The position numbers and the translations under genes were made by a program. The notes below the pieces were generated by a model. It saw only the letters and a program-made list of their open reading frames with translations. It made no database searches and was not told where the DNA came from. A stretch of DNA of 55,035 bases, taken from the NCBI GenBank assembly GCA_044376405.1, contig JBILKZ010000005.1, forward strand, positions 1 through 55,035, in the 5' to 3' direction. Source of the DNA: Pirellulales bacterium (GTDB lineage: Bacteria > Planctomycetota > Planctomycetia > Pirellulales > UBA1268). This document shows, piece after piece, positions 1 to 55,035 of this stretch. How positions within the stretch are numbered: position 1 is the stretch's first letter; each line of letters starts with the position of its first letter.

Positions 1-907
1 AATCGCCCGGTAACAGGAAGAGCAGGATGGCGCCGATCAGGGCGACGACACCCTCCGGAAGCCGCTTTCCCAGCCAGACGCAGAGCGGATGTGACGCCCC
101 CAGCAGTAACAGCAATACGCCCGGCAGGATCCACAAGGCGACCGTGAGGGCGAACGCGGCGGCCACCGATTTCTGCCCAACAGTCCATGGGCCAAGCCGC
201 CTCCGCTCGGCCGCCACGTAGCCGCCGACCCCTTCGAGCCGTTCGACACCCGCTGGAAACATCCGCGCGAGCACCGCGACCGCGATGGTCGCCATGACGG
301 CAACGAGTGGAATGCCGATGGCGCACCAGCCGAGAAAGGAAACCTGGACGCCCACCTGGTCTCGGATGAAGGCAAGCCCGATCAGGTTGGTCGGCGTGCC
401 GATCGGCGTGGCCAGGCCGCCGATCGATGCCGCAAAGGCGACGCAGAGAAACAGGCTCGTGGCGAAGGTCTGGGCCGGCGCTTTCCCATGTTCGCGGGAG
501 GCAGCCTCCACGGCACCGAGGATGCCCGTCACGATCGCCATCATCATGGCGGCCGTGACTGTGTTGGAAATGAAGGCGCTGATGAGCACCGAGACCAACG
601 CCACGGCCGCCAGGATCCGCGTCGGTCGCTCGCCGATCCAGGGCACCGAGAGCACGCCGTAGGCGAGCCGACGGTCGAGGCGGTGCTGCCGGATGCCCTC
701 GGCCAGCAGGAATGACCCGATGAAAAGAAAGATCAGGGGATCGGCGAATGGCCGAAACACCTCCTTGGCCGGCGCCACCCCCGCCACGACACAGAGCACG
801 GCGCCGAGCAGGGACGTGACCGCCAAAGGCAGGGCCTCGGTCACCCAGAGTACGACCACGAGCACGAGGATCGGCGCGAGCGTCAGGGCTTCGGGCGAGA
901 GCGGCAT
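1..907 (-). CDS. DASS/SLC13-family anion:cation symporter, N-terminal ~302 codons (3' end lies beyond the left window edge)
   Basis: Absent from the ORF track because it runs off the window. I reverse-translated about 100 codons from ATG 907-905: MPLSPEALTLAPILVLVVVLWVTEALPLAVTSLLGAVLCVVAGVAPAKEVFRPFADPLIFLFIGSFLLAEGIRQHRLDRRLAYGVLSVPWIGERPTRILAAV... The sequence is hydrophobic with a WxTEAxP-type N-terminal motif typical of divalent-anion:Na+ symporters. The rest of the frame was read only roughly, with no stop noticed. Confidence 0.65.
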   Translation of the reverse strand, partial: MPLSPEALTLAPILVLVVVLWVTEALPLAVTSLLGAVLCVVAGVAPAKEVFRPFADPLIFLFIGSFLLAEGIRQHRLDRRLAYGVLSVPWIGERPTRILAAVALVSVLISAFISNTVTAAMMMAIVTGILGAVEAASREHGKAPAQTFATSLFLCVAFAASIGGLATPIGTPTNLIGLAFIRDQVGVQVSFLGWCAIGIPLVAVMATIAVAVLARMFPAGVERLEGVGGYVAAERRRLGPWTVGQKSVAAAFALTVALWILPGVLLLLLGASHPLCVWLGKRLPEGVVALIGAILLFLLPGD

Positions 908-932
908 GGGATGAATGTACCGTCTCGCCCCA

Positions 933-1266
933 ATACAAGCCCCGAGCGCAAGCGACGGGATACGCCATCCCCCGGCTTGCGCCGGGGGCTTTTATGCGGG
1001 CGCCACCACGTCCCACACGCGATCCCCCGGCTTGCGCCGGGGGCTTTTATGCGCACGCCACCACGTCCCACACGCGATCCCCCGGCTTGCGCCGGGGGCT
1101 TTTATGCGGGCGCCACCACGTCCCACACGCGATCCCCCGGCTTGTGCCGGGGGCTTTTATGCGCACGCCACCACATCCCACACGCGATCCCCCGGCTTGC
1201 GCCGGGGGCTTTTATGCGCACGCACCACCTCGTCCCGATACAAGCCCTGAGCGCAAGCGACGGGAT
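933..1266. repeat. Tandem array of five 55-bp hairpin units flanked by a 29-nt module (REP-like element, locus 1)
   Basis: Hairpin cores start at 969, 1024, 1079, 1134 and 1189, an exact 55-bp period. Each has a perfect 8-bp stem CCCCCGGC-TTGC/TTGT-GCCGGGGG followed by CTTTTATGCG. The module ATACAAGCCC(C/T)GAGCGCAAGCGACGGGAT occurs on both sides (933-961 and 1238-1266). Confidence 0.95.
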
Positions 1267-1320
1267 GTGCCGAGGCGCGCGGCGCGAACCCGCGGCAGGA
1301 CGGCCATGTTTCGCGTGTAT

Positions 1321-4107
1321 TCAGTACGTCTTGCCGAGCGCCGCCTGTGCCGCTGCCAGTCGGGCGACCGGTAGCCTGAACGGCGAGCAGCTTACGTAGT
1401 CGAGCCCGATGTGGTGGCAGAACAGCACCGAGTGGGGATCGCCGCCGTGCTCTCCGCAGATGCCGAGCTTGATGTCTTTCCGCGTCTTGCGACCGCGCTC
1501 GACGGCGATCTGCATCAACTGACCAACGCCGGTGGCGTCGATCGACGCGAACGGGTTCGCCTTGAAGATGCCTTCCTCGGTGTACTTCTGCAGGAACGAC
1601 CCCATGTCGTCTCGGCTCATGCCGAGGCAGGTCTGGGTGAGGTCGTTGGTGCCGAACGAGAAGAACTCGGCCGTCTCCGCGATCTCGTCGGCGGTGAGGG
1701 CACCACGCGGGATCTCGATCATCGTGCCCACGAGATACTTGATCTTCTGTCCGGTTTCCTTCTGCACCAACTCGGCGGCCCGGTGCACGATCTCCACCTG
1801 ATTGTCGAGCTCCTTCTTGAAGCCGACGAGCGGGATCATGATCTCGGGCTTCACCTTGATGCCGGCCTTCTGCACCTTGGCCGCGGCCTCGAAGACCGCA
1901 CGGGCCTGCATCTCCGAGATCTCGGGGTAGCTGACGCCGAGGCGGCAGCCGCGGTGGCCGAGCATCGGATTGAACTCGTGCAAGGCGTGCACGCGAGCCT
2001 TGACCGTATCGATGGGCAGCTTCAGCTTCTTCGCCAAGTCGGCCTGTGCCTTCTCGTCGTGCGGCACGAATTCATGCAGCGGCGGGTCGAGGAAGCGGAT
2101 CGTGGCCGGTCGGCCATCGAGCGCCTTGAAGATGCCTTCGAAGTCGTCCCGCTGGTAGGGGAGCAGCTTGGCGAGTGCCTTGCGGCGGTCGTCCTCGTTC
2201 TCGGCGAGAATCATCTCCCGCATCGCGTCGATGCGGTCGCCCTCGAAGAACATGTGCTCGGTCCGCGTCAGGCCGATGCCCTCGGCACCAAAGGCAATCG
2301 CGTGACGAACCTGCTCCGGGGTGTCGGCATTGGTCCGTATGCCAAGTTTGCGGTACTTGTCGGCGAGCTTCATGATGAAGTCGTAATACTGAAAGACCTC
2401 CGAGTCGGCCGGCTTCATCGTCTTCGCGATCAACACCTGCTTGAGTTCGCTGTCGGCGGTCTTAATGGCACCGGCGAAGACCTCGCCCGTCGAGCCGTTG
2501 ATCGAGATCGCATCGCCTTCCTTGAGCTTCTGACCGGCACAGGTGAGCGTGCCCTTCGCGTAGTCGATCTGGACCGCACCGGCACCGGCGACGCAGACCT
2601 TGCCCATCTGCCGGGCCACGAGCGCTGCATGGCTCGAGACGCCGCCGCGGCTGGTGAGGATGCCCTCGGCGGCGATCATGCCGCGAAGATCCTCGGGGCT
2701 CGTCTCGACGCGGGCGAGCACCACTTTGATGCCCTTGTGGGCCAGTTCCTCGGCCTTGGCGGCCGTGAACACCAGCTGGCCGGTGGCGGCACCGGGACCA
2801 GCGGGCAGGCCCGTGGTCAGAAGCCGGGTGCTCTTCTTGGCGGCGGCATAGTCGGCCCGGTCGAAGATCGGAGCCAAGAGCTGCGAGAGCGCATCGGGAT
2901 CGGCCGACTGGATCGCGTGTTCCGGCGACATGAGCTTCTGCTTCACCATGTCGTGGGCGATCTTCACGTAGGCCAGCGCCGTCCGTTTGCCGTGCCGCGT
3001 CTGCAGCATGTAGAGCTTCTTCTTCTCGACCGTGAACTCGAAGTCCTGCACGTCGCCGAACTTCTTTTCGAGCGTCTGGCGGACCTTCTCCAGCTCCTTG
3101 TAGGTGCCGGAGAACATCGCTTCGTGCTTCATCTCGGCCACGGGCTTGGGCGTCCGCACGCCGGCGACGACGTCCTCGCCCTGGGCGTTGACCAGATATT
3201 CGCCGTAGAAGGTGTCTTCACCGGTGGCAGGGTCGCGAGTGAAGGCCACGCCCGTCGCGCAGTCGTCGCCCATGTTGCCAAACACCATGCTCTGCACGTT
3301 GACGGCGGTGCCCCACTCGTCGGGGATCTTGTACTTGCGGCGGTAGAGGATCGCCCGCTCGTTCATCCAGCTGCCGAAGACGGCGCCAACGGCGCCCATG
3401 AGTTGCTCGAACGGATCCTGCGGGAAGCCCTTGCCGGTCCGCTGCTTGATGAGCGTCAGATACCGCTTGATCAGCTCGCGGAGATGCTCTTCGGTGAGAT
3501 CGGTGTCGTTGTGGACGCCAAGCTGATGCTTGAGCCCCTCCATCGTCTCCTCGAAGGGATCGTGCTCGTTTTCGTGCCGCTTCTGCACTCCCATCACCAC
3601 GTCGCCGTACATCTGGATGAAGCGGCGGTAGGAGTCGTAGGCGAACCGGGGATTGCCGGTGGCGGCGGCGAGACCCTTCACGGTGTCGTCGTTCAGGCCC
3701 AGATTCAGGATCGTGTCCATCATGCCCGGCATGCTGTCACGGGCACCGGAACGAACGCTCACAAGCAGGGCGTTCTTGGGGTCGCCGAACTTCTTGCCCG
3801 TCTCCTTCTCCATGAGCTTCATGGCGGAGGCGACGTCGTCCTCGAGGTCCTTCGGGAACTTCTTGCCGTGCTTGTAGTAGTCGATGCAGACCTGCGTCGT
3901 GATCGTGAAGCCTGGGGGCACAGGCAGGCCGATCTTGGTCATCTGGGCGAGATTGGCCCCCTTGCCGCCGAGCAGGGCCTTCATCGTGCCGTCGCCGTCG
4001 CACTTTTTGGCGCCGAAGTAATAGATCATCTTGCCCGGCTTGCCGCTCTGCTTCCCGCTTTTGGTGGACGCATGCTTGGAGGACTTCTTTCCGTGAGTGG
4101 TGGCCAT
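1321..4107 (-). CDS. ppdK: Pyruvate, phosphate dikinase
   Basis: Track ORF 1321..4206. The family N-terminus is present ([45 protein letters not shown]). The phosphohistidine region ([16 protein letters not shown]) and C-terminal PEP-utilising region (TNDLTQ...CGEHGGDP) are also present. I chose the ATG at 4107 (MATTHGKK...). Alternatives are 4206 or 4029 (MIYYFG). Confidence 0.95.
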
Positions 4108-4287
4108 GGGCTGGTCGAAACCTTTCGTAGCGGGTCGGAGCGGGGAAAATGGATCCGGCGGATCGCACCGGGAAGCGAGGGAAACGCGGCCGCTTTGGGC
4201 CGTCAAACTCGCCAGACTCTAGTTGCGCGGGCGGGTACCGTCAACGAGCGTATTGAGGCGGCACTCACCCCCCCGGGACGCTAGAAT

Positions 4288-6825
4288 ATGGGATCGGGCC
4301 CTGCGTCTCCCCCGCCATCACCGCTGACCGTTACCATGCCGCGACCATCCTGGCCACTCAGCCGCCCCGCCTGCTGGTTGATGGCGGCTCTGGTGGTCCT
4401 CTGCAGTCTGGCCGCATGGCGGGGGGCGGAGGCGGCCCCAGGGACCGACAAAGCCCCCGACTTCACCCGCGACATCCGCCCCATCCTGTCGCATAACTGC
4501 TTCGCGTGCCACGGGCCCGACGAGCACGACCGCCGCGGGGGCCTGCGGCTCGACGACCGCGACGCAGCCACGGCCGAACTCGACAGCGGCAGCCGGGCCA
4601 TCGTCCCCGGCCGTCCGGACGAGAGCGAACTGATCGCCCGAATCCACGAGACCGACCCCGACACGGCCATGCCGCCACCCGAGAGCAACCATGTGCTCAC
4701 AGCGGCCCACAAGGAGACGCTCGCGAAGTGGATCGCCGCCGGCGCCCCCTACTCGCCACACTGGGCCTATGTGCCGCCGCGCGATCATACCCCGCCGGCC
4801 ATCCAGCGGGCCGATTGGCCGATCAACTGGATCGATGCCTTTGTCCTTGGGCGTCTGGAAGCTGAGGGACTGACGCCGGCGGCCGAGGCCGATCCGCGCA
4901 CGCTCCTGCGGAGGGTGACATTCGATCTGACGGGCCTGCCGCCGTCGCCGGCAGAGGTCGACGCCTACCTCGCCGACACCCGTCCTAATAGCTACATGTT
5001 ATTGCTAGACCGACTGCTCGCCTCGCCTGGGCATGCCGAGCGGTTGGCGGCCTGGTGGCTCGATCTCGTTCGCTATGCCGACACGGTCGGCTACCACGGC
5101 GATCAGGACCACAGCATCTCGCCCTATCGCGACTGGGTGATCAAGGCGTTTCTCGACAACATGCCGTTCGACCGGTTCACCGTGCTTCAACTCGCGGGCG
5201 ATCTCGTTGGCCCCGCCGGCAATGAACACACCGATGATCCGGTGCTCGCCAGTGCCTACAACCGGCTGCTGCAGACGACGCATGAAGGGGGACTGCAGCT
5301 GAAGGAGTATCGCGCGATCTACCAGGCCGACCGGATCCGTAACGTGTCGGGCGTGTGGATGGGGGCGACCGTCGGCTGCGCGCAGTGCCACGACCACAAG
5401 TATGACCCCTACACGGCCAAAGACTTCCACACGCTCGGCGCTTTCTTCGCCGACATCGACGACGAAAAGCATATGCAGAGGGGGGGTTTCGGCGGCCAGA
5501 ACCTCAACGCGCTGCCAACGAAGCGGGATCCCGAGGTGACGATCGTCGGCCCGTTCGACCGCACCAGGGCCTCCGAACTCGATGCCCTGATCCACTCGCT
5601 CGAAACCCAGCTGTCGCCGCTCGTGTTGCCACCGCGGGCCCAGCCCGAGGAGCCCGAAACTGAAAGCGTGGTCGCCAACCGCATCGAGCTCGATCGTCTG
5701 AAGTCGCAGCGAAAGCAGCTCGACCGGTCGTTGATGATCACCAGGCCGCTCGCGAAGCCACGCGACGTCCGCATCCTGCCCCGCGGCAACTGGATGGACG
5801 AGACCGGGCCGCTCGTCGAGCCGGCGGTTCCCGCCTTTCTCGGGAGCATCGGCGCACAAGGCAGGCCCAGCCGCGCCGATCTGGCCCGCTGGCTGGTCAC
5901 GCCTGTCGCCACCGGCGGCGCCGGTGACTTCACCGCCCGCGTGACCGCCAACCGGATCTGGGCCTTGTTCTTCGGCGCCGGGCTCTGCCGCAGCGCCGGC
6001 GACCTCGGTGGCCAGGGGGAACTGCCCGATCATCCCGAAGTGCTCGACCGCCTGGCACTCGAATTCTTGCGACAGGGGTGGGACGTGCGAAAGCTCATCC
6101 GCACGATCGTGACGAGCCGCACCTACCGCATGGCATCCACTGCTCCGGCCGACCTCCTCGCCCGCGATCCCGACAATCGGCTGCTTGCCCGGCAGGGCCG
6201 CTGGAGGCTGCCAGCCGAGGGCGTGCGCGACACGGCCCTCTTTGCCGGAGGGCTATTGGTTGAGCAACTCGGTGGCGCGAGCGTGCATCCCTACCAGCCG
6301 GCGGGCTACTACCGGCACTTGAACTTTCCGCAGCGGGAATACAAGGCCGATATCGACAGCCGCCAGTGGCGTCGCGGGCTCTACGTCCACTGGCAGAGGA
6401 TGTTTCTCCATCCGCAATTGCTCGCGTTCGACGCGCCCACCCGCGAGGAGTGCACCGCCGCCCGCATGAAGTCCAACACCCCGAAGGCCGCGCTCGTGCT
6501 GCTCAACGATCCGACTTTCATCGAGGCGGCGAGAAAACTCGCGGAACGCGCTGTCACGTCGGGCGGCACCGGCGACGACGAGCGGATCACGTTCCTCTGG
6601 AACAACGCGCTCTCCCGGCCGCCTTCGCCTGAGGAACTGGCTCTCGTGAAGGGCTTGCTCGATCGCCGCCGCGCCGAGTTCAAGGCCGATCCGAAAGCGG
6701 CGACCGAACTCCTCGCCGTCGGCATCGCGCCGCGCGACACGTCCTTGAACGAACCCGAACTTGCCGCGTGGACCGCCGCAGCCCGCGCCGTGCTCAACCT
6801 CCACGAGGCCATTTCGCGATACTAG
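4288..6825 (+). CDS. Planctomycete cytochrome-c domain / DUF1549 / DUF1553 protein (PSD1-type)
   Basis: FTRDIRPILSHNCFACHGPDEHDRRGGLRLD is a PSCyt-type CxxCH motif. WIDAFVLGRLEAEGLTPAAEADPRTLLRRVTFDLTGLPPSPAEV is DUF1549-like. CAQCHDHKYDPYTAKDFHTLGAFF is DUF1553-like. An alternative start at 4336 (MPRPSWPL...) immediately precedes a signal-peptide-like stretch. Confidence 0.9.
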   Translation: MGSGPASPPPSPLTVTMPRPSWPLSRPACWLMAALVVLCSLAAWRGAEAAPGTDKAPDFTRDIRPILSHNCFACHGPDEHDRRGGLRLDDRDAATAELDSGSRAIVPGRPDESELIARIHETDPDTAMPPPESNHVLTAAHKETLAKWIAAGAPYSPHWAYVPPRDHTPPAIQRADWPINWIDAFVLGRLEAEGLTPAAEADPRTLLRRVTFDLTGLPPSPAEVDAYLADTRPNSYMLLLDRLLASPGHAERLAAWWLDLVRYADTVGYHGDQDHSISPYRDWVIKAFLDNMPFDRFTVLQLAGDLVGPAGNEHTDDPVLASAYNRLLQTTHEGGLQLKEYRAIYQADRIRNVSGVWMGATVGCAQCHDHKYDPYTAKDFHTLGAFFADIDDEKHMQRGGFGGQNLNALPTKRDPEVTIVGPFDRTRASELDALIHSLETQLSPLVLPPRAQPEEPETESVVANRIELDRLKSQRKQLDRSLMITRPLAKPRDVRILPRGNWMDETGPLVEPAVPAFLGSIGAQGRPSRADLARWLVTPVATGGAGDFTARVTANRIWALFFGAGLCRSAGDLGGQGELPDHPEVLDRLALEFLRQGWDVRKLIRTIVTSRTYRMASTAPADLLARDPDNRLLARQGRWRLPAEGVRDTALFAGGLLVEQLGGASVHPYQPAGYYRHLNFPQREYKADIDSRQWRRGLYVHWQRMFLHPQLLAFDAPTREECTAARMKSNTPKAALVLLNDPTFIEAARKLAERAVTSGGTGDDERITFLWNNALSRPPSPEELALVKGLLDRRRAEFKADPKAATELLAVGIAPRDTSLNEPELAAWTAAARAVLNLHEAISRY

Positions 6826-6827
6826 CC

Positions 6828-8282
6828 ATGCACGACCCACTCACGATCCATCGCCGCACGTTCCTCGCCCGCTCGGGCCTCTCGCTCGGCGGTGCCGCGC
6901 TCTCCGGTCTGCTGGCCCGCGATGGGCTGGCGGCGGCGATCTCGGCCGCCGCCCGTACGGGCGGTGCAGCCGACCGGTATCTGGGCGCGGTCTCTCCGCT
7001 TCACCACCCGCCCAGGGCGAAGTCGGTGATCTTCCTCTGCCTCGCAGGCGGCCCGAGCCACCTGGAAACCTTCGACTATAAGCCGGTGCTCGAAAAGCTC
7101 GATGGCCAAGAGATGCCGGAGAGCGTGACGGCCGGCCAGCCGATCGCCCAGTTGCAGGGGCAGAAGCTCATCTGCCTGGGACCGCGAACGACCTTTACGC
7201 CGCGCGGCGCGAGCGGCACGCCCGTCAGCGATTTCTTTCCAGTGCTCGGCGGCCTGGTCGACAAGCTTGCAATCGTGCGAAGCATGGTGACCGAGCAGAT
7301 CAACCACGATCCCGCCCACACCTTCATGAACTGCGGCACCGCCCTCTCCGGCCGACCGAGCATGGGAGCCTGGGTGACCTATGGCCTCGGCAGCGAGGCC
7401 GATGACCTGCCAGGCTTCGTTGTCATGACGAGCAAGATGGGCCGCAATCCGCAGCCGATCGCGGCGAGGCAATGGCACTCGGGATTTCTACCGGGACAGT
7501 TCCAAGGGGTCGAGTTCGCCACCTCCGGGGCCCCTGTGCACTATGTCGACAATCCACCAGGCGTATCGAATGCCCACCAGCGGGACTTGATCGACACGGT
7601 CGCCGCGCTCGAACAGCATCGCCTCGTCACGCTGGCCGATCCCGAGATCGCGACTCGCGTGAAGCAGTACGAACTCGCATTCAAGATGCAGGCGAGCGTG
7701 CCGCAGCTCGCCGATCTCTCCGACGAGACGGCGGAAACGCTCGCCCTCTACGGCGCCGAGCCCGGCAAGGCGACCATCGGAACCAACTGCCTGATGGCAC
7801 GGCGGCTCGTGGAGCGTGGCGTGCGGTTCGTGCACCTCTACCACAGCGACTGGGACCACCACGGCGACATCGACAAATACATGAAAGAGATCTGTCCCCC
7901 GACCGATCGGGCGGCGGCGGCCTTGCTTGTCGATCTCGAACGCCGCGGCCTGCTCGATGAGACGCTCGTCGTGATCGGGGGCGAGTTCGGACGGACGCCG
8001 ATGGGGCAGGGGGGCAAGGGCACGATCGGCCGCGACCACCACATCAAGGGCTTCAGCATGGCCCTGGCGGGCGGGGGCATCAAAGGCGGCATCGTCCACG
8101 GCGCCACCGACGACTTCGGCTACAACGCCATTCAGGACGTCGTGCATGTCCGCGACCTGCACGCCACGATGCTCCATCTCCTCGGCATCGACCATGCCAG
8201 GTTCACGGTCGAATACCAGGGCCTCGATTCGAAGCTCACCGGCGTCGAGCCGGCGAAGCCGGTGAAGGCACTGTTTTCCTGA
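6828..8282 (+). CDS. DUF1501 (sulfatase-fold) protein with twin-arginine signal
   Basis: Trimmed from track ORF 6768..8282 to ATG 6828, 2 nt after the upstream TAG (6823-6825). The N-terminus is MHDPLTIHRRTFLARSGLSLGGAALSGLLA (Tat-like). DUF1501-like body: HLETFDYKP, NHDPAHTFMNCG, DHHGDI, GGEFGRTP, GRDHH. This is the classic partner of the DUF1553 gene upstream. Confidence 0.9.
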   Translation: MHDPLTIHRRTFLARSGLSLGGAALSGLLARDGLAAAISAAARTGGAADRYLGAVSPLHHPPRAKSVIFLCLAGGPSHLETFDYKPVLEKLDGQEMPESVTAGQPIAQLQGQKLICLGPRTTFTPRGASGTPVSDFFPVLGGLVDKLAIVRSMVTEQINHDPAHTFMNCGTALSGRPSMGAWVTYGLGSEADDLPGFVVMTSKMGRNPQPIAARQWHSGFLPGQFQGVEFATSGAPVHYVDNPPGVSNAHQRDLIDTVAALEQHRLVTLADPEIATRVKQYELAFKMQASVPQLADLSDETAETLALYGAEPGKATIGTNCLMARRLVERGVRFVHLYHSDWDHHGDIDKYMKEICPPTDRAAAALLVDLERRGLLDETLVVIGGEFGRTPMGQGGKGTIGRDHHIKGFSMALAGGGIKGGIVHGATDDFGYNAIQDVVHVRDLHATMLHLLGIDHARFTVEYQGLDSKLTGVEPAKPVKALFS

Positions 8283-8321
8283 CGTGATGCACGTCCCATC
8301 GCAGGACCGTGTCCACCGGCT

Positions 8322-8445
8322 GAATCCCCCGGCTCGCGCCGGGGGCTTGTATGGGAGCGCATATCCCCCGGCTCGCGCCGGGGGATTGTATGGGAGCGCA
8401 TATCCCCCGGCTCGCGCCGGGGGCTTGTATGGGATTCGGAATCAT
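8322..8445. repeat. Tandem array of three 39-bp hairpin units (REP-like element, locus 2)
   Basis: Cores CCCCCGGCTCGCGCCGGGGG start at 8326, 8365 and 8404. The unit is ATCCCCCGGCTCGCGCCGGGGGCTTGTATGGGAGCGCAT. The array lies 40 nt downstream of the DUF1501 stop codon. Confidence 0.95.
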
Positions 8446-8547
8446 CCGTGAGGGGCTGGCCGGGCACCGATCCGTCTAAGCGGATTGGTCGACGAAGCGA
8501 ACGTCCGGCGATGGGGTCCGGTCAGCCCCGAACCGCCACCGTCCGCT

Positions 8548-11500
8548 TTAGTCGTGTCTGCCGAACCACTGCTCGCGGATGCGGTCCATCGTGCCATCCT
8601 CCCGCATCCGCAGGATCGCCGTGTTGAGCCGTTCGCGGAGCGGACCGCCGTTAGGCAGGCCCAAGCCGTAGTCGAAAGACTCGAAGATCGGACCGACGAG
8701 TTTGAGAACCTGACGGTCGGAACGGTTTAAGAGAAACATCATCTGCTGGTTCTCCCCCACCACCGCATCCAGCCCGCCCAGCCCCAACGCATCCAGTGCC
8801 TCGTTGAGCTTGGAATATTCTCTTACCACACCACCCCGACGCCGCACCTCCTTCACGGTCACTGCCGCCTCCTGGCAGCCGACCGTGCGACCGGTGAGAT
8901 CCTTGGGCCCGTGGATCTTTCCAGCCACCCGCTCCGCCGTGAGCGTGGCGGTGAGCACGCTTGTGAACGCCGCCAGGAGCATGATCCCGCCCACCATCCA
9001 GGCAAAAGCGATCGTGCGGCCAAGGCCGCTGGCGACGTGCTTGTTGTCACAGCCGCCGGCGACGACTGTCGAGGCGATCCACCAGATGGCCTCCCACATG
9101 CCCCGAGGATACTGCGGCGGGAATGATTCCGGGTTGCCCCGATGCTCGAACCACCAGAGCAAGTGCCCGGAGGCGAGCGCGAGCAGCAGAACGGTTCCCA
9201 AGAACTGGAGCAACTGCCACGAGAAGAGCGACCTGAAGGCCGACAGGAAGCCCGATGCCTCCTGCTGCCGCACCGCGACCCGCAAGCCGGAATGCAAGAT
9301 GGGATGGGTGAGATCGAACACCCGTTCCCGCTCCTCGGTGATCGCGAGGGGTCCTAGCGCCACATCGATCTCGCCAGCGATCAACGTGTCCAACAGGTGT
9401 TTGAACGTGTCGACGCGAACGAAGTCGGTCTCCATGCCGAGCCGCTTCTCAAGATCTCGCCAGACATCGATGATCACGCCGCTGGGTTGATCGCCATCCC
9501 ATTCGACCACCGAGGCGAGCGGGACGACGCCCACCCGGAGCCGCTCCGGCACCGCTGCAGCTGGTGTCGACTCGGCGGCGACGACGCCACTGGCACAACC
9601 AGATCCCACCGCCACGAGTCCCACAATGCACAGGGCCGAGGCCACGCCGGCACGCCAGCCGCCGTTGCCCCCGGCAGCATGCACGCGAACCGTCCACCAC
9701 GTCATGGCGGCCCCCGTCGCCACGCTCGCCAGCGCCGCCGCCACGGCCCACGTCGGCAGGCTCAGTCCGGTGGAGGCAGCCGTGGCAGCCGGAACCGACT
9801 CCGCCGAACCAGACAAGCCGCCAGCCAGCCAGAGCATCGCCAGCGGCATCGAATTGTGGGCCGCATGACAGGCGATCGCCGGGAGTAGGCTCCGCGTCGC
9901 CACGGTCAGCACGCCGGCCACGAGCCCCAGGGCGAATGTCTGCGGCATTCGCTCGGGTAGCAGGTGGAAGACCGCAAAACAGGCGGCCTGGGCCACCACG
10001 CCCGCCACAAGCCGTCCACGGCTGGGCCAGGCTCCTACGAGTGCCGACTGCACCCAACCGCGAAACAGCAATTCCTCACCGATGGCCGGGAGTAGGGCGA
10101 TGAGTGCCCACGATAACCAGACCGGCTTGTCCTGCATCATGCCGATCAGTTTTTCAGCCAGACTTTTCGCCTCCGCCGACACGTGCGTTCCCCGAACGGC
10201 CAGCAGCACCGCGGCCCCGAGCACGAAGAGCCCGCCCCCCACCAGCACCGCCCCGACCACACTCGCCACCCTCCGCCAGGCCACCCACCTGCCGGCCACC
10301 ACCGGCCATCGAAGGCCGAACGTGCAGCGAAGATCAACCCGCTGCCAGGCCAGCAGCAGGGCCAGCGGCATGACCACTGCGGCGGCCTGCTGCACGGGAA
10401 TCGCCAGCGCGAAATCGGTCGGCGCGATGCCTTGCACGTACCACAGTCCAGACAGGCCGATGATCAGCGCCGTGAGCCCCTGCGCCACGGAAGGTCGGCG
10501 ACGGCGGGCGGGCCGCGACAGCAGTCCACTGGCCACGTCGGGCCCACGGAACAAGACTTCCTCGTCGGTGAGCATCGCCGCCGTCCATTGCAGCAGGAGC
10601 CAGACGATCATGGCGGACGAGGTGAGCGAGGCGGCCAGCGGCACGGCGAGCCGCTGGAACACACCGACGGCCGCCGGTCGGTCTGGAAGCCCGACGGATG
10701 TCGGCTGGCGCGGGCCATCCACGGCGGCCGCGTGGTGCGGCGCCGGTCGCGCGTCGGATTCGAGCGTCGCCCTGGCCAACGCCACCTGGCCGGCAAACGG
10801 CACGATCGGCAGGATCGTGCTGCTGCCCAGATCACCGACCACGCCGGCACCCGCCAGGGCGCTGGCGAAGAGCAGCACCGGCGTGAGCGTATTCTGTGCT
10901 TCCTTGCCGCTCTTCGAAGCCGTGGTGACGGCGAGGCACATCGCCGCCGCCAGCGCCGACAGGCCGATGAAAGCCAACACCGAGACTCCCAGCACGATCG
11001 GGAGATGCCCCTCAGGCAGAAGTTTTTCGCCCTGTGGCAGAAATCGGAGCGATACCGCCGTTGTGAGGGCGATCGAGACGACATTGGCCGCCAGCGTCGC
11101 CAAAGCCACCGCCCAGACCGCGAGAAACTTCCCCGCCACGATGTCGATCGCCGCGCACGGGGCGATCAGCAGCGTCTCGATCGTGCCACGCTCCTTTTCG
11201 CCGGCGATCGCGTCGATGGCCGGGTAGAACGCGCCGGTCATCGTGAGCACGGCCAGCAGCACGAACACGCCCCCGGCCACGGTCGGAAGGATGCTTCGGC
11301 TGGAGATCGCACCCGGCACATTGATCTTTCCGGTGAACCGTATCGCCACCGGATTGAGCAGGCTATCCGGCAGTCCGGCCCGGTCGATCCGCCGCCGCCT
11401 CGCGTCGTCGGCGAGACCACGCATGACAGCGGTGAACTGCTCCTGCGTCCGCGGCGGCAGCACCCGCGCGGCTGGTCCCTGCGCCTCGATCGACAGCGTG

Positions 11501-11973
11501 CCCTCGCCATCGAGCGCGTCGACCACACGCTCCGGCACGTCGATCCACAGGTCGGCCTGGCCTGCGTCGACGGCCGCGAGAGCCGCATTGGGAGCCGCGA
11601 ACCCGAAGGCAATCGAGGCGGGCCAGTCGGCTCGGGCGCGGCCATCCTCGGGCTTGCGCAGTCCGTTCACGCGGGCGGCGAAGGCTTGCGCATCTTTGGG
11701 TGAGCCCGACAGCACCACGGCAAGATCGGTGGGCGCCGTTCGGGTATCGATGTCGGTCAGCGCCGTCCGCACGCCGAGCGCGCTCGCGAGTGCGAGGATG
11801 GGATACATCGCCATCGGCAACAGGAGCGTGACGAACAGCGTGCGGCGGTCGCGAATGAATTCGAGCAGGTCGCGACGGGCCAGCGCCAGCCTGGCCTTGG
11901 CTCGTAGGCTGCGATTCTCATGCCCCCGCGCACTGAGCCCTCCGTCGCCAGCAGGAACGTCCCCGGCATTCAT
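8548..11973 (-). CDS. Fusion protein: NatB-like ABC-2 permease + CPBP (CAAX/Abi) intramembrane protease + periplasmic-binding-protein/ion-channel (GluR0-like) module
   Basis: Single 1141-codon frame with no internal stop. Residues ~25-475 are a multi-TM ABC-2 permease (RRDLLEFIRDRRTLFVTLLLPMAMYPIL ... AGEKERGTIETLL). Residues ~495-720 carry the CPBP motifs EELLFRG (nt 10057-10077), FAVFH and HAAHN. Residues ~810-1141 are SBP type-3 lobe 1 (LRVGVVPL...IDVALGPLAITEERERVFDLTHP), then two TM helices around a pore-like WWIASTVVAGGCDNKH, then lobe 2 (...GLGLPNGGPLRERLNTAILRMREDGTMDRIREQWFG). The start overlaps the upstream ATPase stop in ATGA (11970-11973). Confidence 0.85.
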   Translation of the reverse strand: MNAGDVPAGDGGLSARGHENRSLRAKARLALARRDLLEFIRDRRTLFVTLLLPMAMYPILALASALGVRTALTDIDTRTAPTDLAVVLSGSPKDAQAFAARVNGLRKPEDGRARADWPASIAFGFAAPNAALAAVDAGQADLWIDVPERVVDALDGEGTLSIEAQGPAARVLPPRTQEQFTAVMRGLADDARRRRIDRAGLPDSLLNPVAIRFTGKINVPGAISSRSILPTVAGGVFVLLAVLTMTGAFYPAIDAIAGEKERGTIETLLIAPCAAIDIVAGKFLAVWAVALATLAANVVSIALTTAVSLRFLPQGEKLLPEGHLPIVLGVSVLAFIGLSALAAAMCLAVTTASKSGKEAQNTLTPVLLFASALAGAGVVGDLGSSTILPIVPFAGQVALARATLESDARPAPHHAAAVDGPRQPTSVGLPDRPAAVGVFQRLAVPLAASLTSSAMIVWLLLQWTAAMLTDEEVLFRGPDVASGLLSRPARRRRPSVAQGLTALIIGLSGLWYVQGIAPTDFALAIPVQQAAAVVMPLALLLAWQRVDLRCTFGLRWPVVAGRWVAWRRVASVVGAVLVGGGLFVLGAAVLLAVRGTHVSAEAKSLAEKLIGMMQDKPVWLSWALIALLPAIGEELLFRGWVQSALVGAWPSRGRLVAGVVAQAACFAVFHLLPERMPQTFALGLVAGVLTVATRSLLPAIACHAAHNSMPLAMLWLAGGLSGSAESVPAATAASTGLSLPTWAVAAALASVATGAAMTWWTVRVHAAGGNGGWRAGVASALCIVGLVAVGSGCASGVVAAESTPAAAVPERLRVGVVPLASVVEWDGDQPSGVIIDVWRDLEKRLGMETDFVRVDTFKHLLDTLIAGEIDVALGPLAITEERERVFDLTHPILHSGLRVAVRQQEASGFLSAFRSLFSWQLLQFLGTVLLLALASGHLLWWFEHRGNPESFPPQYPRGMWEAIWWIASTVVAGGCDNKHVASGLGRTIAFAWMVGGIMLLAAFTSVLTATLTAERVAGKIHGPKDLTGRTVGCQEAAVTVKEVRRRGGVVREYSKLNEALDALGLGGLDAVVGENQQMMFLLNRSDRQVLKLVGPIFESFDYGLGLPNGGPLRERLNTAILRMREDGTMDRIREQWFGRHD

Positions 11974-12746
11974 GATGGCGCTCCCTGGGCAGGCGACGTA
12001 CCGGGCGTCTGGTCGAGCGCCGCAAAAAAAGCCTCTTCAAGATTTCCGTAGGGCCCGAGGATCTCTGTCGGCGTCCCCTGCGCGACGACGCGTCCACCAT
12101 GGAGAATTACGAATCGGTCGCAGCGATGCTCGATCTCATGAAGCCGATGCGTGGAGAGCAGGATCGCCCTTCCGTCACCGCGAAACCCGTCGAGCAGGTG
12201 GAGCAGATCGCGGGCCCCCACGACGTCGAGGGCATTGGTGGGTTCATCGAGTACGAGCGCCGGCGGGTCGTGGATCAGTGCCCGGGCCAGCGAGACCCTC
12301 TGCCGCTGCCCTGACGACAGCCGGCCGGCGGGCCGATCCGCGAACTCGGCCAGCCCGAGCGCCCGCACGAGTGCATCGATCCGCAGCACGAGCGGCCCCT
12401 CATCGAGGCCGTGCAGTCGGCCGTATGACCGCATGATTTCGAGTGCCGTGAGCCGGTCGGGAACGCCCGTCGTCGCCGACACATAGCCCAGGTGCCGCCG
12501 CGCCCCCAAGGGATCGGCCACCACGTCGCAGCCACCCACGCGGGCCGTGCCCGACGTGGGCTTCAGCAGCGTGGCCAGCACCCGCAGCGTGGTCGTCTTC
12601 CCGGCGCCGTTGGCACCGAGGAGGCCGACCATCTCGCCCGGCGCCACGGAGAGCGAAACACCGTCCACAGCCCGCACGACGCTGCCGTCGCTGGCCCGAT
12701 AGTGCTTCACGAGATCGATCACCTCGATCATTCCGCCGTCTCCCAC
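11970..12746 (-). CDS. ABC transporter ATP-binding protein (NatA-like)
   Basis: Walker A GLLGANGAGKTTT, signature LSSGQRQRVSLARAL, Walker B LVLDEPTNALD. The start is GTG at 12746 or ATG at 12731 (MIEVIDLVKHY). Confidence 0.92.
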   Translation of the reverse strand: MGDGGMIEVIDLVKHYRASDGSVVRAVDGVSLSVAPGEMVGLLGANGAGKTTTLRVLATLLKPTSGTARVGGCDVVADPLGARRHLGYVSATTGVPDRLTALEIMRSYGRLHGLDEGPLVLRIDALVRALGLAEFADRPAGRLSSGQRQRVSLARALIHDPPALVLDEPTNALDVVGARDLLHLLDGFRGDGRAILLSTHRLHEIEHRCDRFVILHGGRVVAQGTPTEILGPYGNLEEAFFAALDQTPGTSPAQGAPS

Positions 12747-12755
12747 GGTCTCATA

Positions 12756-13589
12756 TCAGATCTCCACGCTTGGGGGAAACTGCCGATAGTCGAGAATCTT
12801 CGCCGCTGCCACGAGCAGCACTGCCGCCAGGCAGACGACCGCCGCGACCTGCACCCAGGCCGGCTGCGGATCGATGAGTAGTTGCATCTCCACCGGCAAC
12901 TTCTGTCGCCAGCCCATCCACTCGACCAGCAGGCTCCGCAGCCGCAGGCTCACCGTGGCCTGATTGACGACCGCAGGAATGAACCCTGCCAGATACTCGA
13001 CCACGAGCGCCACTGCCACACTCGCCACGAGGGCCCGCTTCGGCAGGATCACGGCGGGCAGGGCGAAGAGCGCCGCCCGCCCCAGCGTCGAGAGCACCAC
13101 GAGCGCCGCCAGCATGCCGACCAGCGGCAGCGGCTTCGGTACGCGTGCCACCAGCACCGCGAGGAATGCCGCCAGGATCGCCACGATGCTCGTCCAGGTG
13201 ACGGCCGCCAGATAGGTTCCCAGGAGCAGTGCACGCCGACCACCAGGCCGGACCGAGACATGGATCCAGGTGCCACGTTCCAGTTCGTCGGCCACCACCG
13301 GACAGATGGTGACGAGCAGGCCAAGCATGCAGACCGCCTCCGGCACGAGCGCATAGATCATGGTGACGGCGAGGTCGCGGTCGAGGCCCTCCGCCGCGGT
13401 CCGCCGCACCGCCATCATCACCGCCGCGGGAAAGATCACGCCGAGCCCCGCCAGCAGGAGACGCTGGCGCGAGATCAGCCGTCCGATCTGAAAGCCCGCG
13501 ACCGCCAACGTCGAACCGAGCAGGGAGTAGCGGAGCGGTTCATCTGCCTGGTCCGAAACATCTGTGTGTCCCGAAAGAGGAACGCTCAT
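12756..13589 (-). CDS. ABC-2-type membrane permease (family not assigned)
   Basis: 277 aa, about six hydrophobic helices. The start overlaps the upstream ATPase stop in ATGA (13586-13589). Confidence 0.75.
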   Translation of the reverse strand: MSVPLSGHTDVSDQADEPLRYSLLGSTLAVAGFQIGRLISRQRLLLAGLGVIFPAAVMMAVRRTAAEGLDRDLAVTMIYALVPEAVCMLGLLVTICPVVADELERGTWIHVSVRPGGRRALLLGTYLAAVTWTSIVAILAAFLAVLVARVPKPLPLVGMLAALVVLSTLGRAALFALPAVILPKRALVASVAVALVVEYLAGFIPAVVNQATVSLRLRSLLVEWMGWRQKLPVEMQLLIDPQPAWVQVAAVVCLAAVLLVAAAKILDYRQFPPSVEI

Positions 13590-14539
13590 GATCCCACCCC
13601 ACGATGAAGCCGCACGAGGCGGCCGAAGATGCCCTCGAGCGACCGGTCGCCGGCCGCTACCTCCACGATGGCGAACCGATTCTCGACCGCAACGTGCGCG
13701 ATCCGTTCGGCCAACACCCTCGGCTGCCGTGTGGCCACCACGAGCAGATCATCCCCTTCGAACCGCACGCTCTCCGCACCGGGCGTCGCACACACCGCCT
13801 CCGCGAGCCGCCGCGGGGCATCGCACCGAATGCGCACCTCCGACGGCATGGCATCCACCATGTCTCGGATCTCGCCGGCCGTGCCGCTGGCGACGAGACG
13901 CCCGCCCAGGATGACTGCCAACCCCGCGTGCAATGCCTCCACCTCGTGGAGCAGGTGACTGGCCACGATCAGCGTGCGTGGCCTGCCTCCCACGGCATCC
14001 GCCGACACAGCCCAGTGCCGCACGAGGCCGACAAGGTCGTGCCGGGCCACCGGATCGAGTCCGTCGAAGGGTTCGTCGAGTACGAGGAGATCGGGGTCGT
14101 GCGCCATGGCACCTGCCAACTTCGCCCGCTGTCGCAGCCCCTTGGAAAGGGTGGAGAGCGGCCGGTCCATCGCCTCACCCAGCCCTACACGGTCGAGTTC
14201 CCGATCCGCCCGCTCGGCCGCGGCATCCCGTCCGAAGCCGGAGAGCCGCACGAGATACCGAACCCACTCTCGTGGTGTCGCCCGCCGTTCCAAGAGGTCG
14301 GCGGCGGGGCAGAACCCGATTCGCCGCAGCACCCGCGGATTGGCAAACGGCCGTTCGCCAAACACGCGGACCTGCCCCATCGTGGGCCGCAACTGGCCGG
14401 TGATGAGTCCCAGGAGCGTTGTCTTGCCGGCACCATTGGGGCCGAGGAGACCGTGGGCACCGCTCCCCAACTCCACCGTCACGTCGTTGACGCCGATCAC
14501 CGACCCGAAGACCTTCGTGACGTGTGTGAGGGAGAGCAT
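13586..14539 (-). CDS. ABC transporter ATP-binding protein with C-terminal extension
   Basis: Walker A GLLGPNGAGKTTL, signature LSKGLRQRAKLAGAM, Walker B LLVLDEPFDGLD. About 90 aa of extra C-terminal domain. Confidence 0.92.
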   Translation of the reverse strand: MLSLTHVTKVFGSVIGVNDVTVELGSGAHGLLGPNGAGKTTLLGLITGQLRPTMGQVRVFGERPFANPRVLRRIGFCPAADLLERRATPREWVRYLVRLSGFGRDAAAERADRELDRVGLGEAMDRPLSTLSKGLRQRAKLAGAMAHDPDLLVLDEPFDGLDPVARHDLVGLVRHWAVSADAVGGRPRTLIVASHLLHEVEALHAGLAVILGGRLVASGTAGEIRDMVDAMPSEVRIRCDAPRRLAEAVCATPGAESVRFEGDDLLVVATRQPRVLAERIAHVAVENRFAIVEVAAGDRSLEGIFGRLVRLHRGVGS

Positions 14540-14605
14540 GGACGTTTCAGGTGAGGCGGGAGTGAGGATGGGGGGCGAAAGCCGGGAATTTCATCCCTGA
14601 GCCGT

Positions 14606-15832
14606 TCACGCCCTCGTGGGAGCGTCGATCCTGTTGAGCAGCACGAACACGGCGACGATCGATACCAGCGCCAGCGACACCAGCGACGGCACGACCGCCT
14701 GAGGTCTTGTCTCGATGCCAAAGATCCAGGCCTGCATGACCCCGAGTGCATGGTAGGGCGAAAGCCAGGCCCAGCGGTCGATCACCGGATCCATGCCGGC
14801 GGCCTTTGAAAGCCAACGAAACCGACGACGCAGACTGCCGTCAGGATACCCGCCAGCCGCCGATGACTGCCGTCCCGTCACGGAGCGGTCATCCTCGAGG
14901 TCACCAAACGGATCCTCGCCCCACGATCTAGCCCGGCCCTCTCGCTGGCCGCCACCCGACGCATCGACTACCTCGGTCTGTCGGGAGGCCGCCACCAGGT
15001 CGGCGGTCGTGAGCGTCGAATGGGCGATCCAGCACGCGGCCCACGTCGCAAACCAGGCGAAGCTCGCGATCCTGCTCTCCGCCGTGGCCGAGGAATAGGC
15101 CAACGCCAACAGCACCGTCGGCACGGCGAGCACGACGCTCGCCGCGACGGCCTTGAGCGGCAGATCCCAAGTGTCGACAGCCACCCATACGCTCGGGCTC
15201 ACCAGCACCCCCATCAGCCACAATGCCAGCGCAGGCAGCACCGTGATGGCCGCGACGAGCACACCGAGAATGGCCGCCTTGCCGAGGATGTATTCGAGCC
15301 GCCCCACGGGCCTTGTGAAGTAGACGAGCCATGCCTTCGCCCGCAGATCGCGTGACACGAGTGTCGGCGCCACCAACCCGATGACCACGGCGAGGAGCAC
15401 CGCCTGCGGCACCCGCATGAAGGCCAGGAGGAGTCGTGACCAGACCACCCGTCGCGTATCGGCGATGTCGACCTTGGGATCCACGGACGACTCGCCGGCT
15501 GGCCGCACGGCCCGCGTGCCCTTGGCGTATCCGGGTGTCCGGCCCAGCGTGTCGGCCAGCACCGTGCCCAGCATTCCCACACCGTCGAGATTGCGGCCGG
15601 CGCGGGCCGCTTCACGCATGTTCACGAGCCGGCCCTCGTCGATCGCCTGCTCGAACGCGAAGAAGCTCATCGCGAACACGAGCGCAGGGCTCCACGCGAA
15701 AAACACCATGCGGCGGAGCCAGCGGCTCGTCCACGCCAGCTTGATGCCCGTCAGCGCGATCACGCCGATCGCCGCACCGGAGCCGCGGCGTTCGCCACGC
15801 CATGGCCGATAGCCCACGTCATGGAGCGGCAT
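14606..15832 (-). CDS. ABC-2-type membrane permease (family not assigned)
   Basis: Track ORF 14606..16180 trimmed to ATG 15832 (MPLHDVGYRPWRGERRG...). The longer version would run antisense-free through the 3' end of the upstream ATPase. The chosen start overlaps that ATPase by 14 nt. Multi-TM throughout. Confidence 0.75.
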   Translation of the reverse strand: MPLHDVGYRPWRGERRGSGAAIGVIALTGIKLAWTSRWLRRMVFFAWSPALVFAMSFFAFEQAIDEGRLVNMREAARAGRNLDGVGMLGTVLADTLGRTPGYAKGTRAVRPAGESSVDPKVDIADTRRVVWSRLLLAFMRVPQAVLLAVVIGLVAPTLVSRDLRAKAWLVYFTRPVGRLEYILGKAAILGVLVAAITVLPALALWLMGVLVSPSVWVAVDTWDLPLKAVAASVVLAVPTVLLALAYSSATAESRIASFAWFATWAACWIAHSTLTTADLVAASRQTEVVDASGGGQREGRARSWGEDPFGDLEDDRSVTGRQSSAAGGYPDGSLRRRFRWLSKAAGMDPVIDRWAWLSPYHALGVMQAWIFGIETRPQAVVPSLVSLALVSIVAVFVLLNRIDAPTRA

Positions 15833-16847
15833 GAGCCACCTCCTGCCCGGAGGCCCCGCGGCTCGTCTCATCTGCGGCCTCGGCGTCGCGGAGCGTCTGG
15901 ACGAAGACCTCCTCGAGCGGCCTGGCCGCCGGCTCGAGCGAGCGGATGACCACGCCTGCGTCATGGGCACTCGCCCAGACCAGACCGATCCGATCGGCCC
16001 CCGGCGGTTCGAGCAAAATCGCGCCGGTGGCCCCAGACTCATCACCGTCGACCATCCGGGCGGGGAGGCCGCGGACCGTGAGCAGCCGTGCGAGATCGGC
16101 GAGCGGGCCGTCACCTTCCAGCCGGTGTGCGGGGGTCGCGGGCCGGGTGAGCTGTTCAATCGCACCGGTGAGTCGCACACGACCGCGGGCGAGCACGATC
16201 ACGCGATCGCAGATCGACTGCACGTCGGGGAGCACGTGCGTGGAGACCAGCACGGTCTTGCCGTGGTCGCGGGCGAGCGTGACGAGCCGGCCGAGCATCG
16301 CCCGCCGTTCAAGCGGATCGAGGCCGTTGGTCGGCTCATCGAGGATCACCATCCGCGGATCGTGGACGATCGCCGCGGCGAAGGCCACCTTCTGCCGCGT
16401 GCCGACCGACAGCGTCTCCACGGGCCGATAGCGTTCCTGTCCAGCATCGCACCAATCGAGCACCTCGTGGGCCCTGCGCAGGCTCTCGGTGCCGGGCAGT
16501 CCACACAGCCGCGCCGCATAGCGCACCATCTCGACGCCGGAGAGGCCTGGCACGGCGCATTCGTCCTCGGGCACGACGCCGAGCAGCGACCGCACCCGCC
16601 GCGGCTCGCTGGCGGGATCGAGACCGAACACGCGGACGCTCCCTGCGACCAGGCGGACGAGTCCGAGGATCGCCCGCACGAGCGTGCTCTTGCCTGCGCC
16701 GTTGGGGCCCACGAGCCCGGTGACGCCCGGCGTAACCTCAAGCGACACGCCGTCGAGCACCGTGCGTCCGCCGTAGCGTTTCACGACGCCATCCAGCCGC
16801 ACGGGGAGATCGTCCAGCAGGAGTTCATCCCGAGGAGGGTTGCCCAC
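15819..16847 (-). CDS. ABC transporter ATP-binding protein with C-terminal extension
   Basis: Walker A GLVGPNGAGKSTL, signature LSVGTRQKVAFAAAI, Walker B MVILDEPTNGLD. GTG start at 16847, 58 nt downstream of frr. Confidence 0.9.
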   Translation of the reverse strand: MGNPPRDELLLDDLPVRLDGVVKRYGGRTVLDGVSLEVTPGVTGLVGPNGAGKSTLVRAILGLVRLVAGSVRVFGLDPASEPRRVRSLLGVVPEDECAVPGLSGVEMVRYAARLCGLPGTESLRRAHEVLDWCDAGQERYRPVETLSVGTRQKVAFAAAIVHDPRMVILDEPTNGLDPLERRAMLGRLVTLARDHGKTVLVSTHVLPDVQSICDRVIVLARGRVRLTGAIEQLTRPATPAHRLEGDGPLADLARLLTVRGLPARMVDGDESGATGAILLEPPGADRIGLVWASAHDAGVVIRSLEPAARPLEEVFVQTLRDAEAADETSRGASGQEVAHAAP

Positions 16848-16905
16848 TATGTCTGCATCCTACCGGGGTGACTTCATCCTGCATGGCGCGGAACCCGTCC
16901 GCCGC

Positions 16906-17466
16906 TCACTGCTCCATGACTTCCGCTTCCTTGGCCTTCGCGAGATCGCCGACCTTGGCCTCGTACTTCTTCGTCAGCTCCTGCACCTCCTCCTTGGTCG
17001 AGTCGCAGTCGTCCTCGGTGAGGGTGCCGTCGCCCTTCTCGGTGTCGGCCGCCTTGTTGCCGTCGCGGCGGACGTTGCGAATCGCCACACGGGCCTCTTC
17101 GCCCAGTTCCTTGATGCGGGCGGTCATCTTCCGTCGCACGTCGGTGGAGAGGGCCGGGATCGTGATGCGGATGACGCGACCGTCGCTCTGCGGATTGAGA
17201 CCGAGATCGCTGGCCTGAATCGCCTTCTCGATGTCCTTGATGGTGCCGGGATCGAAGGGGCGGACGACGATCTGGTTGGGTTCGGGGGCGCCGACGCTGG
17301 CGAGTGCCTTGATCGGCGTGGGCGATCCATACACCTCCACCCGGAGCGTGTCGACGAGACCGGGATTGGCCCGCCCCGTGCGGATGCCGGTGAGGGCGTG
17401 GCGGAACACATCCACGGCCTTCTCCATCCGTTCCTCAGCGTCGAGCAGAATATCGTCGGCCGGCAT
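16906..17466 (-). CDS. frr: Ribosome recycling factor
   Basis: 186 aa: MPADDILLDAEERMEKAVDVFRHALTGIRTGRANPGLVDTLRVEVYGSPTPIKALASV...RNVRRDGNK. Full-length family match by eye. Confidence 0.95.
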   Translation of the reverse strand: MPADDILLDAEERMEKAVDVFRHALTGIRTGRANPGLVDTLRVEVYGSPTPIKALASVGAPEPNQIVVRPFDPGTIKDIEKAIQASDLGLNPQSDGRVIRITIPALSTDVRRKMTARIKELGEEARVAIRNVRRDGNKAADTEKGDGTLTEDDCDSTKEEVQELTKKYEAKVGDLAKAKEAEVMEQ

Positions 17467-17733
17467 GGGGGCTTTTCCTCCTCAAAGTGTCGCTGCCCTC
17501 GGCAGCGTCGCCGAGAATCCTAATTCTGGCAGGCCGATCCCCCGGGAGGCAAGCGACGTCGCAGGGCTGCTGGTCGTTTCGCGAACATCGTGGCCATCGG
17601 ACCCGTATGGATGGGATGCTGCGGCCTCGTTTGCGGTCGGCATCCGCGCGAACTAGCCTTCAGGCTAGCCCGTTGTGTCTCGCGAGCGGCCTGCCTGCCG
17701 CCACTCCTGGCGTCCACACCACCAGCCATTCCC

Positions 17734-20526
17734 ATGCCGCCAAAAGCCAACCACAACCGCCGCGACCCGCGCACGATCCGCCACCGGCTGGTTCAGGCCG
17801 AGCGGTTGGAACCGCGGCTGGCCCTGGCCGCTGCCCCGGTGGACCCCAACGCGGGCTCCATCGTCGCCAGCCAGTTCCAGCCCTACGGCTACTCGCTGCT
17901 CGGCACGCAGCTGCTGGATGTCACGGCCGCCGGGGGCCAGTCGATCCAGCTCACCGCGCCCAACAACGTCGGCACACCTCCTGCACCACCGGCGACCTAC
18001 GAATATCCCCAGTCTCACGTGAACACGGGACAGATCATCGACAGCCAGGTGAACGTGGGCGGCTTCACGACGCTGGGCCTGCAGCTGCAGGATGCGAAGC
18101 TCACAGGAGGTGCCCTCCGCGTCGATGTGCTGGATGAGGGGATCGGAAAGCCTGCTGCCGGAGGCACTCTTCCGGTGCCCGTGGGTGGCGCGAACGTCTT
18201 ACCCGCGATGCTGCCACCGGGCTCGCCCGGCAGCCCGGCCAACTCGGGCGTCATCGCATCCAGCCAGTTCAACGACGGCGGCTTCGGCCCGATCGGCATC
18301 CAAGCCAGTGGGCTCTCGGTCGGGGGTGACCTGTCGATCGTGTCGCGAACTACACTCGGTGCGGCCGACGTGCCGGTGGCGCCGCCCGCCGTGCCCTTTG
18401 CTCCGCCGCTGCCAAGCATGAGCGTCAACACCGGCACGATCCGCGACAGCCAGTTCACGGACGGCGGATTCGGCGACACCGGGCTGCAGTTGCGGACGGT
18501 GACCGTAGGCGGTGCGATCGATGTCGGCGCGGAGAAGTTCGTCATCCAGCCGACGACCGGCAAGGGGAACCTCGGTCCGCCGACCCTTGTCGGCACGCCC
18601 ACCGCGAAGACGCGGCTGGTGACCTTCCCCAAGGCCGCCCCCGGCGCCGCCCCGCCGACCAGCATGCTCTATCCCGGCATGTTCGTCTTCGGAAAGGGCA
18701 TCCCGGCCAAGACCGTCATCCAGGCGATCGTGAACGGCCAGCGGATCATGCTCTCGAAGCTGCCGCGGGCGACGGGTCCCACACGATTCTTCTTCTCCAC
18801 CCAGAACACAGGCACGAACACCGGTTCGATCGTTTCCAGCCAGGTGGCCGACGGCGGGTTTGGCGACATCGGCTTCCAGTGGTCCAACGTGACGGTTGGC
18901 GGACGCGTGGCCACGCAGCACAGCGGCCTGCAGATTCAGCCGGGACTCGACAATGTGAGCTCGATCACGACCGGCCAGAAGCAGTTCGGCCTGATGAGCA
19001 CTCCCGGCTTCGCGTCGACGGCTCCGTCGACCGGGGCCGTCACACCCGTCGCGCCGAGTGGTGCGGCCGGGACCGGGACCGCGACCGGTTCGAGCAACGA
19101 CGCGACCAACAGCGGGCGGATCGTCGCCAGCCAGTTCGCGGACGGTGGCTTCGGCGACATCGGCTTCCAGTGGCAGTCCGTGCAGGTGAGCGGCAACGTC
19201 GAAGCGACGCACAACTCGCTCTCCATCCAGCCCGAGAACACGAACCAGGGGCTGATCACCGTCGCCAACGTCTCGTTCGCCTCGTCGCCGTCGGCGTTCA
19301 CCCCTTCACAGTCCTCCGGTGGCGGCACGCTGTCAGCAGATCCCGCCGTCGTGAACGCGGGAACGCCCGTGTCGCCAAAGCTGCCCACGCCGACGAACCC
19401 GGGCATGTCGCGATATCTTTCCAACTCGGCCACCAACAGCGGCCTGGTCAAGCTGAGCCAGTTCGCCGATGGCGGCTTCGGCGACGTCGGCCTGCAGTGG
19501 TCCAACGTGAAAGTCAACGGCGACGTGCAGGTGGTCCACAATGCGTTGTCGATCCAGCCAGAAGGATCGAGGCTCGCGGGCGTCACGGTGCAGGACGTCA
19601 CGTTCGGCTCCGCGCCGAGCCCGGCCGGCGATCCCAGGCTCAAGCCGGCGACGCTCGCCAGCCTCACGGTCGGGCCGTCCGGCTCCGCTGGCCCGCCTCC
19701 CTTCGTGCCGAATTCGGCCTACGCCCGAAAATCGAACGCCGTGAACCGGACCAACCAGCAGTATCTGAGCAGCCCGGCCGCTGCCACGTCGCTGCAGTGG
19801 AGGTCGGTCACCCGCGACGCCACCGGCCTGGTGATAGTCAACAACGTGCTCAAAGTCACCAACAACGGCACGGCTGGAAAGCAGCCCGGCGCGGTGGCGG
19901 GCAGCATCAAGCTCAGCGGCATCAGTTTCCCGGGCAGCGTGCCACCCCGCGTGCTCTCGGCAAAACCGACCGTGACCGCGAAGCCGGGACAGAGGGCGGC
20001 CTATGGCGTCACCGCCCCGCAGGCCGCCAGGATCAACGCCGCCACGAACAGCGGCACGCTCTCCAGCAATCAGTTTCTCGATGGCGGCACCGGCGACATT
20101 GGCCTGCAGTGGCGCGACGTCACGGTCAACGGCTCCGTCCGCATCGAACACAACTCCTGCTCGATCAACGTGGTTGGAGATGCAAGCGTCACTGGTCCGA
20201 TCACTGTCTCCGGAATCGTCTTCAATTCCGGATGGGCCGCGTCGGGCACAAAGAAGGACACCCTCTACCTGACACCGGCAGCCGGCCTCGGGAAGGGCAC
20301 CACCGCCACGTCGGCGGTGATCGCCGTGGGCGGCATCAACACGGCGAGCAACTCGGCAACGCTCACGGGCGGCCAGTTTCTCGACGGCGGCATGGGGCAG
20401 GTCGGCCTGCAGTGGCAGCACGTGACGATCAACTGCCCGATCCGCATCGTCAACAACGTGATTTCCGTCACCGTATCGGGCACCTACACGCGTGACGTCA
20501 CGGTCCAGGACGTGACCTTCGCTTGA
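17734..20526 (+). CDS. Large secreted repeat protein (nine SQFxDGGFGDxGxQW-type repeats; family not recognised)
   Basis: Track ORF 17590..20526 trimmed to ATG 17734 (MPPKANHNRRDPRTIRHRLVQAERLEPRLALAAAP). The protein is Gly/Thr/Ser/Pro/Val-rich. Repeat cores are at track-ORF residues 94, 152, 225, 287, 417, 514, 623, 827 and 928. Confidence 0.85.
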   Translation: MPPKANHNRRDPRTIRHRLVQAERLEPRLALAAAPVDPNAGSIVASQFQPYGYSLLGTQLLDVTAAGGQSIQLTAPNNVGTPPAPPATYEYPQSHVNTGQIIDSQVNVGGFTTLGLQLQDAKLTGGALRVDVLDEGIGKPAAGGTLPVPVGGANVLPAMLPPGSPGSPANSGVIASSQFNDGGFGPIGIQASGLSVGGDLSIVSRTTLGAADVPVAPPAVPFAPPLPSMSVNTGTIRDSQFTDGGFGDTGLQLRTVTVGGAIDVGAEKFVIQPTTGKGNLGPPTLVGTPTAKTRLVTFPKAAPGAAPPTSMLYPGMFVFGKGIPAKTVIQAIVNGQRIMLSKLPRATGPTRFFFSTQNTGTNTGSIVSSQVADGGFGDIGFQWSNVTVGGRVATQHSGLQIQPGLDNVSSITTGQKQFGLMSTPGFASTAPSTGAVTPVAPSGAAGTGTATGSSNDATNSGRIVASQFADGGFGDIGFQWQSVQVSGNVEATHNSLSIQPENTNQGLITVANVSFASSPSAFTPSQSSGGGTLSADPAVVNAGTPVSPKLPTPTNPGMSRYLSNSATNSGLVKLSQFADGGFGDVGLQWSNVKVNGDVQVVHNALSIQPEGSRLAGVTVQDVTFGSAPSPAGDPRLKPATLASLTVGPSGSAGPPPFVPNSAYARKSNAVNRTNQQYLSSPAAATSLQWRSVTRDATGLVIVNNVLKVTNNGTAGKQPGAVAGSIKLSGISFPGSVPPRVLSAKPTVTAKPGQRAAYGVTAPQAARINAATNSGTLSSNQFLDGGTGDIGLQWRDVTVNGSVRIEHNSCSINVVGDASVTGPITVSGIVFNSGWAASGTKKDTLYLTPAAGLGKGTTATSAVIAVGGINTASNSATLTGGQFLDGGMGQVGLQWQHVTINCPIRIVNNVISVTVSGTYTRDVTVQDVTFA

Positions 20527-20571
20527 CGCAACTCAGGCGTGAGAGCAGGCTTTCCCGACCCATGCCCGCCT

Positions 20572-22548
20572 CTAACCCACGATCACCGTCGGACGCCTGT
20601 CGGGATCGGCGATCGCGTCGTCGAGCAGGTCCACGACGCGGTTGGGCACGTCGCCGCGGCCGAAGAGCAGAAAGTCGAGGGCGAGATTGAGCCGGTTGCC
20701 CTTGCTCCAGCCGAACACGATGTCGAGCGGCGAGCCGTTCTTCGTCATCTCCATCGCCAACTGCGCGATCGTATGAGACACCGACACGCAGTCGTGGGCG
20801 GTGATCACGAAGAAATCCCCTTCCTGCCGCACGCCGATGATCGGGGCGTTCTCGAATTCGCTCGTGTCGCCGTAGTGCACCTCGAGGAACACGATCGGCA
20901 CGCCCTGCGGGATGCGGTGCTTGCGGCGAATCTCCGCCTCCTTCTCCGCCAGCGATCGCTGGCCGGGCCGGTGCGGCACGAGCACCTGGAACGTGCCGTC
21001 CAGGCAGATGTCGGTCCAGAGCATCCGGGCGGCGTCGTCGGCGAAGCGAAACTCCTTGAGTCGCATCTCCTCGGCCCGCCACAACCGGGAGAAAATCGAG
21101 ATCGCCAGCACGCAGCCGATGAAGATCGACGCGATGATGATGCCGTCGGGACGCTCGATCATGTTGGCGATCGTGGTGTAGATGAACACCAGACAGACCA
21201 GGAAGAAGTAGACGAGCGATGCGCGGCGGCCAAGGATGCCCCGAGCGTCGGTCGGCAGGGGCTTGTGGCTGATGTCGACGAGCGTGGCGATCGCGGCACT
21301 CGTCATGAGCACGAGCACGCCGGTGGCATAGGCGCCGCCCTGCGCCGACACGTCGGCCTTGAATGCCCAGGTGACGAGGAGGTTGATCGCCGTGAAGGCG
21401 AGCACCAACGGCCGGTAGGCCGCCGCCCATTCCGGCGCCATGCCGTAGCGCGGCAGATACCGCGGCACCATGTTGAGCAGGCCCGCCATCGCCGACGCCC
21501 CGGCGAACCAGAGGATGAGGATCGTGCTGACGTCGTAGACCGTGCCAAACACTCGGCCAAAGAGCGGGCAGATCGGATGCGGGCTCTCGCCATGGGCGAT
21601 GTAGGCCAGCGCCCGGTCCATGGCTTTGCCCTTCACCGGCTCGAGCCGGAGTTCGTCGGCCGGAATCAGCGTGTCGGTGCCGGTGACGAGCGATGAGCCG
21701 ATCAGAAACACCGACATGATCAGGGCGGCCGTGGCGAGCAGTTTCCGCGTGTTGGCGATCCGGCCAGCGGCATTGGCGTGATCGTCCTTCGTTCCCTCCA
21801 CAAGATGAATCTGGAGCACACCGGTCTCGAAGCCGCTCATGCCCAGCGCCAGCTTCGGAAACACGATGCAGGCGATGCCCAGCACCACCCACGGGCCGCT
21901 GCCGCTGATGGGCGCGTGGTGAAGATGGTAGTTGCCGGCGGAGATCTCCGAGAGCCAGTGGTGCAGGAGGGACGGGTGCGTGAGCAGATGAAAGAGCCCC
22001 GCCCCGACCACGATCGCCGTCAGTCCGAGATAGGCGACGACGAGCACGAGCGCCAGTCCCACGACCTCGCTGAAGCCCTTCAGGAACATCGCCCCGAGCA
22101 GCACGAGCAGGCTGCAGGTCACGATCATCTCGCTCTCCATGAACGCCGGAACCTGCGCAGCGTAGAAGGAATTGCTGACCAAGTGCGCCGCGGCGTCGGC
22201 CGCGGAGAGCGTTTTGGTGATCACGAAGTCGGTGGCCGCGAAGCCCACGAGCACGAGCACCACGATCTTGTTCCACCAGCCGTGGAACAGCCGCTCGATC
22301 ATGCCGATGGAGCCGACCCCGTCGGGTGTCTCCCCAGCCACGTGACGGTAGACGGGGAGCGCGCCGAAGAGCGTCACGAGCACGAGGATCAGCGTGGCGA
22401 TGGGTGCGAGCGTGCCGGCCCCCTCGAAGGCGATCGATGGCTGATAGCCCAAGGTGCTGAAGTAGTCGACGCCGCACAGGCACATGATCAGCCACCAGGC
22501 ATAGTGGTGGTCGTGATGATGATGCTGGTCGGCGGCTGGCTGGCTCAT
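20572..22548 (-). CDS. Polytopic membrane transporter-like protein (APC-superfamily-like by eye) with ~170-aa cytoplasmic C-terminal domain
   Basis: Track ORF 20572..22659 trimmed to ATG 22548 ([41 protein letters not shown]...). This start overlaps the pyrH stop in ATGA. There are at least 10 hydrophobic helices followed by a soluble tail. The family assignment is tentative. Confidence 0.8.
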
Positions 22549-23276
22549 TCGCGGCGGGCCCCCACCAGCGTGCCGACGCGTTCGCCGGAGACGGCCCGCT
22601 CGATGTTGCCTTCCCGCCGGTAGTTGAAGACGAGGATCGGCATGGCATGCTCCATACACTGCGAGATCGCAGTGGCGTCCATCACCCGGAGGTTCTGCTC
22701 GAGCACCTGCTGATAGGTGAGGTCGCGATAGAGCATGGCGTGGGGATTCTTCTCCGGATCGTCGGAGTAGACGCCGTCGACGCGGGTGGCCTTCATGAGG
22801 ATGTCGGCCTCGAGTTCGAGCGCCCGCTGGGCGGCCGCCGTGTCGGTGGTCACGAACGGGCTGCCGGTGCCGGCCGCCAGAATCACGATCCTGCCCTTTT
22901 CCAGATGCCGCTTGGCACGACGGCGGATGTAGGGCTCGGCCACGCCCTCCATGCGGATGGCGGTCATCAGCCGGGTCTGCACTCCCAGGCTCTCGATGGC
23001 ATCCTGCAAAGCCAGGCCGTTAATGACGGTGGCGAGCATCCCCATCGAGTGCCCCGTGGCCTCCTGAATGCCCGTGTTGCCAGCGGTGAAGGAAGCCCCG
23101 CGGAGGATGTTGCCGCCGCCGATCACGACGGCCAGCTGCGTGCCGCGGGCCGCCGCCTGGACGGTCTGCCGGGCGATGTGGAGCACCTCCTCCATCGAGA
23201 TGCCGCGTTCACCCTGACGGGCGAAGCTCTCGCCCGAAAGTTTGAGGAGTACGCGACGGTAGAGACCGGCGTCCAT
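22545..23276 (-). CDS. pyrH: UMP kinase
   Basis: Trimmed to ATG 23276 ([18 protein letters not shown]...[11 protein letters not shown]...[13 protein letters not shown]...[12 protein letters not shown]). The longer track ORF would overlap tsf. Confidence 0.95.
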
Positions 23277-23314
23277 GGTGGTGTTCGAAACGGACCGGGG
23301 TGTGGGTGCTGGTT

Positions 23315-24157
23315 TCAGCCGCCGATCCGCCAGTTTTCCAGTCGCTTGACCTGCAGCCCGGCCGCGCTGGCGAGTTGGCCAACCGTCTGCTTGTCGTCCT
23401 TCACGAAGGGCTGCTCGAGGAGCACGCACTGGCTGAAGAAGTTGCGGAGCCGTCCCTCGATCATCTTGGCGATGATGTTCTCGGGCTTGCCTTCCTTGCG
23501 GGCGGCATCGCTGAGAATCTCACGCTCCTTAGCGACGACCTCGGGATCGAGATCCTCCTTGGAGAGCGCCTGCGGGGCCATCGCGACGGCGTGCATCGCC
23601 ACGTCCTTGGCCACCTCGGCCGCCGTGGCGCCGCTCGTGTTGCCAGACACTTCCACGAGGGCCGCCTTCGAGCCGTCGTGATGGGCGTAGCCACCGCAGG
23701 GTGCGTCGATCCGGCAGATCCGCGACAGTTCGAACACCTCCCGCATGCGATTGAAGAGGTCGTCCTTCAGTTCGCCGAGCGTGCGGTCGGGATGGGCCAG
23801 GCTCTTTTGCGAGAGCAGGTCAGCGGGCGTCTTGGCACCCGGGCCGAGCGCGAGCGTTTTGGCGATGTCGTTCACGAAGTCCTTGAAGTCGGGGCTGCCG
23901 GCCACGGGGGCGCTCTCGCACTTCATTTCAATCATCGCGCCGACCCCCTTGGGAAGGTCGGTATAGACGGCGAGCCGTCCGGTGGATGTCTCGCGATCAG
24001 CCCGCATGGCCTGCGTCTTCACGCCCTGCTTGCGGAGCCACTCGACGGCCTCATCGGTGTTGCCGCCGCATGCCTGCAGGGCCTTTTTGCACTCCATCAT
24101 CGGCAGGCCCGTCTTGTCGCGGAGGGCCATCACGGCCGCTGCGGTGATCTCAGCCAA
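23315..24157 (-). CDS. tsf: Translation elongation factor Ts
   Basis: [45 protein letters not shown]... 280 aa. Confidence 0.95.
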
Positions 24158-24323
24158 GGTCTATCTCCTTTATGAATCTGCGGTTGTCTGAAGACTGGAT
24201 GTTTCGAGTGAGTGCCGTGCATCGACGGCGCCGATGCCGACCACGTAGGAACGGCACCGCGAGGCATCAACCGGACCCGAACCAAGACCATTGCCCACGG
24301 CATCCGTGTGCTGGCCACTCAGA

Positions 24324-25142
24324 TCAGGTCTTGGGGGGCTTTGGCACGGCCCGCTTCACGTTCGCCCTGGCCTTCGGAGCCGCCTTGGAGGCCTTGCCGT
24401 CCTCGCCGGCCGCACCACCGACCTCCGCGCCCTCGGCCTGAGCCTGCGACGTGGCCGCTGTCTGAGCCTTGCCTTCGAGGATCGCGTCTGCCAGCCGGGC
24501 GGCGACCAATTCGATCGAACGGATCGAGTCGTCGTTGCCCGGAATCGGCAGATCGATGACGTCGGGATCGCAGTCGGTGTCGATCAGCGCCACCGTCGTG
24601 ATGCCCATCTTCCGAGCCTCGTTGACGGCGTTCTTTTCCTTCTTGGGATCAAACACCACGAGGCATTCCGGCAGCCGCGACAGCGTGCGGATACCGCCGA
24701 GGTTGCGGAGCATCTTGCGGTGCTCGCGGCGGAGCGACGACTGCATCTTCTTGGAGTAACCGCCGAATGCCTCCGAGGGGATCAGCACATCGAGTTCCTC
24801 GAGACGTGTCAGCCGATTCCGAATGGTACGGAAGTTGGTGAGGGTGCCGCCGAGCCAGCGATCGCTGACATACGGCATGCCACACCGCGCGGCCTCGCGA
24901 GCCACGGCCTCGGCCCCCTGTCGCTTGGTGCCCACAAAGAGCACGAGCACTCCGGAAGACGCCACTTGCTTGAGATACTTCCGCGCCCGCAGCAGGCCGC
25001 GGATCGTCTCGCGGACGTCGATAATGTGGATGAGGTTGCGGCGGCCGTGGATGTAGGGCCGCATCTTGGGATTCCAGCGGCTCGCCCGGTGGCCGAAGTG
25101 AACACCCGCTTCAATCAACTCTTGCGCCAAAACGTTCGACAC
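24324..25142 (-). CDS. rpsB: 30S ribosomal protein S2
   Basis: [36 protein letters not shown]...[13 protein letters not shown]... with an Ala/Lys-rich C-terminal tail. Confidence 0.95.
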
Positions 25143-25450
25143 GCTCTCGTACTCTCGCTAAGGGGAATGGGACGGGGTGAAATGGAACAGGTCGCACTTG
25201 GCGGGGCCCATGGCCACGCAGCCGAGCACCGCAAACTATCGGCTTTTTCGGCCCCGTGTCAACGCACACGCGGCATCCCCGGGCGCCGCCGCGAACCTGG
25301 GGCCGCCTGCCGGCCCCGGTCCGCAGCCATGGCTTGAATCCGTCCATCCGCCCACACTAGACTCCCGATCGCGGCTTTTTCCGCGTTTCCAGCCCACTTC
25401 GACCCATTCCCTCCCCTCATAGAACCCGGCAGTCCCTGCCGGAAGCACCC

Positions 25451-26008
25451 ATGCGTCACGTCCTCTCGGCTACGGTCCAGAACGTCCCGGGGGTGCTGGC
25501 GCACGTGTCGGGCATGCTCGCCTCCCGCGGCTACAACATCGACAGCCTGGCCGTCGGCGAGACCGAGGATCGGGGATTTTCGCGGATGACCTTCGTGCTG
25601 CGGGGCGATGACCGCGTGCTCGACCAGGTCTGCCGGCAGTTGGAAAAGATCGTCACGGTGGTCCGCGTCGACGATATCAGCTCTCGCAACTACGTCGAAC
25701 GTGACCTCATGCTGCTGAAGGTGGCCGCTCCGGTCGGCCCGGCCCGGTCGCAGGTAAAGGAACTTGCCGAGATCTTCCGCGGCCGGATCGTGGATGTGGC
25801 GGCCGATAGCGTGATCGTCGAGATCTCGGGCACCGAAAAAAAGATCGAGGGCTTCATCGAACTGATGCGGCCACTGGGCATCCTGGAACTGGTCCGCACG
25901 GGTCGGATCGCGATGGTGCGGGGAAGCCCCCCGACCCGCGAGCTGACCGAGGCCGCCGACGGCGCCCGACCGGCCGACGCGAGCCCCGAACGCGATTCCC
26001 TGGCTTAA
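25451..26008 (+). CDS. ilvN: Acetolactate synthase small (regulatory) subunit
   Basis: MRHVLSATVQNVPGVLAHVSGMLASRGYNIDSLAVGETEDRGFSRMTFVL... (ACT domain), 185 aa. Confidence 0.9.
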   Translation: MRHVLSATVQNVPGVLAHVSGMLASRGYNIDSLAVGETEDRGFSRMTFVLRGDDRVLDQVCRQLEKIVTVVRVDDISSRNYVERDLMLLKVAAPVGPARSQVKELAEIFRGRIVDVAADSVIVEISGTEKKIEGFIELMRPLGILELVRTGRIAMVRGSPPTRELTEAADGARPADASPERDSLA

Positions 26009-26079
26009 AGACAAACTTCTGCCGTCCCGGTGGCGCCAGACAACCGACTTTGTTTCATCATCTCAACCTGGAGTGAACT

Positions 26080-27084
26080 GTGGCTGCAACGATTTATTAC
26101 GACGCTGATGCTGACCTGAAGGCCCTCGCCGGCAAGACCATCGCCATCATCGGCTATGGCAGTCAGGGCCATGCCCAGGCCCAGAACCTCAAAGACAGCG
26201 GTCTCAAGGTCGTGGTGGCCCAGCGTCCGGGCGGCCCCAACTACGAGCTCGCCAAGAGCCACGGCTTCGAGCCGATGAGCGTGGAAGACGCCGTCAAGCA
26301 GGCCGACCTTGTCAACATCCTCCTGCCCGACGAACTGCAGGGCGACGTCTACCGCACCTCGATCAAGCCGAACCTGAAGAAGGGCGCCATTCTGATGGCC
26401 AGCCACGGCTTCAACTTCCACTTCGGCCAGGTCGAGCCGCCGCCGGGCCACGACATCATGCTGGTGGCCCCGAAGGGCCCCGGCCATCTGGTCCGCAGCG
26501 AATACGTGAAGGGGGGCGGCGTGCCCTGCCTGATCGCGCTGGGCCCCAACGCCTCGGCGGAAACCAAGAAGATCGGCCTCGCCTACGCCAAGGGCATCGG
26601 CGGCACGCGGGGCGGCGTGATCGAGACGACGATTGCCGAGGAGACCGAGACCGACCTGTTCGGCGAGCAGGCCGTGCTCTGCGGCGGCGTCTCGGAGCTG
26701 ATCAAGGCCGGCTTTGACACGCTCGTCGAGGCGGGCTACCAGCCGGAGATGGCCTATTTCGAGTGCCTCCATGAGATGAAGCTGATCGTCGATCTCTTCT
26801 ATCAGGGTGGCCTTGAATACATGCGATACAGCGTGTCGAACACGGCCGAATACGGCGACTACACGCGTGGCAAGCGGATCATCACGGAAGAGACCCGCAA
26901 GGAGATGAAGAAGATCCTCGAAGAGATCCGCTCGGGCGAATTTGCCCGCGACTGGATCCTCGAAAACCGTGGCGGCGCGGCGATGTTCAAGAGCACGCGG
27001 CGGCGTGAGCGGGAGCATAAGCTCACAGAGACCGGCCGTGGTCTCCGCAAGATGATGAAGTGGATCGACAGCAAGGAAGTGTGA
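26080..27084 (+). CDS. ilvC: Ketol-acid reductoisomerase
   Basis: GTG start. [21 protein letters not shown]...[21 protein letters not shown]...[17 protein letters not shown]. 334 aa. Confidence 0.95.
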
Positions 27085-27088
27085 TCGC

Positions 27089-27364
27089 ATGACGCCCGAG
27101 GAATACCAGTCGCGAACGCTTTACGAGCAGCTCCAGCCGGGCGACCGTGTGGAGGTGATCCACGGTGTCACGGTGGGGTCGAGTGCCAAGTGGAGCACCA
27201 CCACGGTGGGGCAGGTGCTTCGTCGGGAGCGGCGGCGGCACGGGCTGCACTTCCGCCGCAATCCCGACGACAAGGTGTACAGCGACGTGCTGATCCTCTC
27301 CCGCGACGACGGCGAACTCACCACCGTGACGATGGACGAGTTCACGAGATTGCGGAAGCTGTAG
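27089..27364 (+). CDS. Small conserved-looking hypothetical protein (91 aa)
   Basis: The ATG lies 5 nt after the ilvC stop. Third-position GC is high like the neighbouring genes. No family recognised. The last 27 nt belong to the tandem repeat at 27338-27621. Confidence 0.6.
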   Translation: MTPEEYQSRTLYEQLQPGDRVEVIHGVTVGSSAKWSTTTVGQVLRRERRRHGLHFRRNPDDKVYSDVLILSRDDGELTTVTMDEFTRLRKL

Positions 27365-27621
27365 TCACGGCATAGGGCCGGAGGCCCGGGTCAGCACCAG
27401 CGGGCGGAGGCCCGCCAAGGAAAAACGGACACGATGTCCGTGTTTTCCGTGAAAATCCCGAGTTCACGAGATTGCGGAAGCTGTAGTCACGGCACAGGGC
27501 CGGAGGCCCGGGTCAGCACCAGCGGGCGGAGGCCCGCCAAGGAAACGTGAACAGGATGTTCAGCGGTTCCGTGAAACATCCCGAGTTCACACGGCTGCTG
27601 AAGCTGTAGTCACGGCACAGG
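27338..27621. repeat. Tandem 122/123-bp duplication (2 full copies + 39-nt third copy) spanning the abutting 3' ends of two convergent genes
   Basis: Copies start at 27338, 27460 and 27583. Each begins GAGTTCAC...GCTGTAG|TCACGGCA(C/T)AGG, which is the stop of the + gene directly abutting the stop of the - gene. Copies 1 and 2 continue with GCCGGAGGCCCGGGTCAGCACCAGCGGGCGGAGGCCCGCCAAGG plus a long hairpin. Confidence 0.9.
27419..27448 (+). terminator. Candidate bidirectional intrinsic-terminator hairpin inside repeat copy 1
   Basis: GGAAAAACGGACA-CGA-TGTCCGTGTTTTCC forms a ~13-bp stem with one bulge. It is flanked by A-run and T-run, about 55 nt after the stop of the 91-aa ORF. Confidence 0.35.
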
Positions 27622-28206
27622 CGGCAGGAGCCGGGCCAGATCGATCTCGAGTCGGTTTCCGGCATCGGTGACGACGCCGGCACATGACAGCGGCTCATGT
27701 GGTTCGACGCTCGACGCTTCGGTGTAGCCGCCGCCGGTCGGATGGCGAAACACCTGCGTCCGACGCGACACAGCATCGATCACCCATGCCTCGGCAATGC
27801 CATGCCGCGCATAGAGCGGCACTTTGACACCGAGGTCGTAGGCGAGGCTCGTATCGGCCACCTCGACGACGAGGAGCACGTCGGTGGGTCCGGGGTGAGA
27901 TGTCATGTAGAAGTCTGCCCGGGGCCGCAGGATCGCGATGTCGGGCTCCGGCTCGTTGACATCGTCAAGCCGAATCGGGTTTTGACAGCGGATGAATACA
28001 GCGTCTCCAAGATGACGGCTGAAGTGCCGCGTGAGCGCGTCCACAATCGCGGCATGCAGGGCACCGATCGGCGACATGTCGATGATCTCCCCGTCGATGA
28101 GTTCCACCCGATCCGAGCGGCCGAGAATGCCGGCCTCGCCCATCTGATGAAAGTCGTGGACCGTCAGGGGGTGACGGGACGGAGTGACGCGTGGAATCGT
28201 GGCCAT
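27610..28206 (-). CDS. Uma2-family (DUF820) putative endonuclease
   Basis: Trimmed to ATG 28206 (MATIPRVTPSRHPLTVHDFHQMGEAGILGRSDRVELIDGEIIDMSPIGALHAAIV...PDIAILRP...LLVVEVADTSLAYDLGVKVPLYARHGIAEAWVID). This is the typical Uma2 pattern. Confidence 0.85.
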   Translation of the reverse strand: MATIPRVTPSRHPLTVHDFHQMGEAGILGRSDRVELIDGEIIDMSPIGALHAAIVDALTRHFSRHLGDAVFIRCQNPIRLDDVNEPEPDIAILRPRADFYMTSHPGPTDVLLVVEVADTSLAYDLGVKVPLYARHGIAEAWVIDAVSRRTQVFRHPTGGGYTEASSVEPHEPLSCAGVVTDAGNRLEIDLARLLPPVP

Positions 28207-28575
28207 ACGAACGAGACTTTCGGCGAGAGCAACTCGCTGGACTGTGCAAAAGTATAGCGACCAATGAAATGGCGTCAACAAAACCCACCAGACACCGTCA
28301 CGATCGGCCAGGTCGCTCACCGCGTGTCGGCGTCGGGCCCACGGGTGCGGCGTGACGCGTAGCGATTTGGATTCGATCGCCGACACAAAGCCGACACAAA
28401 ACAGTTGCCGCAGCCGTCAAACGCTCGAAGTCGAAAAAAATTCCAGGCCATCCGTAAGCACCGCAAGGCCCGAGGCTTATCTTGAAGTCAGTTCGGTCTT
28501 CACTCGTGCTTCAGGCCAGGTTTTCGGGGCGGGTTTCTCCTGCTGCCGGCACTGGCGTTTCGGAGGGGAAAACTC

Positions 28576-29634
28576 ATGACTATCCACGACCGACGCCGGT
28601 TCCGCGCGGCGTTTACGTTGGTCGAGCTTTTGGTTGTGATCGCGATCATCGGCACGCTGGTGGGGCTCCTCCTGCCGGCCGTTCAGGCGGCCAGGGAATC
28701 GGCACGGTCGAGTGTCTGCATGAACAATCTCAAGCAGTTGGGCCTGGCCGTACTCAACTACGAGGAGAGGAAACGATGTCTCCCCGCGCAGGGATCACCG
28801 CCAGAGATCGTCACGGCGAATTGGGCCAGGCAGTATTTCGGCTTCGTCATCCCGGTTCTCCCCGGTCTCGAGGATCAGGCGACCTACGACGCGATTCTCA
28901 AGGCAGCGAACACGGGTTCGAACGTCTGGCCGTGGGGTATTTCAGCCTGTACCACGAAGCGGATGGTGTCGCTCGAGTGTCCGTCCGACCCGAAGGCGAT
29001 CGCGCTCTCATTAGGCGGCAGCACTCCGACCAACTATTTTGCCAACATGGGTGATTACCTTGAGTTCGGCGGTGGCACATCCGCGAAGCGCGGCCCTTTC
29101 TGGCAGGGTAATAATTGTAGGCTCAAGGACATTACCGACGGCCTGGGCAAGACGCTCATGTGCGGGGAGGGCGTGACGGGAACAGCGGGTGGCAGTATTC
29201 GTGGCGGCGTCGCTCTGAGCGTCAGCGGTTGGCAATGGGACGCAAAGCCATCACTTTGCCTTGCCCGAGCCACAGGAGGACTCGTTGCCCCGTTTGTTTC
29301 AACGGCCAGCGAGGCCGCTGATTTTCAAGTCGGCATGAAATGGTATGCAACGGGCGACAAGGGCGTGTTTTCTTCTTTCTATCCGGTGATCGCTCCCAAC
29401 GGCCCCATCTGCTCGCGCGATTCGTGGTCCTCCGGCGCTGCCTATGTCACCGCCAGCAGTTACCACCCCGGAGGTGTGAACGTCGTCCTGTGCGACGGCG
29501 CGGTCCGCTTTATCAATGAAAACATCGATGCCGGTCTTCCCTCGGACAGCGGAAAGAATACCGGGGTTTCGGCACGCGGTGTGTGGGGCGCGATGGGGTC
29601 GATCAAGGGTGGAGAGGTCTTCAATGTGGACTAA
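28576..29634 (+). CDS. DUF1559 protein with prepilin-type N-terminal cleavage/methylation motif
   Basis: AFTLVELLVVIAIIGTLVGLLLPAVQAARESARSSVCMNNLKQLGLA at the N-terminus. H-X9-DG-type C-terminus SYHPGGVNVVLCDGAVRFINENID. GGAGGGG lies upstream of the ATG. Confidence 0.9.
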   Translation: MTIHDRRRFRAAFTLVELLVVIAIIGTLVGLLLPAVQAARESARSSVCMNNLKQLGLAVLNYEERKRCLPAQGSPPEIVTANWARQYFGFVIPVLPGLEDQATYDAILKAANTGSNVWPWGISACTTKRMVSLECPSDPKAIALSLGGSTPTNYFANMGDYLEFGGGTSAKRGPFWQGNNCRLKDITDGLGKTLMCGEGVTGTAGGSIRGGVALSVSGWQWDAKPSLCLARATGGLVAPFVSTASEAADFQVGMKWYATGDKGVFSSFYPVIAPNGPICSRDSWSSGAAYVTASSYHPGGVNVVLCDGAVRFINENIDAGLPSDSGKNTGVSARGVWGAMGSIKGGEVFNVD

Positions 29635-30157
29635 GCCCAGGATCGCCGGGATGGTGGCGGCGGGGAGCGTCGCTTTCCTGGTAGCCCTGCTCTGCGGGTG
29701 CGGGCGCCGTGGGCCCGACGTGCAGATGGTCCTGGGGAAAGCGACGCTCGACGGCCAGCCGCTGGCTGGCGCGACCGTCACGCTTGCACCGATCGATAAG
29801 AACACCGGCCTACCTGCCGTTGGTCAGACCCAAACAGACGGCTCGTTCAAGCTGACGGCCGTTCGCGGCGGGCCTCCGGAACGCGGCACGACGGTCGGCG
29901 ACTATGCCGTGACCTTCATCAAGGTCACCCACACGCGTCCCGGCGACGAGGGCCAGCCCGCACCTGCCCCCACCATCGGCCCGCTACCCGTATTTCGGCT
30001 GGTGCCTGAAGCCTACGAAAATACCGGCACGTCCGGTCTCACGGCCACGGTGAAGCGGGGCATGAACCAAGGGCCCGAATTCACGTTCGACCTGCGGAGC
30101 GATTTTCGCGGCGTATCCGCCGGGTCCGGTGCTGCTGCCGGCCGTGCAACTCCGTAA
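29624..30157 (+). CDS. Lipoprotein with carboxypeptidase-regulatory-like beta-sandwich (usual DUF1559 partner)
   Basis: Trimmed to ATG 29624 (MWTKPRIAGMVAAGSVAFLVALLCGCG, a lipobox). It overlaps the upstream gene by 11 nt. GKATLDGQPLAGATVTLAPID...TDGSFKL. Confidence 0.75.
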   Translation: MWTKPRIAGMVAAGSVAFLVALLCGCGRRGPDVQMVLGKATLDGQPLAGATVTLAPIDKNTGLPAVGQTQTDGSFKLTAVRGGPPERGTTVGDYAVTFIKVTHTRPGDEGQPAPAPTIGPLPVFRLVPEAYENTGTSGLTATVKRGMNQGPEFTFDLRSDFRGVSAGSGAAAGRATP

Positions 30158-30278
30158 GTGCGGCGGCTGTCGCGGCTTTACTCTTCAGGTGGATTCGCTC
30201 CGGGTGGACGAGGCCGCCCCACTCGCTCCGACGCCAGCCGGATGCGAAATCCCACCTTGGCATCCGTACCCCATCTCC

Positions 30279-30809
30279 ATGCCCACCCACGATCCTCTTC
30301 CCCGTGTCGAGTTCGTGGCGCGGCTGACGGCGGCGCAGTGGAGGCTCTACGGCTTCATCCGCGCGATGACGGGCGACCGTCATGCCACCGACGAGGTCTT
30401 GCAGGAGACGAACCTGGCGCTCTGGGAACAGGCGGATCGGTTCGTGCCCGGCACAAACTTCGAGGCTTGGGCCTGCAAGGTGGGCTGGTTCAAGGTGCTC
30501 GACCATCGCAAGGCGGGGCGTCGCCGCAAGCTCGAATTTTCCGACGAGCTCGTCGAGCGGCTGGCCATCGAGGCCACGGACGACGGCGATGCGTTCGAAC
30601 GGGAGCGGAAGGCGCTCGCGACCTGCATCGACGGCCTGCCCGAGCGGCACCGCGCCGTGCTCGCGATGCATTACGAGAGCGGGCTGTCGCTGGCTGATAT
30701 CGGAGCGACGCTCGACCGCAATCGCAACGCCGTCGCACAGCTTCTGCACCGCATCCGTGCCACGCTCCGCTCCTGCGTCGAGCGGCGGCTTGCCAAGGCC
30801 ACAACGTAG
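30279..30809 (+). CDS. ECF-type sigma-70 family RNA polymerase sigma factor
   Basis: Trimmed to ATG 30279. The region-2-like segment is DEVLQETNLALWEQADRFVPGTNFEAWACKVGWFKVLDHRK. The region-4-like segment is LPERHRAVLAMHYESGLSLADIGATLDRNRNAVAQLLHRIR. Confidence 0.88.
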   Translation: MPTHDPLPRVEFVARLTAAQWRLYGFIRAMTGDRHATDEVLQETNLALWEQADRFVPGTNFEAWACKVGWFKVLDHRKAGRRRKLEFSDELVERLAIEATDDGDAFERERKALATCIDGLPERHRAVLAMHYESGLSLADIGATLDRNRNAVAQLLHRIRATLRSCVERRLAKATT

Positions 30810-30819
30810 GAGACCCACC

Positions 30820-32406
30820 ATGCAGCCACAGGACCGCGCGGAATTCGAAAGGCTCATGCGCGATCTCATCGATGGTGCCCTCGCCAACGACGACGTGGCT
30901 CGGCTCGAGGCGATCCTGATGGCCGATCGCGGGGCTCGCGACGAGTATCGTCGCTGGATGCAGATGGAGGCGCTGCTCGAGTGCGGGCTGGCGGGAAGCC
31001 AGGCGAACCCGATCATCCGTGACGATCGCCTGCCTGCAGGCATCGATCCCCTCGCTCCGGTTCAAGGACGAGCTTCGGCCGGCTGGAGCCGTCTGGCGCC
31101 AGCAGCCTTGGCAACGCTGGCTCTGGGTCTGGCCGCGCTGAGTGTTGCGGCGTTTCTCTTTCGCCGCGAACCCAGCGGCACGGTCGCGACGGTGACTGCG
31201 GCGACCGACGCCCGGCTCGTCGATCCGCGGACCGGCAGAGCGATCGAGACCCGGGAGGGAACCACGCTTCCCTCCGGGCCGCTGCGGCTTGACCGGGGCG
31301 CTGTCCAGCTTACGTTCCGCGACGGCGCCATCGTGACCATGAACGCACCCGCCGAGGTCGAGCTGGTCAACGACAGCCGGGTGTTCCTCCGCCGGGGGAG
31401 GCTCGTGCCGCTCGTGCCGCCGCAGGCGCGGGGATTCACCGTGCTCTCGCCGGGTGGTGAGATCGTCGATCTGGGAACGGAGTTCTCGGTGAACGTCGAT
31501 GCCTCCGGGGCAGCGGACATTGACGTGATCGACGGCGAGGTGGTGGTGGCCGAAGGCACGGCGGTCGATTCCATCAGGCGGCATCTCACGCTCGGAAACT
31601 CGGCCAGCCTGCAGACCGGGGCCGCTGGGCCGGCCACACGACTGACCGGTGTGCCGCTCGTGATCGACCACTTCGACGCCGCCGACGGCCTCGATCTGAA
31701 CGCGGGCCTCGCCGACAGGCAGTCGGGCATCTTCGGCCCGATCCCGTGGCTCTCGCTCGAACAGGACGCGCCGGCGCGGATCGGCAAACGGGCGCTCGAG
31801 ATCCCGTTCGAATCGCCGCCAGGGCGGCGGCGCACAATGACCCGCGCGGTGATCGACCGCGTCTTCCGGGAGGTAGTCGGCCGTCGGTGGATGGTGTCGT
31901 TCAAGGCCTGGCTGCCGCCGAGGAAGACGACGCCGGCGAACCACTGGGTGGGCCTCGTCGTGTCGTGCGGCGACGAGCCCCGCAAGCTGCCATTCGGCTG
32001 GGACGAACAGGCCGCCGTCACGATCATGCTCTCCGACGAGTGGCAGGCGGGCATCGAGTTCTATGGCGAAGCCGATCCGGAGCCGGGGCCGTCGCTCGAC
32101 GTCTTCCCACGGTCGGACGCCGGTACCGGCCCCTACCAGGTGGTGCTCGTGGTCGATGAGAAGGCCGCAGGCGATGCGCTGCTCGACGTGATCGTCAACG
32201 GCCGGGAACTGCTACGGCGGTTTCCAATGGCGCTCGACCGTAGCCGTGGCCGGATCCTCGGCTTCCACACCTGGACCCAAGCCAATTCCGGAGCCCACTC
32301 CCACGCCAGGATCGATGATTTCTGCCTGAGCGCTGACGTCCCCGAATCCGAGCCTCCGGCAGCCGAGGCTGGCGGCGCTCGCGAGAAGGAGACAGCCCCC
32401 GAATGA
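30820..32406 (+). CDS. Anti-sigma factor, FecR-domain protein with ~250-aa unassigned C-terminal domain
   Basis: Trimmed to ATG 30820 (GGAG 8 nt upstream). It has an N-terminal helical anti-sigma segment and one TM (LAPAALATLALGLAALSVAAFLF). A FecR-like segment is present (FTVLSPGGEIVDLGTEFSVNV). The stop overlaps the next start in ATGA. Confidence 0.8.
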   Translation: MQPQDRAEFERLMRDLIDGALANDDVARLEAILMADRGARDEYRRWMQMEALLECGLAGSQANPIIRDDRLPAGIDPLAPVQGRASAGWSRLAPAALATLALGLAALSVAAFLFRREPSGTVATVTAATDARLVDPRTGRAIETREGTTLPSGPLRLDRGAVQLTFRDGAIVTMNAPAEVELVNDSRVFLRRGRLVPLVPPQARGFTVLSPGGEIVDLGTEFSVNVDASGAADIDVIDGEVVVAEGTAVDSIRRHLTLGNSASLQTGAAGPATRLTGVPLVIDHFDAADGLDLNAGLADRQSGIFGPIPWLSLEQDAPARIGKRALEIPFESPPGRRRTMTRAVIDRVFREVVGRRWMVSFKAWLPPRKTTPANHWVGLVVSCGDEPRKLPFGWDEQAAVTIMLSDEWQAGIEFYGEADPEPGPSLDVFPRSDAGTGPYQVVLVVDEKAAGDALLDVIVNGRELLRRFPMALDRSRGRILGFHTWTQANSGAHSHARIDDFCLSADVPESEPPAAEAGGAREKETAPE

Positions 32407-35030
32407 TCGGCATGTCATCCATGATCAGTCGGTGGCAGCCGCGGGGGATCGCAGGCCTCGTGGGTGTGGCCTGCTGGGTAGCACCGCAGGCGGCGCCGGC
32501 CGAGGGCATTCCGTCCACCGGATTCCTGGCGAACCACTGCGTCCGCTGCCACGCCGCGGACGAGCCCGGCGGTGGCATCCGGCTCGACACGCTGCCCGCC
32601 TCCGCAGCCCTGAGTACCGCAGCGGCCGAACGCTGGCAGCAGGTGCTCAACGTCCTGAACTCCGGCGAGATGCCGCCGGACGGCGAGCCGCAGCCGCTCG
32701 ACGCTGAGAAACTCGCCTTCCTCGACTGGCTTTCGGCGGAGATGGTAACCGCTCGGAAGAAGCTCGCCGACGCCGGTGGCCGCCACGTGATGAGGCGACT
32801 CAACCGCCGGGAATACACAGCCACGATACGGGATCTTCTCGGAGTCGAGGTCGACGCCGAGAGCCTGCCCAGTGACGCCGGCAGCGGCGGGTTCGACACG
32901 GTCGGCTCATCGCTCTATCTGTCGAGCGACCAGATCGGCCGCTACCTCGCGATCGCCCGTCAGGCACTCCGCGATGCCACGAGGATCGGCGAACGGCCGG
33001 AAGCGAAGAGACAGCGGATCGAGCCCGAGAGCCGCGAGATGAATCGCTGGCAGCATGGCGCATCCGAAGCCCAGAAGGCCCACGAACTGGCCGCGGCCGA
33101 GCGGTATGCCGCGTGGAAAGCCAGCCCGGAGCGGTCGATCAAGGAGTTCGGGTTTCCTCACGAGACCGAGGCTCTCTTTCGGGTCTACTGCTGGCAATGC
33201 GCGGCGCCGTTCTCGTATTACATCGAGCAGCCGCTGTCGCGGTCCGGGGCATATCTCTTCAACGCACGGCACGACCGTGACGAGGTGGCGATCACGATTC
33301 CCGACACCGCGGCCCCAGGCCGCTACATGCTGCGGTTCCGGGCCGGCCACGTGCCCGGCGTGCCCCGTGACCGCCAGTTCGTCGACATCCTCGGCGGCTC
33401 GAAGCAGCGGATCGGGATGCGGCGGATCGTCACCAGGCGGATCGCTGCAGAGATCGACACCGCCGAGATCGTCGAACTGCCGATCACGCTCGATCCTGAA
33501 TCGGACCATGAGTTTCACGTCGTCGAAAGCAGGAACCACCGCATCGAGAACTACCCGGACTTTGTGTTGGGTGAGTTCTTAAAGCCCGATCTCACGCCAG
33601 GGGATCCCCGCCATGCGACCGTAAGCCTCTGGCTCGACTGGATCGAATGGGAGGGGCCGCTCGTGCCGCAGTGGCCCCCGGCCTCGTACGCTCGCGTCTT
33701 TCCTCGCGGGCCGGACGAGCCGCCGACCGCCGACTACGCCCGCGAGATCATCGGCTCTTTCGTGCGGCGGGCGTTCCGCGGCCGCGAGCCCGACCCCGAG
33801 TTTCTCGACAAGATCGTGAAGCTGCAGGAGCGGCATGCCGCCGGAAAATCCTTCACCGACTCGATCGTTGAATCGCTCGCCGTCGTGCTGGCATCGCCGA
33901 GCTTTCTCTATCTCACCGAGCCGCTGCCAGCCGGTGTGGAGCCTGATCGCTCGTCGGAGCGGCAGGCAAAAGAAACGGCCAAGCGGCAGCTCACCGATCA
34001 GGAGTTCGCGGTCAGGCTCTCCTATTTTCTGTGGGGTAGTCCGCCGGACGACCGGCTCCTCGCGCGGGCCGCCAGCGATGACCTGCGGAAGCCCGACGTC
34101 CTCGCGGCCGAGGTGAACAGGCTGCTCGACGACCCGCGGTCGCGAGGCCTCGTCGACGGCTTCGTGCCGCAGTGGCTCCACCTTGAACGACTCGACTTCT
34201 TCCAATTCGACGTGGGCCTCCACGAGAGGTTCAACGAGGGAGTGAAGGCGTCGGCTCGGGAGCAGATCCTCGCCACGGTGCATTGGCTGCTCGACGAAAA
34301 CATGCCCGTCCGCCACCTGCTCGACAGCCGCGAGGCGGTGGTCGATGACCGGATGGCTGTCTACTACGGTATTCCTGACGACGTGCTCGCCGCCGGTTCC
34401 CTGTGTCGCGATCCTGAATGGCGACGGGTGACGCTTCCCGAGGGCTCGCCCCGAGGCGGGCTCCTCGGCACAGCCGGCGTGCTGGCGATGGGATCCAATG
34501 GCAAGCGGACGAGCCCGGTGGAGCGGGGCGCGTTCATCCTGCGGATCCTGCTCGATGAGCCGCCGCCGCCGGCCCCGGCCAACGTGCCGATGCTCTCCCG
34601 GCTCGACGGCAAGCCGATGTCGGCCCGCGAGCGACTCACGATCCACATGGATCAGTCCCAGTGCGGCTACTGCCACAAGAAGATCGACCCGCCGGGCTTC
34701 GCGCTGGAGCACTTCGACGCCGCCGGCATGTGGCGGGACGAGGAGCTCGACCCCACGGGCCGGAAGTGGCCGATCGACACGGCCGGGACGCTCGCCGATG
34801 GTACCGCCTTCGCCGATGCGACGGAGCTCAAACACGTGCTCGTTGCACGGTCGGGCCAGTTCGTCCGCGGGCTCACGGAGGCCCTGCTCGAATACGGCAT
34901 GGGCCGAAAGGTCGGGTTTTCCGACGAGACGACGGTCGCGGAGATCGCGGACCAGTGCCGACGCGACGACGACCGTCTGCGGACGCTCATCCACGCGATC
35001 GTCGCGCACCCCGTTTTTGGATCGAAGTGA
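32403..35030 (+). CDS. DUF1587/DUF1592/DUF1595/DUF1588/DUF1585-family heme-motif protein
   Basis: CVRCHAADEPGGGIRLD, VLNVLNSGEMPP, RRLNRREYTATIRDLLGV, RGAFILRILLDEPPPPAPANVP and CGYCHKKIDPPGFALEHFDAAGMWRDEE match the multi-DUF architecture by eye. Confidence 0.88.
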   Translation: MIGMSSMISRWQPRGIAGLVGVACWVAPQAAPAEGIPSTGFLANHCVRCHAADEPGGGIRLDTLPASAALSTAAAERWQQVLNVLNSGEMPPDGEPQPLDAEKLAFLDWLSAEMVTARKKLADAGGRHVMRRLNRREYTATIRDLLGVEVDAESLPSDAGSGGFDTVGSSLYLSSDQIGRYLAIARQALRDATRIGERPEAKRQRIEPESREMNRWQHGASEAQKAHELAAAERYAAWKASPERSIKEFGFPHETEALFRVYCWQCAAPFSYYIEQPLSRSGAYLFNARHDRDEVAITIPDTAAPGRYMLRFRAGHVPGVPRDRQFVDILGGSKQRIGMRRIVTRRIAAEIDTAEIVELPITLDPESDHEFHVVESRNHRIENYPDFVLGEFLKPDLTPGDPRHATVSLWLDWIEWEGPLVPQWPPASYARVFPRGPDEPPTADYAREIIGSFVRRAFRGREPDPEFLDKIVKLQERHAAGKSFTDSIVESLAVVLASPSFLYLTEPLPAGVEPDRSSERQAKETAKRQLTDQEFAVRLSYFLWGSPPDDRLLARAASDDLRKPDVLAAEVNRLLDDPRSRGLVDGFVPQWLHLERLDFFQFDVGLHERFNEGVKASAREQILATVHWLLDENMPVRHLLDSREAVVDDRMAVYYGIPDDVLAAGSLCRDPEWRRVTLPEGSPRGGLLGTAGVLAMGSNGKRTSPVERGAFILRILLDEPPPPAPANVPMLSRLDGKPMSARERLTIHMDQSQCGYCHKKIDPPGFALEHFDAAGMWRDEELDPTGRKWPIDTAGTLADGTAFADATELKHVLVARSGQFVRGLTEALLEYGMGRKVGFSDETTVAEIADQCRRDDDRLRTLIHAIVAHPVFGSK

Positions 35031-35069
35031 CGATCGTTCCCCGCACGGCGACAACCAGGAGAAGCCATC

Positions 35070-36368
35070 ATGCACCGCCCGTTCGCCTATGACCGCCGCC
35101 GATTCCTCAAGGCCGGTGGTACCGTGCTGGCCTTGCCGGCATTCACGTCGCTTCTGCCGCGGGCGGCCGCCTCCGCGGCGGTGGCCACCCCGCGTCCCAA
35201 GCGGCTCGTATTCCTCGCCTTCGGCTGGGGCTGCACGTTCGAATCGTGGGGGCCGGCGGTGGACGACGTGGGCCCCGGGTACAAGCTCCCGCCGGGTCTC
35301 GCGGCGCTCACACGTCACAAGGCCGACTTCACTGTCGTGCAAAACCTGACCAACCGTCGAAACGATGGCGGGCACTGGGGCAGCACGCTCTGGCTCACCA
35401 ACGCCGACCGCTATGCCGTGCCGGGCAGTTCGTTTTCCAATACCGTCTCCTGCGACCAGGTCGCCGCCGAGGTGCTCGGTGCCGACACGCGGTATGCGTC
35501 GATGCAACTCGGCTGCCAGAACGCGGAGGGAAGCGGCCACGGCCCCGGACTCTCCCTCGCATGGGACCGCCGCGGCAAGCCGATCGCCGGCTGGAATACG
35601 CCCTTCGACGCCTATGCGCGGCTCTTCGGGGACGACGGCGAATCGGCCGAGCAGAAACGGCAGTTGCTCGCCGACGAGCGGAGTGCGCTCGATGCCGTGC
35701 TCACCGACGCCAGGGCGCTCGACCGCCGGCTCGGCAGAGAGGATTCCGACAAGCTGGCCGAGTATCTCCAGGGAGTCCGCGACATCGAGACACGGCTCAC
35801 GAAGGAGGAGCGGTGGATCGGCGTCGAGAAGCCGAAGGGCGGGATCGAGCCGCCGTCGAAGAACGCATCCGGCGTCGACGAGATCAATCTGATGTACGAC
35901 CTGATGGTGGCCGCGCTGCGGACCGATCAGACCCGCGTGATCACCTATCGGCAGCCGGTCGAGAGCCTGCTCAAGAGCATCAACGCCGCCGTGGGCGCCC
36001 ACGACATGAGCCACTACGCGCCCGGCCCGCAGCAGGAAACGTCGGAGGCCCGCGACCGCAAGCAGTCGGAACTGCTCGCCGGCCTCTTCGACCGGATGAA
36101 GGCCGTGAAGGACGCCGACGGACGCACCCTCTTCGACGACACGATCCTTGTCTACGGCAGCAACCTCCGGCAGGTGCATTCGCTCGACAATTCGCCGACG
36201 CTCCTGGCGGGCGGCGGCGGCACGATCCGCCACTCGGGCCACCTCGTGCTGCCGCAGAAGAACACGCCGCTGGCGAACCTCTGGCTCACGCTGCTGCACC
36301 GCGTGGGCGTTGAGGCGGATTCATTCGCCGACTCGACCGGCGAAGTCGGCGAAATTCTGCCGGCGTGA
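35070..36368 (+). CDS. DUF1552 protein (Tat-signal partner of the DUF1592-family gene)
   Basis: MHRPFAYDRRRFLKAGGTVLALPAFTSLLP at the N-terminus. 432 aa, in the typical position downstream of the DUF1592-type gene. Confidence 0.85.
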   Translation: MHRPFAYDRRRFLKAGGTVLALPAFTSLLPRAAASAAVATPRPKRLVFLAFGWGCTFESWGPAVDDVGPGYKLPPGLAALTRHKADFTVVQNLTNRRNDGGHWGSTLWLTNADRYAVPGSSFSNTVSCDQVAAEVLGADTRYASMQLGCQNAEGSGHGPGLSLAWDRRGKPIAGWNTPFDAYARLFGDDGESAEQKRQLLADERSALDAVLTDARALDRRLGREDSDKLAEYLQGVRDIETRLTKEERWIGVEKPKGGIEPPSKNASGVDEINLMYDLMVAALRTDQTRVITYRQPVESLLKSINAAVGAHDMSHYAPGPQQETSEARDRKQSELLAGLFDRMKAVKDADGRTLFDDTILVYGSNLRQVHSLDNSPTLLAGGGGTIRHSGHLVLPQKNTPLANLWLTLLHRVGVEADSFADSTGEVGEILPA

Positions 36369-36394
36369 AACTTTAGCGGTTGGAGCCCTCGAGA

Positions 36395-38641
36395 TCACGG
36401 CGCGATCGGCCAGCTCGCGCGGCGAGGGTCGGCGTAGGGGCCGATGCGATCCACCGGAATCTCCTCGAAGCCAAGTTTCGCCGCCGGTGAATCGGCCGCG
36501 AGCCGAAAGTTGCCTTTCGTCGCGTCGTTCAGCCGCGGATCAGCGACGATACTCGCGGCGTCGAAACCGAGCTTCTTCCAGGCCGCGAACGAGTCGGCGG
36601 GCTTCGGAGGCATGCCGCCCGGCCACGCTGGCTCCACGGCGACGACGGGCGATGTGGCCACGCCGATTGTGCCGGACGTGCCGCCCATCCAGAAGCAATT
36701 CGAGTCGCAGCGGAAGTGACCCACGGGAAGGTTCTTCATCCGGAAGAGCGGCACCGTGGGATCCGACCAGACGACGACGTTCCGCACGAACTCGTTGCCG
36801 GCCGACGTCGTGCCGTCGGGCAGCACCGCCTCCTGCGGCGACGGGGCGACGCCTGGAATCTCCTTCCAGGCCGCCGCCTTCCGCACCACGTCATGCCGCA
36901 GCTTCATCTCGGATAGCCGCGACAGCCACCGTTGGTCCTGGCTCGTCCAGCCTTCGTACTCGAACTGCGAGCCGATGCCGGCGTCGATCAGCAGGTTACC
37001 GGCCACGCGGCAGTCACGGCCGTTATCGAGCCGGATGCCGGCACGGCCCCCACGCACGACGATGTTGCCGATCACCTCGACCCCAACGGCACCGTGGTCT
37101 GCCGAAATGCCCCAGGCGACGGCCGGCGACCGCCAGGTTCCCGTCTCGTCGCGGCCGAAGCCGACCGCGTTGCGCACGAGGTTGTGCCGCACGACGTTGC
37201 CGCGGCCCGCCACGAAGTCGCCCCCCTCGGCCGAGATGGCGGCGGCCTCGTCGGTCTCTAGGCAGGTCCCCTCCACGCGGTTGAGTTCGACCAGGTGGTC
37301 ATTGCCGGTGAGGATGATCCCCGACCGCGGGCAGTCATGGACGAAATTGCGTGCGGCCGTGGAGCCGAAGCCACCGATGCCGATGCCGGCGCCGTGCTTG
37401 CAGATCACGCCCGTGTGATGCACGTGGTTGTTCTCGGCCCGGTGGTCGGCCCGCTCGCGGCGGTCGAGCCGGCCTCCCGCGAGGATGATGCCGGCTCCGC
37501 CGGTGTAGGCGATGTCGCAGCCGTTGACGAGGTTTTCCTTCCCGTTGACGATCGCCACGCCGGCGCCAAAGTAGCCGCCCACCTGGGACACCGTGCAGCC
37601 GGCGACCGTGCACTTCGTCGCGTCGATGAGAAAAACGGCAGTGCCCTCGCAGCCGTGGAACTCGAGGCCTTCGAGCGTGACGTTCTGCACATACGGCCCG
37701 ATCGTGATGATCGACCGTGCGTTTGGAGCAACCACGCGGAATGTCGCCGGATCAACGTCGCGCGGAGGCCGCACATACAGTTTCGCGTTGGGCTTGTCGT
37801 AGTACCACTCGCCCGGCGCGTCGAGATCCTCTCGCATGCCCTGCACGAAGAACGGATCGCCGGGGCGGACCGGGGCCGAGGTGGCCTCATGGAACCTGAG
37901 TGTGCGGCTGGCTGCGTCGTAGGAGGCTACCCGCACAAGGCTGTTCCACCAGTCGTGGGTCGCGAAGACGCTCACCTCGCCGTCGCTGCCCCGCTTCCAC
38001 GGCCGAGCATCGGCTTCCGCAAGCACGAGGCTCTTGGTTCCGTCCTCGTCGCCGGGATTCGCAGCGGTGCCGCTGGCACTGCCAGCCGCACGGGCCCAGC
38101 CGCCGCCGAGCGGATTCGCCGGATCGACGTTGGGATAGCGGGCCAGCGTGAGCCGTTCCCAGCCCTGCGGCCCGACGTGGAAGAGCTGCTTGAGTGGCAC
38201 GACGTCGATGTCGAGCTCTGGCGGCGGCATGGCGGCCACGAGCGTGTCGGGGTCGTCTGGCGAGGGCGTGAAGCCGCCGACCTCGCGGCCGGCCACGAGC
38301 ACCGCCCGCTCGTCGCGATAGGAGCAGTAGGTGACGGGCAGGTCGGCCAGGCCCGTGTCGTGGGGCAGGATGTTGAACATGCCCTGCAGGAAGTAGGTGC
38401 CCCCGCGTATCTGCACGGTCACCGCCGTCGGCTTCGGTGTTGCCCTCTTGGCCTCGCGGACGGCGTTGCGGGCACGTGTTAGCGTGCCGAATGGACTATC
38501 GAGGGTGCCTGGATTCGCGTCGTCCCCCGTCGGAGCGACGAAAAACTCCACGGCGTCCCCGTCTACCGCGCAGGCAGGTGCCACGGCAGCGAGGAACGCG
38601 GCAGCGAGGAACGCCACGAGTTTGGGAAGGCGATGCTTCAT
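36395..38641 (-). CDS. Secreted right-handed parallel beta-helix repeat protein (polysaccharide-active enzyme fold)
   Basis: Track ORF 36395..39283 trimmed to ATG 38641 (MKHRLPKLVAFLAAAFLAAVAPACA, a signal peptide). FFVAPTGDDANPGTLDSPFGTLTRARNAV is followed by repeated beta-helix turns (GCTVSQVGG..., NNHVHHTG..., NLVRNAVGFG...). Confidence 0.8.
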   Translation of the reverse strand: MKHRLPKLVAFLAAAFLAAVAPACAVDGDAVEFFVAPTGDDANPGTLDSPFGTLTRARNAVREAKRATPKPTAVTVQIRGGTYFLQGMFNILPHDTGLADLPVTYCSYRDERAVLVAGREVGGFTPSPDDPDTLVAAMPPPELDIDVVPLKQLFHVGPQGWERLTLARYPNVDPANPLGGGWARAAGSASGTAANPGDEDGTKSLVLAEADARPWKRGSDGEVSVFATHDWWNSLVRVASYDAASRTLRFHEATSAPVRPGDPFFVQGMREDLDAPGEWYYDKPNAKLYVRPPRDVDPATFRVVAPNARSIITIGPYVQNVTLEGLEFHGCEGTAVFLIDATKCTVAGCTVSQVGGYFGAGVAIVNGKENLVNGCDIAYTGGAGIILAGGRLDRRERADHRAENNHVHHTGVICKHGAGIGIGGFGSTAARNFVHDCPRSGIILTGNDHLVELNRVEGTCLETDEAAAISAEGGDFVAGRGNVVRHNLVRNAVGFGRDETGTWRSPAVAWGISADHGAVGVEVIGNIVVRGGRAGIRLDNGRDCRVAGNLLIDAGIGSQFEYEGWTSQDQRWLSRLSEMKLRHDVVRKAAAWKEIPGVAPSPQEAVLPDGTTSAGNEFVRNVVVWSDPTVPLFRMKNLPVGHFRCDSNCFWMGGTSGTIGVATSPVVAVEPAWPGGMPPKPADSFAAWKKLGFDAASIVADPRLNDATKGNFRLAADSPAAKLGFEEIPVDRIGPYADPRRASWPIAP

Positions 38642-38922
38642 GAGGCGGCAGGCAGTGCGGAGACCTGCAAGAACAAGCCACAACTGCCCGAGTGATGACG
38701 AAACGACGAAAAAATTCCCTCCGGCGGCGGCCGTGGGAGGACGCCTCAACGCCCTCCCATGCAAGCCCGACGCGTCAGCGAGCGAATTAGAGGTCGTCCA
38801 GGTCAGGCCACCCGCATTCCCTTGCTCGCGCTGCGGGCTTGGATGAACAGGCGGTTCCATGCGAGCCCGACGTGCAGAACACTCCGGGCTGCGTCTCGTT
38901 CTCCCGCTCAACGTGCCCCGCC

Positions 38923-39639
38923 TCAGCGGATCGGGCCCCAGATGTCGGCGAGGAGGGTGAAGATGGCCGGATAGTCCGTCTTCAATTCTGCGCGGTTGAA
39001 CGGCTGAAAATCGTTCGAACCGAAGTAGGCCTCGGTCATCTCCGCGAAGAACTCCTTGTGATCGGTGAGGCCGTAGTGCTTCGTGCGGGAGCCGTCGAAC
39101 AGCAGCGTGGACTGACCCCTGCCATCCGCCTTGAAGGCCTCCCAGGCGGCGAGGATGCGTGGCTCGTCGAACCCGAGCACCTGGTCGTGGTAGGCGTGGG
39201 CGAGTTCGTGGAGCACCACCCACGGCTGCTCGTTCACGTTTCGGCGTGTGGCCACGTCGGCGGCTCTCGGCAAATGGACACACTTTTCGAGATCGCGGGG
39301 ATAGCCGTGGGCCTCGAGCCAGTCGCCGCTGGGGTGATACTGCATGGCACGGAGGTCGCCGCAGGACGCGTCGAGGACGATCGTCACCTGTCTGAGGCGT
39401 TCGAGCTTGTCCGTCGGCACGACGATCCTGACATCAGCCAGCTTCGCGGCAAGAAACGCCAGCGCCGCGCGGCCCGTCTCATCGTCGGCGCCTCCGGGCA
39501 GGAGCTGTTCATCGACCCGCACCCGAAACCCTTCGATGCTTTGTTCCATCCGCGACGCAGGCTGATCGGCCGACGCGGTGCTGGCGACAAGGGAACAGAC
39601 GAGGGAGACCAGACACACGAGGAGGAAGAACAGTCGCAT
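38923..39639 (-). CDS. Secreted zincin-like metallopeptidase (HExxH)
   Basis: Signal peptide MRLFFLLVCLVSLVCSLVASTASA. HELAHAYH is followed downstream by EFFAEMTEAYF, a gluzincin/M90-like arrangement. Confidence 0.7.
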   Translation of the reverse strand: MRLFFLLVCLVSLVCSLVASTASADQPASRMEQSIEGFRVRVDEQLLPGGADDETGRAALAFLAAKLADVRIVVPTDKLERLRQVTIVLDASCGDLRAMQYHPSGDWLEAHGYPRDLEKCVHLPRAADVATRRNVNEQPWVVLHELAHAYHDQVLGFDEPRILAAWEAFKADGRGQSTLLFDGSRTKHYGLTDHKEFFAEMTEAYFGSNDFQPFNRAELKTDYPAIFTLLADIWGPIR

Positions 39640-39643
39640 CCTG

Positions 39644-39895
39644 TCATGCTACCGGACCGACAGAGCATTCCAACCGATTGATCCGGTGGTAGGCCCGCAT
39701 GGCATCGTTTGGCGTTCGACAATCGCACCCCACGATGTATTCCCGACAGGCCCGCAGACATGCGTTGCAGGATTTGATGCAGTTGTCCTTGGCGACAAGG
39801 TCGACGTGCACTTCGGCTGCGATTGAAGAATGGCTGGCCAGGCTCACAACGCCGGCCATGGCAACGAGAGCCGCAAGAGCGATAATCCTGTTCAT
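39644..39895 (-). CDS. Small secreted Cys-rich protein (83 aa, 7 Cys)
   Basis: Trimmed to ATG 39895 (MNRIIALAALVAMAGVVSLASHSSIAAE, a signal peptide). The mature part is ...DNCIKSCNACLRACREYIVGCDC...LEC. It ends 4 nt upstream of the zincin start. Confidence 0.55.
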   Translation of the reverse strand: MNRIIALAALVAMAGVVSLASHSSIAAEVHVDLVAKDNCIKSCNACLRACREYIVGCDCRTPNDAMRAYHRINRLECSVGPVA

Positions 39896-40060
39896 GATGA
39901 ATACCTGCATTGAGTGGTGATGGGGTGAGACATACGCGGTCGGCTTGGTCGTGGCACTTTCCGCGCGGCAACCCCAGCCCGTCCAGTCAAGCCGCATTTC
40001 CCGACCACCACGGTACTGCGACAGTCGGATAGACGTCGTCGACGGTGTGGCACCGTGTCA

Positions 40061-40273
40061 TCAGGGAAGATATGTGCCGCAGGATGCGTATTTTTCAAAC
40101 CGATTTGACAGTGCAAAAAACGTCGGTGCCCAGAGGCCGACAAAGATCCCGAACCGCTCGCCGTGCGCGGGATCATTTCCCCTCGCCAAGAACCAGATCG
40201 CTATTGAGGCGGCAATCGAAGCAAAGCCAGCCAAGAAGCACACGGTACTCAAGTACTTGCATGACCTCCACAT
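40061..40273 (-). CDS. Small two-TM membrane protein (70 aa)
   Basis: Two hydrophobic helices (LSTVCFLAGFASIAASIAIWFLA and FGIFVGLWAPTFFAL). It lies in a visibly lower-GC patch. No family recognised. Confidence 0.45.
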   Translation of the reverse strand: MWRSCKYLSTVCFLAGFASIAASIAIWFLARGNDPAHGERFGIFVGLWAPTFFALSNRFEKYASCGTYLP

Positions 40274-40408
40274 AAAAGCCTTCTCTTATAAAGGTCGGGT
40301 TGCATACTTTACAAACGACGTGGCACGCAGCTGACACACTTTCGCAACGGCAGCACCAACGCGCAAGCGAATCCTACGGCCACGGACAAGAGGCCACTCT
40401 CCCGTGGC

Positions 40409-40846
40409 CTAAAACTCCTTGGCGGCCTTCTGGACGGCTTCCCGCAAATCTTCCCAGGCGGACTGAGCGCCCTTCTCCAGATGGCCCCAGGCGCTGCCCG
40501 TGGATCTGCCCAGCTCATCCAACTTCTCTCGGGCCACGTGCTGCTTCGCCTTGAGTTCAGCCAACTGTTTGTCCCACTGCGCTCTGGCCTCATCCTTCAA
40601 GGCGAGCCCCCTTTCGCGGAGCTTGTCGATTTCTGCCTCCATATCCGCGAGGCGGTCCTTGAGCCGCATCTCGAAATCTGCTTTGGATTGTTTGGCAGCA
40701 GCGGTGGCTGTATCGCCAGCCTCTGCCGCGTCGCGGCGGACGTCCTCGATTGGCACTTTGAGCACCGTGTGCTTGACTGGCGCCTCCGTGCAGCCACTGC
40801 CAACCAGAAGAACGGCAGCATTAAGTGGCAACCAAAAGCGGGGCAT
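40409..40846 (-). CDS. Coiled-coil lipoprotein (145 aa)
   Basis: Lipobox LLVGSGC after a signal peptide. The rest is a charged helical sequence (KADFEMRLKDRLADMEAEIDKLRERGLALKDEARAQWDKQLAELKAKQ). Confidence 0.65.
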   Translation of the reverse strand: MPRFWLPLNAAVLLVGSGCTEAPVKHTVLKVPIEDVRRDAAEAGDTATAAAKQSKADFEMRLKDRLADMEAEIDKLRERGLALKDEARAQWDKQLAELKAKQHVAREKLDELGRSTGSAWGHLEKGAQSAWEDLREAVQKAAKEF

Positions 40847-41377
40847 GGGCTCACCTCATGTCGGACGATGAAACGAAGTCCGTGCGCGTCATGTTTTGAC
40901 AGACGTGCTGAAAGCGGCTGGCGTCCTGCACTGAAAGAATAGCTCTCTGCCTGCCTTGCGGCCGCCCCGCCATTCCCGAGGCAGTCTTCCTCCGGGCTGG
41001 AAACAGGACACCTCACGCGACCTGCCAGATGGATGTGGCCACTCCCCGCGGCCATGGCCACCCGCGACGCGGCCGGTAGCGGCGCATGTCCAGCTAACGG
41101 CCCTGAATTGCTGACAAACCGGCTGGTACCACGTTCGGGGCAGCGTTCGAGTCCACCGGCCAGCGTGCAGTGATCGGGGGCATATGATGCCCGGTGGTTC
41201 CCACCCGTTGTTCGGAAACCGCGGAGTGTCCGACCATCGCGATAGCGCCGTGATCAGTAAACCCGGCATGACTGGACGGGCGGCAGGCACCTCGCGCTCA
41301 ATGTCGACACCAAGCCGACTGCCACGAGGCGGTGTTGCCTCACGGTCGGCGAGTCCCAGGCGACGAAGGTGTACCCT

Positions 41378-41590
41378 ATGGTTTCCTATACACAGCCCGA
41401 AGCAGTCGAGCATCATCTTCAGGCGGCTGCTCACCACCAGGTGGCGGCCCATCACCACATGGAGGCGGCACATCATCACGAGCAGGGTGAACATGAGAAG
41501 GCCGAGACCCACACGGCTTCGGCCAAGGCTCACGGCGAAAAAGCGCAGAAAGTATCTGCCGCCATCCACGAGCCATCCCACACTCGATAA
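41378..41590 (+). CDS. Histidine-rich mini-protein (70 aa, 15 His)
   Basis: ATG 41378 with GAAGG 7-8 nt upstream. The sequence is MVSYTQPEAVEHHLQAAAHHQVAAHHHMEAAHHHEQGEHEKAETHTASAKAHGEKAQKVSAAIHEPSHTR. It ends 187 nt upstream of katG on the same strand. Confidence 0.5.
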   Translation: MVSYTQPEAVEHHLQAAAHHQVAAHHHMEAAHHHEQGEHEKAETHTASAKAHGEKAQKVSAAIHEPSHTR

Positions 41591-41768
41591 GCGAGCTTGA
41601 AGGCAGGCACGGCGCGGCATCCGTAGGAACGCGGATGGCCGTGCGGATGCCTGTGGTGGTGACGCGGGCGAGAGAGCTTCTGGAAACACCGCAGTACAAC
41701 CGCCGGCCCGACGAGAGACCGTTCGCCATCGGGTACAATCGCCGCAACGACAGAAGCCACCGACATGA

Positions 41769-43973
<2,205 letters not shown>

Positions 43974-44002
43974 TCCCGCGGCAAGGGACGGCGGCTCGGG
44001 CG

Positions 44003-44625
44003 ATGATGGCGGTCATGATCGCCCTGGGCGCAGGGCTGGCGTCGTGCAACCCGGCCGCATCCGCTGAACTGCGGAAAGTGTCTCCTGTGACATGACGCAT
44101 GCCTGCCGAAGCTGCGCAGTTCGCGAGTTCGGAACGCAGCCTATGCGGAGCGTTCATCCGTCAGGCGAGTGGGCCAGCGGGACTACTGGCGTTCACGTTT
44201 GTCCGCGGCGAACTCGCCGCGTATGGATTCATCGACAGGAGGTTGTGCTTTCAGAAACCACCTCCGACGGCTGAAGGCAGTCCGGCCTCCGGGGCAACCA
44301 AGTAAGCCGCAGGAAACAGGCCCTCGCACATGCCTGTGCACCCGTCACGCTCAGGACATCCCGACAATGCACGCACAAGCTTCTCTTGAAACCGCGCCTT
44401 CAAGCGAAAAGGCGATCCCGCCCGTCGATGAGGTATCTCCTCATCGCTGATGTGAAGAAGATCAAGGATGCCAAGACGGTTGGCGGAACGCAGGTCGATG
44501 TGTCCTATAACATGCTGACAGGCGTGCACATTGGCACAGCCAAAGAGATGGCCCATGTCCAGAACTCGGACATCCACGCGACCAATGGCGTCATTCACGT
44601 CATCGACAAGGTGATCCTGCCGTAG
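44003..44625 (+). pseudogene. Degraded fasciclin (FAS1) lipoprotein gene
   Basis: 44003-44095 encodes a lipoprotein signal MMAVMIALGAGLASCNPAASAELRKVSPVT followed by a stop. Track ORF 44386..44625 ends with the canonical FAS1 C-terminus (...IHATNGVIHVIDKVILP) but lacks the N-terminal half of the domain. No single open frame connects the two pieces. Confidence 0.5.
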
Positions 44626-44680
44626 AGTCCGACCGTCACGAGTGGGGGCGGAACAATCGCTTCCGTCGCACTGTTACGAT

Positions 44681-45913
44681 TCATGCCACGCGGGCGATGA
44701 TGCACTTGAGATACTCGCCCTCGAGGCAGCCCGCGCTCACGGGGTGATCGGGGGCGGCGCCTCGGCATTCGAGCAGCTGGATCGTGCGGCCCGATCGCTG
44801 GGCGACGCCCGCGAGCATGACGAGGAAATCCTCTCGCGACACGGCGCCCGAGCAGCTGTTGGTCACGAGGATGCCACCCGGCTCCAAGAGATCGACCGCC
44901 AGCCTGTTGATGCGGTGGTAGGCCCGCATCGCGTCGTCGAGCGAGGCACGGCTCCGCGCGAACTTCGGCGGGTCGAGGATCACCATGCCGAAATGGTCGC
45001 CAGCCGTTTTGAGGGCGGCGAGTTTCTCGAATGCGTCGGCGGTTTCGACGGCGACGTTGGCGGCACCGTTCAGGTCGGCGTTGGCTTTGGCCAATGCCGT
45101 CGCCTTCGCGCTTGAATCAACGGCCAGCACGCTCCGCGCCCCGCCGCTCACGGCGCAGGCCGTCGCGAAGCCGCCGGAATAGCAGAACATGTCGAGCACC
45201 CGGCGGCCGCGGGCAAACCTGGCAGCCGCCTGACGGTTGTCCCGCTGGTCGAGATAGAAGCCGGTCTTCTGACCTTCGGTGAGGTCAACGCCGAACTTGA
45301 GGCCATGCTCCGTCACGAAGATCGGACCCGAGGGGGCGGTTCCTCTGACGAGACGGTCGGGCAGATGCAGGCCCTCGAGCTTCGCGAGGCCGCGTTCTGC
45401 GCCACGCAGGAGGATGCCCTTCGGTGCCACGAGCGATTCGAGGGCGTCGCAGATCGTGTCGAGCCGGTGCGACATCGCCAGCGCCGTGACCTGCACGGAG
45501 AGCCATTCGCCGTAGCGGTCGACGATCAGACCGGAGAGGTCGTCCCCCTCGCTGTTGACCAAGCGGGTGGCACCGCCGACGTCGCCGAGGCCGAGCGACT
45601 GCCGCAGCGCCACTGCCGACGCGATCCGCGATTTCCAGAGGCCGTCGTCGAGGCGGGTGGCGGCATCGAAGGCGTAAAGCCGCACACGCAACTTGCTCGA
45701 CGAATTCCAGAGCCCGCGGGCCACGAACGTGCCGTCGTGGGTGGCGAGATCGACCACGTCGCCGTCAGCAGGCGTGCCATCGACGCGGAGCACCGCCGTG
45801 TCGAGCACCCAAGGATGCCGTCCGAAGAAGGGGCGGGCCCGCTTGGGCTTGAGCACCACCGTCGCCGCGGGCAGGCCGGCCGCCGCAGACGGCTGGCTGG
45901 ATGACTCAGGCAT
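44681..45913 (-). CDS. Class I SAM-dependent rRNA methyltransferase, RlmI/YccW-like (PUA-like N-terminus)
   Basis: Trimmed to ATG 45913, overlapping the upstream gene by 8 nt. VVLKPKRARPFFGRHPWVLDTAV...DVVDLATHDGTFVARGLWN...VLDMFCYSGGFA...ILDPPKFARS...AMRAYHRINRLAVDLLEPGGILVTNSCS. Confidence 0.85.
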   Translation of the reverse strand: MPESSSQPSAAAGLPAATVVLKPKRARPFFGRHPWVLDTAVLRVDGTPADGDVVDLATHDGTFVARGLWNSSSKLRVRLYAFDAATRLDDGLWKSRIASAVALRQSLGLGDVGGATRLVNSEGDDLSGLIVDRYGEWLSVQVTALAMSHRLDTICDALESLVAPKGILLRGAERGLAKLEGLHLPDRLVRGTAPSGPIFVTEHGLKFGVDLTEGQKTGFYLDQRDNRQAAARFARGRRVLDMFCYSGGFATACAVSGGARSVLAVDSSAKATALAKANADLNGAANVAVETADAFEKLAALKTAGDHFGMVILDPPKFARSRASLDDAMRAYHRINRLAVDLLEPGGILVTNSCSGAVSREDFLVMLAGVAQRSGRTIQLLECRGAAPDHPVSAGCLEGEYLKCIIARVA

Positions 45914-48434
45914 GCACGACCTGCTTGGCCGGGCCCGGCACCACGTGGGGCGTCGGCAGGGCATCGCTGCCCGGATCGGTCGTCACCTTTCGCCGACCCT
46001 CGCGGAGGGCCTTCTTCCGCTCGATCCGCAGCACGCTCCAACTGAAGACGGCGCCCAGCGGACCCGACAACAACGCCGGCATGAACACCAGATTGCCGAC
46101 CAGCGCGATGGTGAGCATCGCCAGCATCATGTGGCCGAACCGCTGGGTCGGCCCGAACGGCGAGAGCGAGAAGACCGAGAGACCGATGCCGATCACGCCC
46201 CAGCTCTGATACATCGCGCGGGCGCAGCCCTTGTAGGCGAGCATGGTCGCCTGCTTGCGGTCGAGCCCGTCGGCGATCCCCTTGCGGAACCAGAGTATGA
46301 AGTGCACGACATCGTCGACCGTCACGCCGAGCGCCACGCTCGGCGCCATCACGGTGCCGATGTCGATGAGGAGCGTGCCGGCGTCAAGCGACTTGAGCAG
46401 GGCATGGGTCCAGCCCACACCGCCAAACACCATCAGAGCGGGAAACGCAGCCGGTAACAGGAGCAACAGGCCGGCAGAAGCGGCCCTGCAGAGCACGATC
46501 ATCACGACGACGATGATCGCAAAATCGTAGATGAAGCCGATCATCAGGCCGTCGAGCAGCGAGTGCTGGGCCTTGTAGACCAGCGGTACGAGGCCGGTGT
46601 AGTCGACCGACACGCCCTTCACGCCCTCGCTGTCGAGGTCGGCGAGGATCGGGTCGATCTTCGACTGCAGGTCGCGCTTGAACAGGGCGTAGTCGACCTC
46701 CTTGGTCGCACTGACGCGGGCGCTGATCCGCCAGAGTTCCTGCCGCGTGCCATCGGGCAGTTCTGCCTCGCGGAGATAATCACCGGCGAGGAAATCCGCA
46801 CGATGGGCGGTCAGCCGCCGGTTCAGCACGCTCCGCTTGGTCCGCGAGCCGAAGCCGATGGCCCGGGCCGCGGCGCCCCCGATGCTATCGCTATCGTCAC
46901 CGACGTCGAGGCTGCGACCAAACGTGACGGTCGAGAGCGAACTGCCCACCTCGTCGAGGTCGCCGATCTTCTTCTGGATATCGCCGACGAGTTCCATTCG
47001 CTCCAGGAAGTTGAGCGGGCATGTCTGCTGGTCGATCCGCACCAGGATTTCCATCGGCACGAGCGGGCCGAGGTGCTTCTCCAGCCAGTGGTAGTCTTGG
47101 CGGATGCGGGCCTTGGAGGAGAACAGCCGCATGAGTTGCACGCTGCTCTCGACCTGGGTGAGCCCATAGCCCACGCCAGCCATCACGAGCAGACAGGTCG
47201 CCGTAACCAGGCCGTTGTGCTCTGTGATCCACTGCCCGACGCCCCACCACGGGCTCGACTCGACCGGCTTCCAGGCATTGTCACCCTCGTCCTCGGCGAG
47301 TTTGCCCAGCTTGAGCTTCGGCGGAAATAGTTCGAGGGCCGCCGGCATGAACGTGACGAGGATCAGGAAGCTGACCACGACGCCGATGGCGGAGAAAATG
47401 CCGAACATCCTGATTGGAACCAGCTCGCTCACAGCGAGAGTCGCCAGACCGATCGCCGTCGTGCCCGTCGCCAACGCGAGCGGCAGCAGCGCGTGGTGCA
47501 CCGCCCGGCCCGCAGCGCCCTCCACCACACCGGTCTCGGCGAGCTGGTCACGGTAGTAGTTGGCAAGATGGATCGCGCCGCTGGTCGTGGCCACGTAGAC
47601 CAGCGACGGCATCGTCAGCAGGATGGCGTCGACGGGATAGCCCGAGTACCAGACGACCGCGAGACTGGCGAACATGCTGTAGACGCCAGAGGCCAGCACC
47701 ATCGCCACCAGCGTCTTGCTCTTGAGGCTCCACCAGCTGACGATGAAACCGACCACCAGCGACAGCCCGAAGAGAATCGTCACGCTCGTCTGACCGGCTC
47801 GGTCGATCGACACGTTGTCGACCGGAGGGCCGCCCATGTGCACCGTCTTCTCGGGGATCCCGCACTCCCCGGCGGCAACGTCCTTGATGAGATCGATGGC
47901 CCCGTGCAGGTTGGACCGGGCGGCGTCGGACAGCGTCAGGACAAGGCAGGTCTGCCGGGCGTCGAGGTCGTCGGCGTCGCTCCCGGCGACAATCCCCTCC
48001 GCGGCCGGGCCGATGATCGCCCCGGTCAGCCGGGAGATCGCCTCCTCGCGATCGAGGTTCAGCGGCTCATCGGTCATCCGTTCGACGGCCCGGGGGCCGG
48101 TCTGGGCCGACTTAAAATAGAGGGGCCGATCGATCCGAGAGGCTTCTTCCGGAGGGGGAAGCAGTTTCTGGGCGAGCAGTTCCAGGCGGGGGTCGGCCAT
48201 CGTGCAGCCGTCCCAGCTGACCAGGATGAACTCCTCGCCCTGAAAGTTCCGCCGGAAAAAGCGGTAGGTCTGCGTCTCGGGATATTCGAGGGGCAGCCAG
48301 CCCTTCACGTCGTTGCGGTTGTTCCCCTTGGCCTTGATCGCCCCCACGACCACCAATGGCAACAGGAAGATCAGGATCGCCATGATCCAGACACTGTTCC
48401 GCTGGTAGAGATTTGTCCCGGGTTTCGACATCAT
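45906..48434 (-). CDS. MMPL/RND-superfamily transporter (two 6-TM halves with large periplasmic loops)
   Basis: 842 aa. It has an N-terminal TM, then a soluble loop, then a 5-TM bundle, and this pattern is repeated once. Overall MMPL/HpnN-like organisation by eye. Confidence 0.8.
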   Translation of the reverse strand: MMSKPGTNLYQRNSVWIMAILIFLLPLVVVGAIKAKGNNRNDVKGWLPLEYPETQTYRFFRRNFQGEEFILVSWDGCTMADPRLELLAQKLLPPPEEASRIDRPLYFKSAQTGPRAVERMTDEPLNLDREEAISRLTGAIIGPAAEGIVAGSDADDLDARQTCLVLTLSDAARSNLHGAIDLIKDVAAGECGIPEKTVHMGGPPVDNVSIDRAGQTSVTILFGLSLVVGFIVSWWSLKSKTLVAMVLASGVYSMFASLAVVWYSGYPVDAILLTMPSLVYVATTSGAIHLANYYRDQLAETGVVEGAAGRAVHHALLPLALATGTTAIGLATLAVSELVPIRMFGIFSAIGVVVSFLILVTFMPAALELFPPKLKLGKLAEDEGDNAWKPVESSPWWGVGQWITEHNGLVTATCLLVMAGVGYGLTQVESSVQLMRLFSSKARIRQDYHWLEKHLGPLVPMEILVRIDQQTCPLNFLERMELVGDIQKKIGDLDEVGSSLSTVTFGRSLDVGDDSDSIGGAAARAIGFGSRTKRSVLNRRLTAHRADFLAGDYLREAELPDGTRQELWRISARVSATKEVDYALFKRDLQSKIDPILADLDSEGVKGVSVDYTGLVPLVYKAQHSLLDGLMIGFIYDFAIIVVVMIVLCRAASAGLLLLLPAAFPALMVFGGVGWTHALLKSLDAGTLLIDIGTVMAPSVALGVTVDDVVHFILWFRKGIADGLDRKQATMLAYKGCARAMYQSWGVIGIGLSVFSLSPFGPTQRFGHMMLAMLTIALVGNLVFMPALLSGPLGAVFSWSVLRIERKKALREGRRKVTTDPGSDALPTPHVVPGPAKQVVHA

Positions 48435-48646
48435 GCCGTCCAGACAGGGACCGCCCGGGGGTGCCGGGGGTGGAATTTCCGTTCGTCAGACATTCAACCG
48501 TACAGGGGTTTTCCTGGCCAGTCCATATCGCTCGGAGGCCTCAGGGCCTGTTTTCCACATATGTTGGATGACGTAAGTGTTTCTAGGGGAAGACCTTACG
48601 CCGACAACAGCCCTTCCCCAGCCCGTACAAACCCGACAGCCCGACC

Positions 48647-50035
48647 TCAGCCTCGCACGGAGTCAGCTGCCCGGAAGCCGCACGATTTGTGGGAACCGTC
48701 GCAAAACGGCCTGGTCTGCGTATGGCCGCAGCGGCAGAGGGCAACGGCCCGCTTGCCAACGGGAAGCGGAAACGCGTTCCCGTGATGATCGGTGACCCGG
48801 AGGGACAGTGTCTCGAAACGCTCGGCGGTCGGCATTTCGACCACCAGCGGACCGTCCTCCCGGCAGCGGATCGTGAGGCTATCGGGCGGCAGGATACGTG
48901 GTCCGCTCTCAGCCTTGGAGCCTGCCTTGTCGGCTGTTCCGCCAGTTGGCCCATGGCCTGGGGCGAAGCGAGGGCCAGGGCCGCCCGGTCCAGGCGGCGG
49001 CTGTTGGAAGGTCCACCACCAGAGAGCGGCCGCTGCCGCCAGGAGCACCAGCGACACCAGCTGCGAGATCGAGAACGGCGTTCCCAGGGCGGGCGGCTCA
49101 TCAACGCGGATGGCCTCCAGAAGCAGCCGGGAAATCGGGTGAAGGGTGAGCACCAGCGCAAACACCTGACCGTCCCGCCGGGCCAGCGGGGTGGCCGAGG
49201 CCAAGCAGGCCAACGCCGCCAGGATCGCTGCATCGACCGCGGCGTAGAGTTGCGCCGGATGCACGGGCAGGCTCCACGGGCGACCGCCGTCGGCCGCCAC
49301 GGCGGGCAAGAGCCCCCGCGCGGCCTGGTCGAGCCACGGAGGGCTCTCCGGCGGAAACCGGACAGCCCAGGGTAGATCACAGGGCCCCCCGTAACAGCAG
49401 CCATTGAGGAAGCAGCCGATCCGGCCAATGGCCAGACCGACGAGCAGCCCCGGGGCAATGCAATCAGCCAGCCGCGGCAACGACAGACCCCGGCGGCTGG
49501 CAAACCGCCAGGCAGCCAGTGCCGCCGTCGGCAACGACCCAAACACCACCAGCCCGCCGGCCGCGACATTGAGCACAGCCGCAAGCGACTCCGGCCAACT
49601 CCGTCCGGCAGCGAAGAATTGATCGTGGTATTCGATCACATAGAAGAGTCTCGCGCCGACGATGCCCCACAGAAACACCTCCATGCCCAGTGCGAGGATC
49701 GTATCGGCATCGAAGCCCATGCTGCGGCCCCGCACAATCGACAGCCAGGTGCCAGCCGTCGCGGCGACCAACAGCATCGCCCCGTAGCCCCGCACCGGCA
49801 CGCCCTGGCCGTCGTCGAGCGCCGGAAGTAGCCAGAGGATCGTTGCCGCGGTGATCGCCAGCGGCGCGGCCAGTGTTTCAAGCGCCGCCCGCCACCCGTG
49901 AGCAGTGGCGGTTCGCACGAGCATCACGGCCGCCACGATTCCCCACACGGCCAAGAAGAGTCCGAAGCCAACCAGCGGCAGCGACGTTCCGCCCACGGTG
50001 ATCCGCGTCGGGATGTGAAAGAGTGTTGACAGCAT
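48647..50035 (-). CDS. lgt: Prolipoprotein diacylglyceryl transferase fused to a C-terminal CDGSH iron-sulfur domain
   Basis: Residues 1-343 are Lgt (GRIGCFLNGCCYGGPCDLPWAVRFP, PVHPAQLYAA). A Pro/Gly linker spans 344-380. Residues 381-462 contain GPLVV...CRCGHTQTRPFCDGSH (nt 48689-48736), which matches C-X-C-X2-(S/T)-X3-P-X-C-D-G-(S/A/T)-H exactly. Confidence 0.88.
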   Translation of the reverse strand: MLSTLFHIPTRITVGGTSLPLVGFGLFLAVWGIVAAVMLVRTATAHGWRAALETLAAPLAITAATILWLLPALDDGQGVPVRGYGAMLLVAATAGTWLSIVRGRSMGFDADTILALGMEVFLWGIVGARLFYVIEYHDQFFAAGRSWPESLAAVLNVAAGGLVVFGSLPTAALAAWRFASRRGLSLPRLADCIAPGLLVGLAIGRIGCFLNGCCYGGPCDLPWAVRFPPESPPWLDQAARGLLPAVAADGGRPWSLPVHPAQLYAAVDAAILAALACLASATPLARRDGQVFALVLTLHPISRLLLEAIRVDEPPALGTPFSISQLVSLVLLAAAAALWWWTFQQPPPGPGGPGPRFAPGHGPTGGTADKAGSKAESGPRILPPDSLTIRCREDGPLVVEMPTAERFETLSLRVTDHHGNAFPLPVGKRAVALCRCGHTQTRPFCDGSHKSCGFRAADSVRG

Positions 50036-50928
50036 CAGCGGGCCAGGCCTTGATCGGGTGTGCTGCGGGACTCGGAAGTGCCACGGCCGCGAAGTTCACG
50101 GTTGTCGATGAGCCGCGTCGACCCCAGCCGACCAGCCACCAGCGCCACCGCGTGCGATGCATCAGCAGTGAGTGGTTCGAGCGATTCGGGATCGGCGAGC
50201 GCCGCATAGTCGACGACGATGCCATGGGACTCCATGGTCTTTCGCATCGTCTCTTCGATCGCAGCAGCAGCGGCACCGGCAGCCCAGAGCTGCTCTGCCT
50301 GACGGAGGCACTCCGAGATCGCGGCGGCACGAGGGCGGTCGGCGGCGGAGAGATAGGCGTTCCGCGAACTCATGGCGAGACCATCCGCCTCGCGCACGGT
50401 GGGGCAGACGACGATCGCGATTGGCAGGCCGAGGTCGCGCACCATCCGTCTGACGACGAGCGTCTGCTGCCAATCCTTGGCGCCGAAGTAGGCAGCGTCG
50501 GCCGGCACGGCCTGGAAGAGCTTGCAGACCACTGTTGCCACGCCGTCGAAATGTCCCGGCCGCCGCTCCCCTTCAAACCGCACCGCCGGCCCACCCACGA
50601 CGATCCGCGTGGCGTCTCCAGGCGGATAGACGGCCGATACCTCCGGCGCGTAGATCCACCTCACGCCGTGCGGCGCGAGCTGCGCCGTGTCGGCGGCGAG
50701 CGTCCGCGGATACCGAGCGAAATCCTCCTGCGGACCAAACTGCGTCGGATTCACGAAGATCGAGACGGCAATGTCATCGCAGTCGCGAGCCGCCCGGGTC
50801 ACGAGGCTCACGTGGCCCGCGTGCAACGCTCCCATCGTGGGCACGAATCCCACCCGTCGACCGGCGGCCCGCGCCTCGACGACGAGCGCCCGCATGCGAT
50901 CGGGATCGTGCACGATCTGCTGCATCAC
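50035..50928 (-). CDS. panC: Pantoate--beta-alanine ligase
   Basis: RVGFVPTMGALHAGHVSLV...VSIFVNPTQFGP.EDF..YPR... 297 aa. The stop shares 1 nt with the lgt start. Confidence 0.93.
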   Translation of the reverse strand: MMQQIVHDPDRMRALVVEARAAGRRVGFVPTMGALHAGHVSLVTRAARDCDDIAVSIFVNPTQFGPQEDFARYPRTLAADTAQLAPHGVRWIYAPEVSAVYPPGDATRIVVGGPAVRFEGERRPGHFDGVATVVCKLFQAVPADAAYFGAKDWQQTLVVRRMVRDLGLPIAIVVCPTVREADGLAMSSRNAYLSAADRPRAAAISECLRQAEQLWAAGAAAAAIEETMRKTMESHGIVVDYAALADPESLEPLTADASHAVALVAGRLGSTRLIDNRELRGRGTSESRSTPDQGLAR

Positions 50929-52040
50929 GCCATCGCCTCGACGACGGCCACTGCTTCCTGCACCGCCTGATCGAAATCCCCGGCAGCGATCGTCACCACG
51001 GCCCGTGGCCCAGCCGCGGCACTGCTCTCGGAACAGCGGATCTCGGAGGCGATCCGTTCCTGCAGTCGCAGCAGCCTGACGACCGCTTCGTCCGTTGCCG
51101 CGCCCACCGCCCTGCCCGCTCGCCGGCCGGCGCCGACGCCGGCGGGTTCAGCCGGCTGCCGGTCACGCACGGCGATCTTCGCCTCGAGCAGCTCGGGGGA
51201 GGCCACCAGCAGGATGGCGACGTGTGGCAGTACGGTTTGCGCCGCCATCCGCGTGAAGTGACTCTCAAAGCCACCCAGTGACTCTGCCGGCAAGCTATCG
51301 ACCGCCGCCAGTCGCACGGTGTGCAACCAGTAGTCAGTGACGGTGCCGTGTGGATCCGGCGACCACCGCTTCGCGTGCAGGGGCTGCGCACAGGCCTCGA
51401 CCGCGTGCCGCCAGGCCAGATCGCCCGCGGCTGCATCCAGTCCCGTCGCCCTGCCACCGACGACGGCGTATTCCGGCGGCGCCGAGACCAGCCGCGCGAG
51501 CGTGGCATGGGCCACTGCGGCCGCGACCTCGGCCGCCCCCGCGCCCGGCACGCCGATCACCGCCACGTGCGGGTGCGGCGACGAGATGCTTTCGAGCAGA
51601 TCCTCGAGCGTACAGGCGGCCAACGGGTGCACGAGATCCGGGGCGATTTCCACGCACGGCTCGAGCACGAACCGCCGGGTGACCATCCGCGGGTGCGGCA
51701 ACGTCAGCGTTGCAGTATCGAGGACGATCTTGTCGTAGAGCAGCAGGTCGAGGTCCACCGTCCGCGGGCCCCACCGCTCGCCGCGTTCGCGATCGAGCGT
51801 GTTCTCCACCGCCGCGAGCATGCCAAGCACATCGTGCGGAGCCAGATCGGTCTCGAGCAGGCACGCGCTGTTGAGAAAAACACCTTGCCCGGGCGGACCG
51901 CCAATCGGTCGGGTGTCGCGGTAGCGGCTCACGCTCACGAGCGTGACGCCCGGCATGAACCGCAGCAACTCCATCGCTCGATCGAGATACTCACGCCGTT
52001 TTCCGACGTTCGACCCGCAACCGACAAGGCATCGTGCCAT
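50925..52040 (-). CDS. folK: HPPK (2-amino-4-hydroxy-6-hydroxymethyldihydropteridine diphosphokinase) fused to a deoxynucleoside-kinase-like domain with degenerate P-loop
   Basis: N-terminal ~160 aa: GSNVGKRREYLDRAMELL...GERWGPRTVDLDLLLYD...LTLPHPRMVTRRFVLEP. The C-terminal ~200 aa begins VAVIGVPGAGAAEV, where a Walker A would have GKT/S. The stop overlaps the panC start in ATGA. Confidence 0.8.
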   Translation of the reverse strand: MARCLVGCGSNVGKRREYLDRAMELLRFMPGVTLVSVSRYRDTRPIGGPPGQGVFLNSACLLETDLAPHDVLGMLAAVENTLDRERGERWGPRTVDLDLLLYDKIVLDTATLTLPHPRMVTRRFVLEPCVEIAPDLVHPLAACTLEDLLESISSPHPHVAVIGVPGAGAAEVAAAVAHATLARLVSAPPEYAVVGGRATGLDAAAGDLAWRHAVEACAQPLHAKRWSPDPHGTVTDYWLHTVRLAAVDSLPAESLGGFESHFTRMAAQTVLPHVAILLVASPELLEAKIAVRDRQPAEPAGVGAGRRAGRAVGAATDEAVVRLLRLQERIASEIRCSESSAAAGPRAVVTIAAGDFDQAVQEAVAVVEAMA

Positions 52041-52555
52041 AGCGTTTCACACCAGAGCGCTTCTACCCGGCGGGCTTCTGCCCAGCGGCCAAGCACCCCG
52101 ATTCTATCCGCCGGCCACCCTCCAGGATCAACAACGCCGCACGAACCTCCCGCAAAAGGCTGGAAAACCAGCCAGACAAACCGTTCAATCATCGCTCGAA
52201 AACCGGGGGGACATCCAGGCCACGACCAAAGTCGCCGACTGTCGCTCCCTCCAGTCGTCGCCCCCGAAATTTCCGAGACGATTGTTCGTCTGTGTTCGTC
52301 AGTGTTGGTTCAGGTGACTCAAGGCCCAGACGCCTCAAGGCCGCGTTCGCGTGACACCCATGTCTGCGAGTCGCGATCACCTAACGGGGGTCATTCTGTG
52401 AACCCCTTCGAAGATGTCAAGGACGTTCCATCGCGCACGACGTGCGCGCCGACTCACTCACACAAAACCTCCGCAGAAGAAAGCCGTTCCGCACCAAAAA
52501 AAAATTTGCCAGCAGTGCAAGCATTGTCGAAACGGATTCGGGATGGTGTGCTTAC

Positions 52556-53551
52556 ATGACGAAGAACATCGCAAACGACGGCGTTGACTGCATCCGACCA
52601 CGCATGGCGCATCATCTCATGGTCCATTTTTCTTCCCACGACGACAATGCATCGGCCGCCGAGAGACGGCTGTCCCGCGATTCCCGACGCGGGCTTGACG
52701 AACCGCTGCCCGCAGCGCTGTTGCCGGATGGATTGCCACTCGGAGAGCCGCTTCCGGATCCGTTGTCCGACGCTGCGGATACCGACCCACTGGCAGACAC
52801 GCCGGAAAATGTCCCCACCTCGGGCGAGTCGTATTGGCAACTCTCCCGCACGCCGCTCACGAGCCTTGTTTTTACGCTCCCATTGGTCCTGGCCTACGAG
52901 GGTGGCGTGCTGCTCCTTGGCCGTGGATCGCCCCGCAATGGCGCCGATGTCTGGCTCCGCCACCTGCTGGATGCCCTGGGATTCGGCCAGTATTTCCTCC
53001 TGCCACTGCTCACCGTTGTGGGGCTGTTGGCATGGCAGTATCTCGCGCACGACCGCTGGAGAGTGAGCCTGGCCGCGTTGCCGGGCATGGCGGCCGAATG
53101 CACGCTCTGGGCGGTCGTGCTCGTCGGCATCGGGCGGCTGCAGCAGAGCCTCTGGCCGTTCGATCCGGGCCTCCTCGCGTGGGAATACCTGCAACTGCAC
53201 GGCGATGCCGGATTCGGCTGGCATGCGCTGCTGGCCAGACTCGTCGGCTTCTGCGGCGCAGGCCTCTACGAGGAAGTGCTGTTCCGGCTCCTCATGCTCC
53301 CCATCGCCGTGTGGGCATTCGAGCGACTGGGGTGCTCGACGCTGGTGGCCGGATTCTGGGCGCTGGTGCTGTCGAGTCTGCTCTTCAGCGGCGCACACTA
53401 CATCGGCCCGCTCGGCGACTCGTTCACACTCTACAGTTTCACGTTCCGCACCGTGGCGGGCCTGTTTTTCGCGCTCCTGTTCCTGCTCCGCGGCTTCGGC
53501 ATCGCCGCAGGCACTCATTTTTTCTACGACCTCCTGGTCGGGCTGGTGTAG
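52556..53551 (+). CDS. CPBP (CAAX/Abi) family intramembrane metalloprotease
   Basis: Motifs GLYEEVLFRLL, LLFSGAHY and GTHFFYDLL are present. The protein has an acidic Pro/Leu-rich N-terminal tail. The start is uncertain (52556 or 52604). Confidence 0.75.
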   Translation: MTKNIANDGVDCIRPRMAHHLMVHFSSHDDNASAAERRLSRDSRRGLDEPLPAALLPDGLPLGEPLPDPLSDAADTDPLADTPENVPTSGESYWQLSRTPLTSLVFTLPLVLAYEGGVLLLGRGSPRNGADVWLRHLLDALGFGQYFLLPLLTVVGLLAWQYLAHDRWRVSLAALPGMAAECTLWAVVLVGIGRLQQSLWPFDPGLLAWEYLQLHGDAGFGWHALLARLVGFCGAGLYEEVLFRLLMLPIAVWAFERLGCSTLVAGFWALVLSSLLFSGAHYIGPLGDSFTLYSFTFRTVAGLFFALLFLLRGFGIAAGTHFFYDLLVGLV

Positions 53552-53701
53552 TTTCCGCAGGGACACCGCTGAGACTCAGGAACTTTGCATCCGGCTTGGT
53601 GCCGCCTGCGGCAACGATCTATAATCGACGCGTGGTAGGAAATCGGAACGTGGCAGCCGGCCGAGTGCGGCTGGCTGCCGTCGAGCGTCTCGTGTCTTCC
53701 T

Positions 53702-54256
53702 GTGGAGTGGCATCTCGTGCTGTCGGCTCGTCCCAAGGTCGCTGAATTGGTCTTCCAGCTCTATGGGCGGACGCTGCATCCCGAGCTCTTCGAAATCCAT
53801 TGCTCGCGCACGATCGACCGCGGCGGGTATACGGCGGTGGTGGCGATCACGAATGCCGGTCACCTCGTGACCTGGCGGAAGGACGGCCTGACGCTGACTG
53901 AAGTCGCGGCCGACAGCGGCCAGCCCCTGCCCCAGAAGCGGCGGCTGCTCTCCCACCGGCTCTGCGGAGAACGCAGCGACCGCATGGAGTGCCGCGGCGG
54001 TGCCTCCTATCAGATGTGCTTCCAGTTGGAGCGGGTCGCGCCGGAGGTGTTCTGGGCGTTCCAAGAAGAACTCGCCGCCGAGGGCCGCAAGCATGGCCTG
54101 CTCCACCACTTCAGCTCGTCGGGGCGACTGGCGACGGGCGCCCTCAGCTGGATCAATATCGAAACCCGCGCCAAGGGGCTCTCCGTGCAGGCATTTCACA
54201 CCTTCCCGGACGATCACGCGATCGTGAAGAGCCAGTCGCTCTTCGAACTGCCCTGA
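53702..54256 (+). CDS. DUF2617-like hypothetical protein
   Basis: 184 aa with a GTG start. VFQLYGRTLHPELFEI resembles the DUF2617 N-terminal signature as I remember it. The family name is tentative. Confidence 0.6.
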   Translation: MEWHLVLSARPKVAELVFQLYGRTLHPELFEIHCSRTIDRGGYTAVVAITNAGHLVTWRKDGLTLTEVAADSGQPLPQKRRLLSHRLCGERSDRMECRGGASYQMCFQLERVAPEVFWAFQEELAAEGRKHGLLHHFSSSGRLATGALSWINIETRAKGLSVQAFHTFPDDHAIVKSQSLFELP

Positions 54257-54302
54257 AGTCGCACCGTCTCTTCACAACCGCTCTCCCCCCAAGCTCTGCA
54301 CG

Positions 54303-54806
54303 ATGCCCACGCCCAAACCCGGTTCCCCGAAGACGCCCGCCCCGACTCCCCGCAGCCGCGTGTTGATCGCCGACGACAACGAGCCCAACCGCGAGCTGCT
54401 GGAGGTCTACCTGGCCGAACTCGACTGCGAGATCGCCACGGCGGTGGATGGCCGCGACACGCTCGACAAGGTGGCCTCGTTCCAGCCCCACGTGATCCTG
54501 CTCGACGTGATGATGCCGAAGCTGTCGGGCTTCGAGGTCTGCGAGCGGCTGAAGTCGGACTCGGCCACCAGCCCGATCATGATCCTGATGGTGACGGCGC
54601 TCGGCGAGCTTGGTGACATCGAGCGGGCGGTCGAGGCCGGCACCGACGACTTCCTGTCGAAGCCGGTCAACAAGGTCGAGCTCGTGAAGCGTGTGGAGAA
54701 CATGCTCAAGCTCCGGCACGTCAGCGACGAACTGGAGCGGCTGCGGAGCTACATCAGCACGATGGACGACGAGCTGCCGCCCCGCCAGTCGGGCCACGGG
54801 AAATGA
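54303..54806 (+). CDS. Single-domain response regulator (CheY-like receiver)
   Basis: RVLIADDNEPNRELLEVYL...HVILLDVMMPKLSGFEVCERLK...ILMVTALGE...GTDDFLSKP. Confidence 0.9.
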   Translation: MPTPKPGSPKTPAPTPRSRVLIADDNEPNRELLEVYLAELDCEIATAVDGRDTLDKVASFQPHVILLDVMMPKLSGFEVCERLKSDSATSPIMILMVTALGELGDIERAVEAGTDDFLSKPVNKVELVKRVENMLKLRHVSDELERLRSYISTMDDELPPRQSGHGK

Positions 54807-54816
54807 GTCGTTGCGC

Positions 54817-55035
54817 GATCCCCCGGCTCGCGCCGGGGGCTTCTATGCGGACATACAAGCCCTGAGCGCAAGCGACGGGATCACGTCCAACACGATCCCC
54901 CGGCTCGCGCCGGGGGCTTCTATGCGGGCATACAAACCCTGAGCGCAAGCGACGGGATCACGTCCAACACGATCCCCCGGCTCGCGCCGGGGGCTTCTAT
55001 GCGGGCATACAAGCCCTGAGCGCAAGCGACGGGAT
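54817..55035. repeat. Tandem array of 77-bp units (hairpin module + ACAAGCCCTGAGCGCAAGCGACGGGAT module), at least 2.8 copies, truncated by the window edge (REP-like element, locus 3)
   Basis: Hairpin cores CCCCCGGCTCGCGCCGGGGG start at 54820, 54897 and 54974. The sequence between cores is near-identical, with 2 substitutions seen. The array starts 11 nt after the response-regulator stop. Confidence 0.95.

Follow-up and report, generated by a model that had tools for sequence, protein, structure and literature searches.

A conserved Pirellulales protein predicted to join an ABC-2 permease, a CPBP protease and an iGluR-like module

The locus described here raises the question of whether a single polypeptide can join an ABC-2 permease, a CPBP intramembrane protease and a ligand-binding module split by a pore, and how such a chain might work. 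It lies in a 55,035-nucleotide stretch of contig JBILKZ010000005.1 from a Pirellulales bacterium (assembly GCA_044376405.1), the whole of which is referred to as the window. A preliminary description had proposed three modules in one uninterrupted 1141-codon frame; the ORF is indeed uninterrupted and lies on the minus strand, which that description did not give, and Pfam and NCBIfam models recover an ABC-2 permease, a CPBP protease and an SBP_bac_3/Lig_chan module in its 1141-residue product (Table 1). The translational coupling ascribed to the gene is also present, as the stop of an ABC ATPase gene and the start of the fused ORF share the four nucleotides ATGA. This ATPase is presumably the energising subunit for the fused permease, and its gene lies directly upstream in every relative for which upstream sequence was examined. 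Upstream synteny is kept among relatives down to 45% identity, and some relatives lack the two extra upstream ABC pairs. The window has a GC content of 66% and contains long chance ORFs; an ORF of 506 codons runs on the opposite strand of the fused-gene region.

Table 1. Positions of the fused gene, its modules and motifs, and the neighboring genes in the window
Feature	Position (nt)	Strand	Residues	Basis or remark
Whole fused gene	8548..11973	minus	1141 codons + stop	Read 11973 to 8548; ATG start; Pfam, NCBIfam, homologues
ABC-2 (type V) permease module	10567..11895	minus	27-469	Pfam, AlphaFold2, Foldseek
Motif D470-E-E-V-L-F-R-G-P-D479	10537..10566	minus	470-479	Cytoplasmic, invariant; homologue alignment
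CPBP (Rce1-like) glutamic intramembrane protease	9685..10488	minus	496-763	PF02517, NCBIfam, predicted helices
CPBP motif 1, EELLFRG	10057..10077	minus	633-639	E633, E634, R638 invariant
CPBP motif 2, FAVFH	9964..9978	minus	666-670	F666, H670 invariant
CPBP motif 3, HAAHN	9853..9867	minus	703-707	H703, N707 invariant
Hypervariable linker	9541..9684	minus	764-811	Homologue comparison, low pLDDT
S1 half of ligand-binding clamshell	9259..9540	minus	812-905	Pfam, PDB alignment, invariant columns
Channel segment	8938..9258	minus	906-1012	Lig_chan, GLR3.4 alignment, Foldseek, syn/nonsyn counts
Pore loop STVVAGGCDNK	9040..9072	minus	968-978	S968, G974, C975, K978 invariant
S2 half of clamshell	8551..8937	minus	1013-1141	Pfam, PDB alignment, invariant columns
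ABC ATPase	11970..12746	minus	258 aa	Stop overlaps start of fused ORF
Upstream gene block, frr to 277-aa protein	12756..17466	minus		Same strand; Pfam, synteny
277-aa protein	12756-13589	minus	277 aa	Upstream gene; no Pfam match
ABC ATPase 2	13586-14539	minus		Upstream gene
ABC-2 permease 1	end at 14606	minus		Upstream gene
ABC ATPase 1	15819-16847	minus		Upstream gene
frr	16906-17466	minus		Upstream gene

The frame is considered real because its modules match profile HMMs, because at least 110 full-length homologue clusters of 44-95% identity carry the same Pfam set, and because substitutions fall mainly at the third codon position in every module and through both junctions. The clusters are drawn from independent ENA, JGI, NCBI and Logan assemblies, and three homologues, each from a separate sample and 95%, 90% and 79% identical, remain in frame with no gaps or gaps of whole codons. 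The clusters and the substitution pattern refute for practical purposes an assembly error, indel or lost stop peculiar to this contig, an extremely improbable explanation that could appeal to the spurious long ORFs arising in high-GC DNA and to the disrupted frames in the C-terminal part of two related loci, L020 and L041. Other genomes share this architecture, which defines a family of at least 110 database clusters with automatic annotation only; the members come from Pirellulales/Planctomycetaceae genomes, every carrier found being an uncultured MAG or a metagenome contig. Judged by these comparisons, the ORF is a real and conserved protein, predicted to reside in the inner membrane, of freshwater Pirellulales/Planctomycetaceae. 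No description of an ABC-2/CPBP protein with an iGluR module was found in the literature searched, consistent with the earlier impression that this version is unreported.

The permease module is matched by ABC2_membrane_2 (residues 29-372, 6e-15) and ABC2_membrane_3 (2e-11). Its AlphaFold2 secondary structure consists of an N-terminal amphipathic helix, TM1, a periplasmic alpha/beta domain of ~150 residues (~79-222) and TM2-TM6, and the signature FYPAIDAIAGEKERGTIETLL is invariant among homologues. The six-TM fold with an N-terminal amphipathic helix is shared with NosDFY, ABCH-9C, ABCG2 and KpsMT, and the locus resembles those of type-V ABC-2 transporters in having a separate ATPase subunit. 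Foldseek matches the modelled N-terminal part to ABCH-9C, NosY (TM-score up to 0.52 on the target), ABCG2 and the periplasmic domain 3cni, with weak E values for the type-V transporter structures (3e-4 to 1e-2). The large domain between TM1 and TM2, which resembles 3cni, is a difference from solved type-V transporters. The label 'NatB-like / Na+ efflux' is applied to the fused family at COG level only, in JGI names. Straight after TM6 lies the D470-D479 motif, which resembles CPBP motif 1 yet falls outside the CPBP core; a search for an internal duplication gave nothing significant.

The protease module comprises ~8 TM helices in the AlphaFold2 model and is matched by the Rce1-like/CPBP family PF02517 (residues 618-709, 8e-19) and by Mrt/CPBP models of NCBIfam. 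Its three catalytic motifs are invariant across 55 homologues; they and the linker sequence ALCIVGLVAVGSGC (residues 780-793) lie where the preliminary description had placed them. That ABC-2/CPBP fusions are an annotated class is borne out by NF041647 (ABC_perm_CPBP, 'ABC transporter permease subunit/CPBP intramembrane protease'), in which permease and protease likewise follow one another in one chain; unlike the fused protein, this family lacks the iGluR module. An unfused relative, L032, covers the model from end to end (positions 2-634 of 636). The fused protein scores 349.5 bits and its clade about 350-368 bits, below the cut-off of 435, whereas L042, from a Planctomycetia MAG and immediately preceded by an ABC ATPase gene, is a true member at 610 bits. 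The clade is placed by sequence as a divergent sister group of NF041647, a family for which no experimental study was found in the literature searched.

The C-terminal third is a complete prokaryotic iGluR subunit with no M4 and a non-K+ pore. SBP_bac_3 matches residues 826-1138 (8.5e-23), Lig_chan (PF00060) matches 928-1037 (8e-12; 45.6 bits against a gathering score of 30.8), and Lig_chan-Glu_bd matches 857-904 under its gathering score. The channel segment consists of a pre-M1 element, M1 (919-943), a pore helix and loop (957-978) and an M3-like helix (983-1012) bearing FTSVLTATLTAER; M4 is absent, as the protein terminates after S2. The S1-M1-P-M2-S2 boundaries drawn earlier are essentially supported by Pfam, AlphaFold2 and Foldseek. 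In PDB sequence searches, the best match is the Nostoc punctiforme GluR0 LBD (2pyy, E = 1e-22); AMPA and kainate receptors also match, and plant GLR3.4 (7lzh) aligns continuously over 852-1138, through the membrane part including M1, P and M3. With the AlphaFold2 model (pLDDT 74), the top 50 Foldseek matches of the C-terminal part are all LBD-TMD chains of AMPA or kainate receptors (E ~1e-15), which share both the LBD and the membrane-part fold. Placement of domains relative to each other is unreliable in this model (pTM 0.42). As anticipated, S1 and S2 are assigned to the periplasm, since 15 TM helices precede S1 and the N-terminus is inside; in this assignment, K+R density is 13% for cytoplasmic loops and 7% for periplasmic ones.

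The pore segment is under the strongest purifying selection within the C-terminal module. Invariant columns make up 23 of 98 residues in the channel segment, 11 of 94 in S1 and 14 of 129 in S2, and codon differences in the pore segment are 31 synonymous and seven non-synonymous against homologue P0002, and 23 and three against P0019. S1 contains GPLAITEERE, in which T879 and E883 are invariant and R882 is present in at least 90% of homologues, and S2 contains AVVGEN with the invariant E1074. By sequence, R882 is the alpha-carboxylate arginine and E1074 the alpha-amino acidic residue of the predicted clamshell, and prokaryotic iGluRs likewise carry arginine in the first half and an acidic residue in the second; here the acidic residue is Glu, as in animal iGluRs, not Asp. 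The usual G-S/T-T/S ligand contacts are missing from the S2 loop, which reads GCQEAAV instead, and the ligand may therefore be one other than glutamate or no amino acid.

The comparison with GluR0, drawn at the outset, holds for the layout, including the lack of M4, but fails for the pore. GluR0 (Synechocystis slr1257) is K+-selective, whereas the fused protein has no K+ filter and carries STVVAGGCDNK. Because of this pore and the lack of an Ion_trans_2 (PF07885) match in the fused protein, the module resembles Group 2 of Ger et al. 2010 (PMC2950845) and not GluR0 proper. Thousands of stand-alone iGluR-like relatives of ~350-390 residues exist; a subgroup shares a GGC(D/E)NK pore and others have TTVGYGD. 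In an alignment to GluA2, we take GGCD to resemble QQGCD of AMPA receptors and FTSVLTATLTAER to resemble SYTANLAAFLTVER; likewise, we take WWFEHRGNPESF to resemble the plant VWILEHRFNQEF. Eukaryotic iGluRs are only ~20% identical to the fused protein, which has neither their amino-terminal domain nor M4; its N-terminal extension is a membrane transporter/protease, in contrast with their soluble LIVBP-like domain. Prokaryotic iGluRs are free-standing proteins with a cleaved signal peptide, whereas here the module makes up the last third of a chain 1141 residues long. No Group 1 or Group 2 protein contained an ABC-transporter domain in the survey of Ger et al. 2010 (PMC2950845).

Among GTDB species-representative loci (L008-L041), fused, split and iGluR-less states all occur. 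Eight complete genes are fused and two more are in frame until the contig end. Seven loci are clean pairs in which an ABC-2/CPBP gene is followed by an iGluR-like gene of ~375 residues that has its own signal peptide and begins at the stop of the first gene, with a stop/start overlap in five of the seven. Eight loci have ABC-2/CPBP only, with 1.8 kb or more of sequence following it in each. The three states are intermixed in NJ trees of both parts. As the same parts are fused or back-to-back in relatives, they very likely work together, a 'Rosetta stone' case of functional linkage suggested by gene arrangement; the eight species without the iGluR gene at the locus indicate that the N-terminal machine is independent of the iGluR part. 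Outside the clade, the nearest stand-alone relatives, P0124 and P0125, do not adjoin ABC-2/CPBP genes.

The reading favored here, with a probability of about 55%, is that adjacent genes have fused and that the iGluR-like part is an amino-acid-gated cation pore constitutively partnered with the ABC-2/CPBP machine. The fusion would have joined, in frame, two neighboring genes that were translationally coupled; a six-TM, NosY/ABCG-like type-V permease would be powered by the ATPase whose gene overlaps the fused start; the 15th TM helix, a fossil signal peptide, would return the chain to the periplasm; and the pore would, by analogy, be a tetramer or a dimer of dimers. Such a pore and partnership would link ion flux, and perhaps ATP-driven transport or proteolysis, to the binding of an amino-acid-like ligand in the periplasm. 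Stoichiometry is awkward for this reading, as ABC-2 permeases are dimeric and iGluR pores tetrameric.

The linker bears on whether the two parts remain joined. It is modelled with low confidence (pLDDT below 50) and consists of a basic loop, a hydrophobic TM15 (~774-792) and a c-region that combines a small-x-small pattern with acidic residues. All fused homologues retain this n-h-c order, that of a signal peptide, in linkers that are otherwise hypervariable, and split iGluR-like orthologues begin with classical signal peptides (e.g. ...AAGAWA|DE). The linker TM is a fossil Sec signal peptide from a once-separate iGluR-like gene; its earlier interpretation as lipobox-like is rejected, as its GSGC is not conserved as a lipobox and a strict lipobox occurs in five of 111 homologues. 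Although the sequences share ancestry, so that counts are non-independent, and AxA matches are inflated by alanine-rich composition, the small-x-small plus acidic motif is found in 97% of the 111 linkers, 63% of shuffled linkers and 26% of other windows, and the strict form A.A[ADEQ][ED] in 22%, 3% and 1%, respectively. These features lend tentative support to a polyprotein cut after the linker by signal peptidase I or the adjacent CPBP domain. A precedent is the cytochrome b/c1 precursor FbcH of Bradyrhizobium, which is cleaved at a signal sequence inside the chain and has two membrane proteins in one frame with a signal-peptide-like segment between them; cleavage here is hypothetical, and an uncleaved signal anchor is equally compatible with the linker data. 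If cut, the chain would release a mature iGluR-like protein of the same kind as the split-gene product, and the fusion would merely ensure 1:1 co-expression and co-insertion.

It is also conceivable, though rather unlikely, that the clamshell and its two TM helices conduct nothing and switch the ABC-2 transporter and/or the CPBP protease allosterically. Sensors are usually fused in this way to enzymatic or transport modules, the ligand pocket is unusual, the highly conserved TM segment could be an interface instead of a pore, and the mismatch of dimer and tetramer vanishes. However, conservation coincides exactly with the pore-lining elements, the WW..ST..GGCDNK loop and the FTS.LTATLTAE motif of M3, and stand-alone relatives of ~360-390 residues, which have no partner to regulate, show this pore form too. 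Much less probable still is a tethered binding domain feeding an ABC importer, as in SBD-permease fusions like GlnPQ. SBP_bac_3 and GlnH-type models do match, and homologues are auto-annotated as 'polar amino acid transport system substrate-binding protein', a kind of annotation ('ABC amino-acid transporter') that Ger et al. 2010 (PMC2950845) regard as an error for iGluR homologues. The permease fold is that of an ABC-2/type-V exporter and not a type-I importer, with no BPD_transp_1 match in the fused protein; a Lig_chan pore that scores above the gathering threshold splits the SBP domain, and the structural matches of the module are to receptor LBD-TMD chains.

The fused protein, a 1141-residue chain joining an ABC-2 permease, a CPBP protease and an ionotropic glutamate receptor (iGluR)-like module (S1-pore-S2, residues 812-1141), represents a conserved and real architecture. 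Spurious long ORFs are common in the window at its G+C content of 66%, so the length of the ORF is by itself no proof of a fused gene. Searching 5.8 billion clustered proteins yielded 788 relatives; among the best 120 clusters, which were inspected, 110 are full-length fused homologues (1057-1185 residues) with identities of 44-95%. The same Pfam set is present in nearly all of these 110, two having no recorded Lig_chan match. The named homologues come from Planctomycetia/Planctomycetaceae MAGs and are called 'transporter substrate-binding domain-containing protein' or 'polar amino acid transport system substrate-binding protein'. Codon-by-codon alignment with three homologues, each from a different sample (95%, 90% and 79% identical), revealed no frame-breaking gaps, both module junctions included, and third codon positions hold most of the substitutions. 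An assembly artefact as the source of the fusion is effectively excluded. The single polypeptide with three modules proposed in the preliminary description is thus confirmed by the intact frame in three other samples and by at least 110 full-length homologue clusters. The motifs listed there are also correctly placed when read on the minus strand: EELLFRG at residues 633-639 (nt 10057-10077), FAVFH at 666-670, HAAHN at 703-707 and ALCIVGLVAVGSGC at 780-793.

Features located in the window, with coordinates, strand and source or remark
Feature	Position (nt)	Strand	Source or remark
Fused gene, ATG-started ORF of 1141 codons	8548..11973	minus	ORF scan
Invariant DEEVLFRGPD motif, residues 470-479	10537-10566	minus	cytoplasmic stretch just after ABC-2 TM6
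ABC ATPase 3, 258 residues	11970..12746	minus	directly upstream of fused gene
277-residue protein	12756-13589	minus	no match in Pfam, NCBIfam or PADLOC
Three tandem ABC ATPase-permease pairs directly downstream of frr	12756-17466	minus	first two pairs variable among relatives
PSCyt1/PSCyt2/PSD1 gene, then DUF1501 gene	4288-8282	plus	Pfam; convergent with fused gene
Terminator-like site	8260-8273	plus	inside end of convergent gene
Six ORFs, 344-978 codons	1411-4284 (+), 17590-20526 (+), 20498-22648 (-), 22647-23681 (+), 24291-25337 (+), 26005-27090 (-)		no Pfam match at E <= 1e-3

The three modules are not always joined in relatives. A scan of one genome per GTDB species yielded 34 close loci (L008-L041), all from MAGs and labelled Pirellulales, Planctomycetaceae or Planctomycetia except for a few wrong-looking labels, and their states were assigned by tblastn and stop-codon walking. 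The comparison of split with fused orthologues that had been proposed found both, together with loci that harbor ABC-2/CPBP only. The fused state comprises eight complete genes and two that stay in frame until the contig end. Seven loci are split, with an ABC-2/CPBP gene of ∼750-790 residues followed by a separate iGluR-like gene of ∼375 residues in another frame; in five of these the candidate start of the second gene overlaps the stop of the first. Another eight loci carry ABC-2/CPBP only, no iGluR-like match being present in at least 1.8 kb of downstream sequence. Two loci with disrupted frames are ambiguous, and the others are cut by contig ends and uninformative for the counts. The ambiguous loci, L020 (8015-8744) and L041 (8082-9261), have a stop or frame change in or before the iGluR-like part and are possible pseudogenes or assembly errors. 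Five contigs titled Candidatus Kuenenia (L011, L016, L017, L034 and L039) and two titled Chitinophagaceae (L021 and L037) carry a Pirellulales-type frr-ABC-CPBP(-iGluR) locus, and either the labels or the MAG binning look wrong.

The architecture arose by fusion of coupled genes. Fusion in some species and adjacent genes with overlapping or near-abutting stop and start in others are a classic sign of physical or functional partnership, and by this 'Rosetta stone' pattern the iGluR-like and ABC-2/CPBP proteins very probably act together. In neighbour-joining trees of either half, which are rough and indicative only, the fused, split and absent states are interspersed, suggesting that fusion, fission or loss occurred more than once. 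The C-terminal part of the query clade, that of the fused protein studied here, clusters in these trees with split forms, apart from other fused clades.

The C-terminal third displays the prokaryotic iGluR layout, in which the S1 and S2 halves of a binding fold surround two TM helices and a re-entrant pore loop. SBP_bac_3 (826-1138) and Lig_chan (PF00060; 928-1037) both score above their Pfam gathering thresholds, while Lig_chan-Glu_bd falls below its own. Sequence matches in the PDB are confined to this third; the best is 2pyy, the ligand-binding core of a Nostoc iGluR homologue, and the alignment with plant GLR3.4 is continuous over 852-1138, membrane segment included, with hundreds of AMPA and kainate receptor chains ranking behind it. 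A full-length AlphaFold2 model built from 55 homologues (mean pLDDT 74, pTM 0.42) places S1 strands and helices at 811-902, helices at 919-943, 957-972 and 983-1012, and S2 at 1023-1137. Every one of the top 50 Foldseek matches of this model in the PDB is the LBD-TMD part of an AMPA or kainate receptor (E about 1e-15). Pfam, model secondary structure and Foldseek therefore agree on the S1-M1-P-M2-S2 split proposed from sequence. An M4 helix is absent, as the ORF stops three residues beyond the last S2 helix.

Ligand contacts of iGluRs include an S1 arginine for the alpha-carboxylate and an S2 acidic residue for the alpha-amino group, and R882 and E1074 occupy these positions. Within GPLAITEERE of S1, T879 and E883 do not vary and at least 90% of sequences have R882; E1074 of S2 is invariant within AVVGEN. 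When the query module is aligned with 32 stand-alone bacterial homologues, R882 falls in a universally conserved Arg column and E1074 where these homologues have Asp; the same columns hold the R and D of 2pyy. The G-S/T-T/S loop of S2 is not conserved, and since the query clade has GCQEAAV in its place, the ligand may be other than glutamate.

The pore loop of the query is STVVAGGCDNK. Stand-alone relatives fall into two pore groups, the K+-filter type with TTVGYGD and a type with GGC(E/D)NK, and the query belongs to the latter. Its GGCD and FTSVLTATLTAER resemble what we take to be the equivalent AMPA-receptor stretches, QQGCD and SYTANLAAFLTVER. The term 'GluR0-like' in the preliminary description holds for the layout and fails for the pore: the T-x-V-G-Y-G K+ filter of GluR0 sensu stricto (Group 1) is lacking, and Ion_trans_2 (PF07885), suggested there as a profile to search, was not hit in the Pfam search of the fused protein. 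By its pore type the query corresponds to 'Group 2' of Ger et al. 2010, a non-K+ group, and not to GluR0 itself.

The N-terminal part combines two modules of known kind. ABC2_membrane_2 (PF12679; 29-372) and ABC2_membrane_3 (PF12698) score above gathering thresholds, as does Rce1-like/CPBP (PF02517) at 618-709 (E = 8e-19). Foldseek searches with a separate model of residues 1-795 (pLDDT 76) matched the type-V ABC transporters ABCH-9C, NosY, ABCG2, ABCA1 and KpsM, along with 3cni, the isolated periplasmic domain of a Thermotoga ABC-2 transporter. A type-V assignment agrees with the six-TM ABC2_membrane fold and with the cognate ATPase gene, conserved in relatives, whose TGA shares four bases (ATGA) with the ATG of the fused gene. 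As regards the NatB (Na+-efflux permease) likeness named in the preliminary description, only generic ABC-2 models are matched, the wording 'Na+ efflux pump' being limited to automatic JGI names. The top 50 PDB fold matches of the N-terminal model are ABC-2 transporters only, with no Rce1 structure, so the CPBP assignment relies on HMMs and motifs. The EExxxR, FxxxH and HxxxN/D motifs expected on consecutive TM helices are present as EELLFRG, FAVFH and HAAHN, and E633, E634, R638, F666, H670, H703 and N707 are invariant in 55 sequences of 45-95% identity, which points to a probably active protease.

ABC-2/CPBP fusions were named in the preliminary description as an annotated class, and a curated family does exist: NF041647, 'ABC transporter permease subunit/CPBP intramembrane protease', is the best NCBIfam model for the query and describes the same chain as its N-terminal part. 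The fused protein scores 349.5 bits against a cut-off of 435, residues 1-795 alone score 351.5 and unfused relatives 352-368, whereas a true member from a Planctomycetia MAG (L042) reaches 610. Judged by these scores, the query clade (350-368 bits) is homologous to the ABC_perm_CPBP equivalog yet lies outside it, as a divergent sister. The invariant DEEVLFRGPD motif resembles CPBP motif 1 (EExxxR), yet lies outside the protease core, and L042 has a related REEVLFRE motif, likewise after TM6. An internal CPBP duplication as the origin of this second EExLFRG motif at 471 was rejected (BLASTP of 440-600 against 601-770, E = 0.23); the motif is probably part of the ABC-2 domain's C-terminal tail.

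The linker (residues 764-811) is the most variable part of the protein and is modelled with low confidence. All fused homologues nevertheless have a common linker layout: a basic loop after the last CPBP-side helix, 12-18 hydrophobic residues, a small-x-small motif and acidic residues, as in VAAAE, SAADP, AWAAE and LRAQE. The frequency of the small-x-small plus acidic motif is 97% in 111 linkers, 63% after shuffling of the linkers and 26% in other windows from these proteins. The 'lipobox-like TM' described as joining the second and third modules is indeed a linking TM helix (TM15); the lipobox at 790-793, expected as [LVI][ASTVI][GAS]C closing a signal-peptide h-region, is rejected for lack of conservation among orthologues, with a strict form in five and a relaxed form in 33 of the 111 homologues. 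C793 is not a conserved column, and G-S-G-C of the query is a poor lipobox. Because the layout and motif are kept and the lipobox is rare and poor, the more fitting reading of the linker is a Sec signal peptide retained from a once-separate gene, today TM15. Split iGluR-like proteins start with ordinary signal peptides, for example MMQLLRRRSAWTAVWTFSVVMAAAGAWA|DE in the split locus L018. Cysteine makes up 2.2% of linker residues compared with 0.6% elsewhere (3.6-fold), and at least one is present in 86 of 111 homologues; in the query (9541-9684, minus strand) and its homologues these cysteines mostly lack a proper lipobox.

Alignment-averaged hydropathy and model helices place 15 TM helices before S1: TM1-TM6 in the ABC-2 part, TM7-TM14 in the CPBP part and TM15 in the linker. 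Given an N-terminus inside, S1 and S2 are predicted to be periplasmic, and M1, the re-entrant pore loop and the M3-like helix are then oriented as in iGluRs. The periplasmic placement put forward earlier is supported by this helix count and by the K+R density of short loops, 13% on the assigned cytoplasmic side versus 7% on the periplasmic side. The split-form ABC-2/CPBP proteins terminate after TM14 with a basic tail, which fits the same topology.

In the alignments, catalytic, ligand-contact and pore residues are retained. In the favoured interpretation, the C-terminal parts would form an amino-acid-gated, non-K+-selective cation pore, by analogy a tetramer and possibly a dimer of dimers between two ABC dimers. 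The type-V permease, driven by ATP, and the glutamic intramembrane protease would be permanent partners of this pore. A more far-reaching reading, given a probability of roughly one in four, makes the iGluR-type clamshell and pore an integral subunit, regulatory or conducting, of the ATP-driven ABC-2 transporter/intramembrane protease. The iGluR-like module may alternatively be a ligand sensor only, acting on the transporter or the protease. Invariant columns number 23 in the 98 residues of the channel segment, 11 in the 94 of S1 and 14 in the 129 of S2, and synonymous to non-synonymous codon differences in the channel segment are 31:7 and 23:3 for two homologues; within the C-terminal module, constraint is strongest in the channel segment. 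Cleavage at the fossil signal peptide may also take place, and in a variant of the integral-subunit reading the chain would be a polyprotein matured at this internal site. An SBP-dependent importer is effectively excluded. The Abi label of CPBP proteins raises anti-phage defence, a reading rejected since PADLOC is negative for the fused protein, the ATPase matches only generic ABC-ATPase models, and the locus lies beside frr, not in a defence island.

Each single module is of a known kind and ABC-2/CPBP fusions are curated; the new part is the added iGluR module. Full-text literature searches found no description of an iGluR module joined to ABC-2/CPBP, fused or operonic, and Ger et al. (PMC2950845) explicitly did not find ABC-transporter domains in their prokaryotic iGluR groups. 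What bacterial iGluR homologues do in physiology is almost unknown; a study published in 2026 on GluR0 from Synechocystis (PMC13099474) presents its finding as the first direct evidence of a physiological role, and the same study applied a complementation test in K+-uptake-deficient E. coli to GluR0. The fused proteins are already public under misleading automatic names only, and the analysis corrects the database name 'polar amino acid transport system substrate-binding protein'. In a whole lineage, a receptor-like subunit is firmly tied at the genetic level to an ABC-2 permease/CPBP protease and the corresponding ATPase. If the integral-subunit reading is true, this would be a ligand-gated transporter-protease-channel machine, with a coupling logic known for neither iGluRs nor ABC transporters, and would provide the first obligate partner of a bacterial glutamate-receptor homologue. 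Testable hypotheses emerge for three poorly understood classes: Group-2-type bacterial iGluRs, ABC_perm_CPBP fusions, and CPBP proteases outside bacteriocin immunity and protein sorting.

The fused gene is the last of a co-oriented run consisting of frr, ABC ATPase 1, ABC-2 permease 1, ABC ATPase 2, the 277-residue protein, ABC ATPase 3 and the fused gene. This order holds down to 45% identity, and rpsB, tsf and pyrH are present farther upstream in two of the examined relatives (L004 and L006). The invariable core consists of frr, ATPase 3 and ABC-2/CPBP. Some relatives lack the two additional upstream ABC pairs, and their presence shows no correlation with the iGluR part. The 277-residue protein is translationally coupled to ABC ATPase 2, is 61-82% identical in relatives and is presumably an unrecognised ABC-2-type permease. 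Genes downstream of the fused gene differ among relatives. The PSCyt/PSD1-DUF1501 pair, a planctomycete hallmark, adjoins it in some relatives too. Neither a terminator at the 3' end of the fused gene nor any Rfam family or tRNA gene in the window was found. Some of the six Pfam-less long ORFs may not be genes, the window being G+C-rich.

Searched alone against a library of 1.84 billion representatives, the C-terminal module has 7220 relatives at E <= 1e-3, of which 560 reach E <= 1e-30. Almost all of the matches listed are stand-alone proteins of 350-390 residues, and among the listed representatives of more than 1000 residues only two are fused in this way. The nearest stand-alone proteins outside the clade, P0124 (45% identity) and P0125 (38%), have no adjacent ABC-2/CPBP genes. 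P0127, a 2362-residue protein with five iGluR-like stretches, carries ANF_receptor and multiple Lig_chan domains, looks eukaryote-type, may be a merged gene model and was set aside as not relevant. In the fused protein, nature has attached an iGluR pore to a large membrane module, in the place that the amino-terminal domain has in eukaryotes. A separate iGluR-like fusion class of 600-720 residues (P0139, P0150, P0151, P0189, P0248 and P0257) begins with an OpuAC (glycine-betaine-type) binding domain and continues into a K+-filter-type S1-pore-S2 module, a layout that recalls the amino-terminal domain of eukaryotic receptors.

Follow-up and report, generated by a model that had tools for sequence, protein, structure and literature searches.

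The window (the whole 55,035-nt stretch of the Pirellulales contig analyzed here) contains an open reading frame on the minus strand (48647..50035), which begins with ATG, encodes 462 aa and ends with a stop codon at 48647–48649. A Pfam search of the protein placed LGT (PF01790) at residues 79–341 (173.9 bits, E 4.7e-51, model positions 9–240 of 240) and zf-CDGSH (PF09360) at residues 394–450 (47.3 bits, E 2.5e-12). Both are above their gathering cut-offs of 24.9 and 29.5 bits, respectively, in agreement with an earlier sequence-only reading of this DNA that had described a single ORF joining Lgt to a CDGSH domain. We refer to the gene as lgt::cdgsh. Upstream on the same strand are folK (50925..52040), with an HPPK domain at residues 1–134 and a C-terminal extension of ~237 aa of unassigned family, and panC (50035..50928), which encodes pantoate-beta-alanine ligase. 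The folK stop and panC start overlap by 4 nt (GTGATG, with a GTG start) and the panC stop and lgt start by 1 nt (TGATG), as expected from the overlap-coupled folK-panC-lgt operon described before; this operon already strings together unrelated housekeeping genes. The same reading had made lgt the last gene of the operon, but this is probably not the case, as the next genes on the minus strand encode an MMPL/RND-type membrane transporter (45906..48434), a conserved neighbour of cdgsh that is separated from the fusion ORF by 212 nt, and a PUA/SAM-dependent methyltransferase (44681..45964), which is conserved as the final gene of the syntenic block, and a sequence scan found no promoter or terminator-like site in the 212-nt gap. 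Sigma and anti-sigma genes are both absent from the window.

The fusion could in principle be an assembly or sequencing artefact, in which a frameshift error joins two overlapping genes: lgt and cdgsh overlap by 4 nt in relatives, where a 1-nt error could merge the frames, and one homologue (P0077) is visibly frameshifted in the WWW run. However, at least 75 full-length homologue clusters (P0001–P0075, 69–95% identity), drawn from independent metagenomes in ENA, JGI, NCBI and Logan and produced by several assemblers, share the architecture, with both Pfam domains and an intact motif in 75/75. The sequence-only reading had proposed checking the data across the linker, and in Logan, contigs of four different lake metagenomes extend over 48500–49069 or 48755–49820 with 0 gaps. 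Transcript-derived contigs of a related strain also span the linker with no gaps, the same open frame is present in two species-representative MAGs from different lakes, and the fused sequences form a monophyletic clade. Given the number of clusters and the gap-free contigs over the linker we rejected the artefact explanation, whose probability we consider close to nil. The ratio of dN to dS is 0.078–0.087 for the CDGSH part, 0.055–0.074 for the Lgt core and 0.26–0.69 for the linker; lgt::cdgsh is one real gene under purifying selection.

The Lgt-family core (residues 79–341; 49013..49801, minus strand, as are all features of the ORF) matches the seven TM helices of E. coli Lgt (5AZB/5AZC; Mao et al. 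2016, PMC4728403). Sequence alignment places residues 79–347 of the Lgt module on 22–287 of 5AZB (E 2e-11), and a Foldseek comparison of the AF2 model, in which most TM helices have a pLDDT of about 80–95, recovered the seven-TM body fold of the same structure (E 2.3e-8, prob 1.0, target-normalised TM-score 0.67, 27% identity). The N-terminal region (residues 1–78; 49802..50035) lies outside the 5AZB alignment, which begins at residue 79, and from the AF2 model and hydrophobicity consists of a beta-hairpin like Lgt arm-1 and two extra predicted TM helices (24–46 and 48–73), both missing from E. coli Lgt. Y26, R143, G154 and R239, which E. coli Lgt requires, together with E243 and R246, are kept as Y84, R205, G216, R303, E307 and R310 and are invariant in 66 relatives, whereas the 5AZB alignment shows H103, N146 and E151 replaced by F165 (HGGL to FGSL), C208 and C213. 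The Lgt signature motif is therefore a Cys variant, G204-RIGCFLNGCCY-G216 (49388..49426), in place of G142-RLGNFINGELW-G154 in E. coli, and it is invariant in fused and unfused relatives. The module had previously been called a complete Lgt, and this stands at the level of family and fold, but not beyond it, as three E. coli active-site residues are replaced and the NCBIfam equivalog cut-offs are missed (TIGR00544, 84.7 vs 118.9; best match NF000778, 103.6 vs 334). NCBI labels some members merely ‘family protein’.

In E. coli Lgt, H103 and N146 mutants do not complement (PMC4728403, PMC13251419), while E151A/Q is inactive in one study (PMC4728403) and E151A complements in another (PMC13251419). 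The replacements do not bar membership of the Lgt family, since H103 to Y/W/F, N146 to C and E151 to C/D have all been reported in some or distant Lgts (PMC13251419). Among the matches listed, 143 of the 149 nearest 50%-identity representatives have the Cys variant, most without CDGSH, and Cys-variant Lgts are spread across Planctomycetota, mostly without an adjoining cdgsh. Judging from these alignments, the Lgt module is a divergent Cys variant common to planctomycete homologues that have no CDGSH partner. M. tuberculosis Lgt also has a long Pro-rich cytoplasmic C-terminal tail (PMC13251419; NF009611 is a 476-aa model), but the extension of the fusion terminates in a recognisable cofactor-binding domain.

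By sequence and predicted structure, this C-terminal domain (residues 381–462; 48650..48895) is a prokaryote-specific type 4 CDGSH iron-sulfur domain (CISD). Its CDGSH motif, CRCGHTQTRPFCDGSH (C434-R-C436-GHTQTRPF-C445-DGS-H449, residues 434–449; 48689..48736), supplies three Cys and one His ligands and is followed by Lys450. With L433 in front, L433-CRCGHTQTRPFCDGSH-449 matches the 17-residue motif ΦCXCXX(S/T)XXXPΦCDG(S/T/A)H at all positions, which bears out the residue-for-residue fit to the CDGSH consensus noted earlier for nt 48689–48736. The ligands C434, C436, C445 and H449 are invariant in the 76 fused sequences and likewise in 54 standalone plus fused sequences. The domain retains all the features required for holding a [2Fe-2S] cluster with three Cys and one His, and we infer that it binds one. 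The P motif GPΦXΦ, with its lid proline, is found at G395-P396-L397-V398-V399 (48839..48853), of which residues 395–398 are invariant in the fused set and G395 and P396 among standalone homologues too.

The domain had been described as mitoNEET-type, an assignment that we replace with type 4. We used the definition of the P motif, its position by CISD type and the type 4 criteria of Lin et al. 2011 (PMC3174974). As in type 4, the domain has only one CDGSH motif, with the P motif 35 residues upstream and the strands N-terminal, and K450 follows H449, whereas the 13 residues after H449 have no GPΦXΦ and the P motif is N-terminal instead, unlike type 1 (mitoNEET). Sequence matches of the domain lead to 3TBO (E 5.7e-10) and 3TBM (E 1.2e-8), with mitoNEET chains only at E about 4e-3, and the best Foldseek match of a domain-only AF2 model is 3TBM, ‘type 4 CDGSH’ (prob 1.0). 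Beta-strands in this model are at domain residues 11–14, 20–23 and 53–56, directly before the motif. Type 4 CISDs are intertwined dimers (PMC3174974), and the moderate pLDDT (72.5) of the domain-only model would be as expected for a strand-swapped dimer modelled as a monomer.

Among the closest known systems are RsCISD of Ralstonia solanacearum (3TBM; Lin et al. 2011, PMC3174974) and type 4 CISDs like it, which share the single motif, the four ligands, the N-terminal P motif and strands, and the Lys after His. Known type 4 CISDs are small and soluble, however, while the domain here forms the C-terminal end of a polytopic membrane enzyme and has an extra invariant Cys, C391, in the RCR strand. 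MitoNEET/CISD1 (type 1) shares the cluster-binding motif and is also a membrane-tethered, cytoplasm-facing domain after a TM segment (PMC3174974), but the sequence similarity is far weaker, and the anchor is a nine-TM enzyme in the fusion and a single helix in mitoNEET. Planctomycetes have been named as a phylum preferring type 4 CISDs, and the function of bacterial CDGSH proteins has been called ‘yet-to-be-understood’ (Lin et al., PMC3174974).

Lgt and CDGSH modules are joined by a Pro/Gly-rich linker of ~38 residues (343–380; 48896..49009) that is poorly conserved and variable in length (alignment identity 0.19–0.38, gaps 0.22–0.38). The Pro/Gly linker proposed from sequence, QQPPPGPGGPGPRFAPGHGPTGG, is present at residues 344–366 and has a pLDDT below 50 in the AF2 model, in keeping with disorder. 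Topology prediction from the AF2 model and hydrophobicity gives nine TM helices with the N-terminus outside and the C-terminus inside. The charge bias (K+R/D+E) is 7/3 inside vs 7/9 outside, and the fusion protein has no hydrophobic segment after residue 343. The CDGSH domain is thus predicted to be cytoplasmic, the location that the sequence-only reading had wanted confirmed. The full-length AF2 model has a good Lgt core, with a CDGSH part at pLDDT below 60, and it is therefore silent on whether the domain docks onto Lgt.

In all sampled relatives of the fused clade, cdgsh is a separate gene from lgt at the same locus. Among nine loci surrounding lgt genes without fusion or standalone cdgsh genes (L001, L003, L083–L089), lgt and cdgsh directly overlap by 4 nt (ATGA) in L001, L003, L087 and L088, are separated by a small remnant ORF in L083 and L084, and have a full ECF sigma and anti-sigma gene between them in L085, L086 and L089, where cdgsh is coupled to the anti-sigma gene. 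Across lineages, this cassette is found whole, as a 251-aa remnant, as an 85–140-aa remnant with a conserved EWRRLEAERIAEE motif and one TM helix, or gone, with cdgsh overlapping the lgt stop by 4 nt. The remnants are homologous to the middle of the anti-sigma factors (alignment A2), and zf-HC2 is above cut-off in L032 and L047. As in known ECF sigma/zf-HC2 anti-sigma pairs, the relatives’ cassette pairs a standard ECF sigma (Sigma70_r2/r4) with a single-pass anti-sigma whose N-terminus is zf-HC2-like; it differs from them in having a translationally coupled CDGSH gene third, an arrangement not found in the literature that we searched with CDGSH and anti-sigma. Whatever lies upstream, the MMPL gene and then the PUA/SAM methyltransferase gene follow about 180–210 nt after cdgsh in 9/9 loci and in the window. 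Linker DNA was also compared with the lgt-cdgsh junctions and remnant ORFs of relatives; similarity ends around residues ~341–347 and resumes at ~376–388, a pattern compatible with origin of the fusion by deletion or by frameshift.

The fused form is uncommon, found in 1 of the nearest 150 50%-identity representatives (the best 150 of 14,022 matches) and in 2/79 species-representative loci, and within the same subfamily the majority of planctomycete Lgt homologues lack a nearby cdgsh. In a homologue search with the CDGSH domain alone, the matches listed were all standalone 78–123-aa proteins, from which the known fused proteins were absent, making it uninformative on independent fusions elsewhere. 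In a neighbor-joining (NJ) tree of the Lgt module, calculated without support values, the 76 fused sequences are monophyletic and nested among unfused ones. On the sequences sampled, the fused genes are one clade of uncultured freshwater Pirellulales with a single origin.

Taken with the states of the locus in relatives, our preferred explanation is that the fusion is a retained product of the decay of a sigma/anti-sigma cassette and that it anchors an independently working Fe-S module at the membrane while the two modules keep separate jobs; we give this a probability of roughly 55%. An ECF sigma/zf-HC2 anti-sigma/CDGSH cassette would have inserted between lgt and the MMPL transporter gene and decayed stepwise, and in one uncultured freshwater Pirellulales lineage lgt would have been joined, once, to the cdgsh gene downstream of it. 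Decay is most likely, rather than repeated insertion, on grounds of parsimony and the NJ tree, which has no support values. The Lgt part would lipidate prolipoproteins at the outer leaflet, with diacylglyceryl passing from phosphatidylglycerol to the lipobox Cys, and the CDGSH part would dimerise like type 4 CISDs and, at the inner membrane face, respond to redox state or iron, or transfer electrons or clusters. The fusion would supply CDGSH with a membrane tether and fixed co-expression in place of its single-pass anti-sigma partner, a tether that may parallel mitoNEET’s own TM anchor. That CDGSH binds a cluster, dimerises and works as a tethered module, that the topology is as predicted and that Lgt is under no direct control are all inferred here. 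Some observations sit less easily with decay and tethering. The fused state has persisted while the proteins diverged by about 30%, as might also be expected if CDGSH interacts functionally with Lgt; obligate type 4 dimerisation would pair two Lgt molecules, which might matter for catalysis; and the lgt-cdgsh adjacency in distant Pirellulaceae (L054, L060) suggests a pairing of greater age and persistence than mere accident would produce.

The sequence-only reading had taken the fusion to imply redox or iron regulation of lipidation, with the tethered domain changing its conformation or dimerisation according to whether the [2Fe-2S] cluster is oxidised, reduced or lost, and thereby switching Lgt activity, such that lipoprotein maturation follows iron or oxidative status. 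Retention of the fusion, strong purifying selection on the CDGSH domain and the recurrence of translationally coupled lgt-cdgsh adjacency in many lineages, including the distant Pirellulaceae, fit this idea, as does the pairing of Lgt molecules that an intertwined dimer (PMC3174974) would bring about. However, cdgsh is separate in the sampled relatives, often with the sigma/anti-sigma pair or its truncated remnants between it and lgt; many have at least two genes between lgt and cdgsh, with cdgsh coupled to the anti-sigma gene instead, and the other genes of the operon are unrelated. The linker is also long, variable and under relaxed constraint, most Lgts of the same subfamily lack a nearby cdgsh, and the catalytic cavity of Lgt opens to the periplasmic leaflet (PMC4728403), whereas prediction puts the domain in the cytoplasm. 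As the probable end point of cassette loss between separate genes, the fusion is no proof of redox-controlled lipidation, and we regard redox control of Lgt as possible, though unlikely. More speculative, and rather improbable, is a version in which the tethered [2Fe-2S] domain is a regulatory sensor for Lgt, with cluster oxidation or loss during oxidative stress or iron limitation altering CDGSH-mediated dimerisation and throttling the first step of lipoprotein maturation, and with the ATGA-overlap pairs of related Pirellulales as the two-protein form. In a related speculative version, the type 4 CDGSH clade found here may have originated as an Fe-S co-sensor of an ECF sigma/anti-sigma switch.

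The link to Lgt could instead be purely positional, with CDGSH having as its partner the MMPL transporter encoded downstream, or the sigma regulon controlling that transporter. The constant presence of the MMPL and PUA/SAM methyltransferase genes after cdgsh (9/9 loci and the window) and the gap between cdgsh and MMPL in the window, which was scanned and has no terminator-like site, speak for such a partnership, but conserved order alone counts for little in an operon whose genes are unrelated, cdgsh neither overlaps nor is fused with MMPL in any locus, and we know of no Fe-S requirement for MMPL/RND transporters; we find this explanation rather doubtful. Less probable again is that the Lgt module is a paralogue and not the housekeeping Lgt, with a thiol chemistry (the cluster of C192, C208, C213 and C214) that needs an Fe-S redox partner. 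The replacement of H103, N146 and E151, at two of which E. coli mutants fail complementation, the missed equivalog cut-offs and the loose NCBI naming of some members all point that way. On the other side, Y26, R143, G154, R239 and E243 are retained, the same replacements belong to the natural variation of distant Lgts (PMC13251419), the Cys residues lie near the periplasmic side and CDGSH on the predicted cytoplasmic side, and no second PF01790-like motif or canonical lgt occurs in the 55-kb window, though this says little on the whole genome. We rejected a tie between the Cys cluster and the Fe-S domain as the principal explanation, given that the subfamily in general has the Cys variant, with or without CDGSH.

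No paper on an Lgt and CDGSH architecture was found in literature searches combining CDGSH with diacylglyceryl transferase or Planctomycetes, in line with the novelty suggested earlier, and the fusion protein is the first Lgt we have found with a recognisable cofactor domain. Fusions of bacterial CDGSH domains to other proteins have been described, namely the type 5 tandem CISD with a glutamate synthase FMN domain and the type 7 DUF1271/Fer4_19 with a type 4-like CISD, and further associations include Ferritin-like and Rieske_2 (PMC3174974, PMC5859297). The partners in these cases are all soluble redox or iron proteins, however, and an Lgt partner appears in neither PMC3174974 nor PMC5859297.

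The lipoprotein maturation pathway is essential in most Gram-negative bacteria, and if the fusion does regulate Lgt it would be a new control point on that pathway. The locus offers three natural forms of one orthologous domain, ECF anti-sigma-coupled, Lgt-coupled and Lgt-fused. Except in the direct lgt-cdgsh pairs, CDGSH has a membrane-embedded partner to which it is coupled or fused, a lead that CDGSH may act at the inner membrane face, possibly as an Fe-S sensor in sigma-factor signalling. With the preferred reading of cassette decay and tethering, the locus would also be a clean example of gene fusion via stepwise decay of an intervening cassette, and such an origin calls for caution, as gene fusion is not always evidence of common function. 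Apart from the fusion, these comparisons bring out a sizeable subfamily of planctomycete Lgts that have Cys in place of two E. coli signature residues, N146 (needed for complementation) and E151.

The proposal, made from the sequence alone, that Lgt and a CDGSH domain share a single ORF was borne out. The ORF (lgt::cdgsh, 48647-50035, minus strand) starts at an ATG and encodes 462 residues, with PF01790 (LGT) at residues 79-341 (E 4.7e-51, 173.9 bits) and PF09360 (zf-CDGSH) at residues 394-450 (E 2.5e-12, 47.3 bits), both exceeding their Pfam cut-offs of 24.9 and 29.5 bits, respectively. The CDGSH motif CRCGHTQTRPFCDGSH lies where the sequence-only reading had placed it, at residues 434-449 (nt 48736-48689), and the linker string it had described is found at residues 344-366. 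Its overlap-coupled operon also holds, with folK (50925-52040, minus strand) upstream of panC (50035-50928, minus strand), itself upstream of the fusion ORF, and stop/start overlaps of GTGATG between folK and panC and of TGATG between panC and the fusion ORF.

A search of ~5.8 billion proteins found at least 75 full-length homologous clusters (P0001-P0075, from ENA, JGI, NCBI and Logan assemblies) with 69-95% identity; in all 75, both Pfam domains are present and the CDGSH motif is intact. The fusion sequence of the window was found in at least 24 lake-water metagenome runs, and independently assembled contigs in 4 lake metagenome runs span the linker without gaps; two of these match the window exactly over 48500-49069, and one, from a diverged strain, has 11 substitutions and no indels over 48755-49820. 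Lake metatranscriptome contigs from a strain 92-95% similar also cross the linker gap-free, joining the CDGSH and Lgt parts, which is weak evidence of transcription given that DNA carry-over is possible. Conservation falls into three tiers, with the Lgt core at 0.8-0.97, the linker at 0.19-0.38 with variation in length, and the CDGSH region at 0.69-0.86. When the window gene was compared codon by codon with two fused genes from MAGs, dN/dS came to 0.055-0.074 in the Lgt core and 0.078-0.087 in the CDGSH domain, with 0.26-0.69 in the linker; the low values indicate strong purifying selection on both modules in the fused state. The many independent clusters, the gap-free contigs over the linker and the selection on both modules exclude an artefact as the origin of the fusion.

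The family and fold of the Lgt module are solid, as it matches the E. coli Lgt structure 5AZB by phmmer (E 2e-11) and Foldseek (E 2.3e-8, TM 0.67). E. coli residues Y26, R143, G154, R239, E243 and R246 are kept as Y84, R205, G216, R303, E307 and R310, while H103 (HGGL) is replaced by F165 (FGSL), N146 by C208 and E151 by C213, and the Lgt signature reads GRIGCFLNGCCYG. H103 and E151 mutants of E. coli Lgt were inactive in the work of Mao et al. (PMC4728403), and a 2026 mBio study (PMC13251419) lists Y26, H103, R143, N146, G154 and R239 as absolutely required; N146 and H103 mutants fail in E. coli complementation, but the two studies disagree on E151. The Cys variant is independent of the Fe-S domain: it is invariant in unfused sister sequences, occurs in 143 of the 149 nearest 50%-identity representatives (P0241-P0389), and is seen in nearly all 79 genome loci from Pirellulales, Isosphaeraceae, Schlesneria and Brocadiaceae, mostly with no cdgsh nearby. 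Since this variant is common in unfused relatives, required residues are changed and the module reaches none of the NCBIfam equivalog cut-offs, we treat it as a divergent Lgt with a putative catalytic role. The planctomycete Lgt subfamily has GRxGCxxxGCCxG instead of GRLGNFINGELWG and FGSL instead of HGGL (window 49388-49426 and 49540-49551, minus strand), with C192 invariant and C219 nearly so.

The N-terminal region (residues 1-78; 49802-50035, minus strand) holds an arm-1-like hairpin and two extra predicted TM helices (24-46 and 48-73), which the AF2 model puts between the hairpin and the first Lgt helix, giving a predicted nine TM helices compared to seven in E. coli Lgt. The stretch VPVRGYG ahead of helix 3 looks like a duplicate of the pre-TM1 element. 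TM1-TM7 of E. coli Lgt are all taken in by the alignment, and two added helices would leave the E. coli orientation unchanged; loop charges (K+R/D+E of 7/3 predicted inside versus 7/9 outside) agree with this topology. With no hydrophobic segment beyond residue 343 (maximum Kyte-Doolittle 19-mer 0.44), the CDGSH domain is predicted to be cytoplasmic, a location that fits Fe-S cluster insertion. Lgt has its catalytic cavity open to the periplasmic leaflet (PMC4728403), and the cluster and the active site would thus sit on opposite sides of the membrane.

Across the 76 fused sequences, the ligands C434, C436, C445 and H449 and the P motif G395-P396-L397-V398 are invariant, and the four ligands and G395-P396 are invariant among standalone CDGSH homologues as well. 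The domain had been called mitoNEET-type, and this subtype is wrong. The best PDB matches are the prokaryotic single-motif CDGSH iron-sulfur domain proteins (CISDs) 3TBO (E 5.7e-10), which from its 60-residue chain length is probably the type 3 construct of Lin et al., and 3TBM (E 1.2e-8), with mitoNEET and CISD2 chains matching only at ~4e-3. An AF2 model of the domain alone (pLDDT 72.5) had 3TBM, annotated as a type 4 CDGSH iron-sulfur protein, as its sole significant Foldseek match (probability 1.0, target TM 0.55, 38% identity). Lin et al. (PMC3174974) report that type 4 is the type preferred by Planctomycetes, that Lys or Arg follows the His ligand in more than 90% of type 4 domains, and that these form intertwined homodimers. 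Together with the 3TBM match, the P motif 35 residues upstream of the CDGSH motif, the short tail of 13 residues beyond the His ligand and K450 after H449 identify the domain as a type 4 CISD, and if it dimerises likewise, two Lgt chains would presumably be tied together by the fusion. An additional invariant Cys, C391 (nt 48863-48865, minus strand), lies in an R-C-R strand just before the P motif; it is kept in fused and standalone homologues (alignment A3) and is not among the four cluster ligands.

The nearest CDGSH relatives outside the fused proteins are standalone proteins of 78-123 aa from Planctomycetia and Pirellulales metagenomes. We examined nine loci around unfused lgt or standalone cdgsh genes, and all nine share with the window the order (Rce1-like, opposite strand)-folK-panC-lgt-X-cdgsh-~200 nt-MMPL-PUA/SAM methyltransferase. 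X is absent in loci L001, L003, L087 and L088, where the cdgsh ATG overlaps the lgt TGA as ATGA. Elsewhere it is an 85-140-aa ORF with one TM helix (L083:3324-3629, L084:4747-5004, and L007, L013 and L022 from the genome scan), a 251-aa ORF (L009:2953-3708, L015:5069-5824), or an ECF sigma factor followed by a 332-553-aa single-pass protein (L085, L086, L089, L017, L020, L026, L032, L047). The latter protein has a zf-HC2-type anti-sigma N-terminus, exceeding the Pfam cut-off in L032 and L047, and both shorter ORFs align as homologues of its central part, where a conserved EWRRLEAERIAEE-like motif precedes a TM helix. The cdgsh start overlaps the stop of the preceding gene by 4 nt in 9/9 loci with called genes, that gene being the anti-sigma factor in L085, L086 and L089.

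In a neighbour-joining tree of the Lgt module, drawn without support values, all 76 fused sequences group in a single clade that includes no unfused member and is nested among unfused ones. In a similar tree of the genome loci, also without support values, the small-remnant loci adjoin the fused clade, and loci with a sigma/anti-sigma pair fall basally in the cdgsh-linked clade as well as among more distant MAGs labelled Planctomycetaceae. A single fused protein occurs among the nearest representatives at 50% identity (best 150 of 14,022). Of the species-representative genomes only two carry the fusion, one a Planctomycetia MAG from Lake Pavin whose protein is 95% identical to that of the window, the other a Pirellulales MAG from Lake Mendota. 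The most economical reading of these gene orders is that a sigma/anti-sigma/CDGSH cassette adjoining lgt decayed stepwise, and that cdgsh would have come in frame with lgt in one lineage. The fusion mutation itself is not recoverable, as at the DNA level relatives match only up to residues ~341-347 and again from ~376-388, and the linker (residues 343-380) matches nothing. The window has no second Lgt-like motif, second CDGSH or anti-sigma remnant. The comparative series of relatives' loci is more informative than the fusion. In related Planctomycetia the cassette between lgt and MMPL has three genes, for the ECF sigma factor, the zf-HC2-type anti-sigma factor and CDGSH. The truncated remnants keep the cytoplasmic motif and TM helix, the 251-aa form also retaining part of the outer domain, and the persistence of the minimal form in several lineages suggests that this piece is functional in itself, perhaps partnering the CDGSH protein at the membrane.

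In the fusion protein, a membrane enzyme carries a conserved CDGSH domain that is under selection and would be competent to hold a cluster, on a floppy tether predicted to be cytoplasmic; the two modules probably work independently of each other. Most relatives couple the translation of cdgsh to that of a membrane protein, be it Lgt, the anti-sigma factor or the remnant of the latter with one helix, and the fusion could be the extreme form of this coupling, resembling mitoNEET, whose CDGSH domain is held at the membrane by its own TM helix (PMC3174974). By analogy with CISDs that have been studied, candidate roles for the domain would be to sense redox state or iron, or to transfer electrons or clusters; a part in signalling is suggested by the ancestral coupling to an anti-sigma factor, and a possible connection with the MMPL transporter by the constant position ahead of its gene. 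The redox control of Lgt first proposed would be in line with the persistence of the fusion, with lgt-cdgsh pairs recurring even in distant Pirellulaceae (L054, L060), and with the pairing of Lgt molecules that dimerisation would bring. We consider it unlikely, however, because lgt and cdgsh are frequently parted by other genes, the linker is under relaxed constraint, the active site lies across the membrane from the CDGSH domain, many Lgt homologues of the same subfamily lack CDGSH, and coupling of unrelated genes is already seen in this operon with folK, panC and lgt.

Two architecture surveys (PMC3174974, PMC5859297) list glutamate synthase, DUF1271/Fer4_19, ferritin-like and Rieske domains as CDGSH partners, with Lgt absent, and full-text searches combining CDGSH with diacylglyceryl transferase, anti-sigma or Planctomycetes yielded no pertinent paper. 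One JGI product name, 'prolipoprotein diacylglyceryltransferase/CDGSH-type Zn-finger protein', indicates that automatic pipelines noticed the architecture. It is a new architecture from two known domains, limited among the sequences compared here to a narrow uncultured clade.

Some further observations concern individual sequences and neighbouring genes. Cluster P0077 shows 91% identity as far as a WWW run and then a shifted frame (VVVV...) across the CDGSH region, and is a frameshifted copy or sequencing error; P0079 has an unrelated C-terminus beyond residue ~330, which may reflect a chimeric contig. Loci L006, L015, L017, L018 and L023 show the folK-panC-lgt...cdgsh synteny typical of Pirellulales and share 58-71% identity with the window protein, yet their MAG records name 'Candidatus Kuenenia sp./stuttgartiensis' or 'uncultured Chitinophagaceae', apparently through mis-binning or mislabelling; the NCBI organism labels of several MAG contigs look unreliable. 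The folK product is 371 aa with HPPK only at residues 1-134; its ~237-aa C-terminal extension matches no Pfam family (best, sub-threshold AAA_33, E 0.017), and the extended length (348-376 aa) is kept in all syntenic relatives (L003, L083-L089). The longest methyltransferase ORF (44681-45964, minus strand) overlaps the 3′ end of MMPL (45906-48434, minus strand) by 59 nt compared to 8 nt in relatives, so its true start is probably further downstream. Upstream of folK, a divergent Rce1-like/CPBP intramembrane protease gene (52442-53551, plus strand; PF02517, E 1.5e-8) is kept in L003, L084, L087 and L088.
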